This document shows positions 1 to 37,263 of a stretch of 37,263 nucleotides of DNA, in pieces. A model generated the notes under the pieces. The model worked only from the letters and a program-made list of their open reading frames with translations, made no database searches and was not told the DNA's origin. The stretch is taken from the IMG/VR virus record IMGVR_UViG_2778261172_000006, positions 1 through 37,263 of that record; one strand, written 5' to 3'. Numbering within the stretch: the stretch's first letter is position 1; every line of letters starts with the position of its first letter. Origin of the DNA: a virus (lineage: Duplodnaviria; Heunggongvirae; Uroviricota; Caudoviricetes). The translations under genes were made by a program, and so were the position numbers.

Positions 1-993
1 CTAATCGATGGACAGTTTATGGACACTTTCAGCCAGCGGATTAAAGTTGATCGCGTCCTGTAAGAAGTCCGGCGAAAAATGAGCGTACGTCATTGTTTGC
101 TGAATCGTTGCGTGCCCCAGGATTCGTTGCAACGTAACAATATTTCCGCCATTCATCATAAAGTGTGTGGCAAATGTATGACGCATGACATGCGTAGCCT
201 GCCCCTTCGGTAAATCCGGTTTCACCTCCTGAAGAATCTCCCGGAACTTCAGATAATCAACCTGATACAACAACCCCGTTCGACGGGTTTTAATCAGAGG
301 CACAACCGAATCCGCCACAGGAACCGAACGGGATTTTCCGTTTTTGGTGTTAAAGAACGTAACCCGGTTGCCAACGATATGCTCTCCACGTAGTTCTGAT
401 GCTTCACTCCATCGGGCACCAGTAGAAAGACACAGAATGGCAACACGACGCGCATCCCCCTCCAGCCGCTCAAGAAGCCGCTCAATCTCATCATCAGAAA
501 GAAAGGCCATCTCTGTGTTCTGAACTTTCAGCTTGCGTATACCGCGTACAGGGTTCGCGTTGTGAAAGACCTCAGCTTCAATCAGCACCGTGAACATGGT
601 AGACAGAACGCATAAGTCACGATTAATACTGGACGGCATTAATCCGGCCTGTAATTTCTCTGACCGATACTCGAGCATAAATTTTCGCGTCATCTGACTG
701 GCACGAGGATCCCCCATTTCACGAATAACCTTCCCTAACCTGACCCTGTAGCTATCCCCGTAAGCCTGATTACGCCCGTCAAGCATCCACCACGCATCAA
801 GTAACTCTGATAATCGCCGCTGATCAGCTGGCTTAGCCTGCCATGGCTTGTCATGGAAGTTCTGTAACACATACTTCTCAAACTCCTGAGCCTTTGATTT
901 CAGGGTGAAGATTTTTCGAATCCGCTTTCCTTCCGCACCCTGAGGCCTTACATCAACCTGATAACGTCCGTCTTTGAGTTGCTTAATCGACAT
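1..993 (-). CDS. int: tyrosine integrase (P2 Int family)
   Basis: 330-aa ORF starting MSIKQL at 993 with GGAGG upstream; stop codon is bases 1-3 of the window; C-terminal tyrosine-recombinase region (HVMRHTFATHF ... LGHATIQQTMTYAH). Confidence 0.93.
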   Translation of the reverse strand: MSIKQLKDGRYQVDVRPQGAEGKRIRKIFTLKSKAQEFEKYVLQNFHDKPWQAKPADQRRLSELLDAWWMLDGRNQAYGDSYRVRLGKVIREMGDPRASQMTRKFMLEYRSEKLQAGLMPSSINRDLCVLSTMFTVLIEAEVFHNANPVRGIRKLKVQNTEMAFLSDDEIERLLERLEGDARRVAILCLSTGARWSEASELRGEHIVGNRVTFFNTKNGKSRSVPVADSVVPLIKTRRTGLLYQVDYLKFREILQEVKPDLPKGQATHVMRHTFATHFMMNGGNIVTLQRILGHATIQQTMTYAHFSPDFLQDAINFNPLAESVHKLSID

Positions 994-1062
994 GATTAGC
1001 CCCTCCAACGGATAAATTAACTAAACACTCCTTGCGATATGTAATTCGCTCAATGTGTAGCG

Positions 1063-1404
1063 TCAGCCAACATTGCGGCCTGATCGGGGTGATTTTTGGG
1101 TAATGCCGATTGAAACCTGATCGCCCTCCGACTGAATAGAGCCATCAAGAGAGAGAGCCGGAGCAACCTGCCCGGCAGCGGGAAATGTTTTGTCGTGAAG
1201 TATCCACATAGTGTATTTTTCGAATCGCTCGACCTGGATTACTTTTTCTACAACCTCAATTCGCGCAGGTTTATATCCAGACTCATAATTTCCTATAGTC
1301 CCTACAGAAACCCCCGTTACTTGCGAAAACTGAGATTGTGTAAGTTTTTCCGCATTTCTGATCGCCTTTAGTTTTTTGGCGTAATCTCTTGACATGTTCA
1401 CCAT
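1063..1404 (-). CDS. immunity repressor, P2 C-like
   Basis: 113-aa ORF from ATG at 1404 (AGAGGA RBS); HTH segment LTQSQFSQVTGVSVGTIGNYESG; C-terminal FEKYTMWILHD...GQVAPAL resembles the remembered P2 C C-terminus; sits between int and cox-like gene. Confidence 0.8.
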   Translation of the reverse strand: MVNMSRDYAKKLKAIRNAEKLTQSQFSQVTGVSVGTIGNYESGYKPARIEVVEKVIQVERFEKYTMWILHDKTFPAAGQVAPALSLDGSIQSEGDQVSIGITQKSPRSGRNVG

Positions 1405-1507
1405 ACGATGAGTATCCTCTTTTCGCTCTTCACCACACGGTGAAGAAAACAAACCAAAACAAACCATCACAAGGCGCAACAAGCGCACCAACGCAAGAGG
1501 ATAACAA
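1405..1507. promoter_or_regulatory. immunity switch region between repressor and cox-like gene; candidate operators and early/repressor promoters
   Basis: Perfect 8-bp inverted repeat TCTTCACC-ACAC-GGTGAAGA at 1427-1446 followed by tandem direct repeat AAAACAAACC x2 at 1446-1465; promoters not pinpointed. Confidence 0.4.
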
Positions 1508-2029
1508 ATGCGGGACTTCATTGCCGATAAAGAGTTATCTGACCACCAACCACTTCAGGAAAGTGACACACTCAGCGGATCCATTGATGCCGCCAACGAC
1601 GACGAACACGAAGAAAACAAGAAAAAGCGCTCCTACAAAAAAGGAGCGACTTTACGGCTGGATGGTCCGATCGCCGGGCTTTGCTCTCTGGAAAAAGGCG
1701 CGGCATATATTGGCCTAACAAAATCTGCACTGCGCGTAGCCATTCATCGCGGTCAAATGCCGGGACACAAAACGCGCACAAACCCAGAAGATGAAAACTC
1801 AGACGGAGTATGGTGGTTTAACGCCAAAGAGTGGGACAAGTTGGCTGATGAGCTACCAGAGTACGAGCCCCCAGAATGGCACAACTGGAAAAGTTACTGG
1901 ACGTATGACCGCCAGAAAAGAAAGTTCTCTCCAGCCGACAAAGAAGACTGCCAGACCGTTAACGGAAAACGGGTTTATATGGGTAGAAGCTCAAAGCTGG
2001 AGCGACTCAAAAGCAGCGAAGGCAACTAA
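1508..2029 (+). CDS. Cox-like excisionase/early regulator with N- and C-terminal extensions
   Basis: ATG at 1508 with AGAGGA RBS; central segment GAAYIGLTKSALRVAIHRGQMPGH and GVWWFNAKEW resemble the P2 Cox HTH and aromatic motif; 173 aa versus about 90 for Cox. Confidence 0.55.
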   Translation: MRDFIADKELSDHQPLQESDTLSGSIDAANDDEHEENKKKRSYKKGATLRLDGPIAGLCSLEKGAAYIGLTKSALRVAIHRGQMPGHKTRTNPEDENSDGVWWFNAKEWDKLADELPEYEPPEWHNWKSYWTYDRQKRKFSPADKEDCQTVNGKRVYMGRSSKLERLKSSEGN

Positions 2030-2039
2030 ACACACAAAA

Positions 2040-2246
2040 ATGACCAACAACATCACCAATATCATTTTGACCCTCGTTCTTTTTGAAGTGGGCGTGGTAG
2101 TGATTTGGCTTCTTCGCAAATTAACAGGGTATGAGGAACGCTTTATGGCTCTCAATGTTGAATACATCACTGCTTATGCCAGAGGTCTTTTTCCGGCTGC
2201 CATTGGGGCAATGATCATGGTGTTTGTCATCTGGTTTATCGGGTAG
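2040..2246 (+). CDS. small hydrophobic membrane protein (68 aa)
   Basis: ATG at 2040; two hydrophobic stretches (ITNIILTLVLFEVGVVVIWLL and FPAAIGAMIMVFVIWFI); weak RBS. Confidence 0.45.
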   Translation: MTNNITNIILTLVLFEVGVVVIWLLRKLTGYEERFMALNVEYITAYARGLFPAAIGAMIMVFVIWFIG

Positions 2247-2257
2247 AGGTGCAAAAA

Positions 2258-2611
2258 ATGAATAAGCAACAGCGTAATTCTTCACAGCAGCGCTTCCGCA
2301 ACGGCGCAGAACGCCATGCTAACCGTTTCGCTACCAGTGCATCACGTAGCAACTCTCGCTACAGCCTGAGCGAAACACACGCAACGCCGGATGGCTACCC
2401 AGTAAAACAAATCGGCGAGCATACCTGGCTGATTGAGAAAGCTGGAATCGTGGTCCACAAATGCCCACGCAATCCGTTTACCGGAAACCGCATTTTTGCA
2501 TTGAGCTGCGGCGACAATCAGTTCGGGCAGGATTTCACATTATACGAAGCATTACGCACGGTTGATCGTCTGCTTCGCGGGCAAAGTTTTATTAAACAGA
2601 CTGATTTATAA
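2258..2611 (+). CDS. hypothetical early protein (117 aa)
   Basis: ATG at 2258 with GAGGTG RBS; ORF in the early-operon orientation. Confidence 0.5.
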   Translation: MNKQQRNSSQQRFRNGAERHANRFATSASRSNSRYSLSETHATPDGYPVKQIGEHTWLIEKAGIVVHKCPRNPFTGNRIFALSCGDNQFGQDFTLYEALRTVDRLLRGQSFIKQTDL

Positions 2612-2621
2612 CAGGTGCGTT

Positions 2622-2909
2622 ATGACCAAAGAGCATGCACAAAGTGTATTTATCCGTTTTATTGATTTTCGCGGTGAACTGTTATTACGTGCATCCGCTA
2701 TTGATGGAGTGACTCCGGCGGGTAAAAACGGAGCCGACGAAGCCACTTACGTTTATCTGAACGGCACGCGACTGCTTGTGGAACTTCCGTACCAGACCGT
2801 ACGAGAAATCATTAGCGAAGCTGAAAAGGCACGCCAGGTTAATGGCGATGAACCCTATATCGAAATTATTTGTATGGATTCAGAAACTGAAATTCAGAAA
2901 GCAGATTAA
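2622..2909 (+). CDS. hypothetical early protein (95 aa)
   Basis: ATG at 2622 with AGGTG RBS. Confidence 0.5.
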   Translation: MTKEHAQSVFIRFIDFRGELLLRASAIDGVTPAGKNGADEATYVYLNGTRLLVELPYQTVREIISEAEKARQVNGDEPYIEIICMDSETEIQKAD

Positions 2910-2920
2910 AGGGCGTTGCG

Positions 2921-3163
2921 ATGGGCAAAGAATATAAAACTCTCATTAACAAAGCACTTGAGCGTTTTTATTTTCGCTTAAGTGCATCAGGCGCTCATGC
3001 TGAACGTGCAGCCCGTGACTCATTGACCAGGGCAATCCGGAGTCTGTATGACGTGGCTTTTTACGCTGATGATCTGGATGCACTTAACGAACTTTCCGAG
3101 CTGATCTGTGCCGCAGAATGCGGGGAACATATTGAACCGTATAAGCTGGGGAATATCGCATGA
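2921..3163 (+). CDS. hypothetical early protein (80 aa)
   Basis: ATG at 2921; stop overlaps next start (ATGA at 3160-3163). Confidence 0.5.
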   Translation: MGKEYKTLINKALERFYFRLSASGAHAERAARDSLTRAIRSLYDVAFYADDLDALNELSELICAAECGEHIEPYKLGNIA

Positions 3164-3273
3164 GTATATTTATCTCATGGCTTGTTCTGATTATTTCGGT
3201 GGTCTGCGCCATTGGGATTATGCGAATTATTAATTCAGTAAAAAAGATTGAACGCTTTTTCACTGGTGAATAA
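3160..3273 (+). CDS. small single-TM peptide (37 aa), not in the ORF track
   Basis: ATG overlapping the upstream stop; translation MSIFISWLVLIISVVCAIGIMRIINSVKKIERFFTGE is a hydrophobic helix followed by a basic tail. Confidence 0.35.
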   Translation: MSIFISWLVLIISVVCAIGIMRIINSVKKIERFFTGE

Positions 3274-3359
3274 CAGCGCAAATAAAACCACAGATTAAAT
3301 AAGAAAACGTGAAAACAATCCGCATTCGCGGAGGTATTCGCACATGCCAAGGAGGCGCA

Positions 3360-3563
3360 ATGGCAATTAAGCGTTTTTCCGTCATTCGTTTCACATCCAG
3401 AGGGCGTGAATACGAAGTTGACGAACGGCTGATTAAAACGCTCGACCGTCACCGTTCGCAACCTGACGCGCATCACATTTATCTCACTGACGACACTTAC
3501 TTCTGCGCCACCAACGTGGTGCAGGTGAACCTTATCCGACAGGTACAGGAGTCACGCAGATGA
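3360..3563 (+). CDS. hypothetical early protein (67 aa)
   Basis: ATG at 3360 preceded by AGGAGG; stop overlaps next start. Confidence 0.5.
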   Translation: MAIKRFSVIRFTSRGREYEVDERLIKTLDRHRSQPDAHHIYLTDDTYFCATNVVQVNLIRQVQESRR

Positions 3564-3805
3564 CCATTCTGGACTACATCGCCGCCAATCCGGGTTGTAG
3601 CGGCGGAGAAATCGCCGCAGCACTGAATACCCCAACCACAGCCATTAATGCTGAGTTACGCCGACTCTGGCGCGACGGCTTAGTCATCAGAGAAGAACGC
3701 AAAACAGGCGGTCGATTCTCTTACCAGGTAAACCCGATGCCGTTCGGGTGTGGCAACCCGCTTACTCACTTGTTTAACCAGCTACTGAAGGAAGCCAGAG
3801 CATGA
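3560..3805 (+). CDS. small winged-helix-like DNA-binding protein (81 aa)
   Basis: ATGA overlap with upstream and downstream genes; segment GCSGGEIAAALNTPTTAINAELRRLWRDGLV resembles a wHTH. Confidence 0.5.
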   Translation: MTILDYIAANPGCSGGEIAAALNTPTTAINAELRRLWRDGLVIREERKTGGRFSYQVNPMPFGCGNPLTHLFNQLLKEARA

Positions 3806-4101
3806 GCACCATCAACCACCAGGAACTACGCGAACTGGCGACTGACCTGCAACGAATGGCAACGCATCAAAAATTACTGGCGTTTCGCGCAATGCTCTCG
3901 CCGTCTGCCGTGCTGGCGCTACTGGATGAACTGGAGCACGCCAGAACCATGGCTCCTGCCATTCGCCTGACGCTCCATCATGAAATCGCTGATTTCTGCG
4001 CACCACTGGGTTCGCCTGGTGAACCAGAAACGCCGGAAGCAATGCAACGAGAGCTACTGCAACGCATCGACAAGGTTTTTGATTTTTTCCTTAACCAGTA
4101 A
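3802..4101 (+). CDS. hypothetical early protein (99 aa)
   Basis: ATGA-coupled ORF; predicted helical. Confidence 0.5.
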   Translation: MSTINHQELRELATDLQRMATHQKLLAFRAMLSPSAVLALLDELEHARTMAPAIRLTLHHEIADFCAPLGSPGEPETPEAMQRELLQRIDKVFDFFLNQ

Positions 4102-4112
4102 AGGACCGCGAT

Positions 4113-4316
4113 ATGAACAAAAAGACCTGGTTTCGCGCATACATGTGGGCGCTGGTATGCGTCCTCGTTTCTCTCATTCTGTATGCAGGACTACTCCCCC
4201 GAATGATTTCATCAGACAGCTCCTTCCTGGTATTGCTGGGCATTTTCATTGCCATGCTGTACCCGGCAGGCGTTGTTCGCCTTTTCAGTAAGTACATCAA
4301 GGAAATCAAACAATGA
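4113..4316 (+). CDS. small two-TM membrane protein (67 aa)
   Basis: Two hydrophobic helices (YMWALVCVLVSLILYAGLL and FLVLLGIFIAMLYPAGVV); stop overlaps the SPFH gene start (ATGA at 4313). Confidence 0.55.
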   Translation: MNKKTWFRAYMWALVCVLVSLILYAGLLPRMISSDSSFLVLLGIFIAMLYPAGVVRLFSKYIKEIKQ

Positions 4317-5143
4317 AGAAATTCAAACTCTTTCAGATTATCCCGCTTTTTGCCGCCATCCTGCTGGCTGGTTGCGATCGCGTTGAGCCAGGTAATGTGG
4401 GCATCAAAGTCAACAAACTGGGCGACGACAAAGGCGTCGGCGAAGTGGTCGGCGTTGGCCGCTACTGGACTGGCTGGAATACAGAGGTTTACATCTTCCC
4501 AACCTTCAAACAAATGAAGACCTACGATGAGCCGTTCAGCTTCCAGATGAGTGACGGCACAACCATCGGCTATCACATCGGCGTGGCTTACAAGGTTGAT
4601 CCATCCAAAGTTACCACAGTGTTTCAGACCTACCGCAAAGGCGTGGATGACATTACCGACACTGACCTGCGCCAGAAGATCGCCGACGCACTCAACCGAC
4701 TGGCCAGCAAAATGACCACCGATAAATTCATCGACGGTGGCAAGTCTGAACTGCTGGATTCAGCACTTAAAGATATTCAGGCAGAAATGACACCCATCGG
4801 CATTCAGGTAATGAGCCTCTCTTATGTCGGTAAACCGGAATACCCGCCAACCGTGATCGACAGCATTAATGCCAAAGTCACAGCGAACCAGAAAACCCTG
4901 CAACGCGAACAGGAAGTAAAACAGCGCGAAGCAGAAGCCAACATGTTGCGCGCAGAAGCTGCCGGACAGGCTGATGCCATTCGCACAAAAGCCCAGGCTG
5001 AAGCCGACGCCATTCGTTTACGCGGTGAAGCTCTGCGCCAGAATCCCGGCGTTATGGAGCTGGAAGCAATCAACAAATGGAACGGCACGCTGCCGCAATA
5101 CATGACCAGCAATACCGCTGTTCCGTTTGTTCCGGTGAAGTAA
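4313..5143 (+). CDS. SPFH/band-7 (prohibitin-like) domain lipoprotein
   Basis: N-terminal signal with lipobox LLAGC; central SPFH-like core; C-terminal Ala/Glu/Gln/Arg-rich coiled-coil (QREQEVKQREAEANMLRAEAAGQADAIR...). Confidence 0.75.
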   Translation: MKKFKLFQIIPLFAAILLAGCDRVEPGNVGIKVNKLGDDKGVGEVVGVGRYWTGWNTEVYIFPTFKQMKTYDEPFSFQMSDGTTIGYHIGVAYKVDPSKVTTVFQTYRKGVDDITDTDLRQKIADALNRLASKMTTDKFIDGGKSELLDSALKDIQAEMTPIGIQVMSLSYVGKPEYPPTVIDSINAKVTANQKTLQREQEVKQREAEANMLRAEAAGQADAIRTKAQAEADAIRLRGEALRQNPGVMELEAINKWNGTLPQYMTSNTAVPFVPVK

Positions 5144-5311
5144 TTAAACCCGGCCAGTGAAAATCGCTGGCCGGAGCAGTATCAGGATTTTTTAGTATGC
5201 CGTTCTCACAAAAAAACCGCTTGCCATGCCGCAATCAGTCAGGTTACATTTCCGCTGCACCTCATAAAACGGGTGCCGGGATTTCCACCCCGCTGACAAC
5301 TACAGCGCACA

Positions 5312-5331
5312 ACCGCGCCAGCGGTTTTTTT
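5312..5331 (+). terminator. candidate intrinsic terminator
   Basis: ACCGC-GCCA-GCGGT hairpin directly followed by seven T residues. Confidence 0.5.
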
Positions 5332-5510
5332 GTGCGTACTGTATCGCCACGTCTTTTTCGCACACGAATTATGGTGGGGCGTACGGGGCCGACTTCGGTC
5401 GGGCCGGGTTCTGTAGTTGCCGGTTGTGGAAACCCTGTACGTCTCACCACCCCGAGTTTTCCACCTCTGGATGGTGAGTTTTCAAAACTTGCAACTACAG
5501 AGGCCACACC

Positions 5511-5741
5511 ATGGCAAACCGCAAACAGCACCGCGCTATCGCGGAGCGTCGTCACATCCAGACTGAAATCAACCGCAGACTTTTCCGCGCATCACGCGTC
5601 GCGCAAATCATGCACATCAATATGCTGCATGAACGCAGTCACGCACTATCGAACAGCTATTCCGCCTCTGTTTTCAGCTATCTGGCGGATGATCTGCGCG
5701 AGCTTCAGCAGCTCATCCAGCAGCAAAACAAACTCCATTAA
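5511..5741 (+). CDS. hypothetical small basic protein (76 aa)
   Basis: ATG at 5511 with AGAGG about 8 nt upstream; Arg/His-rich helical sequence; overlaps antisense and alternative ORFs so coding status is uncertain. Confidence 0.4.
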   Translation: MANRKQHRAIAERRHIQTEINRRLFRASRVAQIMHINMLHERSHALSNSYSASVFSYLADDLRELQQLIQQQNKLH

Positions 5742-5813
5742 TTCTGGTTCCGGGCCTTTCCTGCACCTTGCGGCGGGAGGCCTTCGCACATCTGTAACAA
5801 GAGGATTGCCGCA

Positions 5814-6179
5814 ATGATTCTCGCCAACGACTTTCTTGAATACCTGCTCAACACAGAGCGCGATCTTGCCGTTCGCGTGCGTGACCGTTATGACATGTAC
5901 CTGAAATCCCTGCCTGTACCGCAGCTCGCTGACGGAAAGATTGTTATTGATGGCCGCTACATGATTGACAGCCACGAGGGAAATTACAGGCTTTACCGCA
6001 TTGAAGGCGGCACCCCGTCCGTTATTGGCATTTACCAGCACCCATCCTCTGCGATCGTCGATGTGATTGCAGACAGCATCCGCATCACACATCGCTATGC
6101 CGACACAGAAGACACCGTACTGGAAATTCAGCGGCTGGCTGCCGTTTGCCGTGACACCCTGAACGGTATGACGAAGTAA
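5814..6179 (+). CDS. hypothetical protein immediately upstream of A (121 aa)
   Basis: ATG at 5814 with AAGAGGA RBS. Confidence 0.55.
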   Translation: MILANDFLEYLLNTERDLAVRVRDRYDMYLKSLPVPQLADGKIVIDGRYMIDSHEGNYRLYRIEGGTPSVIGIYQHPSSAIVDVIADSIRITHRYADTEDTVLEIQRLAAVCRDTLNGMTK

Positions 6180-6185
6180 ATCAGT

Positions 6186-9008
6186 ATGACGACAGAGTAC
6201 ATCAGGGACTGGCAACAACCGCGCCACGCAGTAGGGCGTGAAGGAACGGGGATCCCCACTCCTGAATCCGCGCTTTCCTCCTGGCTGGATGCCTACCGGG
6301 CAGAGAACGAGCGCCACCAGGAAAAGGCTGATGCGGCGTTCTCCGCCACGCCACTGGGCAACCTGATTAATAAAAGCCTGGACGCACAGGAAAAACAGGA
6401 CAAAACCATCACGCTGGCAGGAGAAGCCAGAAGACAGACACGCGGCACGGTGGATGAAGCCATGGCCTCGCTGCGCCTGCTGCCGTCCTATCTGCGCGAT
6501 CCGCTTATTCGCCACCTCTCCTTCCTGCGCAAAAAACAGGAAGCCGATCTCCGGAAAGAAAAAAATGCCTGGCAGGCAGAAAACTATGCACGCGGAACCC
6601 TGCGCAAGATATTCGTTCGCATTAACCGTGCCGACAGTCGCTGGCTGACACCGGGTTATCGCTCCCTCGCCGGACGTGAGCGTCTGGATGATTTGCTTTA
6701 CCTGCCGCAGCTCAATAAACACCAGATACAGACACTGGCCACCATGACAGCGGCAATGTTCAGCAGCACCTTCGAAACACTCTGTGATGGTTTCGGTGCC
6801 AAAGATGGCGAGCTGACCATGGAGGTGGCACTGAAGGCGTATCAGATGCTGGCCCGCATGGCGTTACACCTGCACACCGTGCCGCCGCATTACGAAGCAC
6901 TGACAACAGACAAAGACCGGAGGAACGAACCGGACACGGAGCTGCTGCCGGGCGCAATCCTTCGTCTGACCTGTGCGGAATGGTGGAAACGCAAACTGTG
7001 GCTGTTACGTTGCGAGTGGCGGGAAGAACAACTCCGTGCCGCCTGTCTGGTTTCCAGAAAAACATCGCCCTATCTGAGCCAGGACGCGTTAAGCGAGTTT
7101 CGCGCACAGCGCGAGAAAACACGCGATTTTCTGAAAAGTTTCATGCTGGAAAACGAAGACGGGTTCACGATTGATCTCGAGACAGTGTATTACGCGGGAG
7201 TAAGTAACCCGGTTCACCGTAAGGCAGAAATGATGGCCACCATGAAGGGGCTGGAACTTCTGGCCGAAGCCCGTGGCGACAAAGCGGTGTTTCTGACTGT
7301 CACCTGCCCGTCAAAATACCACGCCACAACGGAGAACGGTCATCCGAACCCCAAATGGAACGGGGCCACCATGCGCGACTCCAGCGATTACCTGGTTAAC
7401 ACGTTTTTTGCGGCGGTCCGCAAAAAACTGAACCGCGACGGTCTTCGCTGGTATGGCATCCGCACGGTGGAGCCTCACCATGACGGCACCGTGCACTGGC
7501 ATATGATGGTCTTTGCTCATCCGGAAGAAATCGACAGCATCGTGGCCATCACCCGCGATATTGCCATTCAGGAAGACCGCCACGAGCTGGGTGATGATAT
7601 TACCCCACGCTTTAAGGTGGAGTATGTCGACGGCTCAAAAGGCACACCAACCAGCTACATCGCCACCTACATCGGAAAGAACCTGGACAGCCGCGCCGTG
7701 GATGGCATCGACCCGAAAACGGGCAAGCCACGCGTTGACCACGAAACAGGAAAATCAATGACCGAGAGCGTGGAACGCGCCATCGGCTGGGCGCGCCTTC
7801 ACCGGGTCCGCCAGTTCCAGTTCTTTGGCATTCCCTCCCGTCAGGTGTGGCGTGAACTCCGCCGCCTTGCCAGCCAGATGGCACGCAACCCGGAAGGCCC
7901 GCAACGGCTGAAGAATGACGCAATGGATGCGGTACTCGCTGCCGCCGATGCCGGGTGTTTTGCCTCCTACATTGAAAAACAGGGCGGCGTACTTGTTCCA
8001 CGCAAAGACTACCTGATTCGCACCGCCTACGACCTCGCAGATGAGCCGAACGATTACGGCGAACAGAGCGTACAGATTTACGGGATCTGGTCACCACTCA
8101 TCGGGGAATCCTCCCGTGTGTGCACGCACCCGGATAACTGGAAGCTGGTAAGACGTAAACCGGAAGCGGAAGACAACACCCGCGAAAATGGTTTTGACCT
8201 TCAGGGCGGCCCTGCCGCCCCTTGGACTCGTGGCAATAACTGTCCCCGTGTACAGGAAACGGACAACAACGGGACAGAACAGCCGGAAGAACGGCCAGCA
8301 CCGTGGCCGCAGCTTCCTGACGGCATTGAAGTGAACGAATGGATGCGCTCACTGAAACGGCACGAACGCCGGGCGCTGATGCGTTCGCTTCGTGACAAAC
8401 AGGCAAAAAACAGCAGTGATGAAATGCAGAGCTGGACACAGAGCCGCAAACAGCAGCGGCCTTTGCCTGATAACCACGAATTACTCGCTAGAGAATGGCG
8501 GGAGTCTGCTGAATCTCTCGGCCTGCATATCGGTGAACAACAAATGCAGCACCTGTTACGGGGCGGCAGTCTGTACGTTGACGGCAGCATCATTGCACCG
8601 CAGGGATTTGAAATTGTACGCAAACCGGATACCCGCCCGGACAGCCGAATCACGCAGCTCTGGCAACGCCTGAGCCGTAATCACGGCGTAAGCAGCACGG
8701 AGATCCGCCATAACCCGGTCGCCAGCTATCTGGAACAGCTGGGGGCATCAGACCCTGAAGCCGCCGCACGCCTGGCATCCACACTTCAGCAGGACCAGAA
8801 CACCATGAAAACACCCGTTACCGTGCTTTCTGACATGCTGCGCGCCATCCGCGACGCAGAGCACGCACAGAGAATCAGTGAAACCACTGAACGCGCCCGC
8901 CGCAAAGCAGACCTGCTGCGGGGTGGCCTGACCAGTGGAAACAAAAAACAGACAGAAACGGGATTCACAAATCCCGTAAATGAGCAAAAAACGCGCCGCG
9001 ATATATGA
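6186..9008 (+). CDS. A: replication initiation endonuclease, P2 gpA family, with long C-terminal extension
   Basis: 940-aa ORF; HxH-type motif (TVHWHMMVF) and P2 A-like core around residues 330-600; position between early genes and the cargo region. Confidence 0.88.
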   Translation: MTTEYIRDWQQPRHAVGREGTGIPTPESALSSWLDAYRAENERHQEKADAAFSATPLGNLINKSLDAQEKQDKTITLAGEARRQTRGTVDEAMASLRLLPSYLRDPLIRHLSFLRKKQEADLRKEKNAWQAENYARGTLRKIFVRINRADSRWLTPGYRSLAGRERLDDLLYLPQLNKHQIQTLATMTAAMFSSTFETLCDGFGAKDGELTMEVALKAYQMLARMALHLHTVPPHYEALTTDKDRRNEPDTELLPGAILRLTCAEWWKRKLWLLRCEWREEQLRAACLVSRKTSPYLSQDALSEFRAQREKTRDFLKSFMLENEDGFTIDLETVYYAGVSNPVHRKAEMMATMKGLELLAEARGDKAVFLTVTCPSKYHATTENGHPNPKWNGATMRDSSDYLVNTFFAAVRKKLNRDGLRWYGIRTVEPHHDGTVHWHMMVFAHPEEIDSIVAITRDIAIQEDRHELGDDITPRFKVEYVDGSKGTPTSYIATYIGKNLDSRAVDGIDPKTGKPRVDHETGKSMTESVERAIGWARLHRVRQFQFFGIPSRQVWRELRRLASQMARNPEGPQRLKNDAMDAVLAAADAGCFASYIEKQGGVLVPRKDYLIRTAYDLADEPNDYGEQSVQIYGIWSPLIGESSRVCTHPDNWKLVRRKPEAEDNTRENGFDLQGGPAAPWTRGNNCPRVQETDNNGTEQPEERPAPWPQLPDGIEVNEWMRSLKRHERRALMRSLRDKQAKNSSDEMQSWTQSRKQQRPLPDNHELLAREWRESAESLGLHIGEQQMQHLLRGGSLYVDGSIIAPQGFEIVRKPDTRPDSRITQLWQRLSRNHGVSSTEIRHNPVASYLEQLGASDPEAAARLASTLQQDQNTMKTPVTVLSDMLRAIRDAEHAQRISETTERARRKADLLRGGLTSGNKKQTETGFTNPVNEQKTRRDI
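8956..8980. repeat. 25-bp palindromic element, copy 1 (AAACGGGATT-CACA-AATCCCGTAAA)
   Basis: 8-bp inverted repeat ACGGGATT/AATCCCGT with 4-nt spacer, inside the 3' end of A. Confidence 0.7.
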
Positions 9009-9028
9009 AGCGCGCACAAAACAGGCAA

Positions 9029-9053
9029 AAACGGGATTTCAGAATCCCGTAAA
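9029..9053. repeat. 25-bp palindromic element, copy 2 (AAACGGGATT-TCAG-AATCCCGTAAA)
   Basis: Near-identical copy 73 bp downstream of copy 1, 32 bp upstream of the parM-like start. Confidence 0.7.
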
Positions 9054-9084
9054 CGATTAATTAATCAACATAAGGAAAAGCGAC

Positions 9085-10044
9085 ATGAAAATTTGTATCG
9101 ACGACGGCTCCACCAACATCAAGCTGGCATGGACTGAGAACGGCGAACGCCGCAACGCCATCAGCCCGAACAGCTTCAAGTCGGAATGGTCTGCGCCGTT
9201 CGGTGGCACGCAGCCCGCGAACTACATGCTTGATGGCGTGCGCTATGGTTTTGATCCGGTCAGCGATCGCTTTGTCCAGACGACCGACACGCAATACCAG
9301 TACAGCGATGTGAATGTCATTGCCATTCATCACGCGCTGGTCAAATCAGGCATCACGCCACAGGAGGTGGATGTGGTTGTCACCCTGCCACTGAGCGAGT
9401 ATTTCGACACAAACGCACAGCCGGACATGGCCAACATCAACCGCAAAAAAGCGAACGTTATGCGCCCGGTGGAGTACCAGAACGGCGAAGCATTCACTAT
9501 CCGTAACGTGCGGGTTATGCCTGAATCCATTCCGGCTGGCTTTAAGGCACTGGCTGACATGAGTCCGTTTGAATCCCTGCTGATTGTGGATTTAGGCGGA
9601 ACCACGCTGGATGTGGCAAAGGTTCAGGGGCAACTGGCAGGTATCAGCCAGGTGTTTTGCGATCCACACGTAGGCGTTTCCCTGATGGTCGATGCCGTGC
9701 TGTCGGTGATGGCCGCTAACGGTATGCGTACCAGTCACCACATCGCCAATACCATTATCGAACATCGCCATGATGAAGCCTGGTTGCGCCAACACATCCA
9801 CAATGACGCGCATTACGCCAGCCTGATGGCGGTTATTCGTGAAAAGGAAGAAACACTGAAACAACGCGTGATCCGCGCGCTGGCGGGTTTTTCGGGTTAC
9901 GGACGGGTGATGGTTGTCGGTGGCGGGGCGGAGATTGTGGCACCCGCTATCCGCGAAGCCTGCGGAGTTAATGCGACTTTCATCGCGGACGGGGTGCCAC
10001 AGTTTGCTCTGGTTAATGGGCTGTACGCAATGGACAAGGAGTAA
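9085..10044 (+). CDS. parM: ParM/StbA-like actin-type segregation ATPase
   Basis: 319 aa; N-terminus MKICIDDGSTNIKLAW, SDVNVIAIHHAL, VMPESIPAG, DLGGTTLD and VVGGGAE match remembered plasmid R1 ParM motifs along the whole length. Confidence 0.85.
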   Translation: MKICIDDGSTNIKLAWTENGERRNAISPNSFKSEWSAPFGGTQPANYMLDGVRYGFDPVSDRFVQTTDTQYQYSDVNVIAIHHALVKSGITPQEVDVVVTLPLSEYFDTNAQPDMANINRKKANVMRPVEYQNGEAFTIRNVRVMPESIPAGFKALADMSPFESLLIVDLGGTTLDVAKVQGQLAGISQVFCDPHVGVSLMVDAVLSVMAANGMRTSHHIANTIIEHRHDEAWLRQHIHNDAHYASLMAVIREKEETLKQRVIRALAGFSGYGRVMVVGGGAEIVAPAIREACGVNATFIADGVPQFALVNGLYAMDKE

Positions 10045-10048
10045 ACCA

Positions 10049-10363
10049 ATGACGACACCAACCAGACGGATAAGTTTCTATCTGAAGCCCGCCGCCGTCA
10101 ATAGTGAACGGAAGGCGTGTAATTACCTCGACAGCCTGCCAGCCTCTGAACGCAGCCGCGCGCAACGCGCGGCCTTTCTGGCCGGGCTGGCACTCATAAA
10201 ACGCGATCCTGCATTTGCCTATTGGTTGGCCGAATGGCCGGAAGAAGGAGCTGCGCCAGCAAAGAATAATATTCAGAGTAAATATGCCAGCACACCTGCC
10301 ACCGGAAGCAATCACAGCACTAGCGAGATAAGAAAGAACATTCAGTCATTTTTCCCGGAGTGA
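10049..10363 (+). CDS. parR: ParR/StbB-like centromere-binding adaptor
   Basis: ATG at 10049 with AAGGAG RBS; RRISFYLKP...CNYLDSLPASERSRAQRAAFLAGLAL parallels R1 ParR (RRTIAFKLNP...CDTLDSIPQGERSRLNRAALTAGLAL). Confidence 0.75.
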   Translation: MTTPTRRISFYLKPAAVNSERKACNYLDSLPASERSRAQRAAFLAGLALIKRDPAFAYWLAEWPEEGAAPAKNNIQSKYASTPATGSNHSTSEIRKNIQSFFPE

Positions 10364-10382
10364 AAACAGGAGAGGTGCATCT

Positions 10383-10814
10383 ATGGCAACTATTCCCAAA
10401 AAATGGTTACAACGCAAAATCGCAGACCTTGAATCGTGTCGTGAAGACATCCCATTTGGCCTTGATGAAAACGATCACAATATGTTAATCGCACTGAAAA
10501 TCGCACTCACATCGCTGGAAGCGAAACCTGTTGCATGGACTGATGATGAGGAACTGCGTGATGTCAAGCAGTATGGTTTCGGTGAGATATTTCAGTGTCC
10601 GCCAGATAAATACGCGGATCCGCGCCGTGTTATCCCTATGTATCAAGAGCCGCCAGCGCCAGCAGTACCAGATGGGCTGGTTAGAGCGGTGCGTTTCTAT
10701 GAACAGGTTAAGCGTGAAAATCCGCCAGCCGAAACCGGAGCATGGAAAGACGCTGTTGACTGGGTGCTCAAAGAGGCCTGCCAAGTTGTAAACACTGGCA
10801 TCAAAGGAGACTGA
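10383..10814 (+). CDS. hypothetical protein (143 aa)
   Basis: ATG with GGAGAGG RBS; contains motif IALKIALTSLEAKPVAW. Confidence 0.55.
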   Translation: MATIPKKWLQRKIADLESCREDIPFGLDENDHNMLIALKIALTSLEAKPVAWTDDEELRDVKQYGFGEIFQCPPDKYADPRRVIPMYQEPPAPAVPDGLVRAVRFYEQVKRENPPAETGAWKDAVDWVLKEACQVVNTGIKGD

Positions 10815-10815
10815 T

Positions 10816-11025
10816 ATGGCTATTGCCGCAAGTTACACCATGCATCTCTATTGTGATTGCCTCCAGTGTACAGATGGCAAATATAAGTCGCCAGACTTCG
10901 GTGAGTATATAGGTACGTCATGGGCTGGCTGTGCAAAAGAGGCGCGCAAGGATGGCTGGCGAATAAGCAAAGACAAAACGCGTGCTTTTGCGCCCGGGCA
11001 TAAAGTTTTGAGGATTAACAAATGA
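10816..11025 (+). CDS. hypothetical small Cys-rich protein (69 aa)
   Basis: ATG 1 nt after upstream stop; CDCLQC...C pattern. Confidence 0.5.
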   Translation: MAIAASYTMHLYCDCLQCTDGKYKSPDFGEYIGTSWAGCAKEARKDGWRISKDKTRAFAPGHKVLRINK

Positions 11026-11282
11026 CCACTTTAACCGACAAAGAACTGATTAAAGAAATCAAAGAGCGCATAGGCAGCCTAGACGTGAGAGACAATATTG
11101 AACGCCGTGCTTATGAAATTGCTCTGGTATCGCTGGAAGCAGAGCCAGTAGCATGGATGCATGTAAATAACGGCATCGGAATACCAGCAATAACAAGGAG
11201 TAAAGAGGTTGCAGAGAGTTGGTTATCAAAAGGCTGGTATGTCCAACCCTTACATCTAGCCCAGCCTGCATCAAAGCTATAG
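11022..11282 (+). CDS. hypothetical protein (86 aa)
   Basis: ATGA overlap with upstream ORF; shares motif IALVSLEAEPVAW with the 10383 ORF. Confidence 0.5.
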   Translation: MTTLTDKELIKEIKERIGSLDVRDNIERRAYEIALVSLEAEPVAWMHVNNGIGIPAITRSKEVAESWLSKGWYVQPLHLAQPASKL

Positions 11283-11292
11283 AAATGAGCCA

Positions 11293-11319
11293 AAACGCCC
11301 TCTTCCAGGGCGTTTATTT
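11293..11319 (+). terminator. intrinsic terminator after the parMR-linked operon
   Basis: 9-bp stem AAACGCCCT/AGGGCGTTT with 5-nt loop followed by TATTT. Confidence 0.6.
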
Positions 11320-11322
11320 CAA

Positions 11323-11349
11323 TGCACAATAGTGCACAAATTTGCACAA
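11323..11349. repeat. three TGCACAA heptamers phased at exactly 10 bp (11323, 11333, 11343)
   Basis: Direct reading; a fourth copy at 11415-11421 and a GGATCCGT direct repeat at 11393-11411 lie nearby. Confidence 0.7.
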
Positions 11350-11848
11350 TTTTTTTGAACGACTTTTTGCCCTTCCGGCCCGCGGGGCGACTGGATCCGT
11401 CAAGGATCCGTGCGTGCACAAAAAAACGCGCTTTTTCTGCGCGCAGGTGACGGGGGAACAGCCCGCGTTTCAGGGGGTAAATAGCATTCCCTGAACGATG
11501 TCGCAGCGACACAACAGAATGGCTGTCTTTCTCACGCTGAGCGTAAAAAAGACGTGAGGGCTTTTGATTTGATGGGGTGGCAGATAAGGCCGTCAAAATC
11601 GCACTGAGGCGGCGAGAACATGCAGTCAGCGCAGTGGGATTGCGTAAGAGTCTGACCGTCGATGATGGAAATAAGCAGGAAAGCGTCGTGAAATTATCTG
11701 ACTGATACAGGAGCTGGAGAGTCGGGGCATAAATTTTTTATGCCCCGGCGAAGCAGCAGACAAGCGAAGCGCGTCAGCGATACGGCACCTTGCCGACCAT
11801 ACTTCATAAGTGCAAAATACGAGCAAAGAAATCAATGGAGGCTGTCTT

Positions 11849-12373
11849 ATGGTCATTAATTACAAGCAGTTAAGAGAAAAACGGGAGCAGGTAAAGGAGA
11901 GCTTTCGCCGCAATGAAGATCTGACCCCGCTTGTACGCCTTGCCCAGGGCATTGTTGACGCTTATGAAATCTCGCTGGAGCTGCCATCACAGACCTGGAC
12001 AGATAGCGACGGTAATCGCCAGCATTACATTTCATGCGGACTGGAAGCAGCCGAAGGATTTCGCAGAATGCCTTTATCCCAGATCCCTGCCGCAACCCCC
12101 AAAGCAAGAGGCAGCAATGATGAGCGAAAACTGACTTTCAGCATTGAGACAGTGGTTGACGACACACCTGGCGAAGTCGCGTTCGTGCACACTCCTGTTT
12201 CGATCGCAATGTATAACGATGAAATACAGGTTCGCGTTAATAATAATATCGTGCCACTTAAAGAAGGTAATTCACCCTACACCACCGTTTGTGAAGCCAT
12301 TCAATATTACGTTCTCTCTGAAATTGATAATCTCAAGCCTGACGGCACCCAGAAAATGGTTCAACTCTGGTAA
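11849..12373 (+). CDS. hypothetical protein (174 aa) between cos-proximal region and portal gene
   Basis: ATG at 11849 with GGAGG 8 nt upstream; convergent with Q and ending in a strong hairpin terminator. Confidence 0.55.
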   Translation: MVINYKQLREKREQVKESFRRNEDLTPLVRLAQGIVDAYEISLELPSQTWTDSDGNRQHYISCGLEAAEGFRRMPLSQIPAATPKARGSNDERKLTFSIETVVDDTPGEVAFVHTPVSIAMYNDEIQVRVNNNIVPLKEGNSPYTTVCEAIQYYVLSEIDNLKPDGTQKMVQLW

Positions 12374-12379
12374 AAAGGA

Positions 12380-12404
12380 CAGCCCCATCACGGGGCTGTT
12401 TTTT
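12380..12404. terminator. bidirectional intrinsic terminator between the 174-aa ORF and Q
   Basis: CAGCCCC-ATCA-CGGGGCTG hairpin flanked by AAAAA upstream and TTTTTT downstream. Confidence 0.65.
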
Positions 12405-13434
12405 CATCAAGAAGAGCATAAGAGTTAAAACGGATCACCTCTTCGCCAAGCCAGTCATTGATATGCTTCATGGCCTCCATGACGGGCATCAGCTCGTTAA
12501 TTGCGTAAACCCGCGCGGCCTTCTCCACATCACCAAACGCACTTTTTTCACCCGGCATCGCCCCCATCAGTTGCGGCGGAACGCGGTGCGCAGCCAGCAC
12601 GTCATCACGGGATGCCGCCTTAACATTCATGAACTCATCTTTTGCGGTGATCTGCTGGAACGGCAAAATTTGCACACCTTCTTTGCCCCCGTTGGGCGCA
12701 TGAATGAGCACGTTTTTAAACGCACCACCACCACGTGCACCCTGTAACGTTTCTTTCAGGGAGTCCATGCTTTCGCGGTTTACCTGTGCTGCACCGATGT
12801 AGATGATGCACCCGGCGTGGGATCCGTTGTCGTAATACAGTTTTCTGAACATGTCCGCCGAATGAGACAGGCTGGCCGAGAGTAATGCGCCGAGATATTC
12901 CGGCATGCCGTAGATTTCCTGGTTAATATCCGGATTCATCAGGTGGCACACTTTGCCAGGGCGAAACTGGAACGCGTCCTTGCCATCCTGCACATACCAC
13001 CATGATTCAAGATCGCTTCCGCGTCGCATGTATTTCGCCAGTGCGTGCCGTAATTTAAGCGGTTCGCCGAGCATATTGCTTCGAAGCTCAAGGAATGCGT
13101 TACCGAACACAAACCAGTCCAGCGCCAGCGCCGAGAAATCCTGCCGGGAAAGCAGCGGGTGCGGGATGTAGCAACCGAGTAATACATTGCGCTTAAAGTA
13201 AAGCGCAGACTGATGCCAGGACGTTTGCCGGGCAGCTCTCGCCAGACCGTACCAGTCCACCGGGGTTTCATACCACCGCCCGTTATCAGCACAGTACATA
13301 TTGTCCAGCAGGTCATGCCCGGTCAGGCGATAAGGACCATCAAATGTGAATGCACTGAGCGATGATTCTTTCCTGAGCGCATCAGCGAGATCAATGCGTG
13401 AACTCATGCGCACTTTTTTATTTTTTCTGCTCAT
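12388..13434 (-). CDS. Q: portal protein (P2 gpQ family)
   Basis: 348-aa ORF; start overlaps P stop on the minus strand; P2 Q-like sequence and position next to terminase. Confidence 0.9.
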   Translation of the reverse strand: MSRKNKKVRMSSRIDLADALRKESSLSAFTFDGPYRLTGHDLLDNMYCADNGRWYETPVDWYGLARAARQTSWHQSALYFKRNVLLGCYIPHPLLSRQDFSALALDWFVFGNAFLELRSNMLGEPLKLRHALAKYMRRGSDLESWWYVQDGKDAFQFRPGKVCHLMNPDINQEIYGMPEYLGALLSASLSHSADMFRKLYYDNGSHAGCIIYIGAAQVNRESMDSLKETLQGARGGGAFKNVLIHAPNGGKEGVQILPFQQITAKDEFMNVKAASRDDVLAAHRVPPQLMGAMPGEKSAFGDVEKAARVYAINELMPVMEAMKHINDWLGEEVIRFNSYALLDEKTAP

Positions 13435-15185
13435 CAGAACTCCATAACCGTGAAACGCTCGTTTTCTCCTTCGCCGCCAATCGGTTCGTTAATGACAGCA
13501 AGCATGGTTGCCCACGCAAGGTCGCCGTGGCTGATCCCCCTCGCTCGGTCCGTTTCGTAAGTGATAAAGCCGCCCGGTGTTTTCACCTTACGCACGGCGT
13601 TAAAGGCCGCGACCAGCTCGCGTTCGGCGCGATCGTATTCCCACCGCCCGGCACGCATTATTTGCAGCATTTTCAGTACCAGCGACCGTTTTGATGACAG
13701 CGTGAAGGTGTACGGAATAGCAGCAGGGAAAAACCGTTTCACTATCTGATAAACAGCCTCCCCGTTCCCGCCCGTCACATCAATCCCGATGTGTTCCACG
13801 TTATAGCGACACGTGAACTCTTCAATGACTCTGGCCTGTTCTTCAAACTCCAGCCCCTGAACGCGTCGCGTCTCCACCGTTCGAAAACGGCCACCAGGAA
13901 CAGCCGGAGGAACCACCACGGACACAGCACCGCTGTCGCCGTTGCCACTGCTGCCGTTTGCGTCATACCCAATCCATACCGGACGATTCCCCATCGGGCG
14001 GGGAGCAAAAGGTTTCCAGTCTTTCCAGTCGTCGTATCCATCAACACCGCAGCCAATCAGGATATTCAGGTTAAATGCCGATTCCCCTTCGCGGACAAAC
14101 TCACACATATAGAGATTGCGGAACTCGTCTTCGGTGTTTTCATCACGAATTTCATCAATATCGGTGTGTTTCCAGCCGTGATTAACCACATCTTCCAGCG
14201 TGACAATTTGCCGCCACGTCCGGTCAGGGCAGATAAGCCCGTTATGCAGCGTTTTCCAGTCCACAGAAAAACGCTGGCGTTTATGCGAGGCCTTTTTCTC
14301 GTTCCAGCGGTCGCCGTTCCAGTAGGCGTATGCCTCGTGCGTTTCGGTGGATGGCGTGGAGAAGTAGGTGCGCCGCAGTCCGCTGAGGGTTGCCATAGCG
14401 CCAGCCACCTTGCGCAGTTCAGCAAAGCGACTGACCCAGAAAAATTCATCAAAATAAAAATTGCCCGTATAGGACTGTGCCGACGCAGCAGAAGTGCCGA
14501 GAAAATGCAGCTCTGCGCCGTTGGAGAGGATGATTTTATCACCCCCTTTCAGCTCCACATCAACTTCAGCCGCAGCCTTCTGAATAATGCTTTTAAACTG
14601 GAACGCCTGACGACGCGACGCAGACAAAAAAATCTGGTTACGCTGGTAAGGTTGCGCCACATCGTCACGCAGCGCCATCAGCAGTGCTTCCTGTGCAAAA
14701 TACCAGGTCGCCCCAATCTGTCGGGATTTCAGGATCATCCTGTTACGTATCCCGGCTTCCCTGCAAAGGGTCAGGGAGTCAAACCAGCCCCGCTGATGCC
14801 ACTCCAGCCTGCTGATGATTTTTTCCCGCAGTGCGGCAATCTGCTCCGGCGTGAAATGATTTTTGAGTTTTTTCGCCCGGCCTTTCTTTCCTGTGGCCGT
14901 CGCATCCGGCTGGCCATCATGCAGTTTTTTAAGCTGCCGGGTCAGCAGGTCTATTTCCTTAAAGTCACCACCTGTTTTATTCTGTTTTTCAGTAAGCTGG
15001 ATGAGGCGCGCATCGATGGACTGCGTGACACGCTGCACGGGTGGCGTTTCATCCCACTGGTCGCGTTTTTTCCACGCATAAATCGTGTTCGGGTTTATTC
15101 CCATCAGACGTGATATTTCTGCGGGCGGATAACCCTGCCAGTAAAGTTGCCGCGCACGCTGGCGCACAAAAGCGTCCTGAATCAT
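13434..15185 (-). CDS. P: terminase large (ATPase) subunit (P2 gpP family)
   Basis: 583-aa ORF with GGGGGAG RBS; P2 P-like sequence; divergent from O. Confidence 0.93.
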   Translation of the reverse strand: MIQDAFVRQRARQLYWQGYPPAEISRLMGINPNTIYAWKKRDQWDETPPVQRVTQSIDARLIQLTEKQNKTGGDFKEIDLLTRQLKKLHDGQPDATATGKKGRAKKLKNHFTPEQIAALREKIISRLEWHQRGWFDSLTLCREAGIRNRMILKSRQIGATWYFAQEALLMALRDDVAQPYQRNQIFLSASRRQAFQFKSIIQKAAAEVDVELKGGDKIILSNGAELHFLGTSAASAQSYTGNFYFDEFFWVSRFAELRKVAGAMATLSGLRRTYFSTPSTETHEAYAYWNGDRWNEKKASHKRQRFSVDWKTLHNGLICPDRTWRQIVTLEDVVNHGWKHTDIDEIRDENTEDEFRNLYMCEFVREGESAFNLNILIGCGVDGYDDWKDWKPFAPRPMGNRPVWIGYDANGSSGNGDSGAVSVVVPPAVPGGRFRTVETRRVQGLEFEEQARVIEEFTCRYNVEHIGIDVTGGNGEAVYQIVKRFFPAAIPYTFTLSSKRSLVLKMLQIMRAGRWEYDRAERELVAAFNAVRKVKTPGGFITYETDRARGISHGDLAWATMLAVINEPIGGEGENERFTVMEF

Positions 15186-15339
15186 TGCTCCCCCTGAGTA
15201 ATTACAGGAAGATTACCCGCGCGCGAAACCGTTCTCCTTAACCCCCTGTTCTGGCCGTTTTCTTACAACAAAAGCCCTTTGTATCAGCCTGTTACGCTTT
15301 GCCATCATGACTGAAGAACCAGTCAGAGGGGCAAAAACT
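15186..15339. promoter_or_regulatory. divergent late promoter region for P-Q (leftward) and O-N-M-L (rightward)
   Basis: Position equivalent to P2 PP/PO; imperfect dyad TGT-N15-ACA at 15247-15267; promoters not resolved. Confidence 0.4.
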
Positions 15340-16176
15340 ATGGCTAATGAAAAAAAGACATCCCGCAAAAAGTTTCGCGTGGCTGTCTCCGGATCAACTG
15401 TTGATGGCCGCGAAATCAGTCCGGTACATCTGCGTGAAGCCGCCGAGAACTTCAACCCGGATGTTTACGCTGCCCGCGTGAACGTTGAGCACTATCTCTC
15501 GCCATGCCCGTCAAGCGAATTTTCCGCAATGGGCGATGTCACCGCGCTGAGTACGGAAGATATTACGGAAGGCCCGCTGGCCGGACGTACTGCGCTGTAT
15601 GCAGAAATCGAACCGACCGAGCGCATGAAGCAGCTTGTCGCTGACGGCAAGAAAATCTATTCCAGTATCGAACTGCACCCGCAGTTCTCCGTTAACGGGC
15701 GCGCCTATCTGGTCGGGCTGGCGATGACCGACACCCCGGCAAGCCTGGGCACTGAGCGCCTGAAATTCACGGCACAGCAACGTCAGGCGGTGATGACGTT
15801 CAACAGTATCCAGGGTGAAGCACCGCTTATCTCCGAAGCCATCGAGTCTGAAATCATCGAAATGGCAGAACAACGCCAGGAAGAAGGCACCCAGTGGTTT
15901 AACCGCGTAATGGGGATTATTGGCCGTGGCCGCAAAGCGGATGACACCAGTTTCTCCCGCATTCAGGAAGCGGTGGAAGGCGTCGCAACGTCACAGGCCG
16001 ACATTATCGACCGTTTTAATGCACTGGAAACCCGCCATCAGCAGGACAGCCAGAAAATCACTTCACTGACCACAGAGCTGGCAGCACTGAAGGAAAAACT
16101 GCGCACGCAGGACGGCGATCCGCAGAACCGGTTCACCGCAACGGGCGCAGCCTCCGATCAACTGGCTGACTTCTGA
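15340..16176 (+). CDS. O: capsid scaffolding protein (P2 gpO family)
   Basis: ATG at 15340 with GAGGGG RBS; FRVAVSGSTVDGREISPVHLREAAENFNP resembles the P2 O N-terminus. Confidence 0.85.
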   Translation: MANEKKTSRKKFRVAVSGSTVDGREISPVHLREAAENFNPDVYAARVNVEHYLSPCPSSEFSAMGDVTALSTEDITEGPLAGRTALYAEIEPTERMKQLVADGKKIYSSIELHPQFSVNGRAYLVGLAMTDTPASLGTERLKFTAQQRQAVMTFNSIQGEAPLISEAIESEIIEMAEQRQEEGTQWFNRVMGIIGRGRKADDTSFSRIQEAVEGVATSQADIIDRFNALETRHQQDSQKITSLTTELAALKEKLRTQDGDPQNRFTATGAASDQLADF

Positions 16177-16199
16177 TAAGACAAAGGAGCAAATTTTTT

Positions 16200-17252
16200 A
16201 TGAATCTGGTGATGTCAGATATTACCCGCAACAAGCTGGGTTGCTATATGGCGCAGCAGGCGTCGCTTAACAACATCCCGGTATCTGCACTGGTATCGCG
16301 ATTTACCGTGGAACCCGCGGTACAGCAGCGTTTTGAAAACGCCTCAAAGGACAGCACAGAATTAACGAAAAGAATTAACGTGATCGGCGTGACCGACCAG
16401 AAAGGCGAAAAAATCCTCCTGGATACCACAGGACCGATTGCGCGCACGAATACCAGTTATGACGGCACAAAACGCCGTAACCCGAATAACGTGGTTGATC
16501 TGAAAAACCGCAAATACCAGTGCGAACAAGTGAACTACGACACGTTTATTTCATATCCGCAGCTTGATGCCTGGTCGGCACACCCTGATTTTCAGTCCCG
16601 CATCAGCGCACAGATTGCCCGACAGGTGGCACTTGATCGCATCATGATCGGTTTCAACGGCACGTCTCACGCGGATGAGTCCAACTTCAGCGCCAACAAG
16701 CTGCTTCAGGACGTTAACGTGGGATGGCTGGAGCACATCAGAACCAACGCCAGCGAGCGCGTAATGAATGACGTGACGCTGACCTCCCGCAACATGGACA
16801 ACACCGTGGCGCACGCGGGTAAGTATGCGAACCCTGATGCACTGGTACAGGACGCGCGCTCATCCCTGCTGGATGAATGGCACAAGGAAGCAGACGACCT
16901 CGTGGTGATTATGGGGCGCAACCTGTTTAACTCGCTGCGTCTGCCCGTGCTGAACAGCATCAGCGGCCAGAGTCCCAATGCGGAATTACTCGCCGGGCAG
17001 CTCATTCTGTCATCGCGCACCATTGGCGGGCTGGGCGTGTTCCTTGCGCCGTTCTTCCCGGATTCAACGATGCTGATCACCTCGTTCAACAACCTGTCGA
17101 TTTACTGGCAGAAAGGTTCAATGCGTCGTCTGATGAAAGACGAACCGGAATACAACCGCATCGCCACCTACCAGTCCATCAATGACGCTTATGTCGTTGA
17201 AGACTATGGCAAGTGCGCGATGGTCACTGGCCTGAAGTTCGCCGACAGCTAA
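16200..17252 (+). CDS. N: major capsid protein (P2 gpN family)
   Basis: 350 aa; SRFTVEPAVQQ, ITSFNNLSIYWQ and YVVEDYG match remembered P2 N motifs. Confidence 0.9.
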   Translation: MNLVMSDITRNKLGCYMAQQASLNNIPVSALVSRFTVEPAVQQRFENASKDSTELTKRINVIGVTDQKGEKILLDTTGPIARTNTSYDGTKRRNPNNVVDLKNRKYQCEQVNYDTFISYPQLDAWSAHPDFQSRISAQIARQVALDRIMIGFNGTSHADESNFSANKLLQDVNVGWLEHIRTNASERVMNDVTLTSRNMDNTVAHAGKYANPDALVQDARSSLLDEWHKEADDLVVIMGRNLFNSLRLPVLNSISGQSPNAELLAGQLILSSRTIGGLGVFLAPFFPDSTMLITSFNNLSIYWQKGSMRRLMKDEPEYNRIATYQSINDAYVVEDYGKCAMVTGLKFADS

Positions 17253-17297
17253 TCACCTCACGGCGGGCATCATGCCCGCCTGTAACGGAGAGAAAAA

Positions 17298-18098
17298 ATG
17301 ATTACTCCTGCACAGCAACACTGGCAGAACGTGATGGCACAGCGCGCAGGCCGGGCGAATGAAGGCGTGGACCACGCCGCGCGTACCGCGCATGAAGAGG
17401 TGCTGTATCGTCTGCGTCTGGCACAGGCCCGGCTTAAGGGCGTACAGGCCAGAAGCGCGAAAGCCGCCATCAAAAAAGAGTTATTGCCGGACTTTTCCGG
17501 CTGGATTGAGGGAACGCTGGAGGCTGACGGCGGGCAGCAGGATGAAGTGATTGCCACGCTGATGGTGTGGGCGATTGACTGCGGCGATCTTCCGCTGGCG
17601 CTGCGTATTGGTGCGTATGTGGTCCGTCATAACCTCATTATGCCGGATAACTTTGGCCGTACTGCTGCCACGGTACTGACCGAAGAAATCTGCAACCCGG
17701 TACTGACGCAGGCCGGGACGGATGCCGACGCGGATTTATCCGCCTTTATCGAACCACTGGATACCCTCCGGGAGATTGTCACCGACCAGGACATGCCGGA
17801 CGAAGTGCGCGCCAAATTATGCAAGGCGTGTGCCTTTGCCCGTCGTGGCCTGACCGATGCAGACAGCATGGCCTCATCACTGAAGCTGCTGCGCGAAGCG
17901 ATGCACCTGAACCCGAACGCAGGTGTGAAACGCGAGATTGCAACCCTTTCCCGCGCCCTGAAAAAAGCCGATTCCGCAGCCGCACCAGAAGACGCCAGCA
18001 CACAGCAGACGCAGGACGAAAGCAGCAAAAGTAAAAAGACAACGCGGAAGCCTGCAACACGAAAAACCACCGCGACGCAGAAAGCGAAGCGCGGTTAA
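17298..18098 (+). CDS. M: terminase small (endonuclease) subunit (P2 gpM family)
   Basis: 266 aa; DMPDEVRAKL and AGVKREI motifs as in P2 M; basic C-terminal tail. Confidence 0.85.
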   Translation: MITPAQQHWQNVMAQRAGRANEGVDHAARTAHEEVLYRLRLAQARLKGVQARSAKAAIKKELLPDFSGWIEGTLEADGGQQDEVIATLMVWAIDCGDLPLALRIGAYVVRHNLIMPDNFGRTAATVLTEEICNPVLTQAGTDADADLSAFIEPLDTLREIVTDQDMPDEVRAKLCKACAFARRGLTDADSMASSLKLLREAMHLNPNAGVKREIATLSRALKKADSAAAPEDASTQQTQDESSKSKKTTRKPATRKTTATQKAKRG

Positions 18099-18200
18099 CG
18101 ACTGACCCCGTCAGCGGGCGGCGTGCGCGGTGTTCCGGTTTGACTCCGTGACCGTTTACACCGCGTACCCACCGCCCGATTTTTTTCAGGAGTGAACCCC

Positions 18201-18695
18201 ATGAGTATGGTTGCCAGAACCACCCCCGGACCCGCAGAGGACGACATCACCGATACCGATGATGGTGATACCCGTATTTCAGCGGGTGCATTCTGGCCGG
18301 ATATTGTGCTGCGCGAGCTGCGTCTGGCGATACGACTGCCGGGCCGTGTGACCACCTCCCGCCTGCTGCATACCGCCACCGGGGCCGTGGCACACGTTAC
18401 CCGCGAGCTGGAAGCATGGCAGCAGGAACAGCAGGCGGCTGGCCATCAGACGCTGGCCGATGTTCCGGCACCCGTAATTAACGGAGAAAGCGTCAATCTC
18501 TGGCACTGGCGCAATGCTGTTTATACCGCCACACGCGCCCTGATTCTGGAGCGTTATCGTGATGCAGACACAACGGACAAGGGCGACCGCCGGGCGGACG
18601 CTCTGGATATACAGACATCGGATTTGTGGCGTGATGTGAGCTGGGCCATCTCTGACATTCTGTGCCGCCCGCGAATCTTTGCGGAGTTGTGCTGA
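18201..18695 (+). CDS. L: capsid completion protein (P2 gpL family)
   Basis: ATG at 18201, 10 nt after AGGAG (track start 18192 is GTG); stop overlaps X start. Confidence 0.8.
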   Translation: MSMVARTTPGPAEDDITDTDDGDTRISAGAFWPDIVLRELRLAIRLPGRVTTSRLLHTATGAVAHVTRELEAWQQEQQAAGHQTLADVPAPVINGESVNLWHWRNAVYTATRALILERYRDADTTDKGDRRADALDIQTSDLWRDVSWAISDILCRPRIFAELC

Positions 18696-18895
18696 TGAAA
18701 GTGAAGGCACTGGAAGGCGACACCGTGGATTCGCTCTGTTTCCGGTACTACAGCACGACGCAGGGTGTCACCGAAAAGGTGCTGGATGCCAACCCCGGAC
18801 TCTGTCAGCAGGTATTTCTGGACGCCGGGCAGGAAGTGGAGATGCCGGAGCCGGAGAAGAAGAAACGAGAAATGATTCAGTTGTGGGGGGAGTAG
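18695..18895 (+). CDS. X: tail protein X (P2 gpX family)
   Basis: 66 aa starting MKVKALEGDTVDSLCFRYY, parallel to P2 X; ATGA overlap with L. Confidence 0.75.
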   Translation: MKVKALEGDTVDSLCFRYYSTTQGVTEKVLDANPGLCQQVFLDAGQEVEMPEPEKKKREMIQLWGE

Positions 18896-18897
18896 TA

Positions 18898-19221
18898 GTG
18901 AGCACCATTCAAACAGGGATCACAGAGCAGGTTATTGCGTGGCTCTTTGACCACCTGCCAACGGTGTATGCAGCAGGCGCGGCGGTCAGCATTTCCGCGC
19001 TGATGAGTCTTTATGACGGACGAACGCTGGTTCAAACCGTAACGGGATCGCTGGCGTGCGGCGTTCTTGCCATGGCCGTGGCCGGGTCGTTGCGCTTCTT
19101 CGGAGTTCCTGAAGATGCCGTGACGTTTTTCGGCGCATCTATCGGTTTTATGGGCGCAGAAAAAGCACGCGACAAGATCATTGCCGCCTTTAACCGCATA
19201 ACCCAAAAGGGAGATGAATAA
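18898..19221 (+). CDS. putative holin
   Basis: GTG start after GGGGGAG; 107 aa with two or three hydrophobic helices and a charged C-terminus; directly upstream of endolysin. Confidence 0.55.
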   Translation: MSTIQTGITEQVIAWLFDHLPTVYAAGAAVSISALMSLYDGRTLVQTVTGSLACGVLAMAVAGSLRFFGVPEDAVTFFGASIGFMGAEKARDKIIAAFNRITQKGDE

Positions 19222-19275
19222 GTCGCAGGCTTAAAGCCGGTAATCACCATAAAAATCATTCACAGAGGTGACGAA

Positions 19276-19821
19276 ATGAAATCGAAAGACGAAATTTTTG
19301 ATGTCGTTCTTGGCAAAGAAGGCGGCTACGTCAATCACCCGGATGACAGAGGCGGTCCGACAAAATGGGGTATCACTGAAAAGGTGGCACGGGCACACGG
19401 ATACCGTGGCGATATGCGTGATTTAACGCGCGGACAGGCACTGGAAATCCTTGAAGCTGATTACTGGTACGGACCGCGTTTTGATCAGATAGCGAAGCTG
19501 TCCCCGGATATTGCCGCAGAACTGTGTGACACCGGAGTAAATATGGGGCCGTCTGTGGCAACCAGAATGCTTCAGCGCTGGCTGAACGTATTCAATCAGG
19601 GCGGGAAACTGTATCCCGATATGGACACAGACGGACGCACTGGCCCACGCACGATTAATGCATTGCGTGCATATCTGGAAAAACGCGGTCGGGACGGCGA
19701 GATGGTGATGTTAACAGCACTGAACTGTACACAGGGTGAACGCTATCTGGAGCTGGCGGAAAAACGCGAAGCCAACGAGTCGTTTGTCTACGGCTGGATA
19801 AAGGAACGCGTGGCAGCATGA
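19276..19821 (+). CDS. endolysin, GH108-like with peptidoglycan-binding region
   Basis: Motif EGGYVNHPDDRGGPTKWGIT near the N-terminus typical of GH108-type phage lysins; GAGGTG RBS. Confidence 0.75.
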   Translation: MKSKDEIFDVVLGKEGGYVNHPDDRGGPTKWGITEKVARAHGYRGDMRDLTRGQALEILEADYWYGPRFDQIAKLSPDIAAELCDTGVNMGPSVATRMLQRWLNVFNQGGKLYPDMDTDGRTGPRTINALRAYLEKRGRDGEMVMLTALNCTQGERYLELAEKREANESFVYGWIKERVAA

Positions 19822-20225
19822 GGTTATGGACTTCTCTGGGCGTCGCTTTTCTTCTGATTGCCGCATGGGGAACATCCATGCGTCTGTCGTGGTCGCTGGG
19901 CCGGGAGAACGCCAGAAACGAAGCGCAGGCCAGCACCCTGAAAAGTACCGTCGACACCCTGAATATCATCAGCACCGGGGTACAGGATATGCAGCAGGTG
20001 CTGGCGCAACTCCGCGTGGAAAATCAGCAACGCAATCAGGACGGAGAGGTAAGACGTGAACAGCTACGCAACGATATTGCAAAAGATGAATGCGCCCACG
20101 CTTTGCCTGACGCTCGTTTTACTGACAGGCTGCGCAGGCACGCAGAACGCGCCACTGCCAGCGCCGTCAGTCCGGCTTATACCGCAGACGCTGACCATAC
20201 CGGTAACGCCTCCCCCCTTCCCTGA
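19818..20225 (+). CDS. lysB: inner-membrane spanin (LysB/Rz-like)
   Basis: N-terminal TM (LGVAFLLIAAWG) followed by a Gln/Arg-rich helix; ATGA overlap with endolysin stop. Confidence 0.6.
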   Translation: MRLWTSLGVAFLLIAAWGTSMRLSWSLGRENARNEAQASTLKSTVDTLNIISTGVQDMQQVLAQLRVENQQRNQDGEVRREQLRNDIAKDECAHALPDARFTDRLRRHAERATASAVSPAYTADADHTGNASPLP

Positions 20226-20376
20226 TACTCCCACATGGGGAAATCTCGGTATATGGGGCGACCGCCTTCTGGATGCACTGGAAACCTGTAACGCGGATAA
20301 ACGGGCCATTGAATTACTGGAACAGCGCAGGCTGCAACGACTGAACAACGAGGATAACAATCATGCTGAAAACTGA
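20056..20376 (+). CDS. lysC: outer-membrane lipoprotein spanin (LysC/Rz1-like), start embedded in lysB in another frame
   Basis: GTG start after GGAGAGG; lipobox LLTGC; proline-rich mature part. Confidence 0.6.
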   Translation: MNSYATILQKMNAPTLCLTLVLLTGCAGTQNAPLPAPSVRLIPQTLTIPVTPPPFPDTPTWGNLGIWGDRLLDALETCNADKRAIELLEQRRLQRLNNEDNNHAEN

Positions 20377-20830
20377 TTCCCTGCGTGAAGCCATGACCCG
20401 TTCATGCCGATGGTGTCAGGCTAACCCGGAAAAATTCACCATTTTCGTGGAGAGCGGCAACATTGAAACGACCGGAGAAACGCCCTCGTTTGTTTACCGC
20501 TATCAGATGGTGATGTTTGTCATGGATTACGCCGGGGAGCTGGACGACCTCACGCTGCCGCTACTGGCGTGGTTATCCGAAAATCAGCCACAGTTGTTGC
20601 TCAATCCGGAGCGTAATCAGGACATCAAATTTTCCGCCGTTATCAATGACGATGACAGCGCCGATCTCCTGTTTACGCTCCCCCTGCGGGAACGCGTTCG
20701 CATTACGCGCAGCAGTCAGGGGACACCGCAGGCAGAACACCTGCCGGAGCCAAAACCACGTCTGCCCTCTTCCGAAGGCGACTGGTCGCATGTATTCCAG
20801 GATATGACGTGGGGTAAAAGCGATGGATAA
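20363..20830 (+). CDS. R: tail completion protein (P2 gpR family)
   Basis: 155 aa; MLKTDSLREAMT...LLAWLSENQP parallels the P2 R N-terminus. Confidence 0.82.
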   Translation: MLKTDSLREAMTRSCRWCQANPEKFTIFVESGNIETTGETPSFVYRYQMVMFVMDYAGELDDLTLPLLAWLSENQPQLLLNPERNQDIKFSAVINDDDSADLLFTLPLRERVRITRSSQGTPQAEHLPEPKPRLPSSEGDWSHVFQDMTWGKSDG

Positions 20831-21458
20831 GGCATTCACCCGTGTGGATGAAACCTTTGAGGCTATCCGCGACAGCCTGAATCAGCAGGCCATCAATAAC
20901 ATCGCCAGAAAGCTGGCACAGGATTTACGCCGCGCCCAGCAGGCGCGTATCCGGTCACAGAAAGCGCCGGACGGGACCGCGTGGACACCACGCAGACACC
21001 GCGTAACCCGGATACAGGAACGCATTCGCTTTATCTGGAATAACGAAGCACGCACGCTGAAAAACTGGCATCACGACACGGGGAAATATGGGCGAACCAT
21101 TACCGGGTGGGATGAGGATAAAAACAATATCCGCACGTTTTACCGGGATGACATCGACCGTTTTCTGGAAATACGCACCCGGCGCATCAACCAGGACAGC
21201 ACCAGGCGCGTCCCCATGTTCGTAAAACTGCGCACCGCCCGCTACCTGAAAGCCCGTGCAGATGCTTCCGGTGTGACGGTGGGTTACAGCGGCGTGGCCG
21301 CACGTATTGCACGCGTTCATCAGTTCGGTGAGCGCGATCAGGTTGCGCCGGGCATTTTCACCGATTACCCGGTACGTGAGCTGCTGGGTATCAGCCAGGC
21401 AGATGAGCGCCTGATTTATAACACGGTGCTGGGCCGGATTGCGGAGGCTTTACGGTGA
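20823..21458 (+). CDS. S: tail completion / virion morphogenesis protein (P2 gpS-like)
   Basis: Position between R and V with overlapping junctions; longer than P2 S (211 aa). Confidence 0.7.
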   Translation: MDKAFTRVDETFEAIRDSLNQQAINNIARKLAQDLRRAQQARIRSQKAPDGTAWTPRRHRVTRIQERIRFIWNNEARTLKNWHHDTGKYGRTITGWDEDKNNIRTFYRDDIDRFLEIRTRRINQDSTRRVPMFVKLRTARYLKARADASGVTVGYSGVAARIARVHQFGERDQVAPGIFTDYPVRELLGISQADERLIYNTVLGRIAEALR

Positions 21459-22036
21459 GCGCAGAACTCATGCGACTGCTGAGCAATATCATCCGCACCG
21501 GGATCATCTCTGAAGTTGATGAGAAGTCCTGGCGCGTGCGCGTTCGCAGCGGCGAACTGGAAACAGGCTGGTTGCGCTGGAACACCACGCGCGCGGGAGC
21601 CTTCAATGTGTGGCTGCCGCCATCACCAGGCGAACAGGTGGTAATTGCCTGCATTGGCGGCAACCCGGAAACCGCCATGATAATTGGCAGCCTGTGGAGT
21701 GATGCCAGTCCGGCCCCCGGCAAAAGCCTGAAAGAAATCGTGGTCAGCGCGCCGGATGGCGCGGTGTTCCGCTACGACGCAGACGCTGGCGCACTGAGCG
21801 CCAGCGGCATGAAAACAGCCACCCTGCAGGCATCCGTCAGCGTGACACTGGACACGCCCGTCGTGGAATGCACAAACCTTCTGAGAACAGCGACGCTTGA
21901 CGTCACAAAAGGAGGAAAGATGAGCGGCAATATCACGCACAGCGGCGGCGATTTCACCTCAAACGGCATCACAGTGCATACGCATAAGCACGGTGGCGTT
22001 AAAGGTGGCAGCGATTCGACAGGAGGCCCGCAGTGA
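21455..22036 (+). CDS. V: baseplate spike protein (P2 gpV family)
   Basis: GTG start overlapping S stop; LSNIIRTGII N-terminus and C-terminal HTHKHGG as in P2 V. Confidence 0.88.
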   Translation: MSAELMRLLSNIIRTGIISEVDEKSWRVRVRSGELETGWLRWNTTRAGAFNVWLPPSPGEQVVIACIGGNPETAMIIGSLWSDASPAPGKSLKEIVVSAPDGAVFRYDADAGALSASGMKTATLQASVSVTLDTPVVECTNLLRTATLDVTKGGKMSGNITHSGGDFTSNGITVHTHKHGGVKGGSDSTGGPQ

Positions 22037-22383
22037 CAACCCGCTACACAGGAATGAACCCGGACGGAACGGGAAACCTGAACGATATGGAGCACCTGAA
22101 ACAGTCAGTCAGGGACATCCTGACCACCCCGCTGGCAAGCCGGGTTATGCGACGGGAATATGGCAGCCTTGTGCCTGATTTGATTGACGAACCCATGAAT
22201 AACACCACGCGTCTGCAATGCATGAGTGCTGCCGTGATTGCGCTGACACGATGGGAACCCCGCATTGCCCTGGACGCCATCGACGTTGTCTGGAAAGCGG
22301 GAGGCCGCGCCGGGGTGACGCTGTCGGGCACTGTCATGCAGACCATGCAGAATGTTGAGTTAACCATCACGCTGAGGGAGTAA
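22033..22383 (+). CDS. W: baseplate protein (P2 gpW, gp25-like)
   Basis: GTG start overlapping V stop; MTTRYTGMN...RVMRREYGSL parallels P2 W. Confidence 0.88.
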   Translation: MTTRYTGMNPDGTGNLNDMEHLKQSVRDILTTPLASRVMRREYGSLVPDLIDEPMNNTTRLQCMSAAVIALTRWEPRIALDAIDVVWKAGGRAGVTLSGTVMQTMQNVELTITLRE

Positions 22384-22386
22384 ATC

Positions 22387-23283
22387 ATGCCCGCCGTTGA
22401 CCTTTCACAGTTACCGGAACCCGCCATCATCGCGGAGCCTGACTTTGAGGCAATTCTGGCTGACACAAAGGCCATGATGATTGCGGCTTATCCCGCCGAA
22501 CAGCGTGAAGCCGTCTCCGCCGCGCTGGAGCTGGAATCGGAACCCCTGAACGTTATCGCCCAGACAACAGCGTTTCGTGAAATGCTGTTACGCCAGCGGG
22601 TCAATGAGGGTGCACGCGCCTGCATGTTAAGCCACAGCGCCGGGACAGACCTGGACAACCTCGCGGGCAATATGAACACAAAGCGCCTGGTTATCACTCC
22701 GGCAACGGATACCACCGACGCGGTGATGGAAAGCGACACCTCGCTGAGACTGCGGGCGCAACGGGCGTACGACGGCCTGAGTGTTGCTGGCCCGTCAGGT
22801 GCATACGAGTATTTTGCCCGCAGCGCCAGCGGTCTGGTGCGTGATGCGCGGGCTATCAGTCCGTCTCCGGCAAATGTGACGGTTTCCATCCTGTCCACTG
22901 AAGGCGACGGCACAGCAACGGAGGCGTTGCTTAATACCGTTCGCGCCGTTCTGAATGCAGAGGATACCCGCCCGGTGGCCGACCGCCTGACCGTACAGAG
23001 TGCCAGAATCGTGACATGGCGGCTGAATGCAAAACTGTACTTTTACCCCGGCCCGGAATCCGAACCTATTCTGGCCGCGGCGGAATCGTCGTTCAGGAAG
23101 TGGCTGTCTGAGCAGGGGCTTATCGGTCAGGACGTGGCGTTGTCCGCCATTGCTGCCGCACTGCATGTGCACGGTGTGCAACGCGTGGAGATAATCGAAC
23201 CCACACAAAATATGGCCATCAGCGACATACAGGCGGCGCGCTGTGAGTCATTCACCATCAGCGAAGGTGGGCGTAATGAGTAA
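22387..23283 (+). CDS. J: baseplate protein (P2 gpJ family)
   Basis: 298-aa ORF, GGGAG RBS, conserved position. Confidence 0.88.
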   Translation: MPAVDLSQLPEPAIIAEPDFEAILADTKAMMIAAYPAEQREAVSAALELESEPLNVIAQTTAFREMLLRQRVNEGARACMLSHSAGTDLDNLAGNMNTKRLVITPATDTTDAVMESDTSLRLRAQRAYDGLSVAGPSGAYEYFARSASGLVRDARAISPSPANVTVSILSTEGDGTATEALLNTVRAVLNAEDTRPVADRLTVQSARIVTWRLNAKLYFYPGPESEPILAAAESSFRKWLSEQGLIGQDVALSAIAAALHVHGVQRVEIIEPTQNMAISDIQAARCESFTISEGGRNE

Positions 23284-23806
23284 TTCACTGTTACCGCCAT
23301 CAGCCAGCAATTTCATGCGTTGTGCCGAAGCTGTCGGAACGCGCATTACAGACATTCCGGTAGACCTCAACACGCTGTGGTCGCCGGATACCTGCCCGGT
23401 GCATCTGCTGCCTTATCTCGCCTGGGCGTTTTCCGTTGACCGCTGGGATCGCAACTGGCCGGAAGAGACAAAGCGACAGGTGATTCGTGATGCATGGCTG
23501 ACACACCGACACAAAGGGACCATCAGCGCACTGCGCCGGGCCATTGAGCCGCTGGGATACCTCATTCGCGTGTCTGAGTGGTGGGAGTTCGGCGGAGAAC
23601 CGGGAACATTTACCGTTGAAGTCGGCACACTGGACAGTGGTGTGACGGAGGAAATGTATCTGGAAATGGAGCGGTTGATTGCTGATGCCCGTCCGGTCAG
23701 CCGCCACATGACAGGGCTAAATATCATTCAGGAAATTCCGGGGGATATTTTCGCAGCGGCGGCAACTTATGACGGTGAAGTTATTACCATTTATCCAGGC
23801 GATTAA
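23276..23806 (+). CDS. I: baseplate protein (P2 gpI family)
   Basis: ATG at 23276 overlapping J stop; 176 aa. Confidence 0.83.
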   Translation: MSNSLLPPSASNFMRCAEAVGTRITDIPVDLNTLWSPDTCPVHLLPYLAWAFSVDRWDRNWPEETKRQVIRDAWLTHRHKGTISALRRAIEPLGYLIRVSEWWEFGGEPGTFTVEVGTLDSGVTEEMYLEMERLIADARPVSRHMTGLNIIQEIPGDIFAAAATYDGEVITIYPGD

Positions 23807-23808
23807 GT

Positions 23809-25911
23809 ATGAGTACCACAACACGAAAATTTAAAACCGTTATCACCGATACGGGCGCAAAAAAATTAGCTCAGGCAGCCGCGCCAGATGGTAAGCCTGT
23901 CCGCCTGACTCATATGGCCGTGGGCGACGGTGGCGGCACGTTGCCCACACCAGACAGTAAGCAGACCCGTCTGGTGCATGAGGTGTGGCGACACACTGTT
24001 AATCGCGTCATCCTGGACGCAACACATCAGAACCGCATTATTGCGGAGCTGGTTATTCCTCCTGAAACGGGCGGATTCTGGATCCGGGAAATTGGTGTAT
24101 TTGATGAGCACGGCGATTTAATCGCGGTGGGCAATACTGCCGAAAGTTACAAACCAACCGTTGCCGAAGGGTCCGGACGTGCACAAACATTTCGCACCAT
24201 TCTGACCGTATCCAGCACTGCCACCGTGGCGCTTACCGTGGATAACACCATGGTGATGGCCACAGTGGATTACGTGGATGACAAACTGAAAGAGCATGAA
24301 CAGTCACGACGTCACCCGGACGCCTCGCTGACCGCAAAAGGCTTTGTTCAACTCAGTAGCGCCACTAACAGCGATTCTGAAACGCTGGCTGCAACGCCGA
24401 AAGCGGTTAAGGCCGCGTATGACCTGGCTAACGGAAAATATACCGCTCAGGACGCCACGACGGCACGAAAAGGGATAGTCCAGCTCAGCAGTGCAACCAA
24501 CAGCACGTCTGAAACGCTGGCAGCGACACCAAAAGCGGTTAAGGCGGTAATGGATGAAACGAACAAGAAAGCCCCATTAAACAGCCCGGCACTGACCGGA
24601 ACGCCAACAACACCAACTGCACGACAGGGAACGAATAATACCCAAATCGCAAGCACGGCTTTCGTTATGGCCGCGATTGCCGCACTTGTAGATTCGTCAC
24701 CTGACGCACTGAACACGCTGAACGAGCTGGCGGCGGCGCTGGGCAACGACCCGAATTTTGCGACCACCATGACTAACGCGCTTGCGGGTAAGCAACCGAA
24801 AGATGCCACCCTGACGGCGCTGGCCGGGCTTGCTACTGCGGCAGACAGGTTTCCGTATTTTACGGGGAATGATGTCGCCAGCCTGGCAACCCTGACAAAA
24901 GTCGGGCGGGATATTCTTGCGAAATCGACCGTTGCTGCCGTTATCGAATACCTCGGTTTACAGGAAACGGTAAATCAGGCTTCTGGCGCATTACAGAAAA
25001 ACCAGAACGGCGCAGATATTCCGGGAAAAGATACCTTCACCAAAAATATTGGGGCCTGCCGCGCATATAGCGCATGGCTGAATATTGGTGGCGATAGTCA
25101 GGTCTGGACAACCGCGCAATTTATTTCGTGGCTGGAGAGTCAGGGAGCATTTAACCATCCTTACTGGATGTGCAAAGGCTCATGGGCTTATGCAAATAAT
25201 AAGGTCATTACAGATACAGGTTGCGGAAATATTTGTCTTGCAGGTGCTGTGGTGGAAGTTATTGGTACTCGCGGCGCAATGACCATACGCGTTACTACGC
25301 CGAGCACGTCCAGCGGTGGCGGAATTACTAACGCTCAATTCACTTATATTAATCATGGTGATGCTTATGCTCCTGGCTGGCGACGAGACTACAACACGAA
25401 AAATCAACAACCTGCATTTGCTTTAGGGCAAACAGGAAGCACTGTCGGAAATGATAAAGCTGTTGGCTGGAACTGGAATAGCGGGGTCTATAACGCAAAC
25501 ATTGGTGGCGCATCGACATTAATCCTCCACTTCAATATGAATACGGGGAGCTGCCCTGCTGTACAGTTCCGCGTGAATTACAGGAACGGCGGTATTTTTT
25601 ATCGTTCAGCGCGTGATGGTTATGGATTTGAGGCTGACTGGTCAGAGTTTTACACCACGACCCGCAAACCCTCTGCGGGAGATGTTGGTGCATACACGCA
25701 GGCAGAATGTAACTCAAGGTTTATTACAGGTATTCGCCTTGGCGGTCTGTCATCTGTTCAGACATGGAATGGCCCCGGCTGGTCTGACAGGTCAGGTTAT
25801 GTCGTTACGGGTTCAGTTAACGGAAACCGTGATGAATTAATTGATACAACACAGGCAAGGCCAATTCAGTATTGCATTAATGGAACGTGGTATAACGCGG
25901 GGAGTATTTAA
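23809..25911 (+). CDS. H: tail fibre protein (P2 gpH family); C-terminal part encoded inside the invertible segment
   Basis: 700 aa; internal SSATNS-ETLAATPKAVKA repeats; C-terminus CINGTWYNAGSI; constant part ends at the left crossover site. Confidence 0.9.
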   Translation: MSTTTRKFKTVITDTGAKKLAQAAAPDGKPVRLTHMAVGDGGGTLPTPDSKQTRLVHEVWRHTVNRVILDATHQNRIIAELVIPPETGGFWIREIGVFDEHGDLIAVGNTAESYKPTVAEGSGRAQTFRTILTVSSTATVALTVDNTMVMATVDYVDDKLKEHEQSRRHPDASLTAKGFVQLSSATNSDSETLAATPKAVKAAYDLANGKYTAQDATTARKGIVQLSSATNSTSETLAATPKAVKAVMDETNKKAPLNSPALTGTPTTPTARQGTNNTQIASTAFVMAAIAALVDSSPDALNTLNELAAALGNDPNFATTMTNALAGKQPKDATLTALAGLATAADRFPYFTGNDVASLATLTKVGRDILAKSTVAAVIEYLGLQETVNQASGALQKNQNGADIPGKDTFTKNIGACRAYSAWLNIGGDSQVWTTAQFISWLESQGAFNHPYWMCKGSWAYANNKVITDTGCGNICLAGAVVEVIGTRGAMTIRVTTPSTSSGGGITNAQFTYINHGDAYAPGWRRDYNTKNQQPAFALGQTGSTVGNDKAVGWNWNSGVYNANIGGASTLILHFNMNTGSCPAVQFRVNYRNGGIFYRSARDGYGFEADWSEFYTTTRKPSAGDVGAYTQAECNSRFITGIRLGGLSSVQTWNGPGWSDRSGYVVTGSVNGNRDELIDTTQARPIQYCINGTWYNAGSI
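24340..24558 (+). repeat. tandem repeat of about 132 bp inside H, encoding GxVQLSSATNSxSETLAATPKAVKA twice
   Basis: Two 44-aa units visible in the H translation. Confidence 0.75.
24941..24974 (+). repeat. left crossover (gix-like) site
   Basis: TTATCGAATACCTCGGTTTACAGGAAACGGTAAA, inverted copy of 28002-28035 (31 of 34 identical); contains the TTCCTGTAAACCGAGGTTT core I recall for Mu gix. Confidence 0.85.
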
Positions 25912-25913
25912 TT

Positions 25914-26447
25914 ATGATGCACTTAAAAAATATTACAGCTGGCAACCCTAAAACAAAAGAGCAATACCAGCTAACGAAACAATTTAACATCAAATGGCTT
26001 TATACAGAGGATGGGAAAAACTGGTATGAGGAACAAAAGAACTTTCAGCCTGATACGTTGAAAATGGTCTATGACCACAACGACGTTATTATTTGTATTG
26101 AAAAGGATGTTTCAGCAATTAATCCAGAAGGCGCAAGCGTCGTTGAGGTTCCTGATATTACAGCAAATCGCCGGGCTGATATTTCGGGTAAATGGATGTT
26201 CAAAGATGGCGTAGTGATAAAGCGAACTTATACCGAGGAGGAACAGAGGCAGCAGGCAGAGAATGAAAAGCAAAGCCTGTTGCAACTTGTCAGGGATAAA
26301 ACCCAGCTATGGGACTCACAGCTACGGCTGGGCATCATTTCCGACGAGAATAAACAAAAATTAACCGAGTGGATGCTCTATGCGCAGAAGGTCGAATCCA
26401 CAGACACCTCCAGCCTGCCAGTAACGTTTCCCGAACAACCTGAATGA
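25914..26447 (+). CDS. G: tail fibre assembly chaperone (P2 gpG / Tfa family)
   Basis: 177 aa starting MMHLKNITAGNPKT; directly follows H. Confidence 0.85.
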   Translation: MMHLKNITAGNPKTKEQYQLTKQFNIKWLYTEDGKNWYEEQKNFQPDTLKMVYDHNDVIICIEKDVSAINPEGASVVEVPDITANRRADISGKWMFKDGVVIKRTYTEEEQRQQAENEKQSLLQLVRDKTQLWDSQLRLGIISDENKQKLTEWMLYAQKVESTDTSSLPVTFPEQPE

Positions 26448-26450
26448 GAC

Positions 26451-26480
26451 AAGGCCCGCTATCGGGCCTTAATTTTTATT
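26451..26480. terminator. bidirectional terminator between the convergent tfa genes
   Basis: AAGGCCCG-CTAT-CGGGCCTT hairpin followed by AATTTTTATT. Confidence 0.65.
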
Positions 26481-27003
26481 CAGGCTTTTGTGGCCATTCA
26501 GGATTTGCCGTATCCACACGGCTGACCAGAACACTGTAGCGTTCCCATGACTCCAGTCGTGCGCGCTCCTCATCCGTCGCCATATTCAGCCTGACAGCGC
26601 GTTCCAGTGGCTGAATAACGCTTTCTGCTTCGGAAAGTAACGCAGCCTTTTGTGATTCGGCCTGTTGTTGCTGTTCATCAGCCGTATAAATCCGTTTAAC
26701 CACAGCTCCGTCCTTAAACATCCACTTTCCTGAATCATCAGCGCGGCGGTTGGCTGTAATATCGGGAACCTCAACGACGCTAAAGCCTTCAGGGTTAAGC
26801 GTAGAGGCATCCTTGGTGATAGCGACAATAATATTATTTTCATCGTAAACAATCTTTATTGTGTCTGGCTGAAAGTTTTTCACTTCCTCATACCAGTTTT
26901 TTCCGTCTTCGGACCACAACCAGATAACGTCAAAATTCTTTGTTAATTCGTACTGCTCCAGTGTTTTAGCATTACCCGTTTTTATATTCTTTAAGTGCAT
27001 CAT
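26476..27003 (-). CDS. alternative tail fibre assembly chaperone (Tfa', inverse orientation)
   Basis: 175 aa, N-terminus [14 protein letters not shown] paralogous to G; minus strand inside the invertible segment. Confidence 0.85.
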
Positions 27004-27004
27004 A

Positions 27005-27985
27005 CTAAACGCTCGCTACATTATACCAGGTGCCATTTATATACTTTTGAACGGGTCTGTAATAAACGCCCGCTATATTATCGGCAGAGTTGGACCCTGT
27101 ATCCTGAACATTAATACCAGACAATACATGACCTGACGGGCACTGGAAATTCCATGTTTGCCAGTTGTTCACTCCATAATATTGCTGTGAACCAAGTCGA
27201 ACATCTTTCACATATCTGGAATCAAAATTGCCATAGTTGCCGGGAATAACTTGCGAGCCGCAAAGCCAGTTCCCGTTATTATCCATGTACGCCTGACCAT
27301 CGGTACCATTGGCTGTCCTTGAGTTATTAATCATGTAGATGCCAAATTGCTTATTCCCCAATCCACCTATCATGAACTTGCGGTCGGCGTGATTCTGGCG
27401 AAGCAACGCCTGAGCGCTATCAGTGTTAACTATATTTTTCCCAAAGATAGCGTTGTTATCGCGCATCTGAATCCACATACCATTACTGCTGTTAATAGCA
27501 AAACGGTCTGAAAGTGTCTCCCCTGAAACATTAAGACCACGCCCCATCGAAACAGCGCCAGTAGCGTTATTAATCCATAATGGCCTTAATCCGTTATAAG
27601 TCCCCATGTTGTCACCGGAGTTTGTCAACATGAAGTATGTATTTGAACCATCATTACGAATAAAGAATCCGTAATTACCATAAGCAATACGTAGGCCGTT
27701 TGCTGATTTTGATATGACTTCGCCATTTACAATGGCATTGACAAGAACATACAAAGCATCCCATTTAAGATTCATCAGGTCTTTTGTTGTGGTGCTTTGT
27801 TTGCTTCTCCATTTGAAATATTCATTGCCGTTGTCGCCTGTTTCAAACCACATGAATGAATCAGTATCGCTGTCGGCATCATTTTTAAAACCAATCTTCG
27901 CCCAGTCGGTATTTCGAATCCATGCAAGAATTGAGTCGTTTTCAAAAGTAAGTCCACCGGACAAGATATCGCCTGTCTTTTGCAC
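27005..27985 (-). CDS. alternative tail-fibre C-terminal cassette (no start of its own; reading frame stays open through the right crossover site to 28027)
   Basis: Frame upstream of the track start reads [15 protein letters not shown], matching EYLGLQETVN at the H crossover; C-terminus [11 protein letters not shown] paralogous to the H C-terminus. Confidence 0.8.
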
Positions 27986-28001
27986 GGCGTTACCAGCCTT
28001 G

Positions 28002-28035
28002 TTTACCGTTTCCTGTAAACCGAGGTTTTAGATAA
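28002..28035 (-). repeat. right crossover (gix-like) site
   Basis: TTTACCGTTTCCTGTAAACCGAGGTTTTAGATAA. Confidence 0.85.
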
Positions 28036-28089
28036 TGGCCGTTTCCGGCCTGCATGGCATGATTTGCGCTTTTGGACGGGAGATTCAGC

Positions 28090-28677
28090 GTGCTGATTGG
28101 CTATGTAAGGGTATCAACAAATGACCAGAATACAGACCTGCAACGAAACGCTCTTGTTTGTGCAGGATGTGAACAAATATTTGAAGATAAATTAAGCGGG
28201 ACAAAGACAGACCGACCGGGATTAAAACGCGCTTTAAAGCGCCTTCAAAAAGGTGACACGCTGGTTGTCTGGAAACTGGATCGCCTCGGGCGAAGCATGA
28301 AACATCTGATTTCTCTCGTCGGGGAACTACGGGAGCGAGGAATTAATTTTCGCAGTCTGACCGACAGCATAGATACATCTTCTCCAATGGGGCGTTTTTT
28401 CTTCCACGTGATGGGTGCCCTGGCTGAAATGGAACGTGAATTAATTGTTGAACGTACACTGGCCGGACTGGCGGCAGCACGCGCACGGGGGCGCACAGGC
28501 GGACGTCGACCGAAGCTGACAAAAGAACAGCATGAGCAAATAGCAAGGCTAATCAAAAACGGGCACGACAGAAAACAACTGGCAATAATTTACGGCATTG
28601 GTATATCGACGATTTATCGTTACCACCCCGCAGGAGAATCAAGGGGAACAATTGAGAAGAGTCAGGAAACAAAATAA
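28090..28677 (+). CDS. serine DNA invertase (Gin/Pin/Cin/Hin family)
   Basis: GTG start after GGGAG; VLIGYVRVSTNDQNTDLQRNALVCAGCEQIFEDKLSGT... is near-identical to the remembered Mu Gin sequence, including the catalytic Ser region and C-terminal HTH. Confidence 0.95.
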   Translation: MLIGYVRVSTNDQNTDLQRNALVCAGCEQIFEDKLSGTKTDRPGLKRALKRLQKGDTLVVWKLDRLGRSMKHLISLVGELRERGINFRSLTDSIDTSSPMGRFFFHVMGALAEMERELIVERTLAGLAAARARGRTGGRRPKLTKEQHEQIARLIKNGHDRKQLAIIYGIGISTIYRYHPAGESRGTIEKSQETK

Positions 28678-28705
28678 CCGCTAATCTGACCATTAGCGGT
28701 TTTTG
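28678..28705. terminator. terminator between invertase and U (bidirectional candidate)
   Basis: CCGCTAAT-CTGACC-ATTAGCGG hairpin followed by TTTTT. Confidence 0.6.
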
Positions 28706-28712
28706 TGTTAAA

Positions 28713-29207
28713 TCAGAACAGCCCTTTAACTGAACTGGCCGCGCTGTTAAGAGATGATGTCACCTTATCTTTGAAGCCGGACAGCATATCGCTGAATGAT
28801 GAGGATTGCAGGCGCTCCCGCAAATCCTCATCACAGCGTTCAAGGGTCAGTGAAAATTCTATCTTTTTCGCCTTACCGTAGCGATCAAACTCGGAACGGG
28901 TCGTATTCGTTTCAGTCAGCACATACATGCCGTAAATCTGCCCGACACCATCAATCAGAGGCCAGGGGCGTCCTGTATATGCCTGCGTGGTCAGCAACGA
29001 AAGCGACACTTCGCCACCTGTAATTTCAGGATAAAGCACGCCGGAAAGCACAATGCGATCATCACCTGCACCTATATACTGCCAGCTTGCTGAACGGTTA
29101 ACGCGTTCATTTTTCACATGCCGCCAGCTTTTGTTTTGCTGTAACTGCTGATGCGGCAGTGTGCGCAGCTCAAAAACAAACATGCCGTAGATCATCATCA
29201 TGACCAT
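28713..29207 (-). CDS. U: tail protein (P2 gpU family)
   Basis: 164 aa starting MVMMMIYGMFVFEL, like P2 U; start among several adjacent Met codons. Confidence 0.8.
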   Translation of the reverse strand: MVMMMIYGMFVFELRTLPHQQLQQNKSWRHVKNERVNRSASWQYIGAGDDRIVLSGVLYPEITGGEVSLSLLTTQAYTGRPWPLIDGVGQIYGMYVLTETNTTRSEFDRYGKAKKIEFSLTLERCDEDLRERLQSSSFSDMLSGFKDKVTSSLNSAASSVKGLF

Positions 29208-29213
29208 GACTCC

Positions 29214-32030
29214 TCAATCTTTATCGTAAAAACTGCCACGTCCGGCACGGGCGCGCCGTTCCATCTCTGCCCTGACCATTTCACCGACCAGTTTCGCCAG
29301 TTCGCGGGGATTCTGCGTAACAACGTTATGCAGATGAACATGAATTTCACCGCCAAATCCGGAGACAACAGGCTCCCGGTTACGGGAAGTTGCAGGAATT
29401 GATGCCACTGGCGATCGTATGGCCTCCGCCACCGGACGGGAGCTGGCCGCAACAACAGGGACCAGCGCCGGAGGCAGAGGAGCCGGGACTACGGGTGTGA
29501 TGTTGATTGCGGAAGCAGACTTACTGGCCTGCGCAATCTTCCGCTCCTGCCACTCCCCACGAACAGCAAGTGCGCGGGGCAGGTTCTTAAAGACAATATC
29601 GCCGGGGCCAATGCGTTTTTTCGTCTCATCAACCAGCTTACCTGTGTTATCAGCAATTTTGCTGAGTCTGCGTAGCGTACCGGTATTGCTGTCTGTGAGC
29701 GGTTTATTGTCTTTGGGTTTATCACCTCCGGTGCCATTGCCATTTTCCGCAGGCTTCGGCGGATTGATTTTCGCAAGGTCCCCCTGAAGCAAGGCAACCT
29801 TGTCCTGAAGAATGGCCGCACGCTGTGCGTCTTCGATTTTCTTGCGCGCCCTTTCCGCTTCATCCGGAAGGACGCCAAGTTTTTCAAGTATCCACGCCAG
29901 CGTATCCAGTAGCATTTTTGCAGGTGTCAGAACAAGCTGTAACGCACCGCCAAGAACGTTACCGAATATCTCGCCAGCACTGGTACATTTATCCAGCGTT
30001 TCCTTGCTGGACTCCATCGGTGATAGCAGCGATTTAAACCAGTTAAAGACCTGAATAATCCCATCACGCACGACATCAAAAACAGGACCGAACCGTTCAA
30101 AGGTTTCGCGCAACGGAGCCAGCCGTTCCATAATCCCACTGAACACCCCGGCATAAAACGCCTTGATGGGTTCCCAGTATTTCCAGATGAGAACCGCCGC
30201 AGCCACAAACGCAGCAACAATCAATCCAACCGGACTGAGCAGCGCCCCGATAGCGCCACCCAGCAACGAGATGGAACCTGTTACCATTCCCCATAGTGCT
30301 GGCAGCACCCTGACGACATTCATTGATCCTGTCAGGAGAGAAAAACCGAGACGTAACGTAGCCAGCTTCCCGTGAAGCACCCCAATAACCAGAGACAACG
30401 AACCAACCGTTGCTGTTGTCGCCAGCAGTGCACCTCCCGCTATCAGTAGCTGGCGCGTCAGTGCCGGATGGGCCTGCGCCAGCGCCGTCACCCTTGATAC
30501 CACCCGCGTGAGCCACTGCGTGACAGAACGCAGCGGACCGTCAATCAGATCTGCAATGCGGATGCGCAACCCTTCCCATGCACTGCCGAGTGATTTCAGA
30601 TCGCCGTCAAGGTTGTTGGCCATAACCTTTGCCGTGCGTTCAGCCTCACCGCGCGCGCCTTCAAGTTCTTTTCTCAGTTTGGGTAAGGAGCCGTCACCTG
30701 CCGCATCAACGAGGGCCATAAATGATGTGAAAGCCTCTTCTCCGGCAATGTCCTTAAAGAACGATACCCGGTCAACTTCCCCGTATTTGCGGGTGGCTTT
30801 ATAAAGGTCAGCCAGCACATCCTCCATCGGGCGCATTTTGCCCCCGGCATCCGAGACAGACACGCCAAGCTCTTTCAGCGCCTCTGCTGCCGCCTTTGGC
30901 GGTGATGCCAGACGAGCCAGGCTGGCACGCATTGCCGTCCCGGCATCACTCCCTCTGATACCCATATTCGCCAGCACGCCCGCCATCGCTGCGGCCTGCT
31001 CCAGCGATATTCCCAGCTTACCCGCCACCGGACCTGCATATTTCATGGTTTCGCCCAGCGCGCGAAGGTCAGTGTTAGTACGGGTAAACGCTGCTGTAAG
31101 CGTGTCACCGACCCGGTCCATCTGGTCAGCGGAGAGGCCGAACTGCGTCAGGATATTTGAGCCAATATCTGCCGTCTCGCCGAGATCCATACCGCCAGCC
31201 GTTGCCATGCTCAGCACGCCGGGAAGCGCAGCCTGAATGGCCTGCGGAGTGAAGCCAGCCATTGCAAGAAATGCCTGCCCACTGGCGGCATCGCCTGCGG
31301 TGAACTGCGTTTCAGAGCCAAGTTTTAACGCCTGCTCACGCAGCGCCTTAAACTGCGGGCTGTTCTGGTCGATTCGCGTCAGTGCCTGAACGCGGGACAT
31401 CTCTTTCCCGAACCCGATCGCAGGCTGCAAAAAACGCCCGGCAGCATAGCCGCCCGCCGCTGCCGCACCAATTGCCAGTGCACCACCTGTTTTCAGTTTT
31501 CCCGCTGTTTCCTGCGCGCGCGAATACCGCTCACGCGCCCGCGTTACACGCGCAAGCGCCTGCCGTTCGCGTTCAAGCTGGTTGTTATACTGTTCGGTGC
31601 GTCTGATGGCCTGCTGGATGGTGTTATCGCTGCCTGTCAGGGAAATGCCGTGGCGTTTCAGCTCTCCGCCAAGCTCCCGCATTTTCTGAATTTCCCGTGT
31701 GCGCGATTCATTCAGGCGTTCAAGCCGGGTGCTTAACTGCTGCATCAGCTTTTGTTGTTTTTCGCTGAGCACTGTACCCGTGCGTTGTAACTGATTAAGG
31801 GCGTTAAGCTGGCGTCGTGCTTTCACGATACCCGCATCCGCTTTACTGACAGCGTCGCGGGCGCGCTCAAATGAACGCGCCTGACGCTCGAGATTTTTGA
31901 TCGCCCCCTGCGTTCGCTGGATGGAGTCACCAAACTGCCCCATCAGGCGGCGTGCGTTTTCGGCAGGTCGGGTCAGCCTGTCAACGGCGCTGAAAGCGAC
32001 CCGGATATCAAGAGTCTTCATTGTCTGCAT
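29214..32030 (-). CDS. T: tail tape measure protein (P2 gpT family)
   Basis: About 940 aa, Ala/Gly-rich with coiled-coil N-terminal half; start ambiguous between 32021, 32030 and 32057. Confidence 0.88.
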   Translation of the reverse strand: MQTMKTLDIRVAFSAVDRLTRPAENARRLMGQFGDSIQRTQGAIKNLERQARSFERARDAVSKADAGIVKARRQLNALNQLQRTGTVLSEKQQKLMQQLSTRLERLNESRTREIQKMRELGGELKRHGISLTGSDNTIQQAIRRTEQYNNQLERERQALARVTRARERYSRAQETAGKLKTGGALAIGAAAAGGYAAGRFLQPAIGFGKEMSRVQALTRIDQNSPQFKALREQALKLGSETQFTAGDAASGQAFLAMAGFTPQAIQAALPGVLSMATAGGMDLGETADIGSNILTQFGLSADQMDRVGDTLTAAFTRTNTDLRALGETMKYAGPVAGKLGISLEQAAAMAGVLANMGIRGSDAGTAMRASLARLASPPKAAAEALKELGVSVSDAGGKMRPMEDVLADLYKATRKYGEVDRVSFFKDIAGEEAFTSFMALVDAAGDGSLPKLRKELEGARGEAERTAKVMANNLDGDLKSLGSAWEGLRIRIADLIDGPLRSVTQWLTRVVSRVTALAQAHPALTRQLLIAGGALLATTATVGSLSLVIGVLHGKLATLRLGFSLLTGSMNVVRVLPALWGMVTGSISLLGGAIGALLSPVGLIVAAFVAAAVLIWKYWEPIKAFYAGVFSGIMERLAPLRETFERFGPVFDVVRDGIIQVFNWFKSLLSPMESSKETLDKCTSAGEIFGNVLGGALQLVLTPAKMLLDTLAWILEKLGVLPDEAERARKKIEDAQRAAILQDKVALLQGDLAKINPPKPAENGNGTGGDKPKDNKPLTDSNTGTLRRLSKIADNTGKLVDETKKRIGPGDIVFKNLPRALAVRGEWQERKIAQASKSASAINITPVVPAPLPPALVPVVAASSRPVAEAIRSPVASIPATSRNREPVVSGFGGEIHVHLHNVVTQNPRELAKLVGEMVRAEMERRARAGRGSFYDKD

Positions 32031-32537
32031 TCCCGCTGCGAAGTGCCGCCCGCTCACGCCAGCTAACCACTTCGCCGGGCGTCATCATGAAGATTTCGGC
32101 GGGCGACCAGTTAAAAATGGCGGCAATATCCGCCACAAAGTCTTCTATGTGCTCAAAGCACACAACCGTGATCAGGCTTCCGTCGCCTGTTCGTTCTTCC
32201 CGCCAGAGTCCGCACCGCTCAAAAAATTTACGGCAACCACACATAACTGAATAAAGTCACGGGATGCCATTTTTTTGATCGTCACTTCATCCAGTCGCGG
32301 TGATGTCACGCGTGACAGCAGCGTAAACATGGATTCCGCTTTCAGACTCAGCACATCAGACAGCGACAAATCTCGCAGAGATCCAGCCTGCTCAATAGCC
32401 CCGGTGATCTCCACATACGTGATTTTTTCGCCGCCTCGCTCAATGGGTTGGGTAAGTTTTACGCCACGCTCACTGGTTTCTTTCACAGTGTCAGCAACTA
32501 CCGTATTTTCGGTATCGATGTTTTTCGTCTCTTTCAT
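32008..32537 (-). CDS. E+E' product of programmed -1 frameshift
   Basis: TTTTTTG heptamer (minus strand, 32220-32226) in the E frame; -1 frame stays open to 32008 and overlaps the T start, as in P2 E/E'. Confidence 0.7.
32172..32537 (-). CDS. E: tail assembly chaperone E (P2 gpE family)
   Basis: ATG at 32537 with AAGGAG RBS; 121 aa; contains slippery heptamer near the 3' end. Confidence 0.8.
   Translation of the reverse strand: MKETKNIDTENTVVADTVKETSERGVKLTQPIERGGEKITYVEITGAIEQAGSLRDLSLSDVLSLKAESMFTLLSRVTSPRLDEVTIKKMASRDFIQLCVVAVNFLSGADSGGKNEQATEA
32220..32226 (-). other. -1 ribosomal frameshift slippery site TTTTTTG
   Basis: Read directly; E frame AAT TTT TTG, shifted frame AAA TTT TTT GAG. 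Confidence 0.7.
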
Positions 32538-32591
32538 CAGGAAACTCCTTTCAGTCAGAGGCGACGCACTGCGCCGCCTGCATATTACTTA

Positions 32592-33104
32592 TCAGCCAAG
32601 CCCGAGCGCGGAACGGATGCGATCGGGCACAATGTCCTTGCCGTCCTTCCGGTAAATGAAGTTCAGCAGGTCAATCTCCCACAACGGGCGATCGTTAACA
32701 CTCAGCTTGTAGTAGGTGTTTTTAATGGCGTAAGTGTGTGATGTGGCTTCGCCCTGTTTGGCTTCCCCCATATCAATTTCCGTCACACGTCCGCGCATTT
32801 CGACTTCATACAGGTCGCTTTCTGCATCGGTGTAGTATTCACCCGCAAAACGCAGCAGCGTGCCGTCAATCGTGCCGCCATACTTAAGGAACAGCTCACG
32901 AACTGCGCCCCCCATGACAAAGCTCGCATCAAGCGCGGAGTCGTCCAGGCCGAGATCAATACTTACCGCCCCCATCATGCCACCACCCCGGTAGCTGTCG
33001 GTTTTGCGCGTCAGCTTAGGCAAAGTGACGGACGTCACCTTACCCACTTCGTTTTCACCATCCACAAACAGCGTAAAAAAGCGAAGATGTTTTGGCACAG
33101 CCAT
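32592..33104 (-). CDS. FII: tail tube protein (P2 gpFII family)
   Basis: 170 aa; GGGAGG RBS; start overlaps FI stop. Confidence 0.88.
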   Translation of the reverse strand: MAVPKHLRFFTLFVDGENEVGKVTSVTLPKLTRKTDSYRGGGMMGAVSIDLGLDDSALDASFVMGGAVRELFLKYGGTIDGTLLRFAGEYYTDAESDLYEVEMRGRVTEIDMGEAKQGEATSHTYAIKNTYYKLSVNDRPLWEIDLLNFIYRKDGKDIVPDRIRSALGLG

Positions 33105-34288
33105 CAGGCACCTCCCAGCACCGCAAATGCGGGTTCAAAGTATTCATCAGTAAACGTCTGGTAAAGCTCCATGTCTTCCAGTGGCGGAACGGGCGTATAT
33201 TTGTAGCGAATACGCACACGCCCCTGACGTAAATCCGTGGTGCTGTTATCCACCACGTCATACCAGCACTCCGCGCCAATCAGTTTCCCGGCAGTCACCA
33301 GTGAATCCAGTTTTGCCCTGATGGCACTGATAACATCCTTCACGTTCGCAGGCGTCAGTGGACTGTCGATGGTTTCAAACTGCGCTTCCGCAATTGAATC
33401 AGCCAGCACCTGTGCGGTTCGGGTATACACCTCAAAAATGTAGGCGTTCGTTTCCGGTGTGCGGTTGCCCCAGAAGCGGAACCCGTTGCGACGAATAATG
33501 GTCGTGATTTCTTTGTTGTTGAGGCTGTTGGCATCGCTGTCTTCGGCCTGCAACGACCAGAACACATGCCTCGACATCCCCAGCACATTTTTAACCGGAA
33601 CGTTGGACAGCGATTTGTGCCAGCCCTGCTCATGGTCAATGTACGCACGAAGGCCGCACGCATAAGCAGGCGCGGGGAACGTTTCGTTTTCGCCACTTTT
33701 CGGGTTGTAGGCGATGAAGTCCGGCCATAAGAGCATCACTTCACGTTCGTTGAATTTCTGGCGGTAGGTAATCGCTTCAGCCATCGTGTTACAGCCGTGA
33801 CATGAGGCATACACAAATGCGCGCAGTTTACCCGCAATCACGCACAGGGATTTTGTCACCGCCTCCGTGTCCAGCTCCGGCGCGGCCAGAATACGCGGAC
33901 GGTATCCGATGCTTTCATCCTGCTCTGCAACAAGCAGCGCATACATCCCCGTATAGCTGCCGTCATCCTCAGAACCACCGATAACCAGTTGATCCTGCGT
34001 CTTTTCGTCTTCTTCTTTGTGTTCAGCCACGCGAACGACGATCACCTTTGTGCTCACCTGGTCTGCGATGGCCTTAAGCGCACGATAAAGCGTCCCCGTT
34101 GTTCCGCATTTTCCCAGCACGTCATTGACGCGGGTCAGCAGTGTGGGCTTGTTCAGCGGGAACAACTTCGCGTCCGCATCATCCGCCGTTGCCACGATAC
34201 CGATAACGCTGGAATCAACATCGTTAATCGCTGTTACCAGGTCGGTATTTTCCGTAACACGGGCACCATGAAAACGAGTTTCACTCAT
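33104..34288 (-). CDS. FI: tail sheath protein (P2 gpFI family)
   Basis: 394 aa; IRRNGFRFWGNRT and YKYTPVPPLE motifs as in P2 FI; AAGGGG RBS. Confidence 0.9.
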   Translation of the reverse strand: MSETRFHGARVTENTDLVTAINDVDSSVIGIVATADDADAKLFPLNKPTLLTRVNDVLGKCGTTGTLYRALKAIADQVSTKVIVVRVAEHKEEDEKTQDQLVIGGSEDDGSYTGMYALLVAEQDESIGYRPRILAAPELDTEAVTKSLCVIAGKLRAFVYASCHGCNTMAEAITYRQKFNEREVMLLWPDFIAYNPKSGENETFPAPAYACGLRAYIDHEQGWHKSLSNVPVKNVLGMSRHVFWSLQAEDSDANSLNNKEITTIIRRNGFRFWGNRTPETNAYIFEVYTRTAQVLADSIAEAQFETIDSPLTPANVKDVISAIRAKLDSLVTAGKLIGAECWYDVVDNSTTDLRQGRVRIRYKYTPVPPLEDMELYQTFTDEYFEPAFAVLGGA

Positions 34289-34445
34289 AGCTTCAGCCCC
34301 TTGTATCCGTTAAATGATTCGGCAACAATCATCACCCACCACGCGCGTAATCTCACCCCTGCGCCGTTCTCCCGCCACGGCGACAACAAAAAGCAGTAAC
34401 CCCCTCCGCACGCACATGCGACCATGCCACACAGGGAGGGAGCAG

Positions 34446-35555
34446 ATGACCGACACCACCATGCAATTGCTCAGTCAGGGCACAGACCCCGTGAAAATGC
34501 CGGATTTTGATATTCTCGCCGAGGGTAAAACGCTGTCCGGCGTGGCAGAACGCCTGATGAGCCTGTCACTGACCGACAACCGGGGATTTGAGGCGGACCA
34601 GCTCACCATCACGCTGGATGATGCTGATGGTCAGTTGCAGTTGCCGCCACGGGGCGCTCGCCTGACGGTTCTCATTGGCTGGAAAGGCGAACCGCTGACA
34701 GAAAAAGGCACTTACATTGTTGATGAAATTGCTCATGAAGGACCGCCCGACAGACTGACCATTTCAGCCAGAAGCGCAGATTTTCGGGATGAATTTAACG
34801 TCAAGCGCGAAGTGTCCTGGCATGATGTGACCGTTGAGCGAGTGGTATCCGCCATCGCTCATCGGTACGGTCTGAAACCGCAAATCAGCGAAATGCTGAT
34901 GGATATCGAAATCGACCACGCCGACCAGACCGAAGAAAGTGACATGTCCTTCCTTACGCGCATGGCGGAAATGCTGGGCGCAATCACCACGGTAAAAAGC
35001 GGCAATCTGTTATTCATCATGCCCGGTGGTGGCGTGAACGCACAGGGCCAGCCGTTGCCCTCGTTCGCCATTACACGCAGCAGCGGCGATCGCCATCAGT
35101 TCCGTATTGCTGACCGCGAGGCGTATACGGGGGTACGCGCCTACTGGCTTGATCTTAATTACGGGAAAAAGAAAAAGGTCAGCGTAAAACGCCGTAAACC
35201 GCCAAAACCCAAAAAGGAGAAAAGCAGCAGCCGTGAAGGTGATTATATGGAAGGTGCGGAAGGCAATGTGTTTGTGTTACGCAAGACTTATCAGAACGAG
35301 CAGGCAGCAAGACGCGCAGCGGCGGCAAAGTGGCAGCAGCTACAACGCGGAGCCGCATCATTTTCCATCACGCTGGCACGTGGACGTGCAGAACTCTACC
35401 CCGAAATGCATGGCACGGTAACAGGATTTAAAAGCGAGATTGATAATCAGGACTGGATTATTGCAAAAGCCGAGCACACCATTGATAACAGCGGCTTTAC
35501 CACGCAGCTTGAGCTTGAGGCAAAAATCCCGGAATGGATAGCGGAAACAGAGTGA
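34446..35555 (+). CDS. D: late tail protein D (P2 gpD family)
   Basis: ATG at 34446 after GGGAGGGAG; 369 aa; position immediately before ogr. Confidence 0.88.
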   Translation: MTDTTMQLLSQGTDPVKMPDFDILAEGKTLSGVAERLMSLSLTDNRGFEADQLTITLDDADGQLQLPPRGARLTVLIGWKGEPLTEKGTYIVDEIAHEGPPDRLTISARSADFRDEFNVKREVSWHDVTVERVVSAIAHRYGLKPQISEMLMDIEIDHADQTEESDMSFLTRMAEMLGAITTVKSGNLLFIMPGGGVNAQGQPLPSFAITRSSGDRHQFRIADREAYTGVRAYWLDLNYGKKKKVSVKRRKPPKPKKEKSSSREGDYMEGAEGNVFVLRKTYQNEQAARRAAAAKWQQLQRGAASFSITLARGRAELYPEMHGTVTGFKSEIDNQDWIIAKAEHTIDNSGFTTQLELEAKIPEWIAETE

Positions 35556-35597
35556 GCAACTTAGAATAGCGGCAGCACCACGTTAAGGGAGGTCGCT

Positions 35598-35858
35598 ATG
35601 TTCCGTTGTCCGCTTTGTGGCGCATCTGCCCGTATCCGCACCAGTCGTCCAGAAAATGATTCAAACACCGTGCGGCAAAAGTATTACCAGTGTAACAATC
35701 TGGAATGCGGCGTATGCTTCTCAACACTGGAAGCTTTCCATAAATTCACATCAAAACACGCCTCCGGCGTTCACTCTTCAGAAGGTATCCCGTGGCATGA
35801 TCTGCCAGCTTCACACAGGGGAAACAATCAGATGAGTTTGCCTTTACCTCAGAATTAA
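35598..35858 (+). CDS. ogr: zinc-finger late transcription activator (Ogr/Delta family)
   Basis: MFRCPLCGASARIRTSR...YYQCNNLEC has the C-x2-C ... C-x4-C pattern and resembles P2 Ogr; GGAGG RBS. Confidence 0.85.
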   Translation: MFRCPLCGASARIRTSRPENDSNTVRQKYYQCNNLECGVCFSTLEAFHKFTSKHASGVHSSEGIPWHDLPASHRGNNQMSLPLPQN

Positions 35859-36256
35859 CAGACAGAATTGCCGGAGTAACAAAAAAAGCGATACACCCAT
35901 TTACCCGGCAGTACCACTCCCCCGCCCCATAGCTGGCAGTGAGGCGGGATGTTTTGCCTACCCGCCAGCAGGCACCATCGTGGAAATATCCAACATTGAA
36001 GGACGCCCGGATAAGCCTGTTATCAGGCAAATCTTACCCATCGGTCATAACCTGCCTGATGTAAAGCCCGGCGAACAATTGCAACAACAGCGTGCAGAAG
36101 TGTTTCAGCATGTCACGACTGACGGAAGCTGGCGCAGAAAAACCGACCAGCAAATCCAAGAAGAAAAGCGCGTAAAACGATCACTGCTGATGTGGCGTTT
36201 CTTTATACAAGCTGCTATTTGCGATATGCTGAACACATCAACCTGTGGAGTGCATT

Positions 36257-36883
36257 ATGAAACAAAAATCAAAGTCTGCTGCCATTGCTGCTATTGCTAC
36301 AGCTCTGACAGCATCACTGGCTCCGGTGCCAGCTAAAAGCACGATACTACCAACAACAGTTATTGAATCCGTGACACACGCCAGAGTGGTTTCAATGCTT
36401 ACATTTGAGCATCATGATGGTCAGGTGTTTCTGCCTCTTGAAGAAGCTATTGAATATATCAACGGGCTGAATGACAACATGCGTGCCGCGCTCAATGCAG
36501 TCATTGAAGAACGACAGAACAGAGGCAAGGGAGCTCTGTTTGCTGACAAAACCGCAAAAATCATAAAAATATGCGAAGAGTCACTTAAGCAGCACAGCCG
36601 TGTTAAAGAGGCTGTCAAAATTGTAATGGATCCGGATAACCTGGCAAAAATGTATCCGGATAGCATGGAGCAAAGAATCGCCTATCGCAATAAACTGGTT
36701 CGTTTTGGTCGGGCAATTGCGCAGGGAGAGTTTATCGCTCGTGATGCCATCAACGCCATCAAACGAAGCACCGCACCAGACAAAACGACCAGCCTGGGCA
36801 ATACGCTGTCTGACGGAAATGTGAAAGCAATGATTATTGCCGAGCATAAAAACATGGGACTCCCGGCACCGGAGTTTTCCTGA
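36257..36883 (+). CDS. hypothetical protein (208 aa), upstream partner of YafO-like gene
   Basis: ATG at 36257 with GGAG RBS; Ala-rich hydrophobic N-terminal segment AAIAAIATALTASLAPVPA; stop overlaps downstream start (ATGA). Confidence 0.55.
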   Translation: MKQKSKSAAIAAIATALTASLAPVPAKSTILPTTVIESVTHARVVSMLTFEHHDGQVFLPLEEAIEYINGLNDNMRAALNAVIEERQNRGKGALFADKTAKIIKICEESLKQHSRVKEAVKIVMDPDNLAKMYPDSMEQRIAYRNKLVRFGRAIAQGEFIARDAINAIKRSTAPDKTTSLGNTLSDGNVKAMIIAEHKNMGLPAPEFS

Positions 36884-37263
36884 TGGCAAGCAAAGTAAGC
36901 ATTCATAAAGATGTTGAATACCAGGACATTGCAAAAGTTTACGGAAAGGCTCTGGAAAACTGGTTAAATACCGGTGTTCTCCCTGACAGATTCGGCAATG
37001 AAGGGCAGTGGGAAGATAACGCAAGATTATGTGGTTCGTTTGTATATAAATTACACATAAGACTACCGTCAGAACCACCATGGAAGAAAAGCAAAGCCCA
37101 AATAGACAGAACTTCAAATATCTATCTGGTTTATACAAGGCACTGGATGGATTATGACAATATACAAATCATCAGCATCATGGCCCCAGATGCTCACGAA
37201 AAAGCCAAAACTTCTTTCATGGCTGAGCTGGAAAGACGGGCAGAAGAATTCCAGAACTCATAA
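36883..37263 (+). CDS. YafO-like toxin (type II TA ribosome-dependent mRNA interferase family)
   Basis: 126 aa; GVLPDRFG, HIRLP, SNIYLVYTRH and IISIMAPDAHEKA parallel remembered E. coli YafO motifs (GVLPDIFG, HIHL, EAHLVYCQG, LIAILKPEPHKLA). Confidence 0.65.
   Translation: MASKVSIHKDVEYQDIAKVYGKALENWLNTGVLPDRFGNEGQWEDNARLCGSFVYKLHIRLPSEPPWKKSKAQIDRTSNIYLVYTRHWMDYDNIQIISIMAPDAHEKAKTSFMAELERRAEEFQNS

Follow-up and report, generated by a model that had tools for sequence, protein, structure and literature searches.

Two tandem units of the phage tail fibre repeat PF03406 in the proximal shaft region of a gpH-type fibre gene from a P88-like prophage of E. coli

The tail-fibre gene of a P88-like prophage contains two tandem units of the phage tail fibre repeat PF03406, a catalogued and already known family of which they are ordinary representatives. 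The gene lies in a virus record of 37,263 nucleotides (IMGVR_UViG_2778261172_000006, analysed at full length and called here the window), which is an E. coli prophage of the P88-like type (Xuanwuvirus, P2 family). We consider it probable, at about 80%, that the units belong to a spacer array in the constant proximal shaft of a gpH-type fibre and that this array is changed by whole units. The original prediction had placed two successive copies of a motif in the shaft of gene H and proposed that they can mediate recombination between fibre genes and alter shaft length.

The fibre gene and its repeat

The gene that carries the repeat had been called an H-type tail fibre, and this assignment held. 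Its product begins with a PF12571 domain, its DNA is 81% identical to P2 H (aa 6-388), and in the constant part, which extends to about aa 385, identity to the H genes of P88 and Shae_phiSM reaches 95-97%. The PF12571 domain is presumed to attach to the baseplate, both because of what the family is called and because it comes after the baseplate genes J and I. The ORFs upstream of H have matches among baseplate and tail PHROGs, giving the order baseplate V-W-J-I, H and then a fibre-assembly gene, which is likewise annotated in P88, 520873 and Shae_phiSM; the ORF at 25914-26447, downstream of the tail-fibre gene, matches PF02413 (Caudo_TAP). The N-terminal domain, the similarity to P2 H and the gene order all identify the window's ORF as P2 gpH type. 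Like P2 gpH (NP_046775, 669 aa), it consists of PF12571, two 44-aa units (at G175 and G219 in P2) and then a VMDETNKKAPLNSPALTGTPT... shaft, a likeness that runs up to the inversion site. The P2 tip is fixed, whereas that of the window lies in an invertible cassette. Placed between the PF12571 domain and an exchangeable C-terminal tip, the repeat occupies the proximal region of the shaft, in which it had been placed.

Table 1. Features of the tail-fibre gene and of the adjoining invertible segment (window coordinates)
Feature	Position	Strand	Evidence and remarks
Tail-fibre gene, P2 gpH type, 700 aa	23809..25911	+	PF12571 and PF03406 x2; phrog_381 tail fiber, E = 8e-189
N-terminal tail-collar fibre domain (aa 6-153)	23824..24267	+	PF12571, E = 1.2e-53
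Repeat unit 1 (D171-Q214), 'first-unit' class, DASLTAKGFVQLSSATNSDSETLAATPKAVKAAYDLANGKYTAQ	24319..24450	+	PF03406 stretch 173-213; DNA core 24318-24413
Repeat unit 2 (D215-N258), 'last-unit' class, DATTARKGIVQLSSATNSTSETLAATPKAVKAVMDETNKKAPLN	24451..24582	+	Second PF03406 stretch; DNA core 24450-24545
Cassette common to lambda-type side-tail-fibre genes: unit 2, SPALTGTPTTPT motif, ALVDSSPDALNTLNELAAALGNDPNF segment	24465..24961	+	blastn; ends at inversion site
Left inverted repeat, gix-like crossover site inside H	24937..24998	.	62-nt inverted repeat with 27978-28039; shared core ACCTCGGTTTACAGGAAACGGTAAA
Right inverted repeat of invertible segment	27978..28039	.	62-nt inverted repeat with 24937-24998
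DNA invertase, Gin/Cin type, adjoining the invertible tip cassette, outside the repeat	28072..28677	+	phrog_125 DNA invertase, E = 9e-97

The DNA cores of the two units (Table 1) form a direct repeat of 96 nt with 73/96 identical positions (76%), and their start-to-start distance, predicted at about 132 bp, is exactly 132 nt. This is the top 96-nt ungapped self-match within the tail-fibre gene; in 100 codon-shuffled controls the best self-match averaged 45.8 +/- 1.4 and never exceeded 49/96. The protein motifs are as they had been quoted (G178 FVQLSSATNSDSETLAATPKAVKA and G222 IVQLSSATNSTSETLAATPKAVKA), with 23 of 25 residues identical, and the complete 44-aa units D171-Q214 and D215-N258 align with 29/40 identity (BLASTP, E = 7e-18). 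Position 24340, where the repeat had been taken to start, is the first base of codon G178, and the real onset of similarity, in DNA and protein, lies 22 nt before it, at D171 (DAsLTAK / DAtTArK). Each 44-aa period is made of a conserved core of ~32 aa and a variable linker of ~12 aa. Over the full 132-nt period the two copies are ~64% identical in DNA, and their longest perfect match is 14 nt. A per-codon comparison of K177-A202 with K221-A246 yields 13 identical codons, 11 that differ only synonymously and 2 that change the residue. It is the protein sequence of the units that is conserved, and not their DNA.

Tandem Repeats Finder reported nothing. This null could be taken to favour the explanation that the similarity is due to chance, low complexity or an assembly artefact, yet it is not evidence against the repeat, because two copies at 64-76% identity score too low. 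The shuffled controls and the BLASTP value between units refute that explanation, as do the match to a curated Pfam family, and the presence of the same two units in P2 and of an identical stretch of 501 nt in four finished genomes of E. coli O145; we regard its probability as next to nil. A non-coding reading of the region was also rejected (RNA folding z-score -0.48; terminator-like sites at chance level). No promoter-like site was found, and an antisense ORF at 24447-24809 (120 aa) matched no Pfam family.

Both units match PF03406 (Phage_fiber_2) in two stretches, with 140.5 bits against a gathering cut-off of 22 (E = 1.2e-41); the best stretch, aa 173-213, covers model positions 1-41 of 42. 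The family consists of units of ~40 residues, often in tandem, in tail-fibre proteins, and the two units of the window, with their 44-aa period, show no difference from ordinary members of PF03406 / InterPro IPR005068 (phage tail fibre repeat). Across H, Stf and Mu S, the units share 17 invariant positions out of 44. The unit is borne by 1816 clusters (among 1.84 billion representative proteins), in which as many as 12 copies occur at an identity to the query of about 87%. In very diverse fibres, which carry up to 17 units, the motif can still be recognised at a protein identity of about 50%.

Number of units in related fibre genes

The comparison of repeat number among related H genes gave the predicted outcome: between two and five units occur, with the 44-aa spacing kept in almost all cases, in H proteins whose N-termini are mostly 93-100% identical. 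Two units were counted in 58-59 of the 120 best-scoring H-type proteins, three in 18-19, four in 40 and five in 2, figures that come from a score-ranked list favouring many copies and are evidence of variation rather than an estimate of frequency. The spacing departs from 44 aa in four proteins with a 56-aa linker and in one with an internal 13-aa duplication. The tally includes draft assemblies, in which repeats can mis-assemble; in finished genomes there are two units in P2, YZ22MPE54, Shae_phiSM and the window, three in P88, 520873 and C311, four in FDAARGOS_1288, and one in lambda-type Stf.

These units fall into classes that keep their position among H genes (86-100% DNA identity between first units, 86-99% between last units), which indicates that the arrays are not freely homogenised. 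In comparisons with other H genes, unit 1 of the window is 87-95% identical in DNA to their first units and unit 2 is 89-95% identical to their last units; the window's two units are 64% identical to each other, and unit 2 is 79-80% identical to the single unit of lambda-type Stf. The window's array, one 'first' and one 'last' unit, is the minimum seen for the H lineage.

The closest relatives allow a change in unit number to be followed at the nucleotide level. P88, 520873 and the Citrobacter phage Shae_phiSM are 95-97% identical to the window in DNA over most of its length up to the inversion site, and they have the same H constant part and invertase cassette. Unlike P88 and 520873, with three units, the window has two, as does Shae_phiSM, and the tips differ. 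The Shae_phiSM array equals that of P88 minus one 132-nt unit, in frame. Going from P88 to Shae_phiSM leaves 4 mismatches in 411 nt for any position of the junction within a stretch of 48 nt that is identical between P88 units 1 and 2; removal of the whole first or last unit leaves 28 or 41. A junction within sequence shared by adjacent units is a signature of unequal crossover or slippage. In-frame alleles that differ by whole units and a junction in shared sequence are both found here, as in copy-number-variable coding repeats.

Copies would be added or removed when adjacent units undergo unequal homologous recombination or replication slippage. Neighbouring units of arrays with three or four copies have perfect in-register runs of 21-53 nt in common. 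The window's own copies, which share only a 14-nt perfect match, are poor substrates, so that recombination between them is expected to be rare; since they have diverged at synonymous sites, the array should be fairly stable.

Joints between fibre modules and the invertible tip

Similarity to other fibre genes begins or ends at the unit edges, which implies that the unit is also a mosaic joint between fibre modules. The H gene of FDAARGOS_1288 is 96% identical up to 24545, where the core of unit 2 ends, and unrelated past 24552. In a search of E. coli (2502 records matched), many of the matches listed end at query position 346 (window 24545) or begin inside a unit. Similarity to lambda-type Stf genes begins at 24465-24467, at the start of unit 2, and ends at 24956-24961 (blastn), and the cassette so delimited is 92.6% identical to the Stf gene of E. 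coli AVS0343 and 80.6% identical to lambda stf (blastn); its coiled segment matches the tail collar fibre gp4 of PDB 9d93. Together with the 132-nt difference between P88 and Shae_phiSM, these joints lend support to the proposal that the repeats can mediate recombination between fibre genes. The conserved core may serve as a homology patch at which an N-terminal module for baseplate attachment from one phage is joined in frame to a C-terminal receptor-binding module from another.

The repeat could instead be kept mainly as a DNA-level recombination linker for module swaps, the peptide having no particular structural role or effect on length. The coincidence of mosaic boundaries with unit edges fits such a linker, as does the presence of the unit in both P2-like H and lambda-type Stf genes at 79-88% DNA identity. 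Yet 11 of the 24 conserved residues in the K177-A202 core use different codons between units, the perfect match between the window's units does not exceed 14 nt, and selection on DNA homology does not readily account for the protein-level conservation of the motif at ~50% identity in diverse fibres. We hold a mere linker to be improbable, and continue with the structural spacer as the preferred reading.

The unit recurs in fibres of other designs. Lambda Stf has a PF03406 unit followed by the SPALTG... cassette, and tail fibre S of Mu (gp49) has a unit at aa 111-151; in contrast to the window's gene, lambda-type Stf and Mu S carry a single unit and have unrelated N-terminal domains. The N-terminus of Stf is annotated 'prophage tail fiber N-terminal domain'. 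The collagen-like prophage fibres of EHEC (EPclB type) also contain a PF03406 unit, and their rods vary by allele in whole periods, in multiples of 3 aa (collagen) or 7 aa (coiled coil) (PMC3368898). In the EPclB type, unlike here, length varies in the collagen and coiled-coil segments and not in the PF03406 unit, and the N- and C-terminal domains differ.

Downstream of the cassette the tip falls within the invertible segment. The left inverted repeat closes the constant, repeat-bearing part of H, and homology to P88 H ceases at 24979. Two Caudo_TAP genes lie there, together with a second, alternative tip encoded on the minus strand; the in-frame tip is at present Mu/D108 S'-like, and the silent one is P2-H-like. 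Inverted sites, a neighbouring serine invertase and two tips, each with its chaperone, make this a putative Gin/Cin-type segment.

Shaft length and significance

Each unit would be a self-contained structural spacer of the trimeric shaft, in which case the number of units would set the length of the proximal shaft. Any change in shaft length with unit number is likewise inferred. PDB searches by sequence and by unit profile led to entries of Mu tail fibre S alone and yielded no experimental structure of the unit; the Mu cryo-EM work is reported to have built no more of the fibre than its N-terminus (PMC11915804). No experimentally described fold was found for the PF03406 family. An AlphaFold2 model of H 1-394, computed as a monomer of a presumably trimeric fibre from a shallow alignment of 24 sequences, has a mean pLDDT of 43, with values of 27-43 over the repeats, and gives no useful information on their fold. 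No relevant work emerged from a literature search on variable copy number in tail-fibre repeats and on fibre length.

Alternatively, each unit could be a specific binding site, for a host glycan, for the tail sheath along which a fibre is stowed or for an assembly chaperone, and the number of copies would then adjust avidity, not length. The 17 invariant positions are more than a simple spacer might need, and Mu fibres have been reported docked along the sheath (PMC11915804). Against this, no search gave evidence for binding, the units adjoin the baseplate-attachment domain, far from the receptor-binding tip, and the unit occurs in lambda-type siphoviruses, which have no sheath, as well as in myoviruses. 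We find a binding role very unlikely and retain the spacer.

A bolder version of the spacer reading would make the PF03406 array a fast-evolving length dial of the proximal shaft, with units specialised for the first, internal and last positions. Unequal crossover would insert or remove internal ones, fitting fibre length to the rest of the fibre or to the thickness of the host surface layer. Arrays that precede the long SPALTG... shaft cassette mostly have 2 units (range 2-4), and those joined straight to other C-terminal modules have 4-5. This association of unit number with the downstream module could reflect length compensation and, equally, shared ancestry together with a biased sample. 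We regard the length dial as a tentative and rather doubtful idea.

As a member of a curated Pfam family, present in the type phage P2, the repeat has little discovery value in itself. Mosaic tail-fibre genes have been under discussion since the early 1990s, according to references given in PMC3945230, and chimeric P2-type fibres for host-range engineering have been made empirically (PMC9942202). Natural in-frame joints are present at the edges of the unit (about 24465 and 24545) and at the inversion site (about 24960-24980), and these joints could guide the design of such chimeric fibres. The natural alleles with 2-5 units, for their part, are a ready series for relating proximal shaft length to adsorption.

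The repeat of H in the window and in phage P2

An ungapped 96-nt self-match scan of H, the P2 gpH-type tail-fibre gene of the window, at all offsets gave 24318-24413 / 24450-24545 as the top pair (73/96), with a start-to-start spacing of 132 nt, as the original prediction had estimated. A repeat search returned the same pair (96 nt, 76% identity) as the sole long direct repeat within H. In 100 codon-shuffled versions of the gene the best self-match averaged 45.8 +/- 1.4 and reached at most 49. In translation, the two motifs quoted originally are found exactly, GFVQLSSATNSDSETLAATPKAVKA beginning at G178 and GIVQLSSATNSTSETLAATPKAVKA at G222. The start first proposed, 24340, is indeed the first base of codon G178, but the real onset of similarity is D171 (24319). 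The two 44-aa units so defined are identical at 29/40 residues (E = 7e-18), and each comprises a conserved core of ~32 aa and a linker of ~12 aa, the latter differing in unit 2. Four finished E. coli O145 chromosomes carry the repeat and its surroundings, 501 nt in all, at 100% identity. The margin over the shuffled genes, this E value, the O145 genomes and the PF03406 and P2 matches described below rule out chance or artefact.

Positions of H, the invertible segment and two RNA features in the window
Feature	Position	Strand	Remarks
isrK	5257-5331	+	63.6 bits, above Rfam gathering score
C4 antisense RNA	5367-5454	+	80.5 bits, above Rfam gathering score; adjoins isrK
Tail-fibre ORF H	23809-25911	+	700 aa
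Repeat unit 1	24319-24450	+	D171-Q214
Repeat unit 2	24451-24582	+	D215-N258
Left inverted repeat, gix-like	24937-24998		62 nt; inside H
Fibre-assembly gene (Caudo_TAP)	25914-26447	+	
Facing fibre-assembly gene (Caudo_TAP)	26476-27003	-	
Alternative tip	27005-27985	-	
Right inverted repeat, gix-like	27978-28039		partner of 24937-24998
DNA invertase	28072-28677		phrog_125, E = 9e-97

In Pfam, H aa 6-153 correspond to the tail-collar fibre N-terminal domain PF12571 (E = 1.2e-53), and PF03406 (Phage_fiber_2, 'phage tail fibre repeat') matches H twice (140.5 bits; cut-off 22). PHROGs places H in tail-fibre families (top E = 8e-189) and the ORFs upstream in baseplate and tail families. The P2-like family Peduoviridae includes the Xuanwuvirus Escherichia phage P88, to which the window's initial 25 kb show 96.6% identity across 82% of their length. 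Annotations of P88, 520873 and Citrobacter phage Shae_phiSM give the H orthologue as tail fibre, lying between baseplate and fibre-assembly genes. Both units also occur in gene H of phage P2 (669 aa), where they lie at G175 and G219 and are followed by the same sequence as in the window; DNA identity between the two H genes is 81% over aa 6-388. The name H was therefore right, and the repeat is a known feature, which the type phage already has and Pfam already lists: an ordinary PF03406 member in an ordinary P2-type H. Elsewhere in the window, isrK and the C4 antisense RNA (5257-5454) are probably part of a prophage immunity or anti-repressor control region.

Over the full period the DNA identity of the two units is only ~64%, which explains why Tandem Repeats Finder reported nothing for the H repeat; the longest perfect in-register run is 14 nt. 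Codon comparison of S173-A216 with T217-P260 gave 14 identical, 13 synonymous only and 17 residue-changing pairs, and in the core (K177-A202) the per-codon counts were 13, 11 and 2 non-synonymous. This pattern argues that the duplication is old and that the peptide sequence is what selection keeps up. Conservation is thus at the protein level, and a purely DNA-level 'linker' is contradicted both by this synonymous divergence and by the fact that highly varied fibres have units still recognisable at ~50% protein identity. Non-coding functions were unsupported as well: at the repeat, the RNA folding z-score was -0.48, a search for promoter-like sites gave none, terminator-like sites were at chance level and the antisense ORF had no family match.

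Whole-unit copy variation among close relatives

A protein search with H aa 1-300 yielded 5352 proteins at E <= 1e-20, several of which outscored the H self-match because they hold more units. As the original prediction had proposed to check, repeat number varies among H relatives: in the best 120 of 5352, the 119 complete arrays had two (58-59), three (18-19), four (40) or five (2) units, a tally from a list ranked by score, hence biased to many copies, and including draft assemblies, that shows variation and not frequencies. No single-unit H was found among these 119; one apparent case was a pattern miss due to an S-to-I change. Unit spacing in the best 120 was 44 aa; the exceptions are four cases of a 56-aa linker and one internal duplication of 13 aa. 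The duplication, in P0033, lies out of register inside a unit, and variant arrays among P0058-P0061 and P0121-P0123 have a 56-58-aa period with the linker motif SHTH(P/S)W..IT.

Finished genomes agree with this variation: one unit in lambda stf and the lambda-type Stf of E. coli AVS0343; two in the window, P2, E. coli YZ22MPE54 and Shae_phiSM; three in P88, 520873 and E. coli C311; and four in E. coli FDAARGOS_1288. Tail fibre S of Mu has one (aa 111-151). With a single unit as query, HMMER found 1816 clusters carrying it (E <= 0.001) in a full scan of 1.84 billion representative proteins. Copies number up to 12 where identity to the query is ~87%, and they reach 16-17 in divergent proteins of great length. 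In the 11- and 12-unit proteins the 44-aa period alternates with a longer one bearing a SHTHPW...ITG linker.

Comparison of 132-nt in-register units from nine genes showed that they group by array position. First units are mutually 86-100% identical in DNA and last units 86-99%, whereas first and last units share only 61-67%; internal units of P88, 520873 and C311 are 95-100% identical. The window array consists of one first-class and one last-class unit. Perfect runs reach 48 nt between P88 units 1-2, and 53 nt (units 2-3) and 45 nt (units 3-4) in FDAARGOS_1288. We then removed 132 nt in silico from the P88 array at every offset and compared the products with Shae_phiSM. Mismatches were fewest (4/411 nt) with the junction anywhere in one 48-nt stretch (aa 189-205), exactly what P88 units 1 and 2 have identical, while deleting the whole first or last unit left 28 or 41. 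Such a junction is what unequal homologous crossover or replication slippage from one unit to its neighbour should leave behind, in line with the original idea that such repeats can mediate recombination. Against the window the minimum fell at the same place but with 23 mismatches, so the window did not arise recently from a P88-like three-unit allele. With only 14 nt of perfect identity between its units, and no single-unit H among the 119 relatives, the window's array is probably stable and at its functional minimum.

Unit edges and inversion site as joints of the fibre gene

Local blastn of H against relatives' loci located the ends of similarity. FDAARGOS_1288 H matches at 96% identity between the start codon and 24545, where the unit-2 core ends, and is unrelated past ~24552. 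Two lambda-type stf genes become similar only at 24465-24467, the unit-2 core start, and remain so to 24956-24961 (92.6% and 80.6%); in P88, C311 and Shae_phiSM similarity persists until 24979-25022. Megablast of 24200-24700 matched 2502 records of finished E. coli genomes, only 364 of them with at least 80% query coverage. In a sample of these matches, many stop at 24545 of the window, position 346 of the query, or start at query positions 134-153 or 266-288, inside units 1 and 2, and many are annotated 'prophage tail fiber N-terminal domain-containing protein', that is, lambda-type Stf. As judged from these alignment ends, mosaic boundaries fall at unit edges, again in line with recombination.

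The shaft 3' of the repeats (aa 259-384, 24583-24960) carries two widely shared fibre motifs, SPALTGTPTTPT...NTQIASTAFV and ALVDSSPDALNTLNELAAALGNDPNFATT. The latter matches a chain of known structure, 9d93 'tail collar fibers gp4' (E = 3e-10), and its segment is common to lambda-type Stf genes (81-93% DNA identity). In the related prophage of FDAARGOS_1288 (L005 4065-4967, NZ_CP070007.1) a 'macro domain-containing protein' gene, an unusual occupant of this slot, lies between the 4-unit H and the tail-fibre-assembly gene.

The left inverted repeat is a second joint in H, unlike the unit-edge joint in kind. Both inverted repeats share the core ACCTCGGTTTACAGGAAACGGTAAA, and an invertase gene is adjacent. 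The repeat units therefore lie in the constant part of H, whose tip would be switchable by inversion. The in-frame tip is 96-99.7% identical in DNA to S' tips of Mu, D108 and a Yersinia phage; the silent alternative tip, with its own chaperone gene, reads as in P2 H. The region 24937-28677 is a Mu G-segment-like invertible tip cassette in a P2-family prophage, and the two paralogous Caudo_TAP genes inside it form a 353-nt inverted repeat (25908-26260 / 26657-27009, 71% identity). Dozens of database H proteins (P0063-P0120) carry the label 'partial' and stop at aa 374-388, precisely the inversion site (~24940-24980). Evidently the invertible segment interrupts draft assemblies, and public H lengths in this phage group are therefore systematically truncated.

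Role of the unit in the fibre

The original observation is confirmed and its interpretation supported; as to shaft length, we infer that the unit would serve as a structural spacer within the trimeric shaft, with copy number setting the length of its proximal part. In the PDB the unit is present only in Mu S sequences, and the Mu virion paper built the fibre at its N-terminus only (PMC11915804). An AlphaFold2 monomer model was uninformative, its mean pLDDT being 43 (27-43 across the repeats), and PF03406 is among the repeat families for which contact-based and homology models disagree (PMC8078820). In EHEC collagen-like prophage fibre proteins, which also bear a PF03406 unit, rod segments vary in length by whole periods (PMC3368898). 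That each unit is a specific binding site is improbable: nothing supports it, and the unit's occurrence in contractile-tailed and lambda-type phages alike speaks against such a role.

That tail-fibre genes undergo horizontal exchange and rearrangement of motifs has long been known (papers of 1989-1994, listed in PMC3945230). As a homology patch, the unit would let P2-like, lambda-type and Mu-type fibre modules join in frame. Unit number in relation to the C-terminal module is one mildly interesting lead: in the best 120, arrays of 2-4 units, mostly 2, precede the VMDETNKK/SPALTG shaft cassette, and 4-5 units are found where NDNANGR or YDNAEKR modules join the array directly. The cause may be length compensation, or just lineage and biased sampling.

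Follow-up and report, generated by a model that had tools for sequence, protein, structure and literature searches.

In phage P2, the tail genes FI, FII, E, T, U and D run in the same direction as V, W, J, I, H and G, as the initial annotation of the present locus had stated and the P2 annotation bears out. In the window, the whole stretch of 37,263 nucleotides analysed here, U, T, E/E', FII and FI instead form a minus-strand block of 5.6 kb (28713-34288) between a DNA invertase gene and the genes D and ogr, all three of which are on the plus strand. The question raised by this locus is whether the block is a fixed rearrangement of its lineage, a second segment inverted by the invertase or by recombination, or an artefact of assembly, how the arrangement may have arisen, and how the divided tail genes may be transcribed.

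Gene content and distribution of the layout

The strands first assigned to the block, D and ogr are confirmed by the Pfam and tblastn identities of the gene products. To the right of the invertase gene (28072-28677, plus strand; Gin/Hin-type serine invertase with Pfam Resolvase and HTH_7 matches), the minus strand carries U (tail protein, 28713-29207; Pfam Phage_P2_GpU, 5.5e-39; 46% identity to P2 U), T (tape-measure protein, 29214-32057; PhageMin_Tail, 3.7e-58; 33% identity to P2 T), E with its -1 frameshift product E+E' (32008-32537), FII (tail tube, 32592-33104; Phage_tube, 7.5e-47; 42% identity to P2 FII) and FI (tail sheath, 33104-34288; Pfam sheath domains; 46% identity to P2 FI). The limits given for T are those of the longest open reading frame, and the annotation of phage P88 implies a start near 32021. 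E (32172-32537) is without a Pfam match and is identified by its tblastn match to P2 gpE; the E' frame (32008-32244, minus strand) matches Pfam Phage_P2_GpE, and a P2-type slippery sequence, TTTTTTG, lies in E at about 32226-32220 on the minus strand. An Rfam scan of the block gave no match.

The block is separated from D by an intergenic region whose length, 157 bp (34289-34445), stands as initially given. D (baseplate hub/late control D, 34446-35555, plus strand; Pfam Phage_GPD; 49% identity to P2 D) most likely starts at the ATG at 34446, which is preceded by GGAGGG and aligns across relatives. It is followed by the gene for an Ogr/Delta-type zinc-finger late activator (35598-35858, plus strand; Pfam Ogr_Delta, 5.2e-14). 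The F operon of P2 (FI FII E E' T U D, promoter PF) and that of phage 186 share these genes and their internal order with the window, along with the TTTTTTG frameshift in E/E' and the location of ogr downstream of D. In P2, however, the seven genes constitute one operon in the direction of V-G, with D overlapping the end of U, whereas in the window FI-U are reversed and D is split off; the identities to the P2 F operon proteins are only 31-49%.

On nucleotide comparison, the window is a P88-like (Xuanwuvirus) P2-family prophage of the Peduoviridae. Its identity to P88 (NC_026014 / KP063541; Xuanwuvirus P88) is 96.6% at 82% coverage for positions 1-25000 and 97.0% at 99% coverage for positions 27900-35900, the two stretches compared, which flank the tail-fibre tips (25001-27899). 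The overall identity is 96-97%, and the ICTV genus level corresponds to about 70% or more genome-wide nucleotide similarity. Pfam, tblastn and the P88 annotation also agree on P2-family late genes with the FI-U block divergent from D-ogr, and P88 has the strand layout of the window throughout (invertase+, U- T- E- FII- FI-, D+ ogr+). Other members of the P88 group (phiSM, P884B11, 520873, 500465-2, PhiR44_2 and Chuche) are 94-97% identical to the window. Positions 27900-35900 form a single colinear alignment, at 94-97% identity, to P88, phiSM, P884B11 and others. The window, P88 and these relatives align colinearly through the entire tail region and over most of the genome; only accessory regions set them apart, those being the immunity end (1-2250), the tips of the tail fibres and the cargo genes.

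The same strand layout is annotated in P88, PhiR44_2, Chuche and SEN4. Three of these (PhiR44_2, Chuche and SEN4) have no invertase beside U, PhiR44_2 and Chuche differing from the window in the lack of the invertase cassette, yet the orientation of their block is the same. Klebsiella phage Kp4871-3 likewise shares the layout, as do P88, phiSM and SEN4, which are viable, plaque-forming phages (PMC5285337, PMC6456863, PMC5261728). Of 5426 complete E. coli genomes, 1357 contain the FI|D junction in colinear form, and P88-type phages are found in about a quarter of such genomes. The order U- T- E- FII- FI- | D+ ogr+ is also found in all of the approximately 43 informative prophage loci from about 20 genera of Enterobacterales (gpD identity to the window, 65-99%); most of these loci have no invertase nearby, and the orientation of the block is unchanged in them.

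The orientation of the block is thus almost certainly a fixed, lineage-typical arrangement, neither an active inversion nor an artefact, and the first of the readings offered in the initial annotation proves to be the correct one. The comparison with related prophages proposed there finds the layout to be universal in the nearest relatives, which that annotation had itself counted against the arrangement being out of the ordinary. The layout is ordinary and already represented in databases, since it belongs to a very common and already sequenced P88-like group. The papers on P88, phiSM, SEN4 and Serratia PP4 make no mention of the orientation of the block.

Origin of the reversed block

The clade in which the reversed FI-U order is fixed comprises Xuanwuvirus, Reginaelenavirus, Senquatrovirus and many prophages of Enterobacterales, and the divergent order is confined to this clade, in which gpD is at least about 63% identical to that of the window. 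Phages with gpD of at most 53% identity, in seven other groups, have the co-directional order; examples are P2, Felsduovirus, Kapieceevirus, Duonihilunusvirus and phages of Ralstonia, Pseudomonas and Mannheimia. The P2-like Burkholderia phage KS5 is also co-directional (PMC3091744). The co-directional order in the more distant phages therefore suggests that the ancestor of the clade underwent one old inversion. A single ancient event of this kind, in which the FI-to-U part of an ancestral P2-type F operon would have been turned around, is the most likely origin, its direction being assigned by parsimony over few sampled outgroups and not from a rooted phylogeny. P2 is consequently no universal template for gene order in the Peduoviridae, and the main value of this observation lies in correct annotation.

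The divergence of the late genes from P2 bears on whether the block came from elsewhere. In tblastn comparisons, protein identity to P2 is 31-46% inside the block against 41-61% for the flanking late genes; outside the block it is 49% for D, 47% for V, 44% for W, 47% for Q, 44% for P and 41% for N. Separate acquisition of the block was not retained as the leading explanation, given that its genes and those around it have diverged uniformly from P2. It is accordingly unlikely that illegitimate or homologous recombination put a foreign, reversed FI-U cassette from another contractile-tail phage in place of the original module. In favour of such a replacement, P2-like phages are mosaic and insertions are known to concentrate at the G/FI boundary, as with Z/fun in P2 and the invertase cassettes of several genera; the age of the event also leaves this origin a small probability. 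Against it, the divergence of the block is on a par with that of its flanks, the gene order within it is the exact reverse of that of P2, and across relatives the identities of FI (60-83%) and D (65-80%) to the window drop together, with no discontinuity at the junction.

Less probable still, and indeed very unlikely, is that the divergent FI|D order came first and that the co-directional order of P2 is derived from it. Every distant lineage sampled, whether its hosts are gamma- or beta-proteobacteria, is co-directional, and the limitation of the divergent order to one clade (gpD identity at least about 63%) is not what an ancestral state would suggest.

Relation of the block to the neighbouring invertase

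An ancient inversion that became fixed is to be distinguished from one that is still active, and a real example of the latter lies directly to the left of the block. The segment at 24941-28035 resembles the Gin/Cin/Hin/Pin segments such as the Mu G segment and the P1 C segment in having gix sites, alternative H/G tail-fibre ends and a gin-like gene, the invertase gene being about 92-96% identical in nucleotide sequence to Mu/D108 gin. The only gix sites in the window (24941-24966 and 28010-28035) bound this segment, with which an inverted repeat is also associated. Both states of the segment occur in E. coli genomes (112 native vs 81 flipped). The neighbouring invertase flips only this tail-fibre segment, and not the FI-U block.

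At the two junctions of the block, no gix-like site was found, as the initial annotation had also reported; the best 26-mers have 9-11 mismatches at 24 scored positions. Nor was an inverted repeat linking the two junctions found. A synthetic junction from U to D, representing the 'un-inverted' state, matched none of 1420 E. coli genomes, in a test that had been validated on the true invertible tail-fibre segment, for which both states were detected.

In the light of these results, it is highly improbable that the block is a second invertible segment caught in one of its two states, whether turned over by the adjacent Gin-type invertase from secondary sites or through recombining inverted repeats, and this suggestion of the initial annotation is not upheld. 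The block begins only 35 bp past the invertase gene, and Gin/Cin invertases use quasi-sites at low frequency. Unlike the Mu G and P1 C segments, however, the block of 28.7-34.4 kb shows neither crossover sites, nor both orientations, nor dependence on an invertase: it has no gix-like sites or linking repeat at its junctions, its flipped junction is absent from 1420 E. coli genomes, the true segment being detected in both states, and its orientation is identical in invertase-less relatives. A flip would, moreover, strip D of its promoter arrangement and disrupt the conserved divergent gap. The proximity of the invertase, which had implied a tie to the block, is coincidental, because an invertase immediately upstream of FI is also seen in P2-type phages whose F operon is co-directional. 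A difference in orientation beside an invertase gene should therefore be checked against relatives before it is called a switch.

As for a block mis-oriented in assembly, also considered initially, its probability is negligible: nothing but the unusual orientation relative to P2 speaks for it, the same junctions recur in 1357 complete E. coli genomes, in plaque-forming phages that were sequenced independently and in 43 loci of other genera, and the junctions have no repeats able to mislead an assembler.

Predicted control of the divergent late genes

A scan of the window for exact TGT-N12-ACA gave six matches, none of them in late intergenic regions and none in the FI-D gap. The statement in the initial annotation that no exact dyad is present in the gap is thus accurate, but it overlooked a one-mismatch site, TCT-N12-ACA, at 34366-34387. 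Because none of its six matches falls in a late intergenic region, the strict pattern carries no information for this phage, and the extended dyad was used instead. In this form, the site is an Ogr-type activator dyad, GTTCT-N12-ACAAC (34366-34387; TCT-N12-ACA in the P2 register; centre at 34376.5). A matching dyad at 15248-15269, in the divergent P-O late promoter region, provides an internal comparison, the two gaps having the same GTTCT-N12-ACAAC(AAAAG) motif. Only five dyad-like sites with at most one mismatch are present in 37 kb, against about one expected by our own estimate from base frequencies.

Across 45 relatives, the gap varies little in length and contains conserved blocks. Among the relatives, the arms of the dyad are conserved and its spacer varies freely; a perfect GTTGT-N12-ACAAC occupies the same alignment column in 12 relative loci, and SEN4 has the motif in both its P-O and FI-D gaps. 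P2 and the present arrangement have in common an Ogr-type dyad that precedes the start codon of FI by some 82 nt. The distance from the dyad centre to the FI ATG is 88.5 nt in the window and 78.5-88.5 nt in relatives, with a median of 82.5 nt equal to that of P2 PF, where GTTGT-N12-CCAAC lies inside the annotated activator site, 82.5 nt from FI and about 57 nt from the mapped start. The distance to the D ATG is 69.5 nt in the window and 67.5-71.5 nt in 43 of 44 relatives. Two features of a P2-type Ogr/Delta late promoter are present, a partial dyad without a -35 element and a phage-encoded Ogr/Delta activator (35598-35858).

D has no co-directional gene upstream and therefore needs a promoter within the gap. 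A sigma-70 scan of the block found no -35/-10 pair in the FI-D gap, as expected for activator-dependent promoters. At an offset of 46 nt from the dyad centre on either side, a -10 element may be predicted. For the leftward FI promoter this would be GATGAT (34328-34333, minus strand), with a start near 34321, in a region where the alignment of relatives has the conserved block TGATAATC. For the rightward D promoter it would be GACCAT (34420-34425, plus strand; AATCAT in relatives), with a start near 34432. The predicted D element is preceded by a CGCGCGCG-like block that is conserved in the alignment of relatives, and the P side of the P-O gap has the same CGCGCGCG together with a TAATCT block.

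From these features, the FI-D region (34289-34445) is inferred to carry two divergent late promoters, and the tail genes would make up two late units transcribed away from each other, FI-FII-E/E'-T-U being read leftward from the gap and D, with ogr downstream, rightward. Both promoters would be activated by a single mid-gap dyad (34366-34387) placed at about -55, in the manner of the P2 PP/PO site. In P2, PP and PO share one activator-binding region (3057-3087) between divergent starts at 3016 and 3127. The FI-D gap is similar in being a short divergent late gap with one dyad at its centre, some 55 nt away from either of the predicted starts; those of P2 are annotated. This shared-dyad model, in which Ogr binding, starts and -10 elements are all predictions, is probably correct. 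Two observations count against it: the left arm of the dyad has one mismatch in the window and is weaker still (GGTCT) in many relatives, and the predicted leader of D is only about 14 nt long. If the model holds, the FI-D gap of P88-type phages is a compact bidirectional late promoter, and the symmetry of the activator site let the inversion split the operon without loss of late control.

P88-type phages lack a separate PV gap, as S overlaps V; upstream of V in the window, where the two genes also overlap, no PV-type site was found within two mismatches. With slightly less assurance than for the promoters themselves, it may be proposed that the old inversion created a second region of the PP/PO style, and that the late genes of P88-type phages are all driven from two bidirectional activator sites. 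Such two-site control in P88-type phages is not described in the open-access literature examined.

The leftward unit would end at a predicted bidirectional intrinsic terminator (28676-28701), which has a 10-bp stem with T-runs on both strands and lies between the invertase stop codon (28675-28677) and the U stop codon (28713). Its two RNAs fold with energies of -15.7 and -16.1 kcal/mol (z about -4). The invertase-less relatives align with the window from 28663/28664 onward, so the terminator hairpin travels with the U side.

Gene order and strand around the FI-U block

The window carries int (1-1008, minus strand), replication gene A (6186-9008, plus), Q and P (12388-15185, minus), O through G (15307-26447, plus), a Mu-G-like invertible tail-fibre segment, and the invertase gene (28072-28677, plus). 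These are followed by U (28713-29207), T (29214-32057), E/E' (32008-32537), FII (32592-33104) and FI (33104-34288), all on the minus strand (the FI-U block), and by D (34446-35555) and ogr (35598-35858) on the plus strand. Pfam supports all the gene names except E, which was matched to P2 gpE by tblastn and contains a P2-type TTTTTTG frameshift site. Because FI-FII-E-T-U-D of P2 is co-directional with V-W-J-I-H-G, the initial annotation was correct in describing the block as opposite in strand to the flanking late genes, unlike P2.

The start of D is most plausibly the ATG at 34446, which lies just 3' of GGAGGG and aligns in register with the D start of all relatives; the FI-D gap (34289-34445) then has the 157 bp originally reported. 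The D reading frame is open upstream to 34314 (ORF 34314-35555). The small ORFs annotated in this gap differ by record (gp50 of P88 is on the plus strand; SEN4_27 and the ORFs of PhiR44_2 and Chuche are on the minus strand) and are probably not genes, because the gap alignment shows single-base indels.

At the other end of the block, a hairpin at 28676-28701 is scored as a terminator in either direction (RNA folds of -15.7 and -16.1 kcal/mol, z about -4), and the leftward FI-U operon would end there. The terminator belongs to the F-operon side, since invertase-less relatives align from 28663 onward. Homology with two of these, PhiR44_2 and Chuche, starts 13-15 nt ahead of the stop codon of the invertase gene (28663-28677), and therefore the invertase ORF ends inside the stem of the U-side terminator. 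Judged by this alignment, 28663-28677 is the right edge of an inserted fibre/invertase cassette.

Other genes were also seen in the window. Rfam matches above gathering score to isrK (5257-5331, plus) and C4 antisense RNA (5367-5454, plus) place a P1/P7-type antisense immunity module (5257-5454) in the early region of this P2-family prophage. Just downstream of gene A lies a ParM/StbA-type actin-like plasmid segregation protein (9085-10044, plus; Pfam 1.8e-82), an unusual cargo in an integrated P2-like prophage. Downstream of ogr, at the right end, is a YafO-family type II toxin ORF (36883-37263, plus; Pfam 1.1e-27); P88 and Chuche have a hok/gef (MokW-like) gene annotated in the corresponding region after ogr.

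Distribution and origin of the inverted layout

In megablast searches of phage records, 27900-35900 matched as one colinear piece, at 94-97% identity, Escherichia phage P88 (Xuanwuvirus) and Citrobacter phiSM, P884B11, 520873, 500465-2 and 503458, and PhiR44_2 and Chuche matched from 28663 onward. P88 also covers 82% of 1-25000 at 96.6% identity, which by sequence identifies the window as a P88-type phage. The deposited P88 annotation has an identical strand layout, and those of PhiR44_2 and Chuche have the same layout without an invertase beside U. The layout is functional, because P88, phiSM and SEN4 form plaques (PMC5285337, PMC6456863, PMC5261728).

The FI/D junction (33900-34800) is colinear, at 95-99% identity, in 1357 of 5426 complete E. 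coli genomes. A gpD scan with one genome per species yielded 47 loci, the genes of which were classified by tblastn. In every informative locus (about 43; gpD 65-99% identical), minus-strand U, T, E, FII and FI adjoin plus-strand D and ogr, and J, I and H are on the plus strand; such universality among the nearest relatives is what the initial annotation had taken to speak against its reading. The hosts include Salmonella, Edwardsiella, Serratia, Erwinia, Pantoea, Klebsiella, Kosakonia, Brenneria, Pectobacterium, Symbiopectobacterium and Rouxiella, and only about seven loci have an invertase beside U. Only at L049 of Trabulsiella odontotermitis (1213-10009) does a rearrangement reach the invertase; this is a decayed relative lacking J/W/V, in which I plus an H N-terminal fragment lie on the minus strand directly adjoining the invertase, about 80 bp are inserted between D and the candidate activator dyad of the FI-D gap, and D is frameshifted or deleted.

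When representatives of the phages found by gpD tblastn against phage records were inspected for F-gene orientation, the arrangement split cleanly by gpD identity to the window. The block is inverted at 63% or more, in Xuanwuvirus (94% or more), Reginaelenavirus Kp4871-3 (70%) and Senquatrovirus SEN4 (63%). The order is P2-type at 53% or less, in Felsduovirus SEN8 (53%), Kapieceevirus (52%), Klebsiella Kp4845-2 (52%), Duonihilunusvirus (50%), P2 (49%) and Ralstonia, Mannheimia and Pseudomonas phages (43-44%); the co-directional order is also that of Burkholderia KS5 (PMC3091744). The simplest explanation is that the FI-to-U segment was inverted once, in the ancestor shared by the clade, with the direction of change (inversion in this clade) taken from parsimony rather than from a rooted tree. 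Separate acquisition of the block as a cassette is argued against by its identity to P2, which is similar inside (FI 46, FII 42, E 31, T 33, U 46%) and outside (D 49, V 47, W 44, J 55, Q 47, P 44, N 41%). The genus has already been sequenced and classified, and the inverted layout can be seen in every deposited clade genome; the orientation of the block relative to P2 is not remarked on in the open-access papers on P88, phiSM, SEN4 and Serratia PP4.

Tests for switching

A synthetic un-inverted junction, with the U sense strand joined straight to D, was searched in all complete E. coli genomes and was found in none, 1420 genomes matching both halves separately. The same kind of test was applied as a positive control to 24941-28035, a true Mu-G-like invertible segment (gix sites 24941-24966 and 28010-28035) in which H/G occupy the plus strand and the alternative H'/G' the minus strand (26476-27985), G' being 93% identical to P2 gpG. 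At its invertase-proximal junction the native form was found in 112 E. coli genomes and the flipped form in 81. Since both states of the control were recovered, the junction test can pick up genuine switching by an invertase; the FI-U block, with no flipped junction among the 1420 genomes, does not switch.

As the initial annotation had noted, there is no gix-like site at either block junction (the best have 9-11 mismatches of 24), nor was an inverted repeat linking the two junctions found. The block lacks all three tested properties of a serine-invertase invertible segment, namely paired crossover sites at its ends, both orientations among close relatives and dependence on a linked invertase gene, and invertase-mediated inversion is rejected. 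An invertase beside the F genes is common and unrelated to their orientation, since three P2-type phages have one directly upstream of plus-strand FI. The assembly-artefact reading is also rejected, and a fixed rearrangement of the lineage is the option originally proposed that stands.

Predicted divergent late promoters in the FI-D gap

Because FI and D diverge, D is left without a co-directional upstream gene and needs a promoter inside the gap. GTTCT-N12-ACAAC, an Ogr-type candidate activator dyad, occurs there at 34366-34387, and GTTCT-N12-ACAAC(AAAAG) at 15248-15269 in the P-O gap, the other divergent late gap. Only five GTTGT-N12-ACAAC sites with at most one mismatch exist in 37 kb, versus about one expected from our own base-frequency estimate, and two of them fall in these two short gaps. 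The others, at 18553-18574 inside gene L and at 27608-27629 and 27830-27851 inside the invertible segment, may have arisen by chance, for which about one match is expected. The P2 PF activator site includes GTTGT-N12-CCAAC, in the register of which the window site reads TCT-N12-ACA; an exact TGT-N12-ACA is indeed absent from the gap, as first reported, because of this single mismatch, and the one-mismatch form is present.

When 45 distinct FI-D gaps were aligned, both arms of the dyad proved conserved, as did the AAA after it, and the 12-nt spacer is free to vary; 12 loci have a perfect GTTGT-N12-ACAAC. Measured to the dyad centre, the distance from the FI start codon is 78.5-88.5 nt (median 82.5, the P2 PF value), and that from the D start codon is 67.5-71.5 nt for 43 of 44 relatives. 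Conserved -10-like blocks occur about 46 nt to either side of the centre: a putative leftward GATGAT (34333-34328, minus) and a putative rightward GACCAT (34420-34425, plus) with a CGCGCGCG-like block just 5'. A CGCGCGCG-like block also precedes the P-side -10-like element in the P-O gap, and both the motif and the GC block recur in the P-O and FI-D gaps of SEN4. No sigma-70 -35/-10 pair is present in the FI-D gap, as expected for activator-dependent late promoters.

The gap resembles the P2 PP/PO region in having a single dyad between divergent late genes; in P2 the two divergent transcription starts are each 55-56 nt away from one annotated activator site (3057-3087). We infer that one shared dyad would activate both the leftward FI and the rightward D late promoters, and this putative bidirectional promoter is the sole element that we did not find described.

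S and V overlap at 21455-21458, leaving no intergenic PV region, unlike P2, and no dyad within two mismatches occurs upstream of V. In SEN4, by contrast, S and V are separated by 157 bp that include GTTGT and a CGCGCGCG block. The V-G genes of the window may be read through from PO.

What the first reader, a model, noticed from the sequence alone, without database searches (positions are those of the whole stretch)
32008..32537. Conserved E/E' programmed -1 frameshift
The heptamer TTTTTTG (minus strand, 32220-32226) lies near the end of E, and the -1 frame remains open for 72 more codons, overlapping the start of T. This matches the P2 E/E' arrangement and supports the tail-chaperone annotation.
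Basis: partly seen in the sequence, partly recalled or inferred. Interest (0 to 1): 0.2.

Follow-up and report, generated by a model that had tools for sequence, protein, structure and literature searches.

The report
P2-type tail chaperone frameshift site

Summary
On the minus strand, T_TTT_TTG lies at 32226-32220 in the X_XXY_YYZ register of gene E (32537-32172, 121 aa). The -1 frame stays open for 72 codons to a TGA at 32010-32008, overlapping the tape-measure ATG (32021) by 14 nt.

- The conceptual fusion aligns colinearly with P2 gpE+E' across the junction (E=8e-25).
- The -1 part carries Pfam PF06528 (1e-11) and PHROG 1756 (1e-39).
- The same in-register heptamer occurs in 10 of 13 Peduoviridae lineages, although only ~0.6% of x-Phe-Leu tripeptides would be encoded that way under this phage's codon usage.
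- It is the only one of 31 in-register slippery heptamers in the window whose -1 frame extends the protein.
- No stimulatory RNA structure was found, as reported for P2.

The window is a P88-like (Xuanwuvirus) prophage found in about a quarter of complete E. coli genomes.

Two nuances:
- The site is really a tandem A_AAT_TTT_TTG. About half of the genus, including plaque-forming phiSM, has AAT TTT ATG and keeps only A_AAT_TTT.
- Most records fetched here, including all for this genus, list E' as a separate small ORF (or omit it) rather than as a frameshift product.

Low interest.

The parts
32172..32537 (-). Gene E (0 frame), 121 aa, tail assembly chaperone. ATG at 32537, TGA at 32174-32172.
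   Evidence: ORF list. BLASTP to P2 gpE+E'. PHROG 103 'tail protein' E=9.6e-35. Pfam Phage_TAC_7 scores only 17.1 bits, below the cutoff of 25.
32545..32550 (-). Shine-Dalgarno AAGGAG, 7 nt upstream of the E start codon.
   Evidence: Read directly from the sequence.
32220..32226 (-).
   Evidence: Identical heptamer and register to the annotated P2 frameshift site. Present in register in 10 of 13 Peduoviridae lineages.
32223..32229 (-). Overlapping upstream slippery heptamer A_AAT_TTT, in register with codons 104-105. Together with the previous part it forms the tandem motif A_AAT_TTT_TTG (32229-32220).
   Evidence: It is invariant in 119 of 119 IMG/VR contigs of this genus, while TTG is replaced by ATG in 59 of them. 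It belongs to the H_HH.U_UU.Y class measured as most efficient in E. coli (PMC4066793).
32008..32226 (-). E' extension in the -1 frame: 72 codons (FFERCGLW...NEDS) plus TGA at 32010-32008. The conceptual E+E' fusion is 176 aa.
   Evidence: Translation. PHROG 1756 'tail protein' E=9.9e-40 over residues 1-70.
32029..32136 (-). Conserved E' domain (Pfam PF06528 Phage_P2_GpE), residues 135-170 of the fusion, encoded only in the -1 frame.
   Evidence: Pfam E=1.1e-11, 44.4 bits against a cutoff of 23. Aligns with P2 E' DLMADVAVIFHWPPSEL...WREKALRRSGN.
32172..32219 (-). Dual-coding overlap. The 0 frame encodes the E C-terminal tail (SGADSGGKNEQATEA*). The -1 frame encodes the E' linker (ERCGLWREERTGDGS).
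   Evidence: The -1 frame motif LW..ER.GDG recurs in Edwardsiella, Klebsiella and Enterobacter relatives.
29214..32021 (-). Gene T, tail tape measure protein. Its ATG at 32021 lies 14 nt inside E'.
   Evidence: Pfam PhageMin_Tail E=3.6e-58. Start codon as annotated in the identical KOr024 prophage.
32592..33104 (-). Gene FII, tail tube protein, immediately upstream of E.
   Evidence: Pfam Phage_tube E=7.5e-47.

Best explanation
The region encodes the tail assembly chaperone pair gpE and gpE+E' of a P88-like (Xuanwuvirus, Peduoviridae) prophage. The two proteins are made from one start codon by programmed -1 ribosomal frameshifting.

Proposed mechanism:
1. Most ribosomes read E to its stop at 32172 and make the 121-aa gpE.
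2. A minority slip back one nucleotide on the tandem slippery run A_AAT_TTT_TTG (32229-32220).
3. Those ribosomes continue in the -1 frame for about 70 codons to the TGA at 32010-32008, giving a ~176-aa fusion.
4. The fusion's C-terminal part is the conserved E' domain.

By analogy with P2 E/E+E' and lambda G/GT, the shared N-terminal part would bind the tape measure protein T. The rarer E' domain would recruit tube protein, so the slip frequency would fix the ratio of the two chaperones.

Basis of each step:
- Shown here: the anatomy, the homology across the junction, and the conservation of the shift site.
- Inferred from homologues: that the slip happens, its frequency, which of the two overlapping heptamers is used, and the binding roles.

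No RNA stimulator appears to be involved.
For: Anatomy and homology:
- Heptamer register and open -1 frame.
- Gene order sheath - tube - E - E' - tape measure - gpU.
- The fusion aligns colinearly with P2 gpE+E', with the junction FF on P2's FF (E=8e-25).
- The P2 record annotates E+E' as a two-piece join with a -1 frameshift at the same TTTTTTG.
- PF06528 matches only the -1 part (1.1e-11). PHROG 1756 covers the whole -1 ORF (1e-39).
- In tblastn of the fusion against phages, every listed hit that spans both halves of the fusion is in two pieces, which one search shows to be two reading frames.

Conservation of the shift site:
- In-register T_TTT_TTG occurs in 10 of 13 lineages. The other three each keep an in-register X_XXY_YYZ heptamer: T_TTT_TTT, C_CCT_TTC and A_AAT_TTT.
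- Under this phage's codon usage only ~0.6% of x-F-L tripeptides would read NNT TTT TTG.
- In SEN4 the -1 frame opens exactly at the heptamer. In P2, PsP3 and YenM it opens 3 codons before it.
- In phiT5282H and Kp4846-1 the -1 ORF has no start codon until codon 47-48, so the E' domain is reachable only by frameshift.

Uniqueness in the window:
- It is the only site among 31 in-register slippery heptamers whose -1 frame extends the protein.

Literature:
- P2 makes a 91-aa E and a 142-aa E+E' by a -1 shift at TTTTTTG, with no downstream structure (PMC3091744).
- P2 E' lacks a ribosome binding site (PMC3931495).
- Role of lambda G/GT (PMC5009743).
Against: - There is no direct evidence of the fusion protein for this phage or its genus. 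The P88 paper does not mention a frameshift.
- The 0-frame protein scores below the Pfam Phage_TAC_7 cutoff (17.1 against 25 bits). There is no NCBIfam hit.
- No stimulatory RNA structure was found (z = -0.68 and +0.68; zero consensus pairs). No upstream SD-like element is evident. Efficiency may therefore be low.
- U_UUU_UUG is not among the motifs measured as most efficient in E. coli.
- T_TTT_TTG is absent from about half of the genus, so the exact slip site is not settled.
- An ATG exists in the -1 frame 6 codons upstream of the heptamer (32244), although without a Shine-Dalgarno sequence.
Confidence: 0.9

Rival explanations
1. The frameshift is real, but in this genus the functional shift site is A_AAT_TTT (32229-32223), one codon upstream of the first reader's heptamer. 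T_TTT_TTG would be an ancestral, dispensable or merely additive second site. This is a refinement of the main explanation rather than an exclusive rival. The confidence given is for A_AAT_TTT contributing a substantial share of the shifts.
For: - GTA AAT TTT is invariant in 119 of 119 IMG/VR contigs, although the search pattern left these 10 positions free.
- 59 of those contigs read AAT TTT ATG, which destroys T_TTT_TTG. Two of them carry the change on the window-type backbone.
- In those relatives A_AAT_TTT is the only in-register heptamer in the 100-nt zone where a -1 shift would be productive.
- One of them, phiSM, forms plaques (PMC6456863; locus L021).
- 5 of 8 synonymous sites differ in the codons just upstream between the two alleles, but 0 of 3 differ in GTA AAT TTT.
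- GTA AAT TTT is expected for only ~2.6% of V-N-F tripeptides.
- A_AA.U_UU.U falls in the H_HH.U_UU.Y class, most efficient in E. coli, whereas U_UU.U_UU.G does not.
Against: - Outside the genus the conserved element is T_TTT_TTG, and the preceding codon is GGT, CCT or GAT, not AAT.
- The genus sample contains only 8 distinct alleles, so invariance is weak evidence.
- P2 is reported to shift on TTTTTTG.
Confidence: 0.45
2. E' is a separate small protein translated from its own start codon, as most public records list it: a 51-aa 'GpE family phage tail protein' from GTG 32163, or a 78-aa ORF from ATG 32244. No frameshift would be needed.
For: - P88, PhiR44_2 and RefSeq/PGAP annotate a stand-alone 51-aa CDS.
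- A 78-aa ATG-initiated ORF exists.
- PHROG 1756 and PF06528 appear to be built from such ORF calls.
Against: - No Shine-Dalgarno-like sequence precedes either candidate start.
- The candidate starts are not conserved. SEN4, Kp4846-1, phiT5282H and Kp4860-2 have no start codon in the -1 ORF until codon 28-48, at or beyond the start of the conserved E' domain.
- Protein conservation in the -1 frame begins right at the heptamer, upstream of GTG 32163.
- The P2 E' ORF lacks a ribosome binding site and is expressed as E+E'.
Confidence: 0.04
3. The second product arises from transcriptional slippage of RNA polymerase on the T6 run (a one-nucleotide insertion in the mRNA), not from ribosomal slippage.
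For: The site contains a homopolymeric run (A3T6). Transcriptional slippage is a known way of joining overlapping frames (PMC5009743).
Against: - Six T is short for productive RNA polymerase slippage (general knowledge).
- About half of the genus has only T4 (AAATTTTATG) yet keeps the same two-frame arrangement.
- The strict X_XXY_YYZ register conserved across lineages matters for tRNA re-pairing, not for polymerase slippage.
Confidence: 0.03
4. It is a chance juxtaposition or a decayed gene: the heptamer is fortuitous and the -1 ORF is a non-functional remnant.
For: TTTTTTG is frequent in the window (22 copies). Three in-register T_TTT_TTG heptamers occur inside genes.
Against: - Domain-level conservation of the -1 ORF.
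- Heptamer conservation from E. coli to Burkholderia and Ralstonia phages, despite a rare Leu codon (TTG is 4.9% of Leu codons).
- An intact arrangement at at least 80% query coverage in 1370 complete E. coli genomes and in viable phages such as P88.
Confidence: 0.01

Closest known systems
Bacteriophage P2 E / E+E' programmed -1 frameshift in the FETUD tail operon (Christie et al. 2002; NC_001895 P2p25/P2p26)
   Same: - Same position between FII and T.
- Same T_TTT_TTG heptamer in the same register.
- Homologous proteins on both sides of the junction (E=8e-25).
- E' overlaps the start of T (8 nt in P2, 14 nt here).
- No downstream RNA stimulator.
   Different: - Only 30% identity.
- E is 121 aa against 91 aa, with a ~20-residue N-terminal extension.
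- The fusion is 176 aa against 142 aa, with a 10-residue longer linker.
- The heptamer lies 16 codons before the E stop instead of 7, so the dual-coding overlap is 48 nt.
- An extra overlapping heptamer (A_AAT_TTT) is present.
- The TAAGGTG element upstream of the P2, PsP3 and YenM sites is absent.
- The FI-FII-E-T-U block is transcribed opposite to gene D, unlike P2's FETUD operon.
Escherichia phage P88 and other Xuanwuvirus prophages (NC_026014 gp47/gp46)
   Same: 98.9% nucleotide identity over 801 nt, with an identical site and arrangement. The window is 100% identical to the E. coli KOr024 prophage over the same stretch.
   Different: Nothing biological differs. Those records list E' as an independent 51-aa CDS and do not annotate the frameshift. 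The sister clade (520873, P88_4B11, phiSM) has AAT TTT ATG.
Lambda gpG/gpGT and the conserved tail-assembly-chaperone frameshift of long-tailed phages (Levin 1993; Xu, Hendrix and Duda 2004)
   Same: - Two proteins share an N-terminus and are made by a -1 shift near the end of the gene just upstream of the tape measure gene.
- The presumed function is the same: tape-measure chaperone plus recruitment of tube protein at a fixed ratio.
   Different: - No detectable sequence similarity (Pfam hits only to the P2-type families).
- Lambda uses G_GGA_AAG (general knowledge).
- Lambda is a siphovirus, whereas this is a contractile tail.
Burkholderia and Stenotrophomonas P2-like phages (KS5, KS14, KL3, Milagro, Smp131)
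   Same: Conserved T6G or T7G slippery run in the E homologue. No downstream hairpin is reported for the Burkholderia phages. The frameshift is predicted by homology.
   Different: Distant sequences. Variants T7G and T7C are reported there. Milagro is annotated with a join, unlike the Xuanwuvirus records.

Membership tests
P2-type gpE / gpE+E' tail assembly chaperone pair with -1 frameshift | Gene lies between the tail tube gene (FII) and the tape measure gene (T). | tested here: met
   Phage_tube E=7.5e-47 upstream and PhageMin_Tail E=3.6e-58 downstream. Coordinates.
P2-type gpE / gpE+E' tail assembly chaperone pair with -1 frameshift | The 0-frame product is homologous to P2 gpE. | tested here: met
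   The BLASTP alignment of the fusion with P2 E+E' covers residues 23-104 of the E part (E=8e-25 overall). PHROG 103 E=9.6e-35. Caveat: Pfam Phage_TAC_7 scores 17.1 bits, below the cutoff of 25, and there is no NCBIfam hit.
P2-type gpE / gpE+E' tail assembly chaperone pair with -1 frameshift | The -1 frame downstream encodes the E' domain (PF06528). | tested here: met
   PF06528 E=1.1e-11, 44.4 bits against a cutoff of 23, on fusion residues 135-170. PHROG 1756 E=9.9e-40.
P2-type gpE / gpE+E' tail assembly chaperone pair with -1 frameshift | An X_XXY_YYZ slippery heptamer, in register, lies within the zone where both frames are open. | tested here: met
   T_TTT_TTG at 32226-32220 and A_AAT_TTT at 32229-32223, both in register within the 82-nt zone.
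P2-type gpE / gpE+E' tail assembly chaperone pair with -1 frameshift | The shift site is conserved among relatives beyond what the protein sequence requires. | tested here: met
   10 of 13 lineages have T_TTT_TTG and the other three have other in-register heptamers. The expected frequency from codon usage is 0.006.
P2-type gpE / gpE+E' tail assembly chaperone pair with -1 frameshift | E' has no independent translation start or ribosome binding site. | tested here: inconclusive
   No SD-like sequence precedes any start codon in the -1 ORF. However, an ATG (32244) and a GTG (32163) do exist here. In several relatives no start codon exists before the conserved domain.
P2-type gpE / gpE+E' tail assembly chaperone pair with -1 frameshift | The E' reading frame overlaps the start of T. 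| tested here: met
   E' stop at 32010-32008 and T ATG at 32021, a 14-nt overlap. P2 has an 8-nt overlap.
P2-type gpE / gpE+E' tail assembly chaperone pair with -1 frameshift | Both gpE and the fusion gpE+E' are actually produced and needed for tail assembly. | not testable with these tools
   This needs protein detection and genetics. It is reported for P2 only (cited).
Lambda gpG/gpGT family (sequence membership) | Sequence similarity to lambda gpG/gpT families. | tested here: not met
   The Pfam scan returned only P2-type families. This is a functional analogue, not a member.
Frameshift sites with an RNA stimulator (dnaX or IS3 type) | A stable or conserved hairpin or pseudoknot 5-9 nt downstream, or an SD-like element upstream. 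| tested here: not met
   Folding z-scores of -0.68 and +0.68. RNAalifold found 0 pairs in 6 relatives. No Rfam hit. No SD-like motif in the 24 nt upstream (by inspection).

The most novel reading that the evidence does not exclude
In the Xuanwuvirus lineage the working shift site may have migrated one codon upstream to A_AAU_UUU, a motif class measured as more slippery in E. coli than P2's U_UUU_UUG. On this reading the window carries a tandem double-slip site that could yield two isoforms (..NFFER.. and ..NFLER..) or a higher E+E':E ratio. The sister clade, including viable phiSM, would rely on A_AAU_UUU alone. This would be a natural example of slip-site turnover within a conserved recoding event.
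Probability: 0.4. Interest if true: 0.25.

Novelty: new member of a known kind. Interest (0 to 1): 0.13.

Why it matters
The main value is for annotation. This prophage family sits in about 25% of complete E. coli genomes (1374 of 5426). The P88, PhiR44_2, 520873, P88_4B11 and RefSeq/PGAP KOr024 records list E' as a stand-alone 'GpE family' mini-ORF, and the phiSM record omits it. None shows the C-terminal part of a frameshift fusion. Recognising the join gives the correct 176-aa chaperone.

The tandem and alternative heptamers offer a small natural experiment on which motifs E. coli ribosomes use without an RNA stimulator. Nothing here changes understanding of phage tail assembly.

Tried and rejected
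- Downstream RNA stimulator: folding of 50 and 90 nt after the heptamer was no better than shuffles. RNAalifold on six relatives gave no pairs. Rfam gave nothing. Rejected.
- dN/dS of the -1 frame, window against phage 520873: abandoned. The E' domain is almost identical at the nucleotide level between the two, probably through mosaic exchange, so it is uninformative.
- NCBIfam and PDB sequence search: no hits.
- First IMG/VR pattern scan failed because of my own spacing error in the pattern. It was corrected after testing on the loci.
- The genome-contig scan with a single protein returned only 3 loci. The phage tblastn was used instead for diversity.
- The primary P2 paper (PMC135442) is not held. 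P2 facts are cited from papers that quote it and from the P2 GenBank record.
- I considered whether the opposite orientation of FI-FII-E-T-U relative to gene D was an artefact or an invertase-driven inversion. P88 has the same order and no inverted repeats flank the block, so it is native.
- Structure prediction and the large protein searches were not run. The answer did not depend on them.
Full report
**What is in the sequence**

- On the minus strand, gene E starts at the ATG at 32537 and ends at the TGA at 32174-32172 (121 aa). It is preceded by AAGGAG at 32550-32545.
- Codons 103-106 read GTA AAT TTT TTG. TTTTTTG therefore occupies 32226-32220. Its first T is the third base of codon 104, which is the T_TTT_TTG register required for tandem -1 slippage.
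- Translation in the -1 frame from 32226 gives 72 sense codons (FFERCGLWREERTGDGSLITVVCFEHIEDFVADIAAIFNWSPAEIFMMTPGEVVSWRERAALRSGNADNEDS) and then TGA at 32010-32008.
- The tape-measure gene starts at the ATG at 32021, as RefSeq annotates the identical prophage. E' overlaps it by 14 nt.

**Context**

- The window is a complete P2-like prophage of the P88 type (genus Xuanwuvirus, Peduoviridae).
- The 801 nt around the site are 100% identical to E. coli KOr024 and 98.9% identical to phage P88. A match occurs in 1374 of 5426 complete E. coli genomes.
- The neighbouring genes on the minus strand are sheath (34288-33104), tube FII (33104-32592), E, tape measure T (32021-29214) and gpU (29207-28713), all with strong Pfam hits.
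- Gene D lies on the opposite strand (34314-35555). P88 has the same order, so this is native to the genus.

**Is it more than chance?**

- The heptamer alone is not. TTTTTTG occurs 22 times in the window (11.4 expected). I counted 31 in-register X_XXY_YYZ heptamers in 45 heuristically chosen genes, three of them T_TTT_TTG.
- The E site is the only one where the -1 frame runs past the 0-frame stop, by about 55 codons. At every other site a slip would truncate the protein.

**Homology**

- The conceptual fusion (E residues 1-104 plus the -1 frame) aligns in one colinear block with P2 gpE+E'. The FF at the junction aligns on P2's FF (30% identity, E=8e-25).
- Pfam PF06528 'Phage P2 GpE' matches fusion residues 135-170, which exist only in the -1 frame (E=1.1e-11).
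- PHROG 1756 covers the whole -1 ORF (9.9e-40) and PHROG 103 covers E (9.6e-35).
- The E part is below the Pfam Phage_TAC_7 cutoff (17.1 against 25 bits). It has no NCBIfam or PDB match.
- The P2 RefSeq record annotates E+E' as a two-piece join with a -1 frameshift at its own GGT TTT TTG, the same heptamer in the same register.

**Conservation**

- tblastn of the fusion against 50,697 phage records found 271 records. Every listed hit that spans both halves of the fusion is in two pieces, which one search shows to be two reading frames.
- I fetched 22 loci representing 13 lineages. They cover Escherichia, Salmonella, Klebsiella, Enterobacter, Edwardsiella, Yersinia, Zymomonas, Burkholderia and Ralstonia.
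- In each locus I located the zone where E and the -1 frame are both open. Ten lineages have T_TTT_TTG in register.
- The other three each keep an in-register heptamer: Zymomonas T_TTT_TTT, Klebsiella Kp4846-1 C_CCT_TTC, and the 520873/P88_4B11/phiSM subgroup only A_AAT_TTT.
- With this phage's codon usage (TTG is 4.9% of Leu codons), an x-Phe-Leu tripeptide would read NNT TTT TTG about 0.6% of the time. The recurrence is therefore selected at the nucleotide level.
- In SEN4 the -1 frame opens exactly at the heptamer. In P2, PsP3 and YenM_56.17 it opens three codons before it.
- In phiT5282H and Kp4846-1 the -1 ORF has no ATG, GTG or TTG until codon 47-48, beyond the conserved ADIAVIFNW motif.
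- The E' domain can thus be reached only by frameshifting from E. This argues against the stand-alone 51-aa CDS that the P88, PhiR44_2 and RefSeq/PGAP records annotate.
- In the window neither candidate start (ATG 32244, GTG 32163) has a Shine-Dalgarno-like sequence.

**Stimulators**

- The 50 and 90 nt after the heptamer fold no better than shuffles (z = +0.68 and -0.68).
- RNAalifold on six relatives predicts no pair. Rfam has no match.
- This agrees with what is reported for P2 and the Burkholderia P2-like phages (PMC3091744).
- The TAAGGTG element just upstream of the P2, PsP3 and YenM sites is absent here.

- The window actually has two overlapping in-register heptamers, A_AAT_TTT (32229-32223) and T_TTT_TTG (32226-32220).
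- I scanned IMG/VR with a pattern that left the ten central positions free. It returned 119 contigs of this genus: 60 read GTA AAT TTT TTG and 59 read GTA AAT TTT ATG. Two of the latter are on the window-type backbone.
- T_TTT_TTG is therefore dispensable in the genus, whereas A_AAT_TTT is invariant. Five of eight synonymous sites in the preceding codons differ between the two main alleles.
- Only 8 distinct alleles were sampled, so this is suggestive rather than proof.
- One ATG-type phage, Citrobacter phiSM (L021), forms plaques (PMC6456863).
- In systematic E. coli measurements H_HH.U_UU.Y motifs, which include A_AAU_UUU, are in the most efficient class. U_UUU_UUG is not, and the U_UUG tetramer is only 1.8-3.6 times above background (PMC4066793).
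- I therefore regard the 10-nt run 32229-32220 as the shift site and leave open which heptamer carries most of the flux.
- The two make distinguishable products: ..VAVNFFER.. from A_AAT_TTT and ..VAVNFLER.. from T_TTT_TTG.

**Mechanism and function**

- Shown here: the anatomy, homology across the junction, conservation of the shift site, and absence of an independent start in relatives.
- Inferred from P2 and lambda: a minority of ribosomes shift; gpE and gpE+E' are both needed for tail assembly; the shared part binds the tape measure; the extension recruits tube protein (PMC5009743; PMC3091744; PMC3931495).

**Verdict**

- This is a new, unannotated member of a well-known kind, with a minor variant feature (a tandem or alternative heptamer). 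Interest is low.
- The practical consequence is annotation. The E' mini-ORF in these very common E. coli prophages should be joined to E by ribosomal slippage.

Noticed in passing
window 32054-32085 (minus strand), PAM ATG at 32088-32086: A 32-nt spacer in the type I-E CRISPR array of E. coli GmM066 (NZ_CM183652) matches the E' coding region exactly. The protospacer is preceded by a canonical ATG PAM. This prophage family has therefore been sampled by native E. coli CRISPR adaptation.
   Followed up: yes
window 28713-34288 (minus) versus 34314-35555 (plus): The FI-FII-E-E'-T-U block is transcribed in the opposite direction to gene D and to the head and baseplate genes, unlike P2's single FETUD operon. 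P88 has the same order and no inverted repeats flank the block, so it is a fixed feature of the genus.
   Followed up: partly
window 24937-24998 and 27978-28039; invertase 28072-28677 (+): 62-nt inverted repeats (79% complementary) bracket a ~3-kb segment. It holds the distal tail-fibre and assembly genes in two orientations, with a second 353-nt inverted pair at 25908-26260 / 26657-27009. It lies next to a Hin/Gin-type serine invertase (Resolvase E=1.5e-50). This looks like an invertible host-range switch.
   Followed up: partly
window 28676-28701: A 10-bp perfect hairpin with T runs on both sides lies between the convergent invertase and gpU genes. It looks like a bidirectional intrinsic terminator.
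   Followed up: no
window 32117-32136 (minus strand): A terminator-like hairpin, GTGGCGGATATTGCCGCCAT followed by TTTTAAC, lies inside the most conserved part of E' (VADIAAIFN). P2 has no equivalent pairing there, so it is probably a by-product of the coding sequence.
   Followed up: partly
window ~32176-32183, and the equivalent positions in L008-L013: An 8-nt block is conserved ~37 nt downstream of the heptamer: GGAGACGG in Edwardsiella, Klebsiella, Enterobacter and 520873, and GGCGACGG in the window. It lies in the dual-coding overlap (ETE in frame 0, GDG in frame -1). Double coding constraint probably explains it, but in relatives it is SD-like.
   Followed up: no
IMG/VR loci L024-L142: One contig with the TTG-type site has a -1 frame open for 1001 codons from the heptamer, so E' appears fused in frame to the tape measure. 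Two others have shortened extensions (38 and 46 codons). These may be indels or sequencing errors near the E'/T junction.
   Followed up: no
L007 (NZ_JBQPOM010000071.1, 'Vagococcus sp. WN89Y'): A 226-kb contig labelled as a Vagococcus (Firmicutes) assembly carries this enterobacterial prophage region at 93% protein identity. This probably reflects contamination or mislabelling of the assembly.
   Followed up: no
L001 520-660 (phage P88 record): P88 annotates a hok/gef-family 'MokW-like host killing' gene beyond gene D. The corresponding part of the window (about 35.7-37.2 kb) was not examined.
   Followed up: no

Follow-up and report, generated by a model that had tools for sequence, protein, structure and literature searches.

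The yafN-yafO pair of Escherichia coli K-12 is a type II toxin-antitoxin system located in the dinB operon. Its toxin YafO, an mRNA interferase, is toxic when produced alone. The protein that neutralises it, YafN, is encoded just before it and is an acidic (pI 5.5) Phd/YefM-type protein of 97 aa. The antitoxins of the toxins HigB, YafQ, RelE and YoeB (HigA, DinJ, RelB and YefM, respectively) are likewise proteins of 70-100 aa with HTH, RHH or Phd domains, and most type II antitoxins carry a DNA-binding domain. The antitoxin-first gene order combined with translational coupling is the classic route to antitoxin excess. To our knowledge, YafO is among the least understood RelE-type toxins, and K-12 yafNO is the sole pair that has been studied. 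The order antitoxin then toxin was given for the PF_YafO family in a review (Gerdes 2025), and unclassified YafO partners were already noted by Leplae et al. 2011.

The DNA analysed here, a phage-derived stretch of 37,263 nucleotides (the window), ended with a YafO-family gene in this same order. The final core gene of the P2-like prophage, encoding the ogr/delta zinc-finger late-gene activator, was located at 35598-35858 on the plus strand (Pfam Ogr_Delta PF04606, E=5.2e-14; the annotation of E. coli UMNK88 agrees). Downstream on the same strand, a gene for a 208-aa partner protein, the putative antitoxin, occupied 36257-36883, with an ATG at 36257, a TGA at 36881-36883 and the Shine-Dalgarno (SD) sequence GGAG at 36247-36250. 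A GTG start at 36245 was rejected, as it lacked an SD such as that preceding the ATG. The gene for the 126-aa YafO-family toxin, of the RelE/ParE-superfamily (BECR) fold, followed at 36883-37263 on the plus strand, its stop coinciding with the last base of the window. The initial annotation had described the two genes as translationally coupled through an ATGA overlap; the coupling stood, but the overlap was in fact TGATG, with one base shared. Together with a second SD (GGAG, 36871-36874), this overlapping stop/start at 36881-36885 forms an element (36871-36885, plus strand) by which translation of the partner and the toxin is predicted to be coupled. The pair therefore had the gene layout of a type II system, being two small, co-oriented and tightly linked genes with the putative antitoxin first. 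The DNA past ogr was AT-richer, as had been described: the tail genes had a GC content of about 0.55, and the pair had one of 0.42-0.47. An antisense 185-aa ORF at 36581-37138 was discarded because it overlapped two genes under strong purifying selection, and no structured RNA was matched in Rfam at E<=1 between 35000 and 37263.

The 126-aa protein had been assigned to the YafO family, and the profile and the model both agreed. Pfam YafO_toxin PF13957 aligned to it from position 2 to position 101 of the 101-position profile and scored 96.5 bits (E=1.1e-27), the gathering cut-off being 25, and the predicted structure was a confident RelE/HigB-like alpha/beta fold. The protein was not an orthologue of K-12 YafO, since the two shared 31% identity and the NCBIfam equivalog NF007377/PRK09885, whose cut-off is 153 bits, gave a score of 42.7; being so far under this cut-off, the toxin belongs to a distinct YafO subfamily. 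The residues H58, R76 and H105 were conserved across the toxin subfamily, K-12 YafO and the phage homologues. These three are candidate functional residues for a putative endoribonuclease activity, which would inhibit growth. The cassette thus shared with K-12 yafN-yafO the PF13957 toxin, the gene order, the tight coupling and these three residues.

The similarity to K-12 ended at the partner, which was basic (pI 9.3; family median pI 9.1), mostly helical and 208 aa long, whereas YafN is acidic and less than half that size. The initial annotation had considered it unlike YafN, and indeed no BLASTP alignment between the two was obtained at E<=100 and no match to Pfam PhdYeFM was seen. The profile search that had been proposed for both proteins placed the toxin in the YafO_toxin family and the partner in no family, with no match in Pfam, NCBIfam, PADLOC, PHROGs or PDB. 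No HTH, RHH, AbrB or Phd DNA-binding domain was detected by Pfam, NCBIfam or fold search, in contrast to the antitoxins of the related toxins named above; the basic pI would nevertheless be compatible with nucleic-acid binding. The AF2 model (pLDDT 74.5) consisted of long helices, and fold searches returned only generic helical bundles. The partner family was small, with 38 clusters at 90% identity and 32 representatives among 1.84 billion proteins, and was found in Enterobacterales, in 18 of 185,579 species genomes. An apparent 80-aa "short partner" (P0101) was a gene-calling artefact, the full frame of about 203 aa being intact. Many members of the family are named "SufA" in RefSeq, which looks like an annotation error. 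SufA and IscA are Fe-S scaffold proteins of about 120 aa, and no HesB/IscA-type Fe-S domain was found in the family with Pfam or NCBIfam, even at E<=1. No paper on the RefSeq accessions was found in the literature.

The C-terminal tail of the partner, AEHKNMGLPAPEF (36839-36877, plus strand), is proposed as its toxin-binding element; it was conserved and carried a motif shared with other YafO partners. In the extended family, E196 and H197 were invariant, and L200, G201 and P205 were nearly so. The same H-x3-G-x3-P-x-[FW] tail closed the YafO partners of phage CUS-3 (SHKRFGMEAPKW) and of the Flyfo siphovirus (SHILLGAEPPNW). Alignment of the window partner family with the Flyfo partner by hhalign gave a probability of 73.6% and E=2.9e-5 over the last 57 columns. 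The homology proposed between the partner groups depends on a short segment at the C-terminus, where the hhalign probabilities were modest (23-74%). The CUS-3 gene ECRS218_0007 (phrog_18235), the Flyfo gene UIW10320 (phrog_35514) and the gene for the "YafM antitoxin" of phages PhiR40_1/PhiR55_1 all resembled the first gene of the window pair in encoding 179-217 aa and in immediately preceding a PF13957 gene within phage cargo. The proteins from CUS-3 and Flyfo differed in lacking a signal-like N-terminus and in showing no detectable similarity to the window partner beyond the C-terminal 20-60 residues. Homology of the "YafM" group to the window partner was rejected, as no similarity was detectable. 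No paper characterising a YafM antitoxin or the long YafO partners was found, and "YafM antitoxin" is an annotation label. The YafO cassette of CUS-3, a P22-like phage, was located in the immI region next to mnt/ant. In CUS-3, in Flyfo and in each of the 64 sampled IMG/VR loci that could be assessed, the YafO gene was directly preceded by an ORF of 179-217 aa. The view of the partner as non-canonical was therefore right in that it is not YafN-like, but such a partner is not peculiar to this locus, each of the 64 assessable phage-borne YafO genes in the sample having one.

The initial annotation had expected attR between ogr and the pair (35859-36256) and had left room for the pair being a separate islet beyond the prophage. 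Neither was the case when E. coli UMNK88, which was 99.9% identical to the window over 35859-37263, was compared with the empty serS-dmsA site of K-12. The 20-bp att core, AAAGCGCCCGCAGGCGCTTT, was located in UMNK88 192 bp 3' of the toxin stop, past the end of the window, and attR in the near-identical E. coli prophages was the serS terminator. Since the att core is downstream of the toxin stop, the pair lies between attL and attR and is prophage cargo. A search inside 35859-36256 returned one weak 12-nt match, ACAAAAAAAGCG at 35879-35890, which is identical to the left flank of attB together with the initial 6 nt of the att core (blastn-short E of roughly 0.04-0.05, the space searched being small, so that a chance match is possible). 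It may possibly be the relic of an older attP/attR just past ogr.

The interval itself consisted of a pseudogene relic and the leader of the cassette. The relic (35878-36156, plus strand) comprised 93 codons from the interior of a baseplate/spike gene, in frame and stop-free, and was annotated by PGAP in UMNK88 as an incomplete CDS. It was 92.8% identical in nucleotides to positions 7995-8273 of another element (L002), within an ORF whose 565-aa product matched phrog_2258 ("baseplate protein", 4e-233). The next 1,025 bp or so of L002 were deleted in the window. Judging by this match, the relic derives from a different, phage-like element with a contractile tail. Similarity to a raiA-linked copy of the cassette resumed exactly at 36157, where the leader with promoter and SD begins (36157-36256, plus strand). 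A sigma-70-like promoter, with the -35 box TTTATA (36202-36207), a 17-nt spacer and the -10 box TATGCT (36225-36230), is predicted within the conserved block TTCTTTATAC. We infer this promoter from its arrangement, because its score of 8/12 was under the threshold of the consensus scan; the arrangement of TTCTTTATAC followed by TATNCT recurred ahead of this gene at 9 or more loci belonging to different genera. A search for operator-like inverted repeats 5' of the partner gene revealed no palindrome that was conserved, and conservation there was limited to the promoter-like block.

The cassette was mobile. With about 100 bp of leader and a 74-bp trailer including the terminator, it was found in two unrelated E. 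coli contexts. Relatives of the pair were present between ogr and attR in P2-like prophages of E. coli and Serratia, in the gpA-portal region of two other P2-like elements and in small chromosomal islets. In other tail clusters they followed the final baseplate gene and had hok/gef or an ATP-dependent nuclease as neighbour. The gpA-portal region is a known P2 defence hotspot (Rousset et al. 2022; 2026 NAR survey), whereas the ogr-attR position was not among the hotspots listed in these studies. Like the old, tin and fun/Z genes of P2-like prophages, the pair is variable cargo at a permissive site, richer in AT and exchanged horizontally, and it differed in this from K-12 yafNO, which lies within an SOS operon. 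A role in plasmid addiction was dismissed, as the partner was found on 1 of 72,556 plasmids. Neither protein matched a defence model of PADLOC-DB 2.0 at E<=1, so it is the location of the pair that suggests a role in defence.

The two genes were strictly paired. In 17 of the 18 species genomes the YafO gene came straight after the partner gene, both genes occurred together in 24/24 cassette-bearing E. coli genomes, and the distance between them was -3 to +12 nt in 21 related loci. All 24 of these E. coli genomes had intact reading frames, as did 15 of the 18 species. The partner diverged faster (27-62% identity) than the toxin (56-82%), and both were under purifying selection with dN/dS of 0.03-0.19 (0.05-0.19 for the partner alone). 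Where decay had occurred, a nonsense-inactivated toxin accompanied an intact partner in two species (L017 and L023) and both genes were degraded in one, while an intact toxin with a broken partner was not seen among the species loci examined. Because the pair is strictly conserved, coupled and under purifying selection and the partner is unlike YafN, the earlier proposal of a new antitoxin type or a two-gene defence/addiction module was a fair hypothesis. The pair is a good candidate for a new antitoxin type or a phage-exclusion module, and not for a new kind of system.

We favour, with a probability of about 0.55, the reading that this prophage cargo of about 1.2 kb is a type II-like toxin-antitoxin or exclusion cassette in which the 208-aa partner is the putative antitoxin. 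The cassette would comprise its own promoter, the partner gene, the toxin gene and a terminator just past the window. The partner would be translated first from the shared transcript and act as the cognate antitoxin, neutralising the toxin by binding to it directly; the most likely contact would be the H-x3-G-x3-P-x-[FW] tail of the partner. Upon loss or inactivation of the partner, possibly triggered by an infecting phage that shuts off host gene expression or by loss of the prophage, the free toxin, as a RelE-fold endoribonuclease, would cleave mRNA, translation would stop and the cell would be arrested. Competing phages might thereby be excluded by abortive infection, the prophage might be stabilised, or both. 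Against the antitoxin reading are the absence of a recognisable DNA-binding domain, the basic charge where YafN is acidic, a size about twice that usual for antitoxins, and an N-terminus resembling a cleavable Sec signal, which, if genuine, would place the partner away from a cytoplasmic RNase.

These features of a large partner without antitoxin-type domains, the strict co-occurrence of the two genes and their residence in phage cargo and defence hotspots would also suit a two-component defence system, in which both proteins are needed, the partner is the sensor or activator of the RNase, and deletion of either gene is harmless but abolishes defence. This was considered quite improbable: natural decay is asymmetric, with toxins lost and partners kept and never the reverse, K-12 YafO is toxic alone and neutralised by its upstream partner, and the antitoxin-first order with coupling is the one classic for excess antitoxin. 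The adjoining pseudogene relic and the decayed copies in some species might be taken to mean that the pair is itself an inert, hitch-hiking remnant without present function. The low dN/dS of both genes, the largely intact frames and the conserved promoter and terminator leave scarcely any room for it.

A further alternative arises from the N-terminus of the partner, which was Ala-rich and hydrophobic (MKQKSKSAAIAAIATALTASLAPVPA), as the initial annotation had pointed out. The first 26 residues (36257-36334, plus strand) were shaped like a signal peptide, with a K-rich n-region, an Ala-rich hydrophobic core and an invariant SLAPVPA followed by K/Q-S. The partner might therefore be exported or inserted into the membrane through a Sec-type signal, instead of being a conventional cytoplasmic antitoxin. 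In that case the two proteins would operate in another way, perhaps with the partner as a sensor or exclusion protein in the envelope to which the RNase is coupled as cytoplasmic effector, or perhaps with export, in place of proteolysis, setting the amount of antitoxin in the cytoplasm. The tripartite design was consistent with this: almost every member carried a net charge of +1 to +4, the hydrophobic core was 12-15 residues long, and P-V-P-A before K/Q-S satisfied the -3/-1 rule. The hydrophobicity fell within the span of Sec signal peptides from E. coli, equal to that of OmpA, MalE and DsbA and well under that of a transmembrane helix, and the design was kept in distant members with a different core sequence. 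The unrelated 179-aa YafO partner of E. coli phages PhiR40_1/PhiR55_1 also began with a signal-like MNPFNAITFAALCGPLAxPAAMA-Q. However, the SLAPVPA motif was invariant among 23 partner sequences of 43-96% identity, a conservation far above that usual for signal peptides; in and around it, L17, A19, S20, A22, P23, V24, P25 and S28 did not vary. In the AF2 model, the N-terminal helix (pLDDT about 83) packed with the protein body and strand 21-25 paired with strand 56-60 (VFLPL, equally invariant), which suggests a structural role for the segment. The N-termini of a few family members (P0092, P0102 and P0111) were poorly hydrophobic, and the CUS-3 and Flyfo partners shared the C-terminal tail without any hydrophobic N-terminus. 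If the signal were genuine, the partner would also be in the wrong compartment for binding a cytoplasmic RNase. Export as such is considered unlikely, and it is more doubtful still that the partner is truly exported or membrane-targeted and that its cytoplasmic residence time or inner-membrane anchoring controls the RelE-fold RNase.

Were the signal-like N-terminus real, it would represent an unusual control of a cytoplasmic toxin. The lability of the antitoxin would come from secretion or from a disturbed envelope, for example upon phage genome injection, and not from proteolysis, and the signal-like N-termini of the window family and the unrelated "YafM" group would be a functional convergence. 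Under the favoured reading, in which the 208-aa partner is the antitoxin, the "SufA" mis-annotation propagating in RefSeq would be corrected. It would also offer a compact 1.2-kb candidate for phage exclusion, the cargo sites concerned being P2 ogr-att, P2 gpA-portal and the CUS-3 immI region. Prophage surveys list YafO as an orphan toxin because partners of about 180-215 aa are unnamed in protein-family libraries. If the long partners are antitoxins, they would constitute a new antitoxin family, and many apparent orphan toxins would be explained.

The DNA past ogr, the late-gene activator gene, contained two open reading frames on the plus strand, as the initial annotation had described. The partner gene (208 aa) ran from the ATG at 36257 to the TGA at 36881-36883, and the putative toxin gene (126 aa) occupied 36883-37263, so that its final base was the last base of the window. 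A GGAG Shine-Dalgarno sequence was located 7 nt upstream of the partner ATG, and another lay at 36871-36874 ahead of the toxin ATG. The partner stop and the toxin start overlapped as TGATG with one base in common, and not as the ATGA first read from the sequence. The tail genes had a GC content of ~0.55, compared with 0.42-0.47 for the pair, which confirmed the AT-richness noted past ogr. A promoter-like element (-35 TTTATA at 36202-36207, a 17-nt spacer, and -10 TATGCT at 36225-36230) was found inside the block TTCTTTATAC, which recurred 5' of the partner gene across many genera. Since its score did not reach the cut-off of the consensus scan, the element was treated as an inferred promoter.

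Profile searches showed that the 126-aa protein matched the Pfam family YafO_toxin (PF13957) with E=1.1e-27 and 96.5 bits (gathering cut-off 25), consistent with its initial description as YafO-like. Against the NCBIfam equivalog for K-12 YafO it scored 42.7 bits compared with a cut-off of 153, and it shared 31% identity with K-12 YafO; these values place it by sequence in the YafO family, in a subfamily distinct from K-12 YafO. The median pI of this subfamily was near neutral (6.8), and that of K-12 YafO was 7.0. The 208-aa partner matched nothing in Pfam, NCBIfam, PADLOC, PHROGs, or, by sequence profile, the PDB, and comparison with YafN revealed no similarity, as had been proposed. The partner was basic (pI 9.3, family median 9.1), whereas YafN is acidic (pI 5.5). 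Conservation was strongest in the N-terminal SLAPVPA-x-S motif, VFLPL near residue 58, FGRA near residue 150, and the extreme C-terminal AEH-x2-LGL-x2-P-x-F. Many RefSeq entries named family members "iron-sulfur cluster assembly scaffold protein SufA", for example at 9399-10025 of locus L002 (E. coli A2) and at 5916-6695 in locus L034, where the partner CDS was annotated ~50 codons too long. No HesB/IscA domain was present, and the SufA identity was unsupported.

The partner family comprised 38 clusters at 90% identity, with 32 representatives among 1.84 billion proteins. It was detected in 18 of 185,579 species genomes, every one from Enterobacterales, and in one of 72,556 plasmids, and the cassette was present in 24 of 5,426 complete E. 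coli genomes. The window-type family was found on IMG/VR prophage contigs but in no deposited phage genome. Serratia fonticola has the pair past ogr in a P2-like prophage, as in the window, and in two other P2-like elements it lay beside gpA or between gpA and the portal gene, a region known as the main P2 defence hotspot. Past a homologous baseplate gene, the pair adjoined either hok/gef or an ATP-dependent nuclease. Two-gene chromosomal islets were found at rne-sbcB (Morganella), yegS-yegQ, and grpE-ung. In E. coli A2, about ten tandem 8-nt units (GCGATGAA / GAGATGAA) were observed 3' of the cassette at ~10700-10800 of locus L002, between its terminator and the "ATP-dependent nuclease" gene, which was followed by a DNA methyltransferase fragment.

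A YafO gene was located directly 3' of the partner gene in 17 of the 18 species loci and in every cassette-bearing E. coli genome, with a gap of -3 to +12 nt. Identity to relatives was mostly 43-62% for the partner (27-28% with the most distant) and 56-82% for the toxin; on these alignments the partner evolves apart faster than the toxin. Where dS was unsaturated, the partner had a dN/dS of 0.05-0.19 and the toxin one of 0.03-0.05, and purifying selection acts on both genes. In two species (L017 and L023) the toxin carried a nonsense mutation with the partner intact, in another (L029) a partner fragment was all that remained, and in an endosymbiont (L031) both genes were degraded, the toxin without H58, G38, and H105. 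No intact toxin with a broken partner was found among the loci compared. The numbers are small, but asymmetric decay of this kind would be expected of a downstream gene that does harm when the upstream gene is missing.

In a tblastn search with the toxin, phage CUS-3 and a Flyfo siphovirus were found to encode distant YafO_toxin members, each gene being preceded by an unannotated ORF (193-199 aa in CUS-3 and 190 aa in Flyfo). A scan of IMG/VR for YafO genes gave 78 loci, 64 with upstream DNA present, and in all 64 an ORF of 179-217 aa ended -47 to +16 nt from the toxin start. These partners belonged to the window's family (group 1, 27 loci), a CUS-3-like group (group 2, 7 loci), or a group from E. 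coli phages such as PhiR40_1, deposited as "YafM antitoxin" (group 3, 30 loci). A common C-terminal tail was seen in group 1 (EHKNLGLSAPEF), group 2 (SHKRFGMEAPKW), and Flyfo (SHILLGAEPPNW). Profile comparison gave 93% probability over 117 columns for the CUS-3 family and Flyfo, 74% (E=2.9e-5) over the last 57 columns for the window family and Flyfo, and 23-25% over the last 18-27 columns for the window and CUS-3 families; group 3 showed no similarity to the other groups. The C-terminal module is thus probably homologous among group 1, group 2, and Flyfo partners. The C-termini of the antitoxins RelB, YefM, and Phd wrap their toxins, and by analogy this module is the foremost candidate for binding the toxin. 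The CUS-3 pair (1417-2420 of locus L035) lay between mnt and hkcB/the DNA-transfer protein gene, where P22 carries the superinfection-exclusion gene sieA, and such a location would fit a role in exclusion. The third-type pair, a 144-aa YafO toxin and a 179-aa partner (222-1212 of locus L115 from PhiR40_1; IMG/VR loci L072-L114), was located in the first 1.2 kb of many prophage contigs and of lambdoid phage genomes, and its partner started with the signal-like MNPFNAITFAALCGPLAxPAAMA-Q.

The pair would be far more interesting if the partner were exported or membrane-bound. Its residues 1-26 were laid out like a Sec signal peptide, with a K-rich start, a core of 12-15 Ala/Ile/Leu residues, and P-V-P-A before K/Q-S, and their hydrophobicity was lower than in a membrane helix and within the range of known E. 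coli signal peptides. The partner may be exported via a Sec-type signal, and group 3 partners likewise open with a signal-like segment. Several points speak against export: the N-terminal motif was invariant among sequences of 43-96% identity and, in the AF2 model, packs against a strand that is likewise invariant; a signal-like N-terminus is absent from the CUS-3 and Flyfo partners; and a cytoplasmic RNase could not be neutralised by an exported protein.

E. coli UMNK88 and 15 other genomes contained a region with 99.9% identity to 35859-37263, and the UMNK88-type P2-like prophage sits between dmsA and serS. Alignment of both junctions with the empty K-12 site showed that the serS terminator, AAAGCGCCCGCAGGCGCTTT, is the 20-bp duplicated att core. 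In these prophages the right-hand copy of the core was located 192 bp downstream of the toxin stop, and their integrase region was 94-95% identical to that of the window. The pair therefore lies inside the prophage as cargo, with attR beyond the window, assuming that the window's genome shares the UMNK88-type junction. Of the two origins left open initially, prophage cargo held and an islet outside the prophage did not; attR had been placed between ogr and the pair, a stretch that instead consisted of a baseplate-gene relic and cassette DNA. The relic (35878-36156) began 20 bp past the ogr stop and retained 93 codons in frame from the gene of a 565-aa baseplate protein (phrog_2258, E=4e-233), whose source was a different tail-bearing element beside raiA in E. 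coli A2 and 7_33_46A. Relative to that element ~1 kb was deleted in the window, and the cassette started directly past the relic at 36157. The identity shared by the two contexts began ~100 bp before the partner ATG, continued to 74 bp beyond the toxin stop codon, and took in the terminator AAACCCGCAGCGTAAAAACTGCGGGTTTTCTTTTT. Another 40 E. coli genomes matched the baseplate part of the query only. A 12-nt sequence overlapped by the relic (ACAAAAAAAGCG, 35879-35890) matched the attB flank and the start of the att core. The relic and this match may be the trace of a second element that brought in the cassette and either integrated in tandem or recombined here.

Other cargo was also observed. 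The hotspot between gpA (6186-9008) and the portal gene (12388-13434, minus strand) held a plasmid-type partition pair on the plus strand at 9085-10360, encoding a 319-aa ParM/StbA actin-like ATPase (PF06406, 1.8e-82; PF21523, 3.9e-68) and a Plasmid_stab_B/ParR-like protein (PF10784, 5.9e-26); PADLOC matched neither gene. Partition genes are surprising in an integrated P2-like phage. In the UMNK88 relative, the site is occupied instead by genes for an AAA ATPase and an S8 peptidase. The stretch from the parMR-like genes to the portal gene (10383-12373) also contained three or four ORFs of 76-187 aa; none matched Pfam or PADLOC, and they are further uncharacterised hotspot cargo. In UMNK88, a recombinase-family protein lies beside oppositely oriented tail-fibre assembly and gp53-like genes. 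The ORF layout at ~26476-28677 of the window resembled this region and looks like a candidate Cin/Gin-type invertible tail-fibre segment.

PF_YafO has been described as a BECR-fold family of ~1,000 entries with the gene order antitoxin-toxin (Gerdes 2025), and the partners reported for YafO include Phd and unclassified proteins identified by guilt by association (Leplae et al. 2011). Pseudomonas prophage surveys reported YafO as a toxin without a partner. A literature search for "YafO/YafM" returned the term as an annotation label only, with no characterising paper. The initial observation was essentially right except for the overlap motif and the position of attR, and its proposal of a new antitoxin type or a defence/addiction module is a reasonable hypothesis. 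The toxin is of a known family, and the partner family is uncharacterised but not peculiar to this locus. The likeliest reading, to which we assign a probability of about 0.55, is that the pair forms a type II-like toxin-antitoxin cassette of a YafO-family RNase and an uncharacterised putative ~200-aa antitoxin, carried as prophage cargo. Such a cassette probably serves phage exclusion and/or prophage retention.
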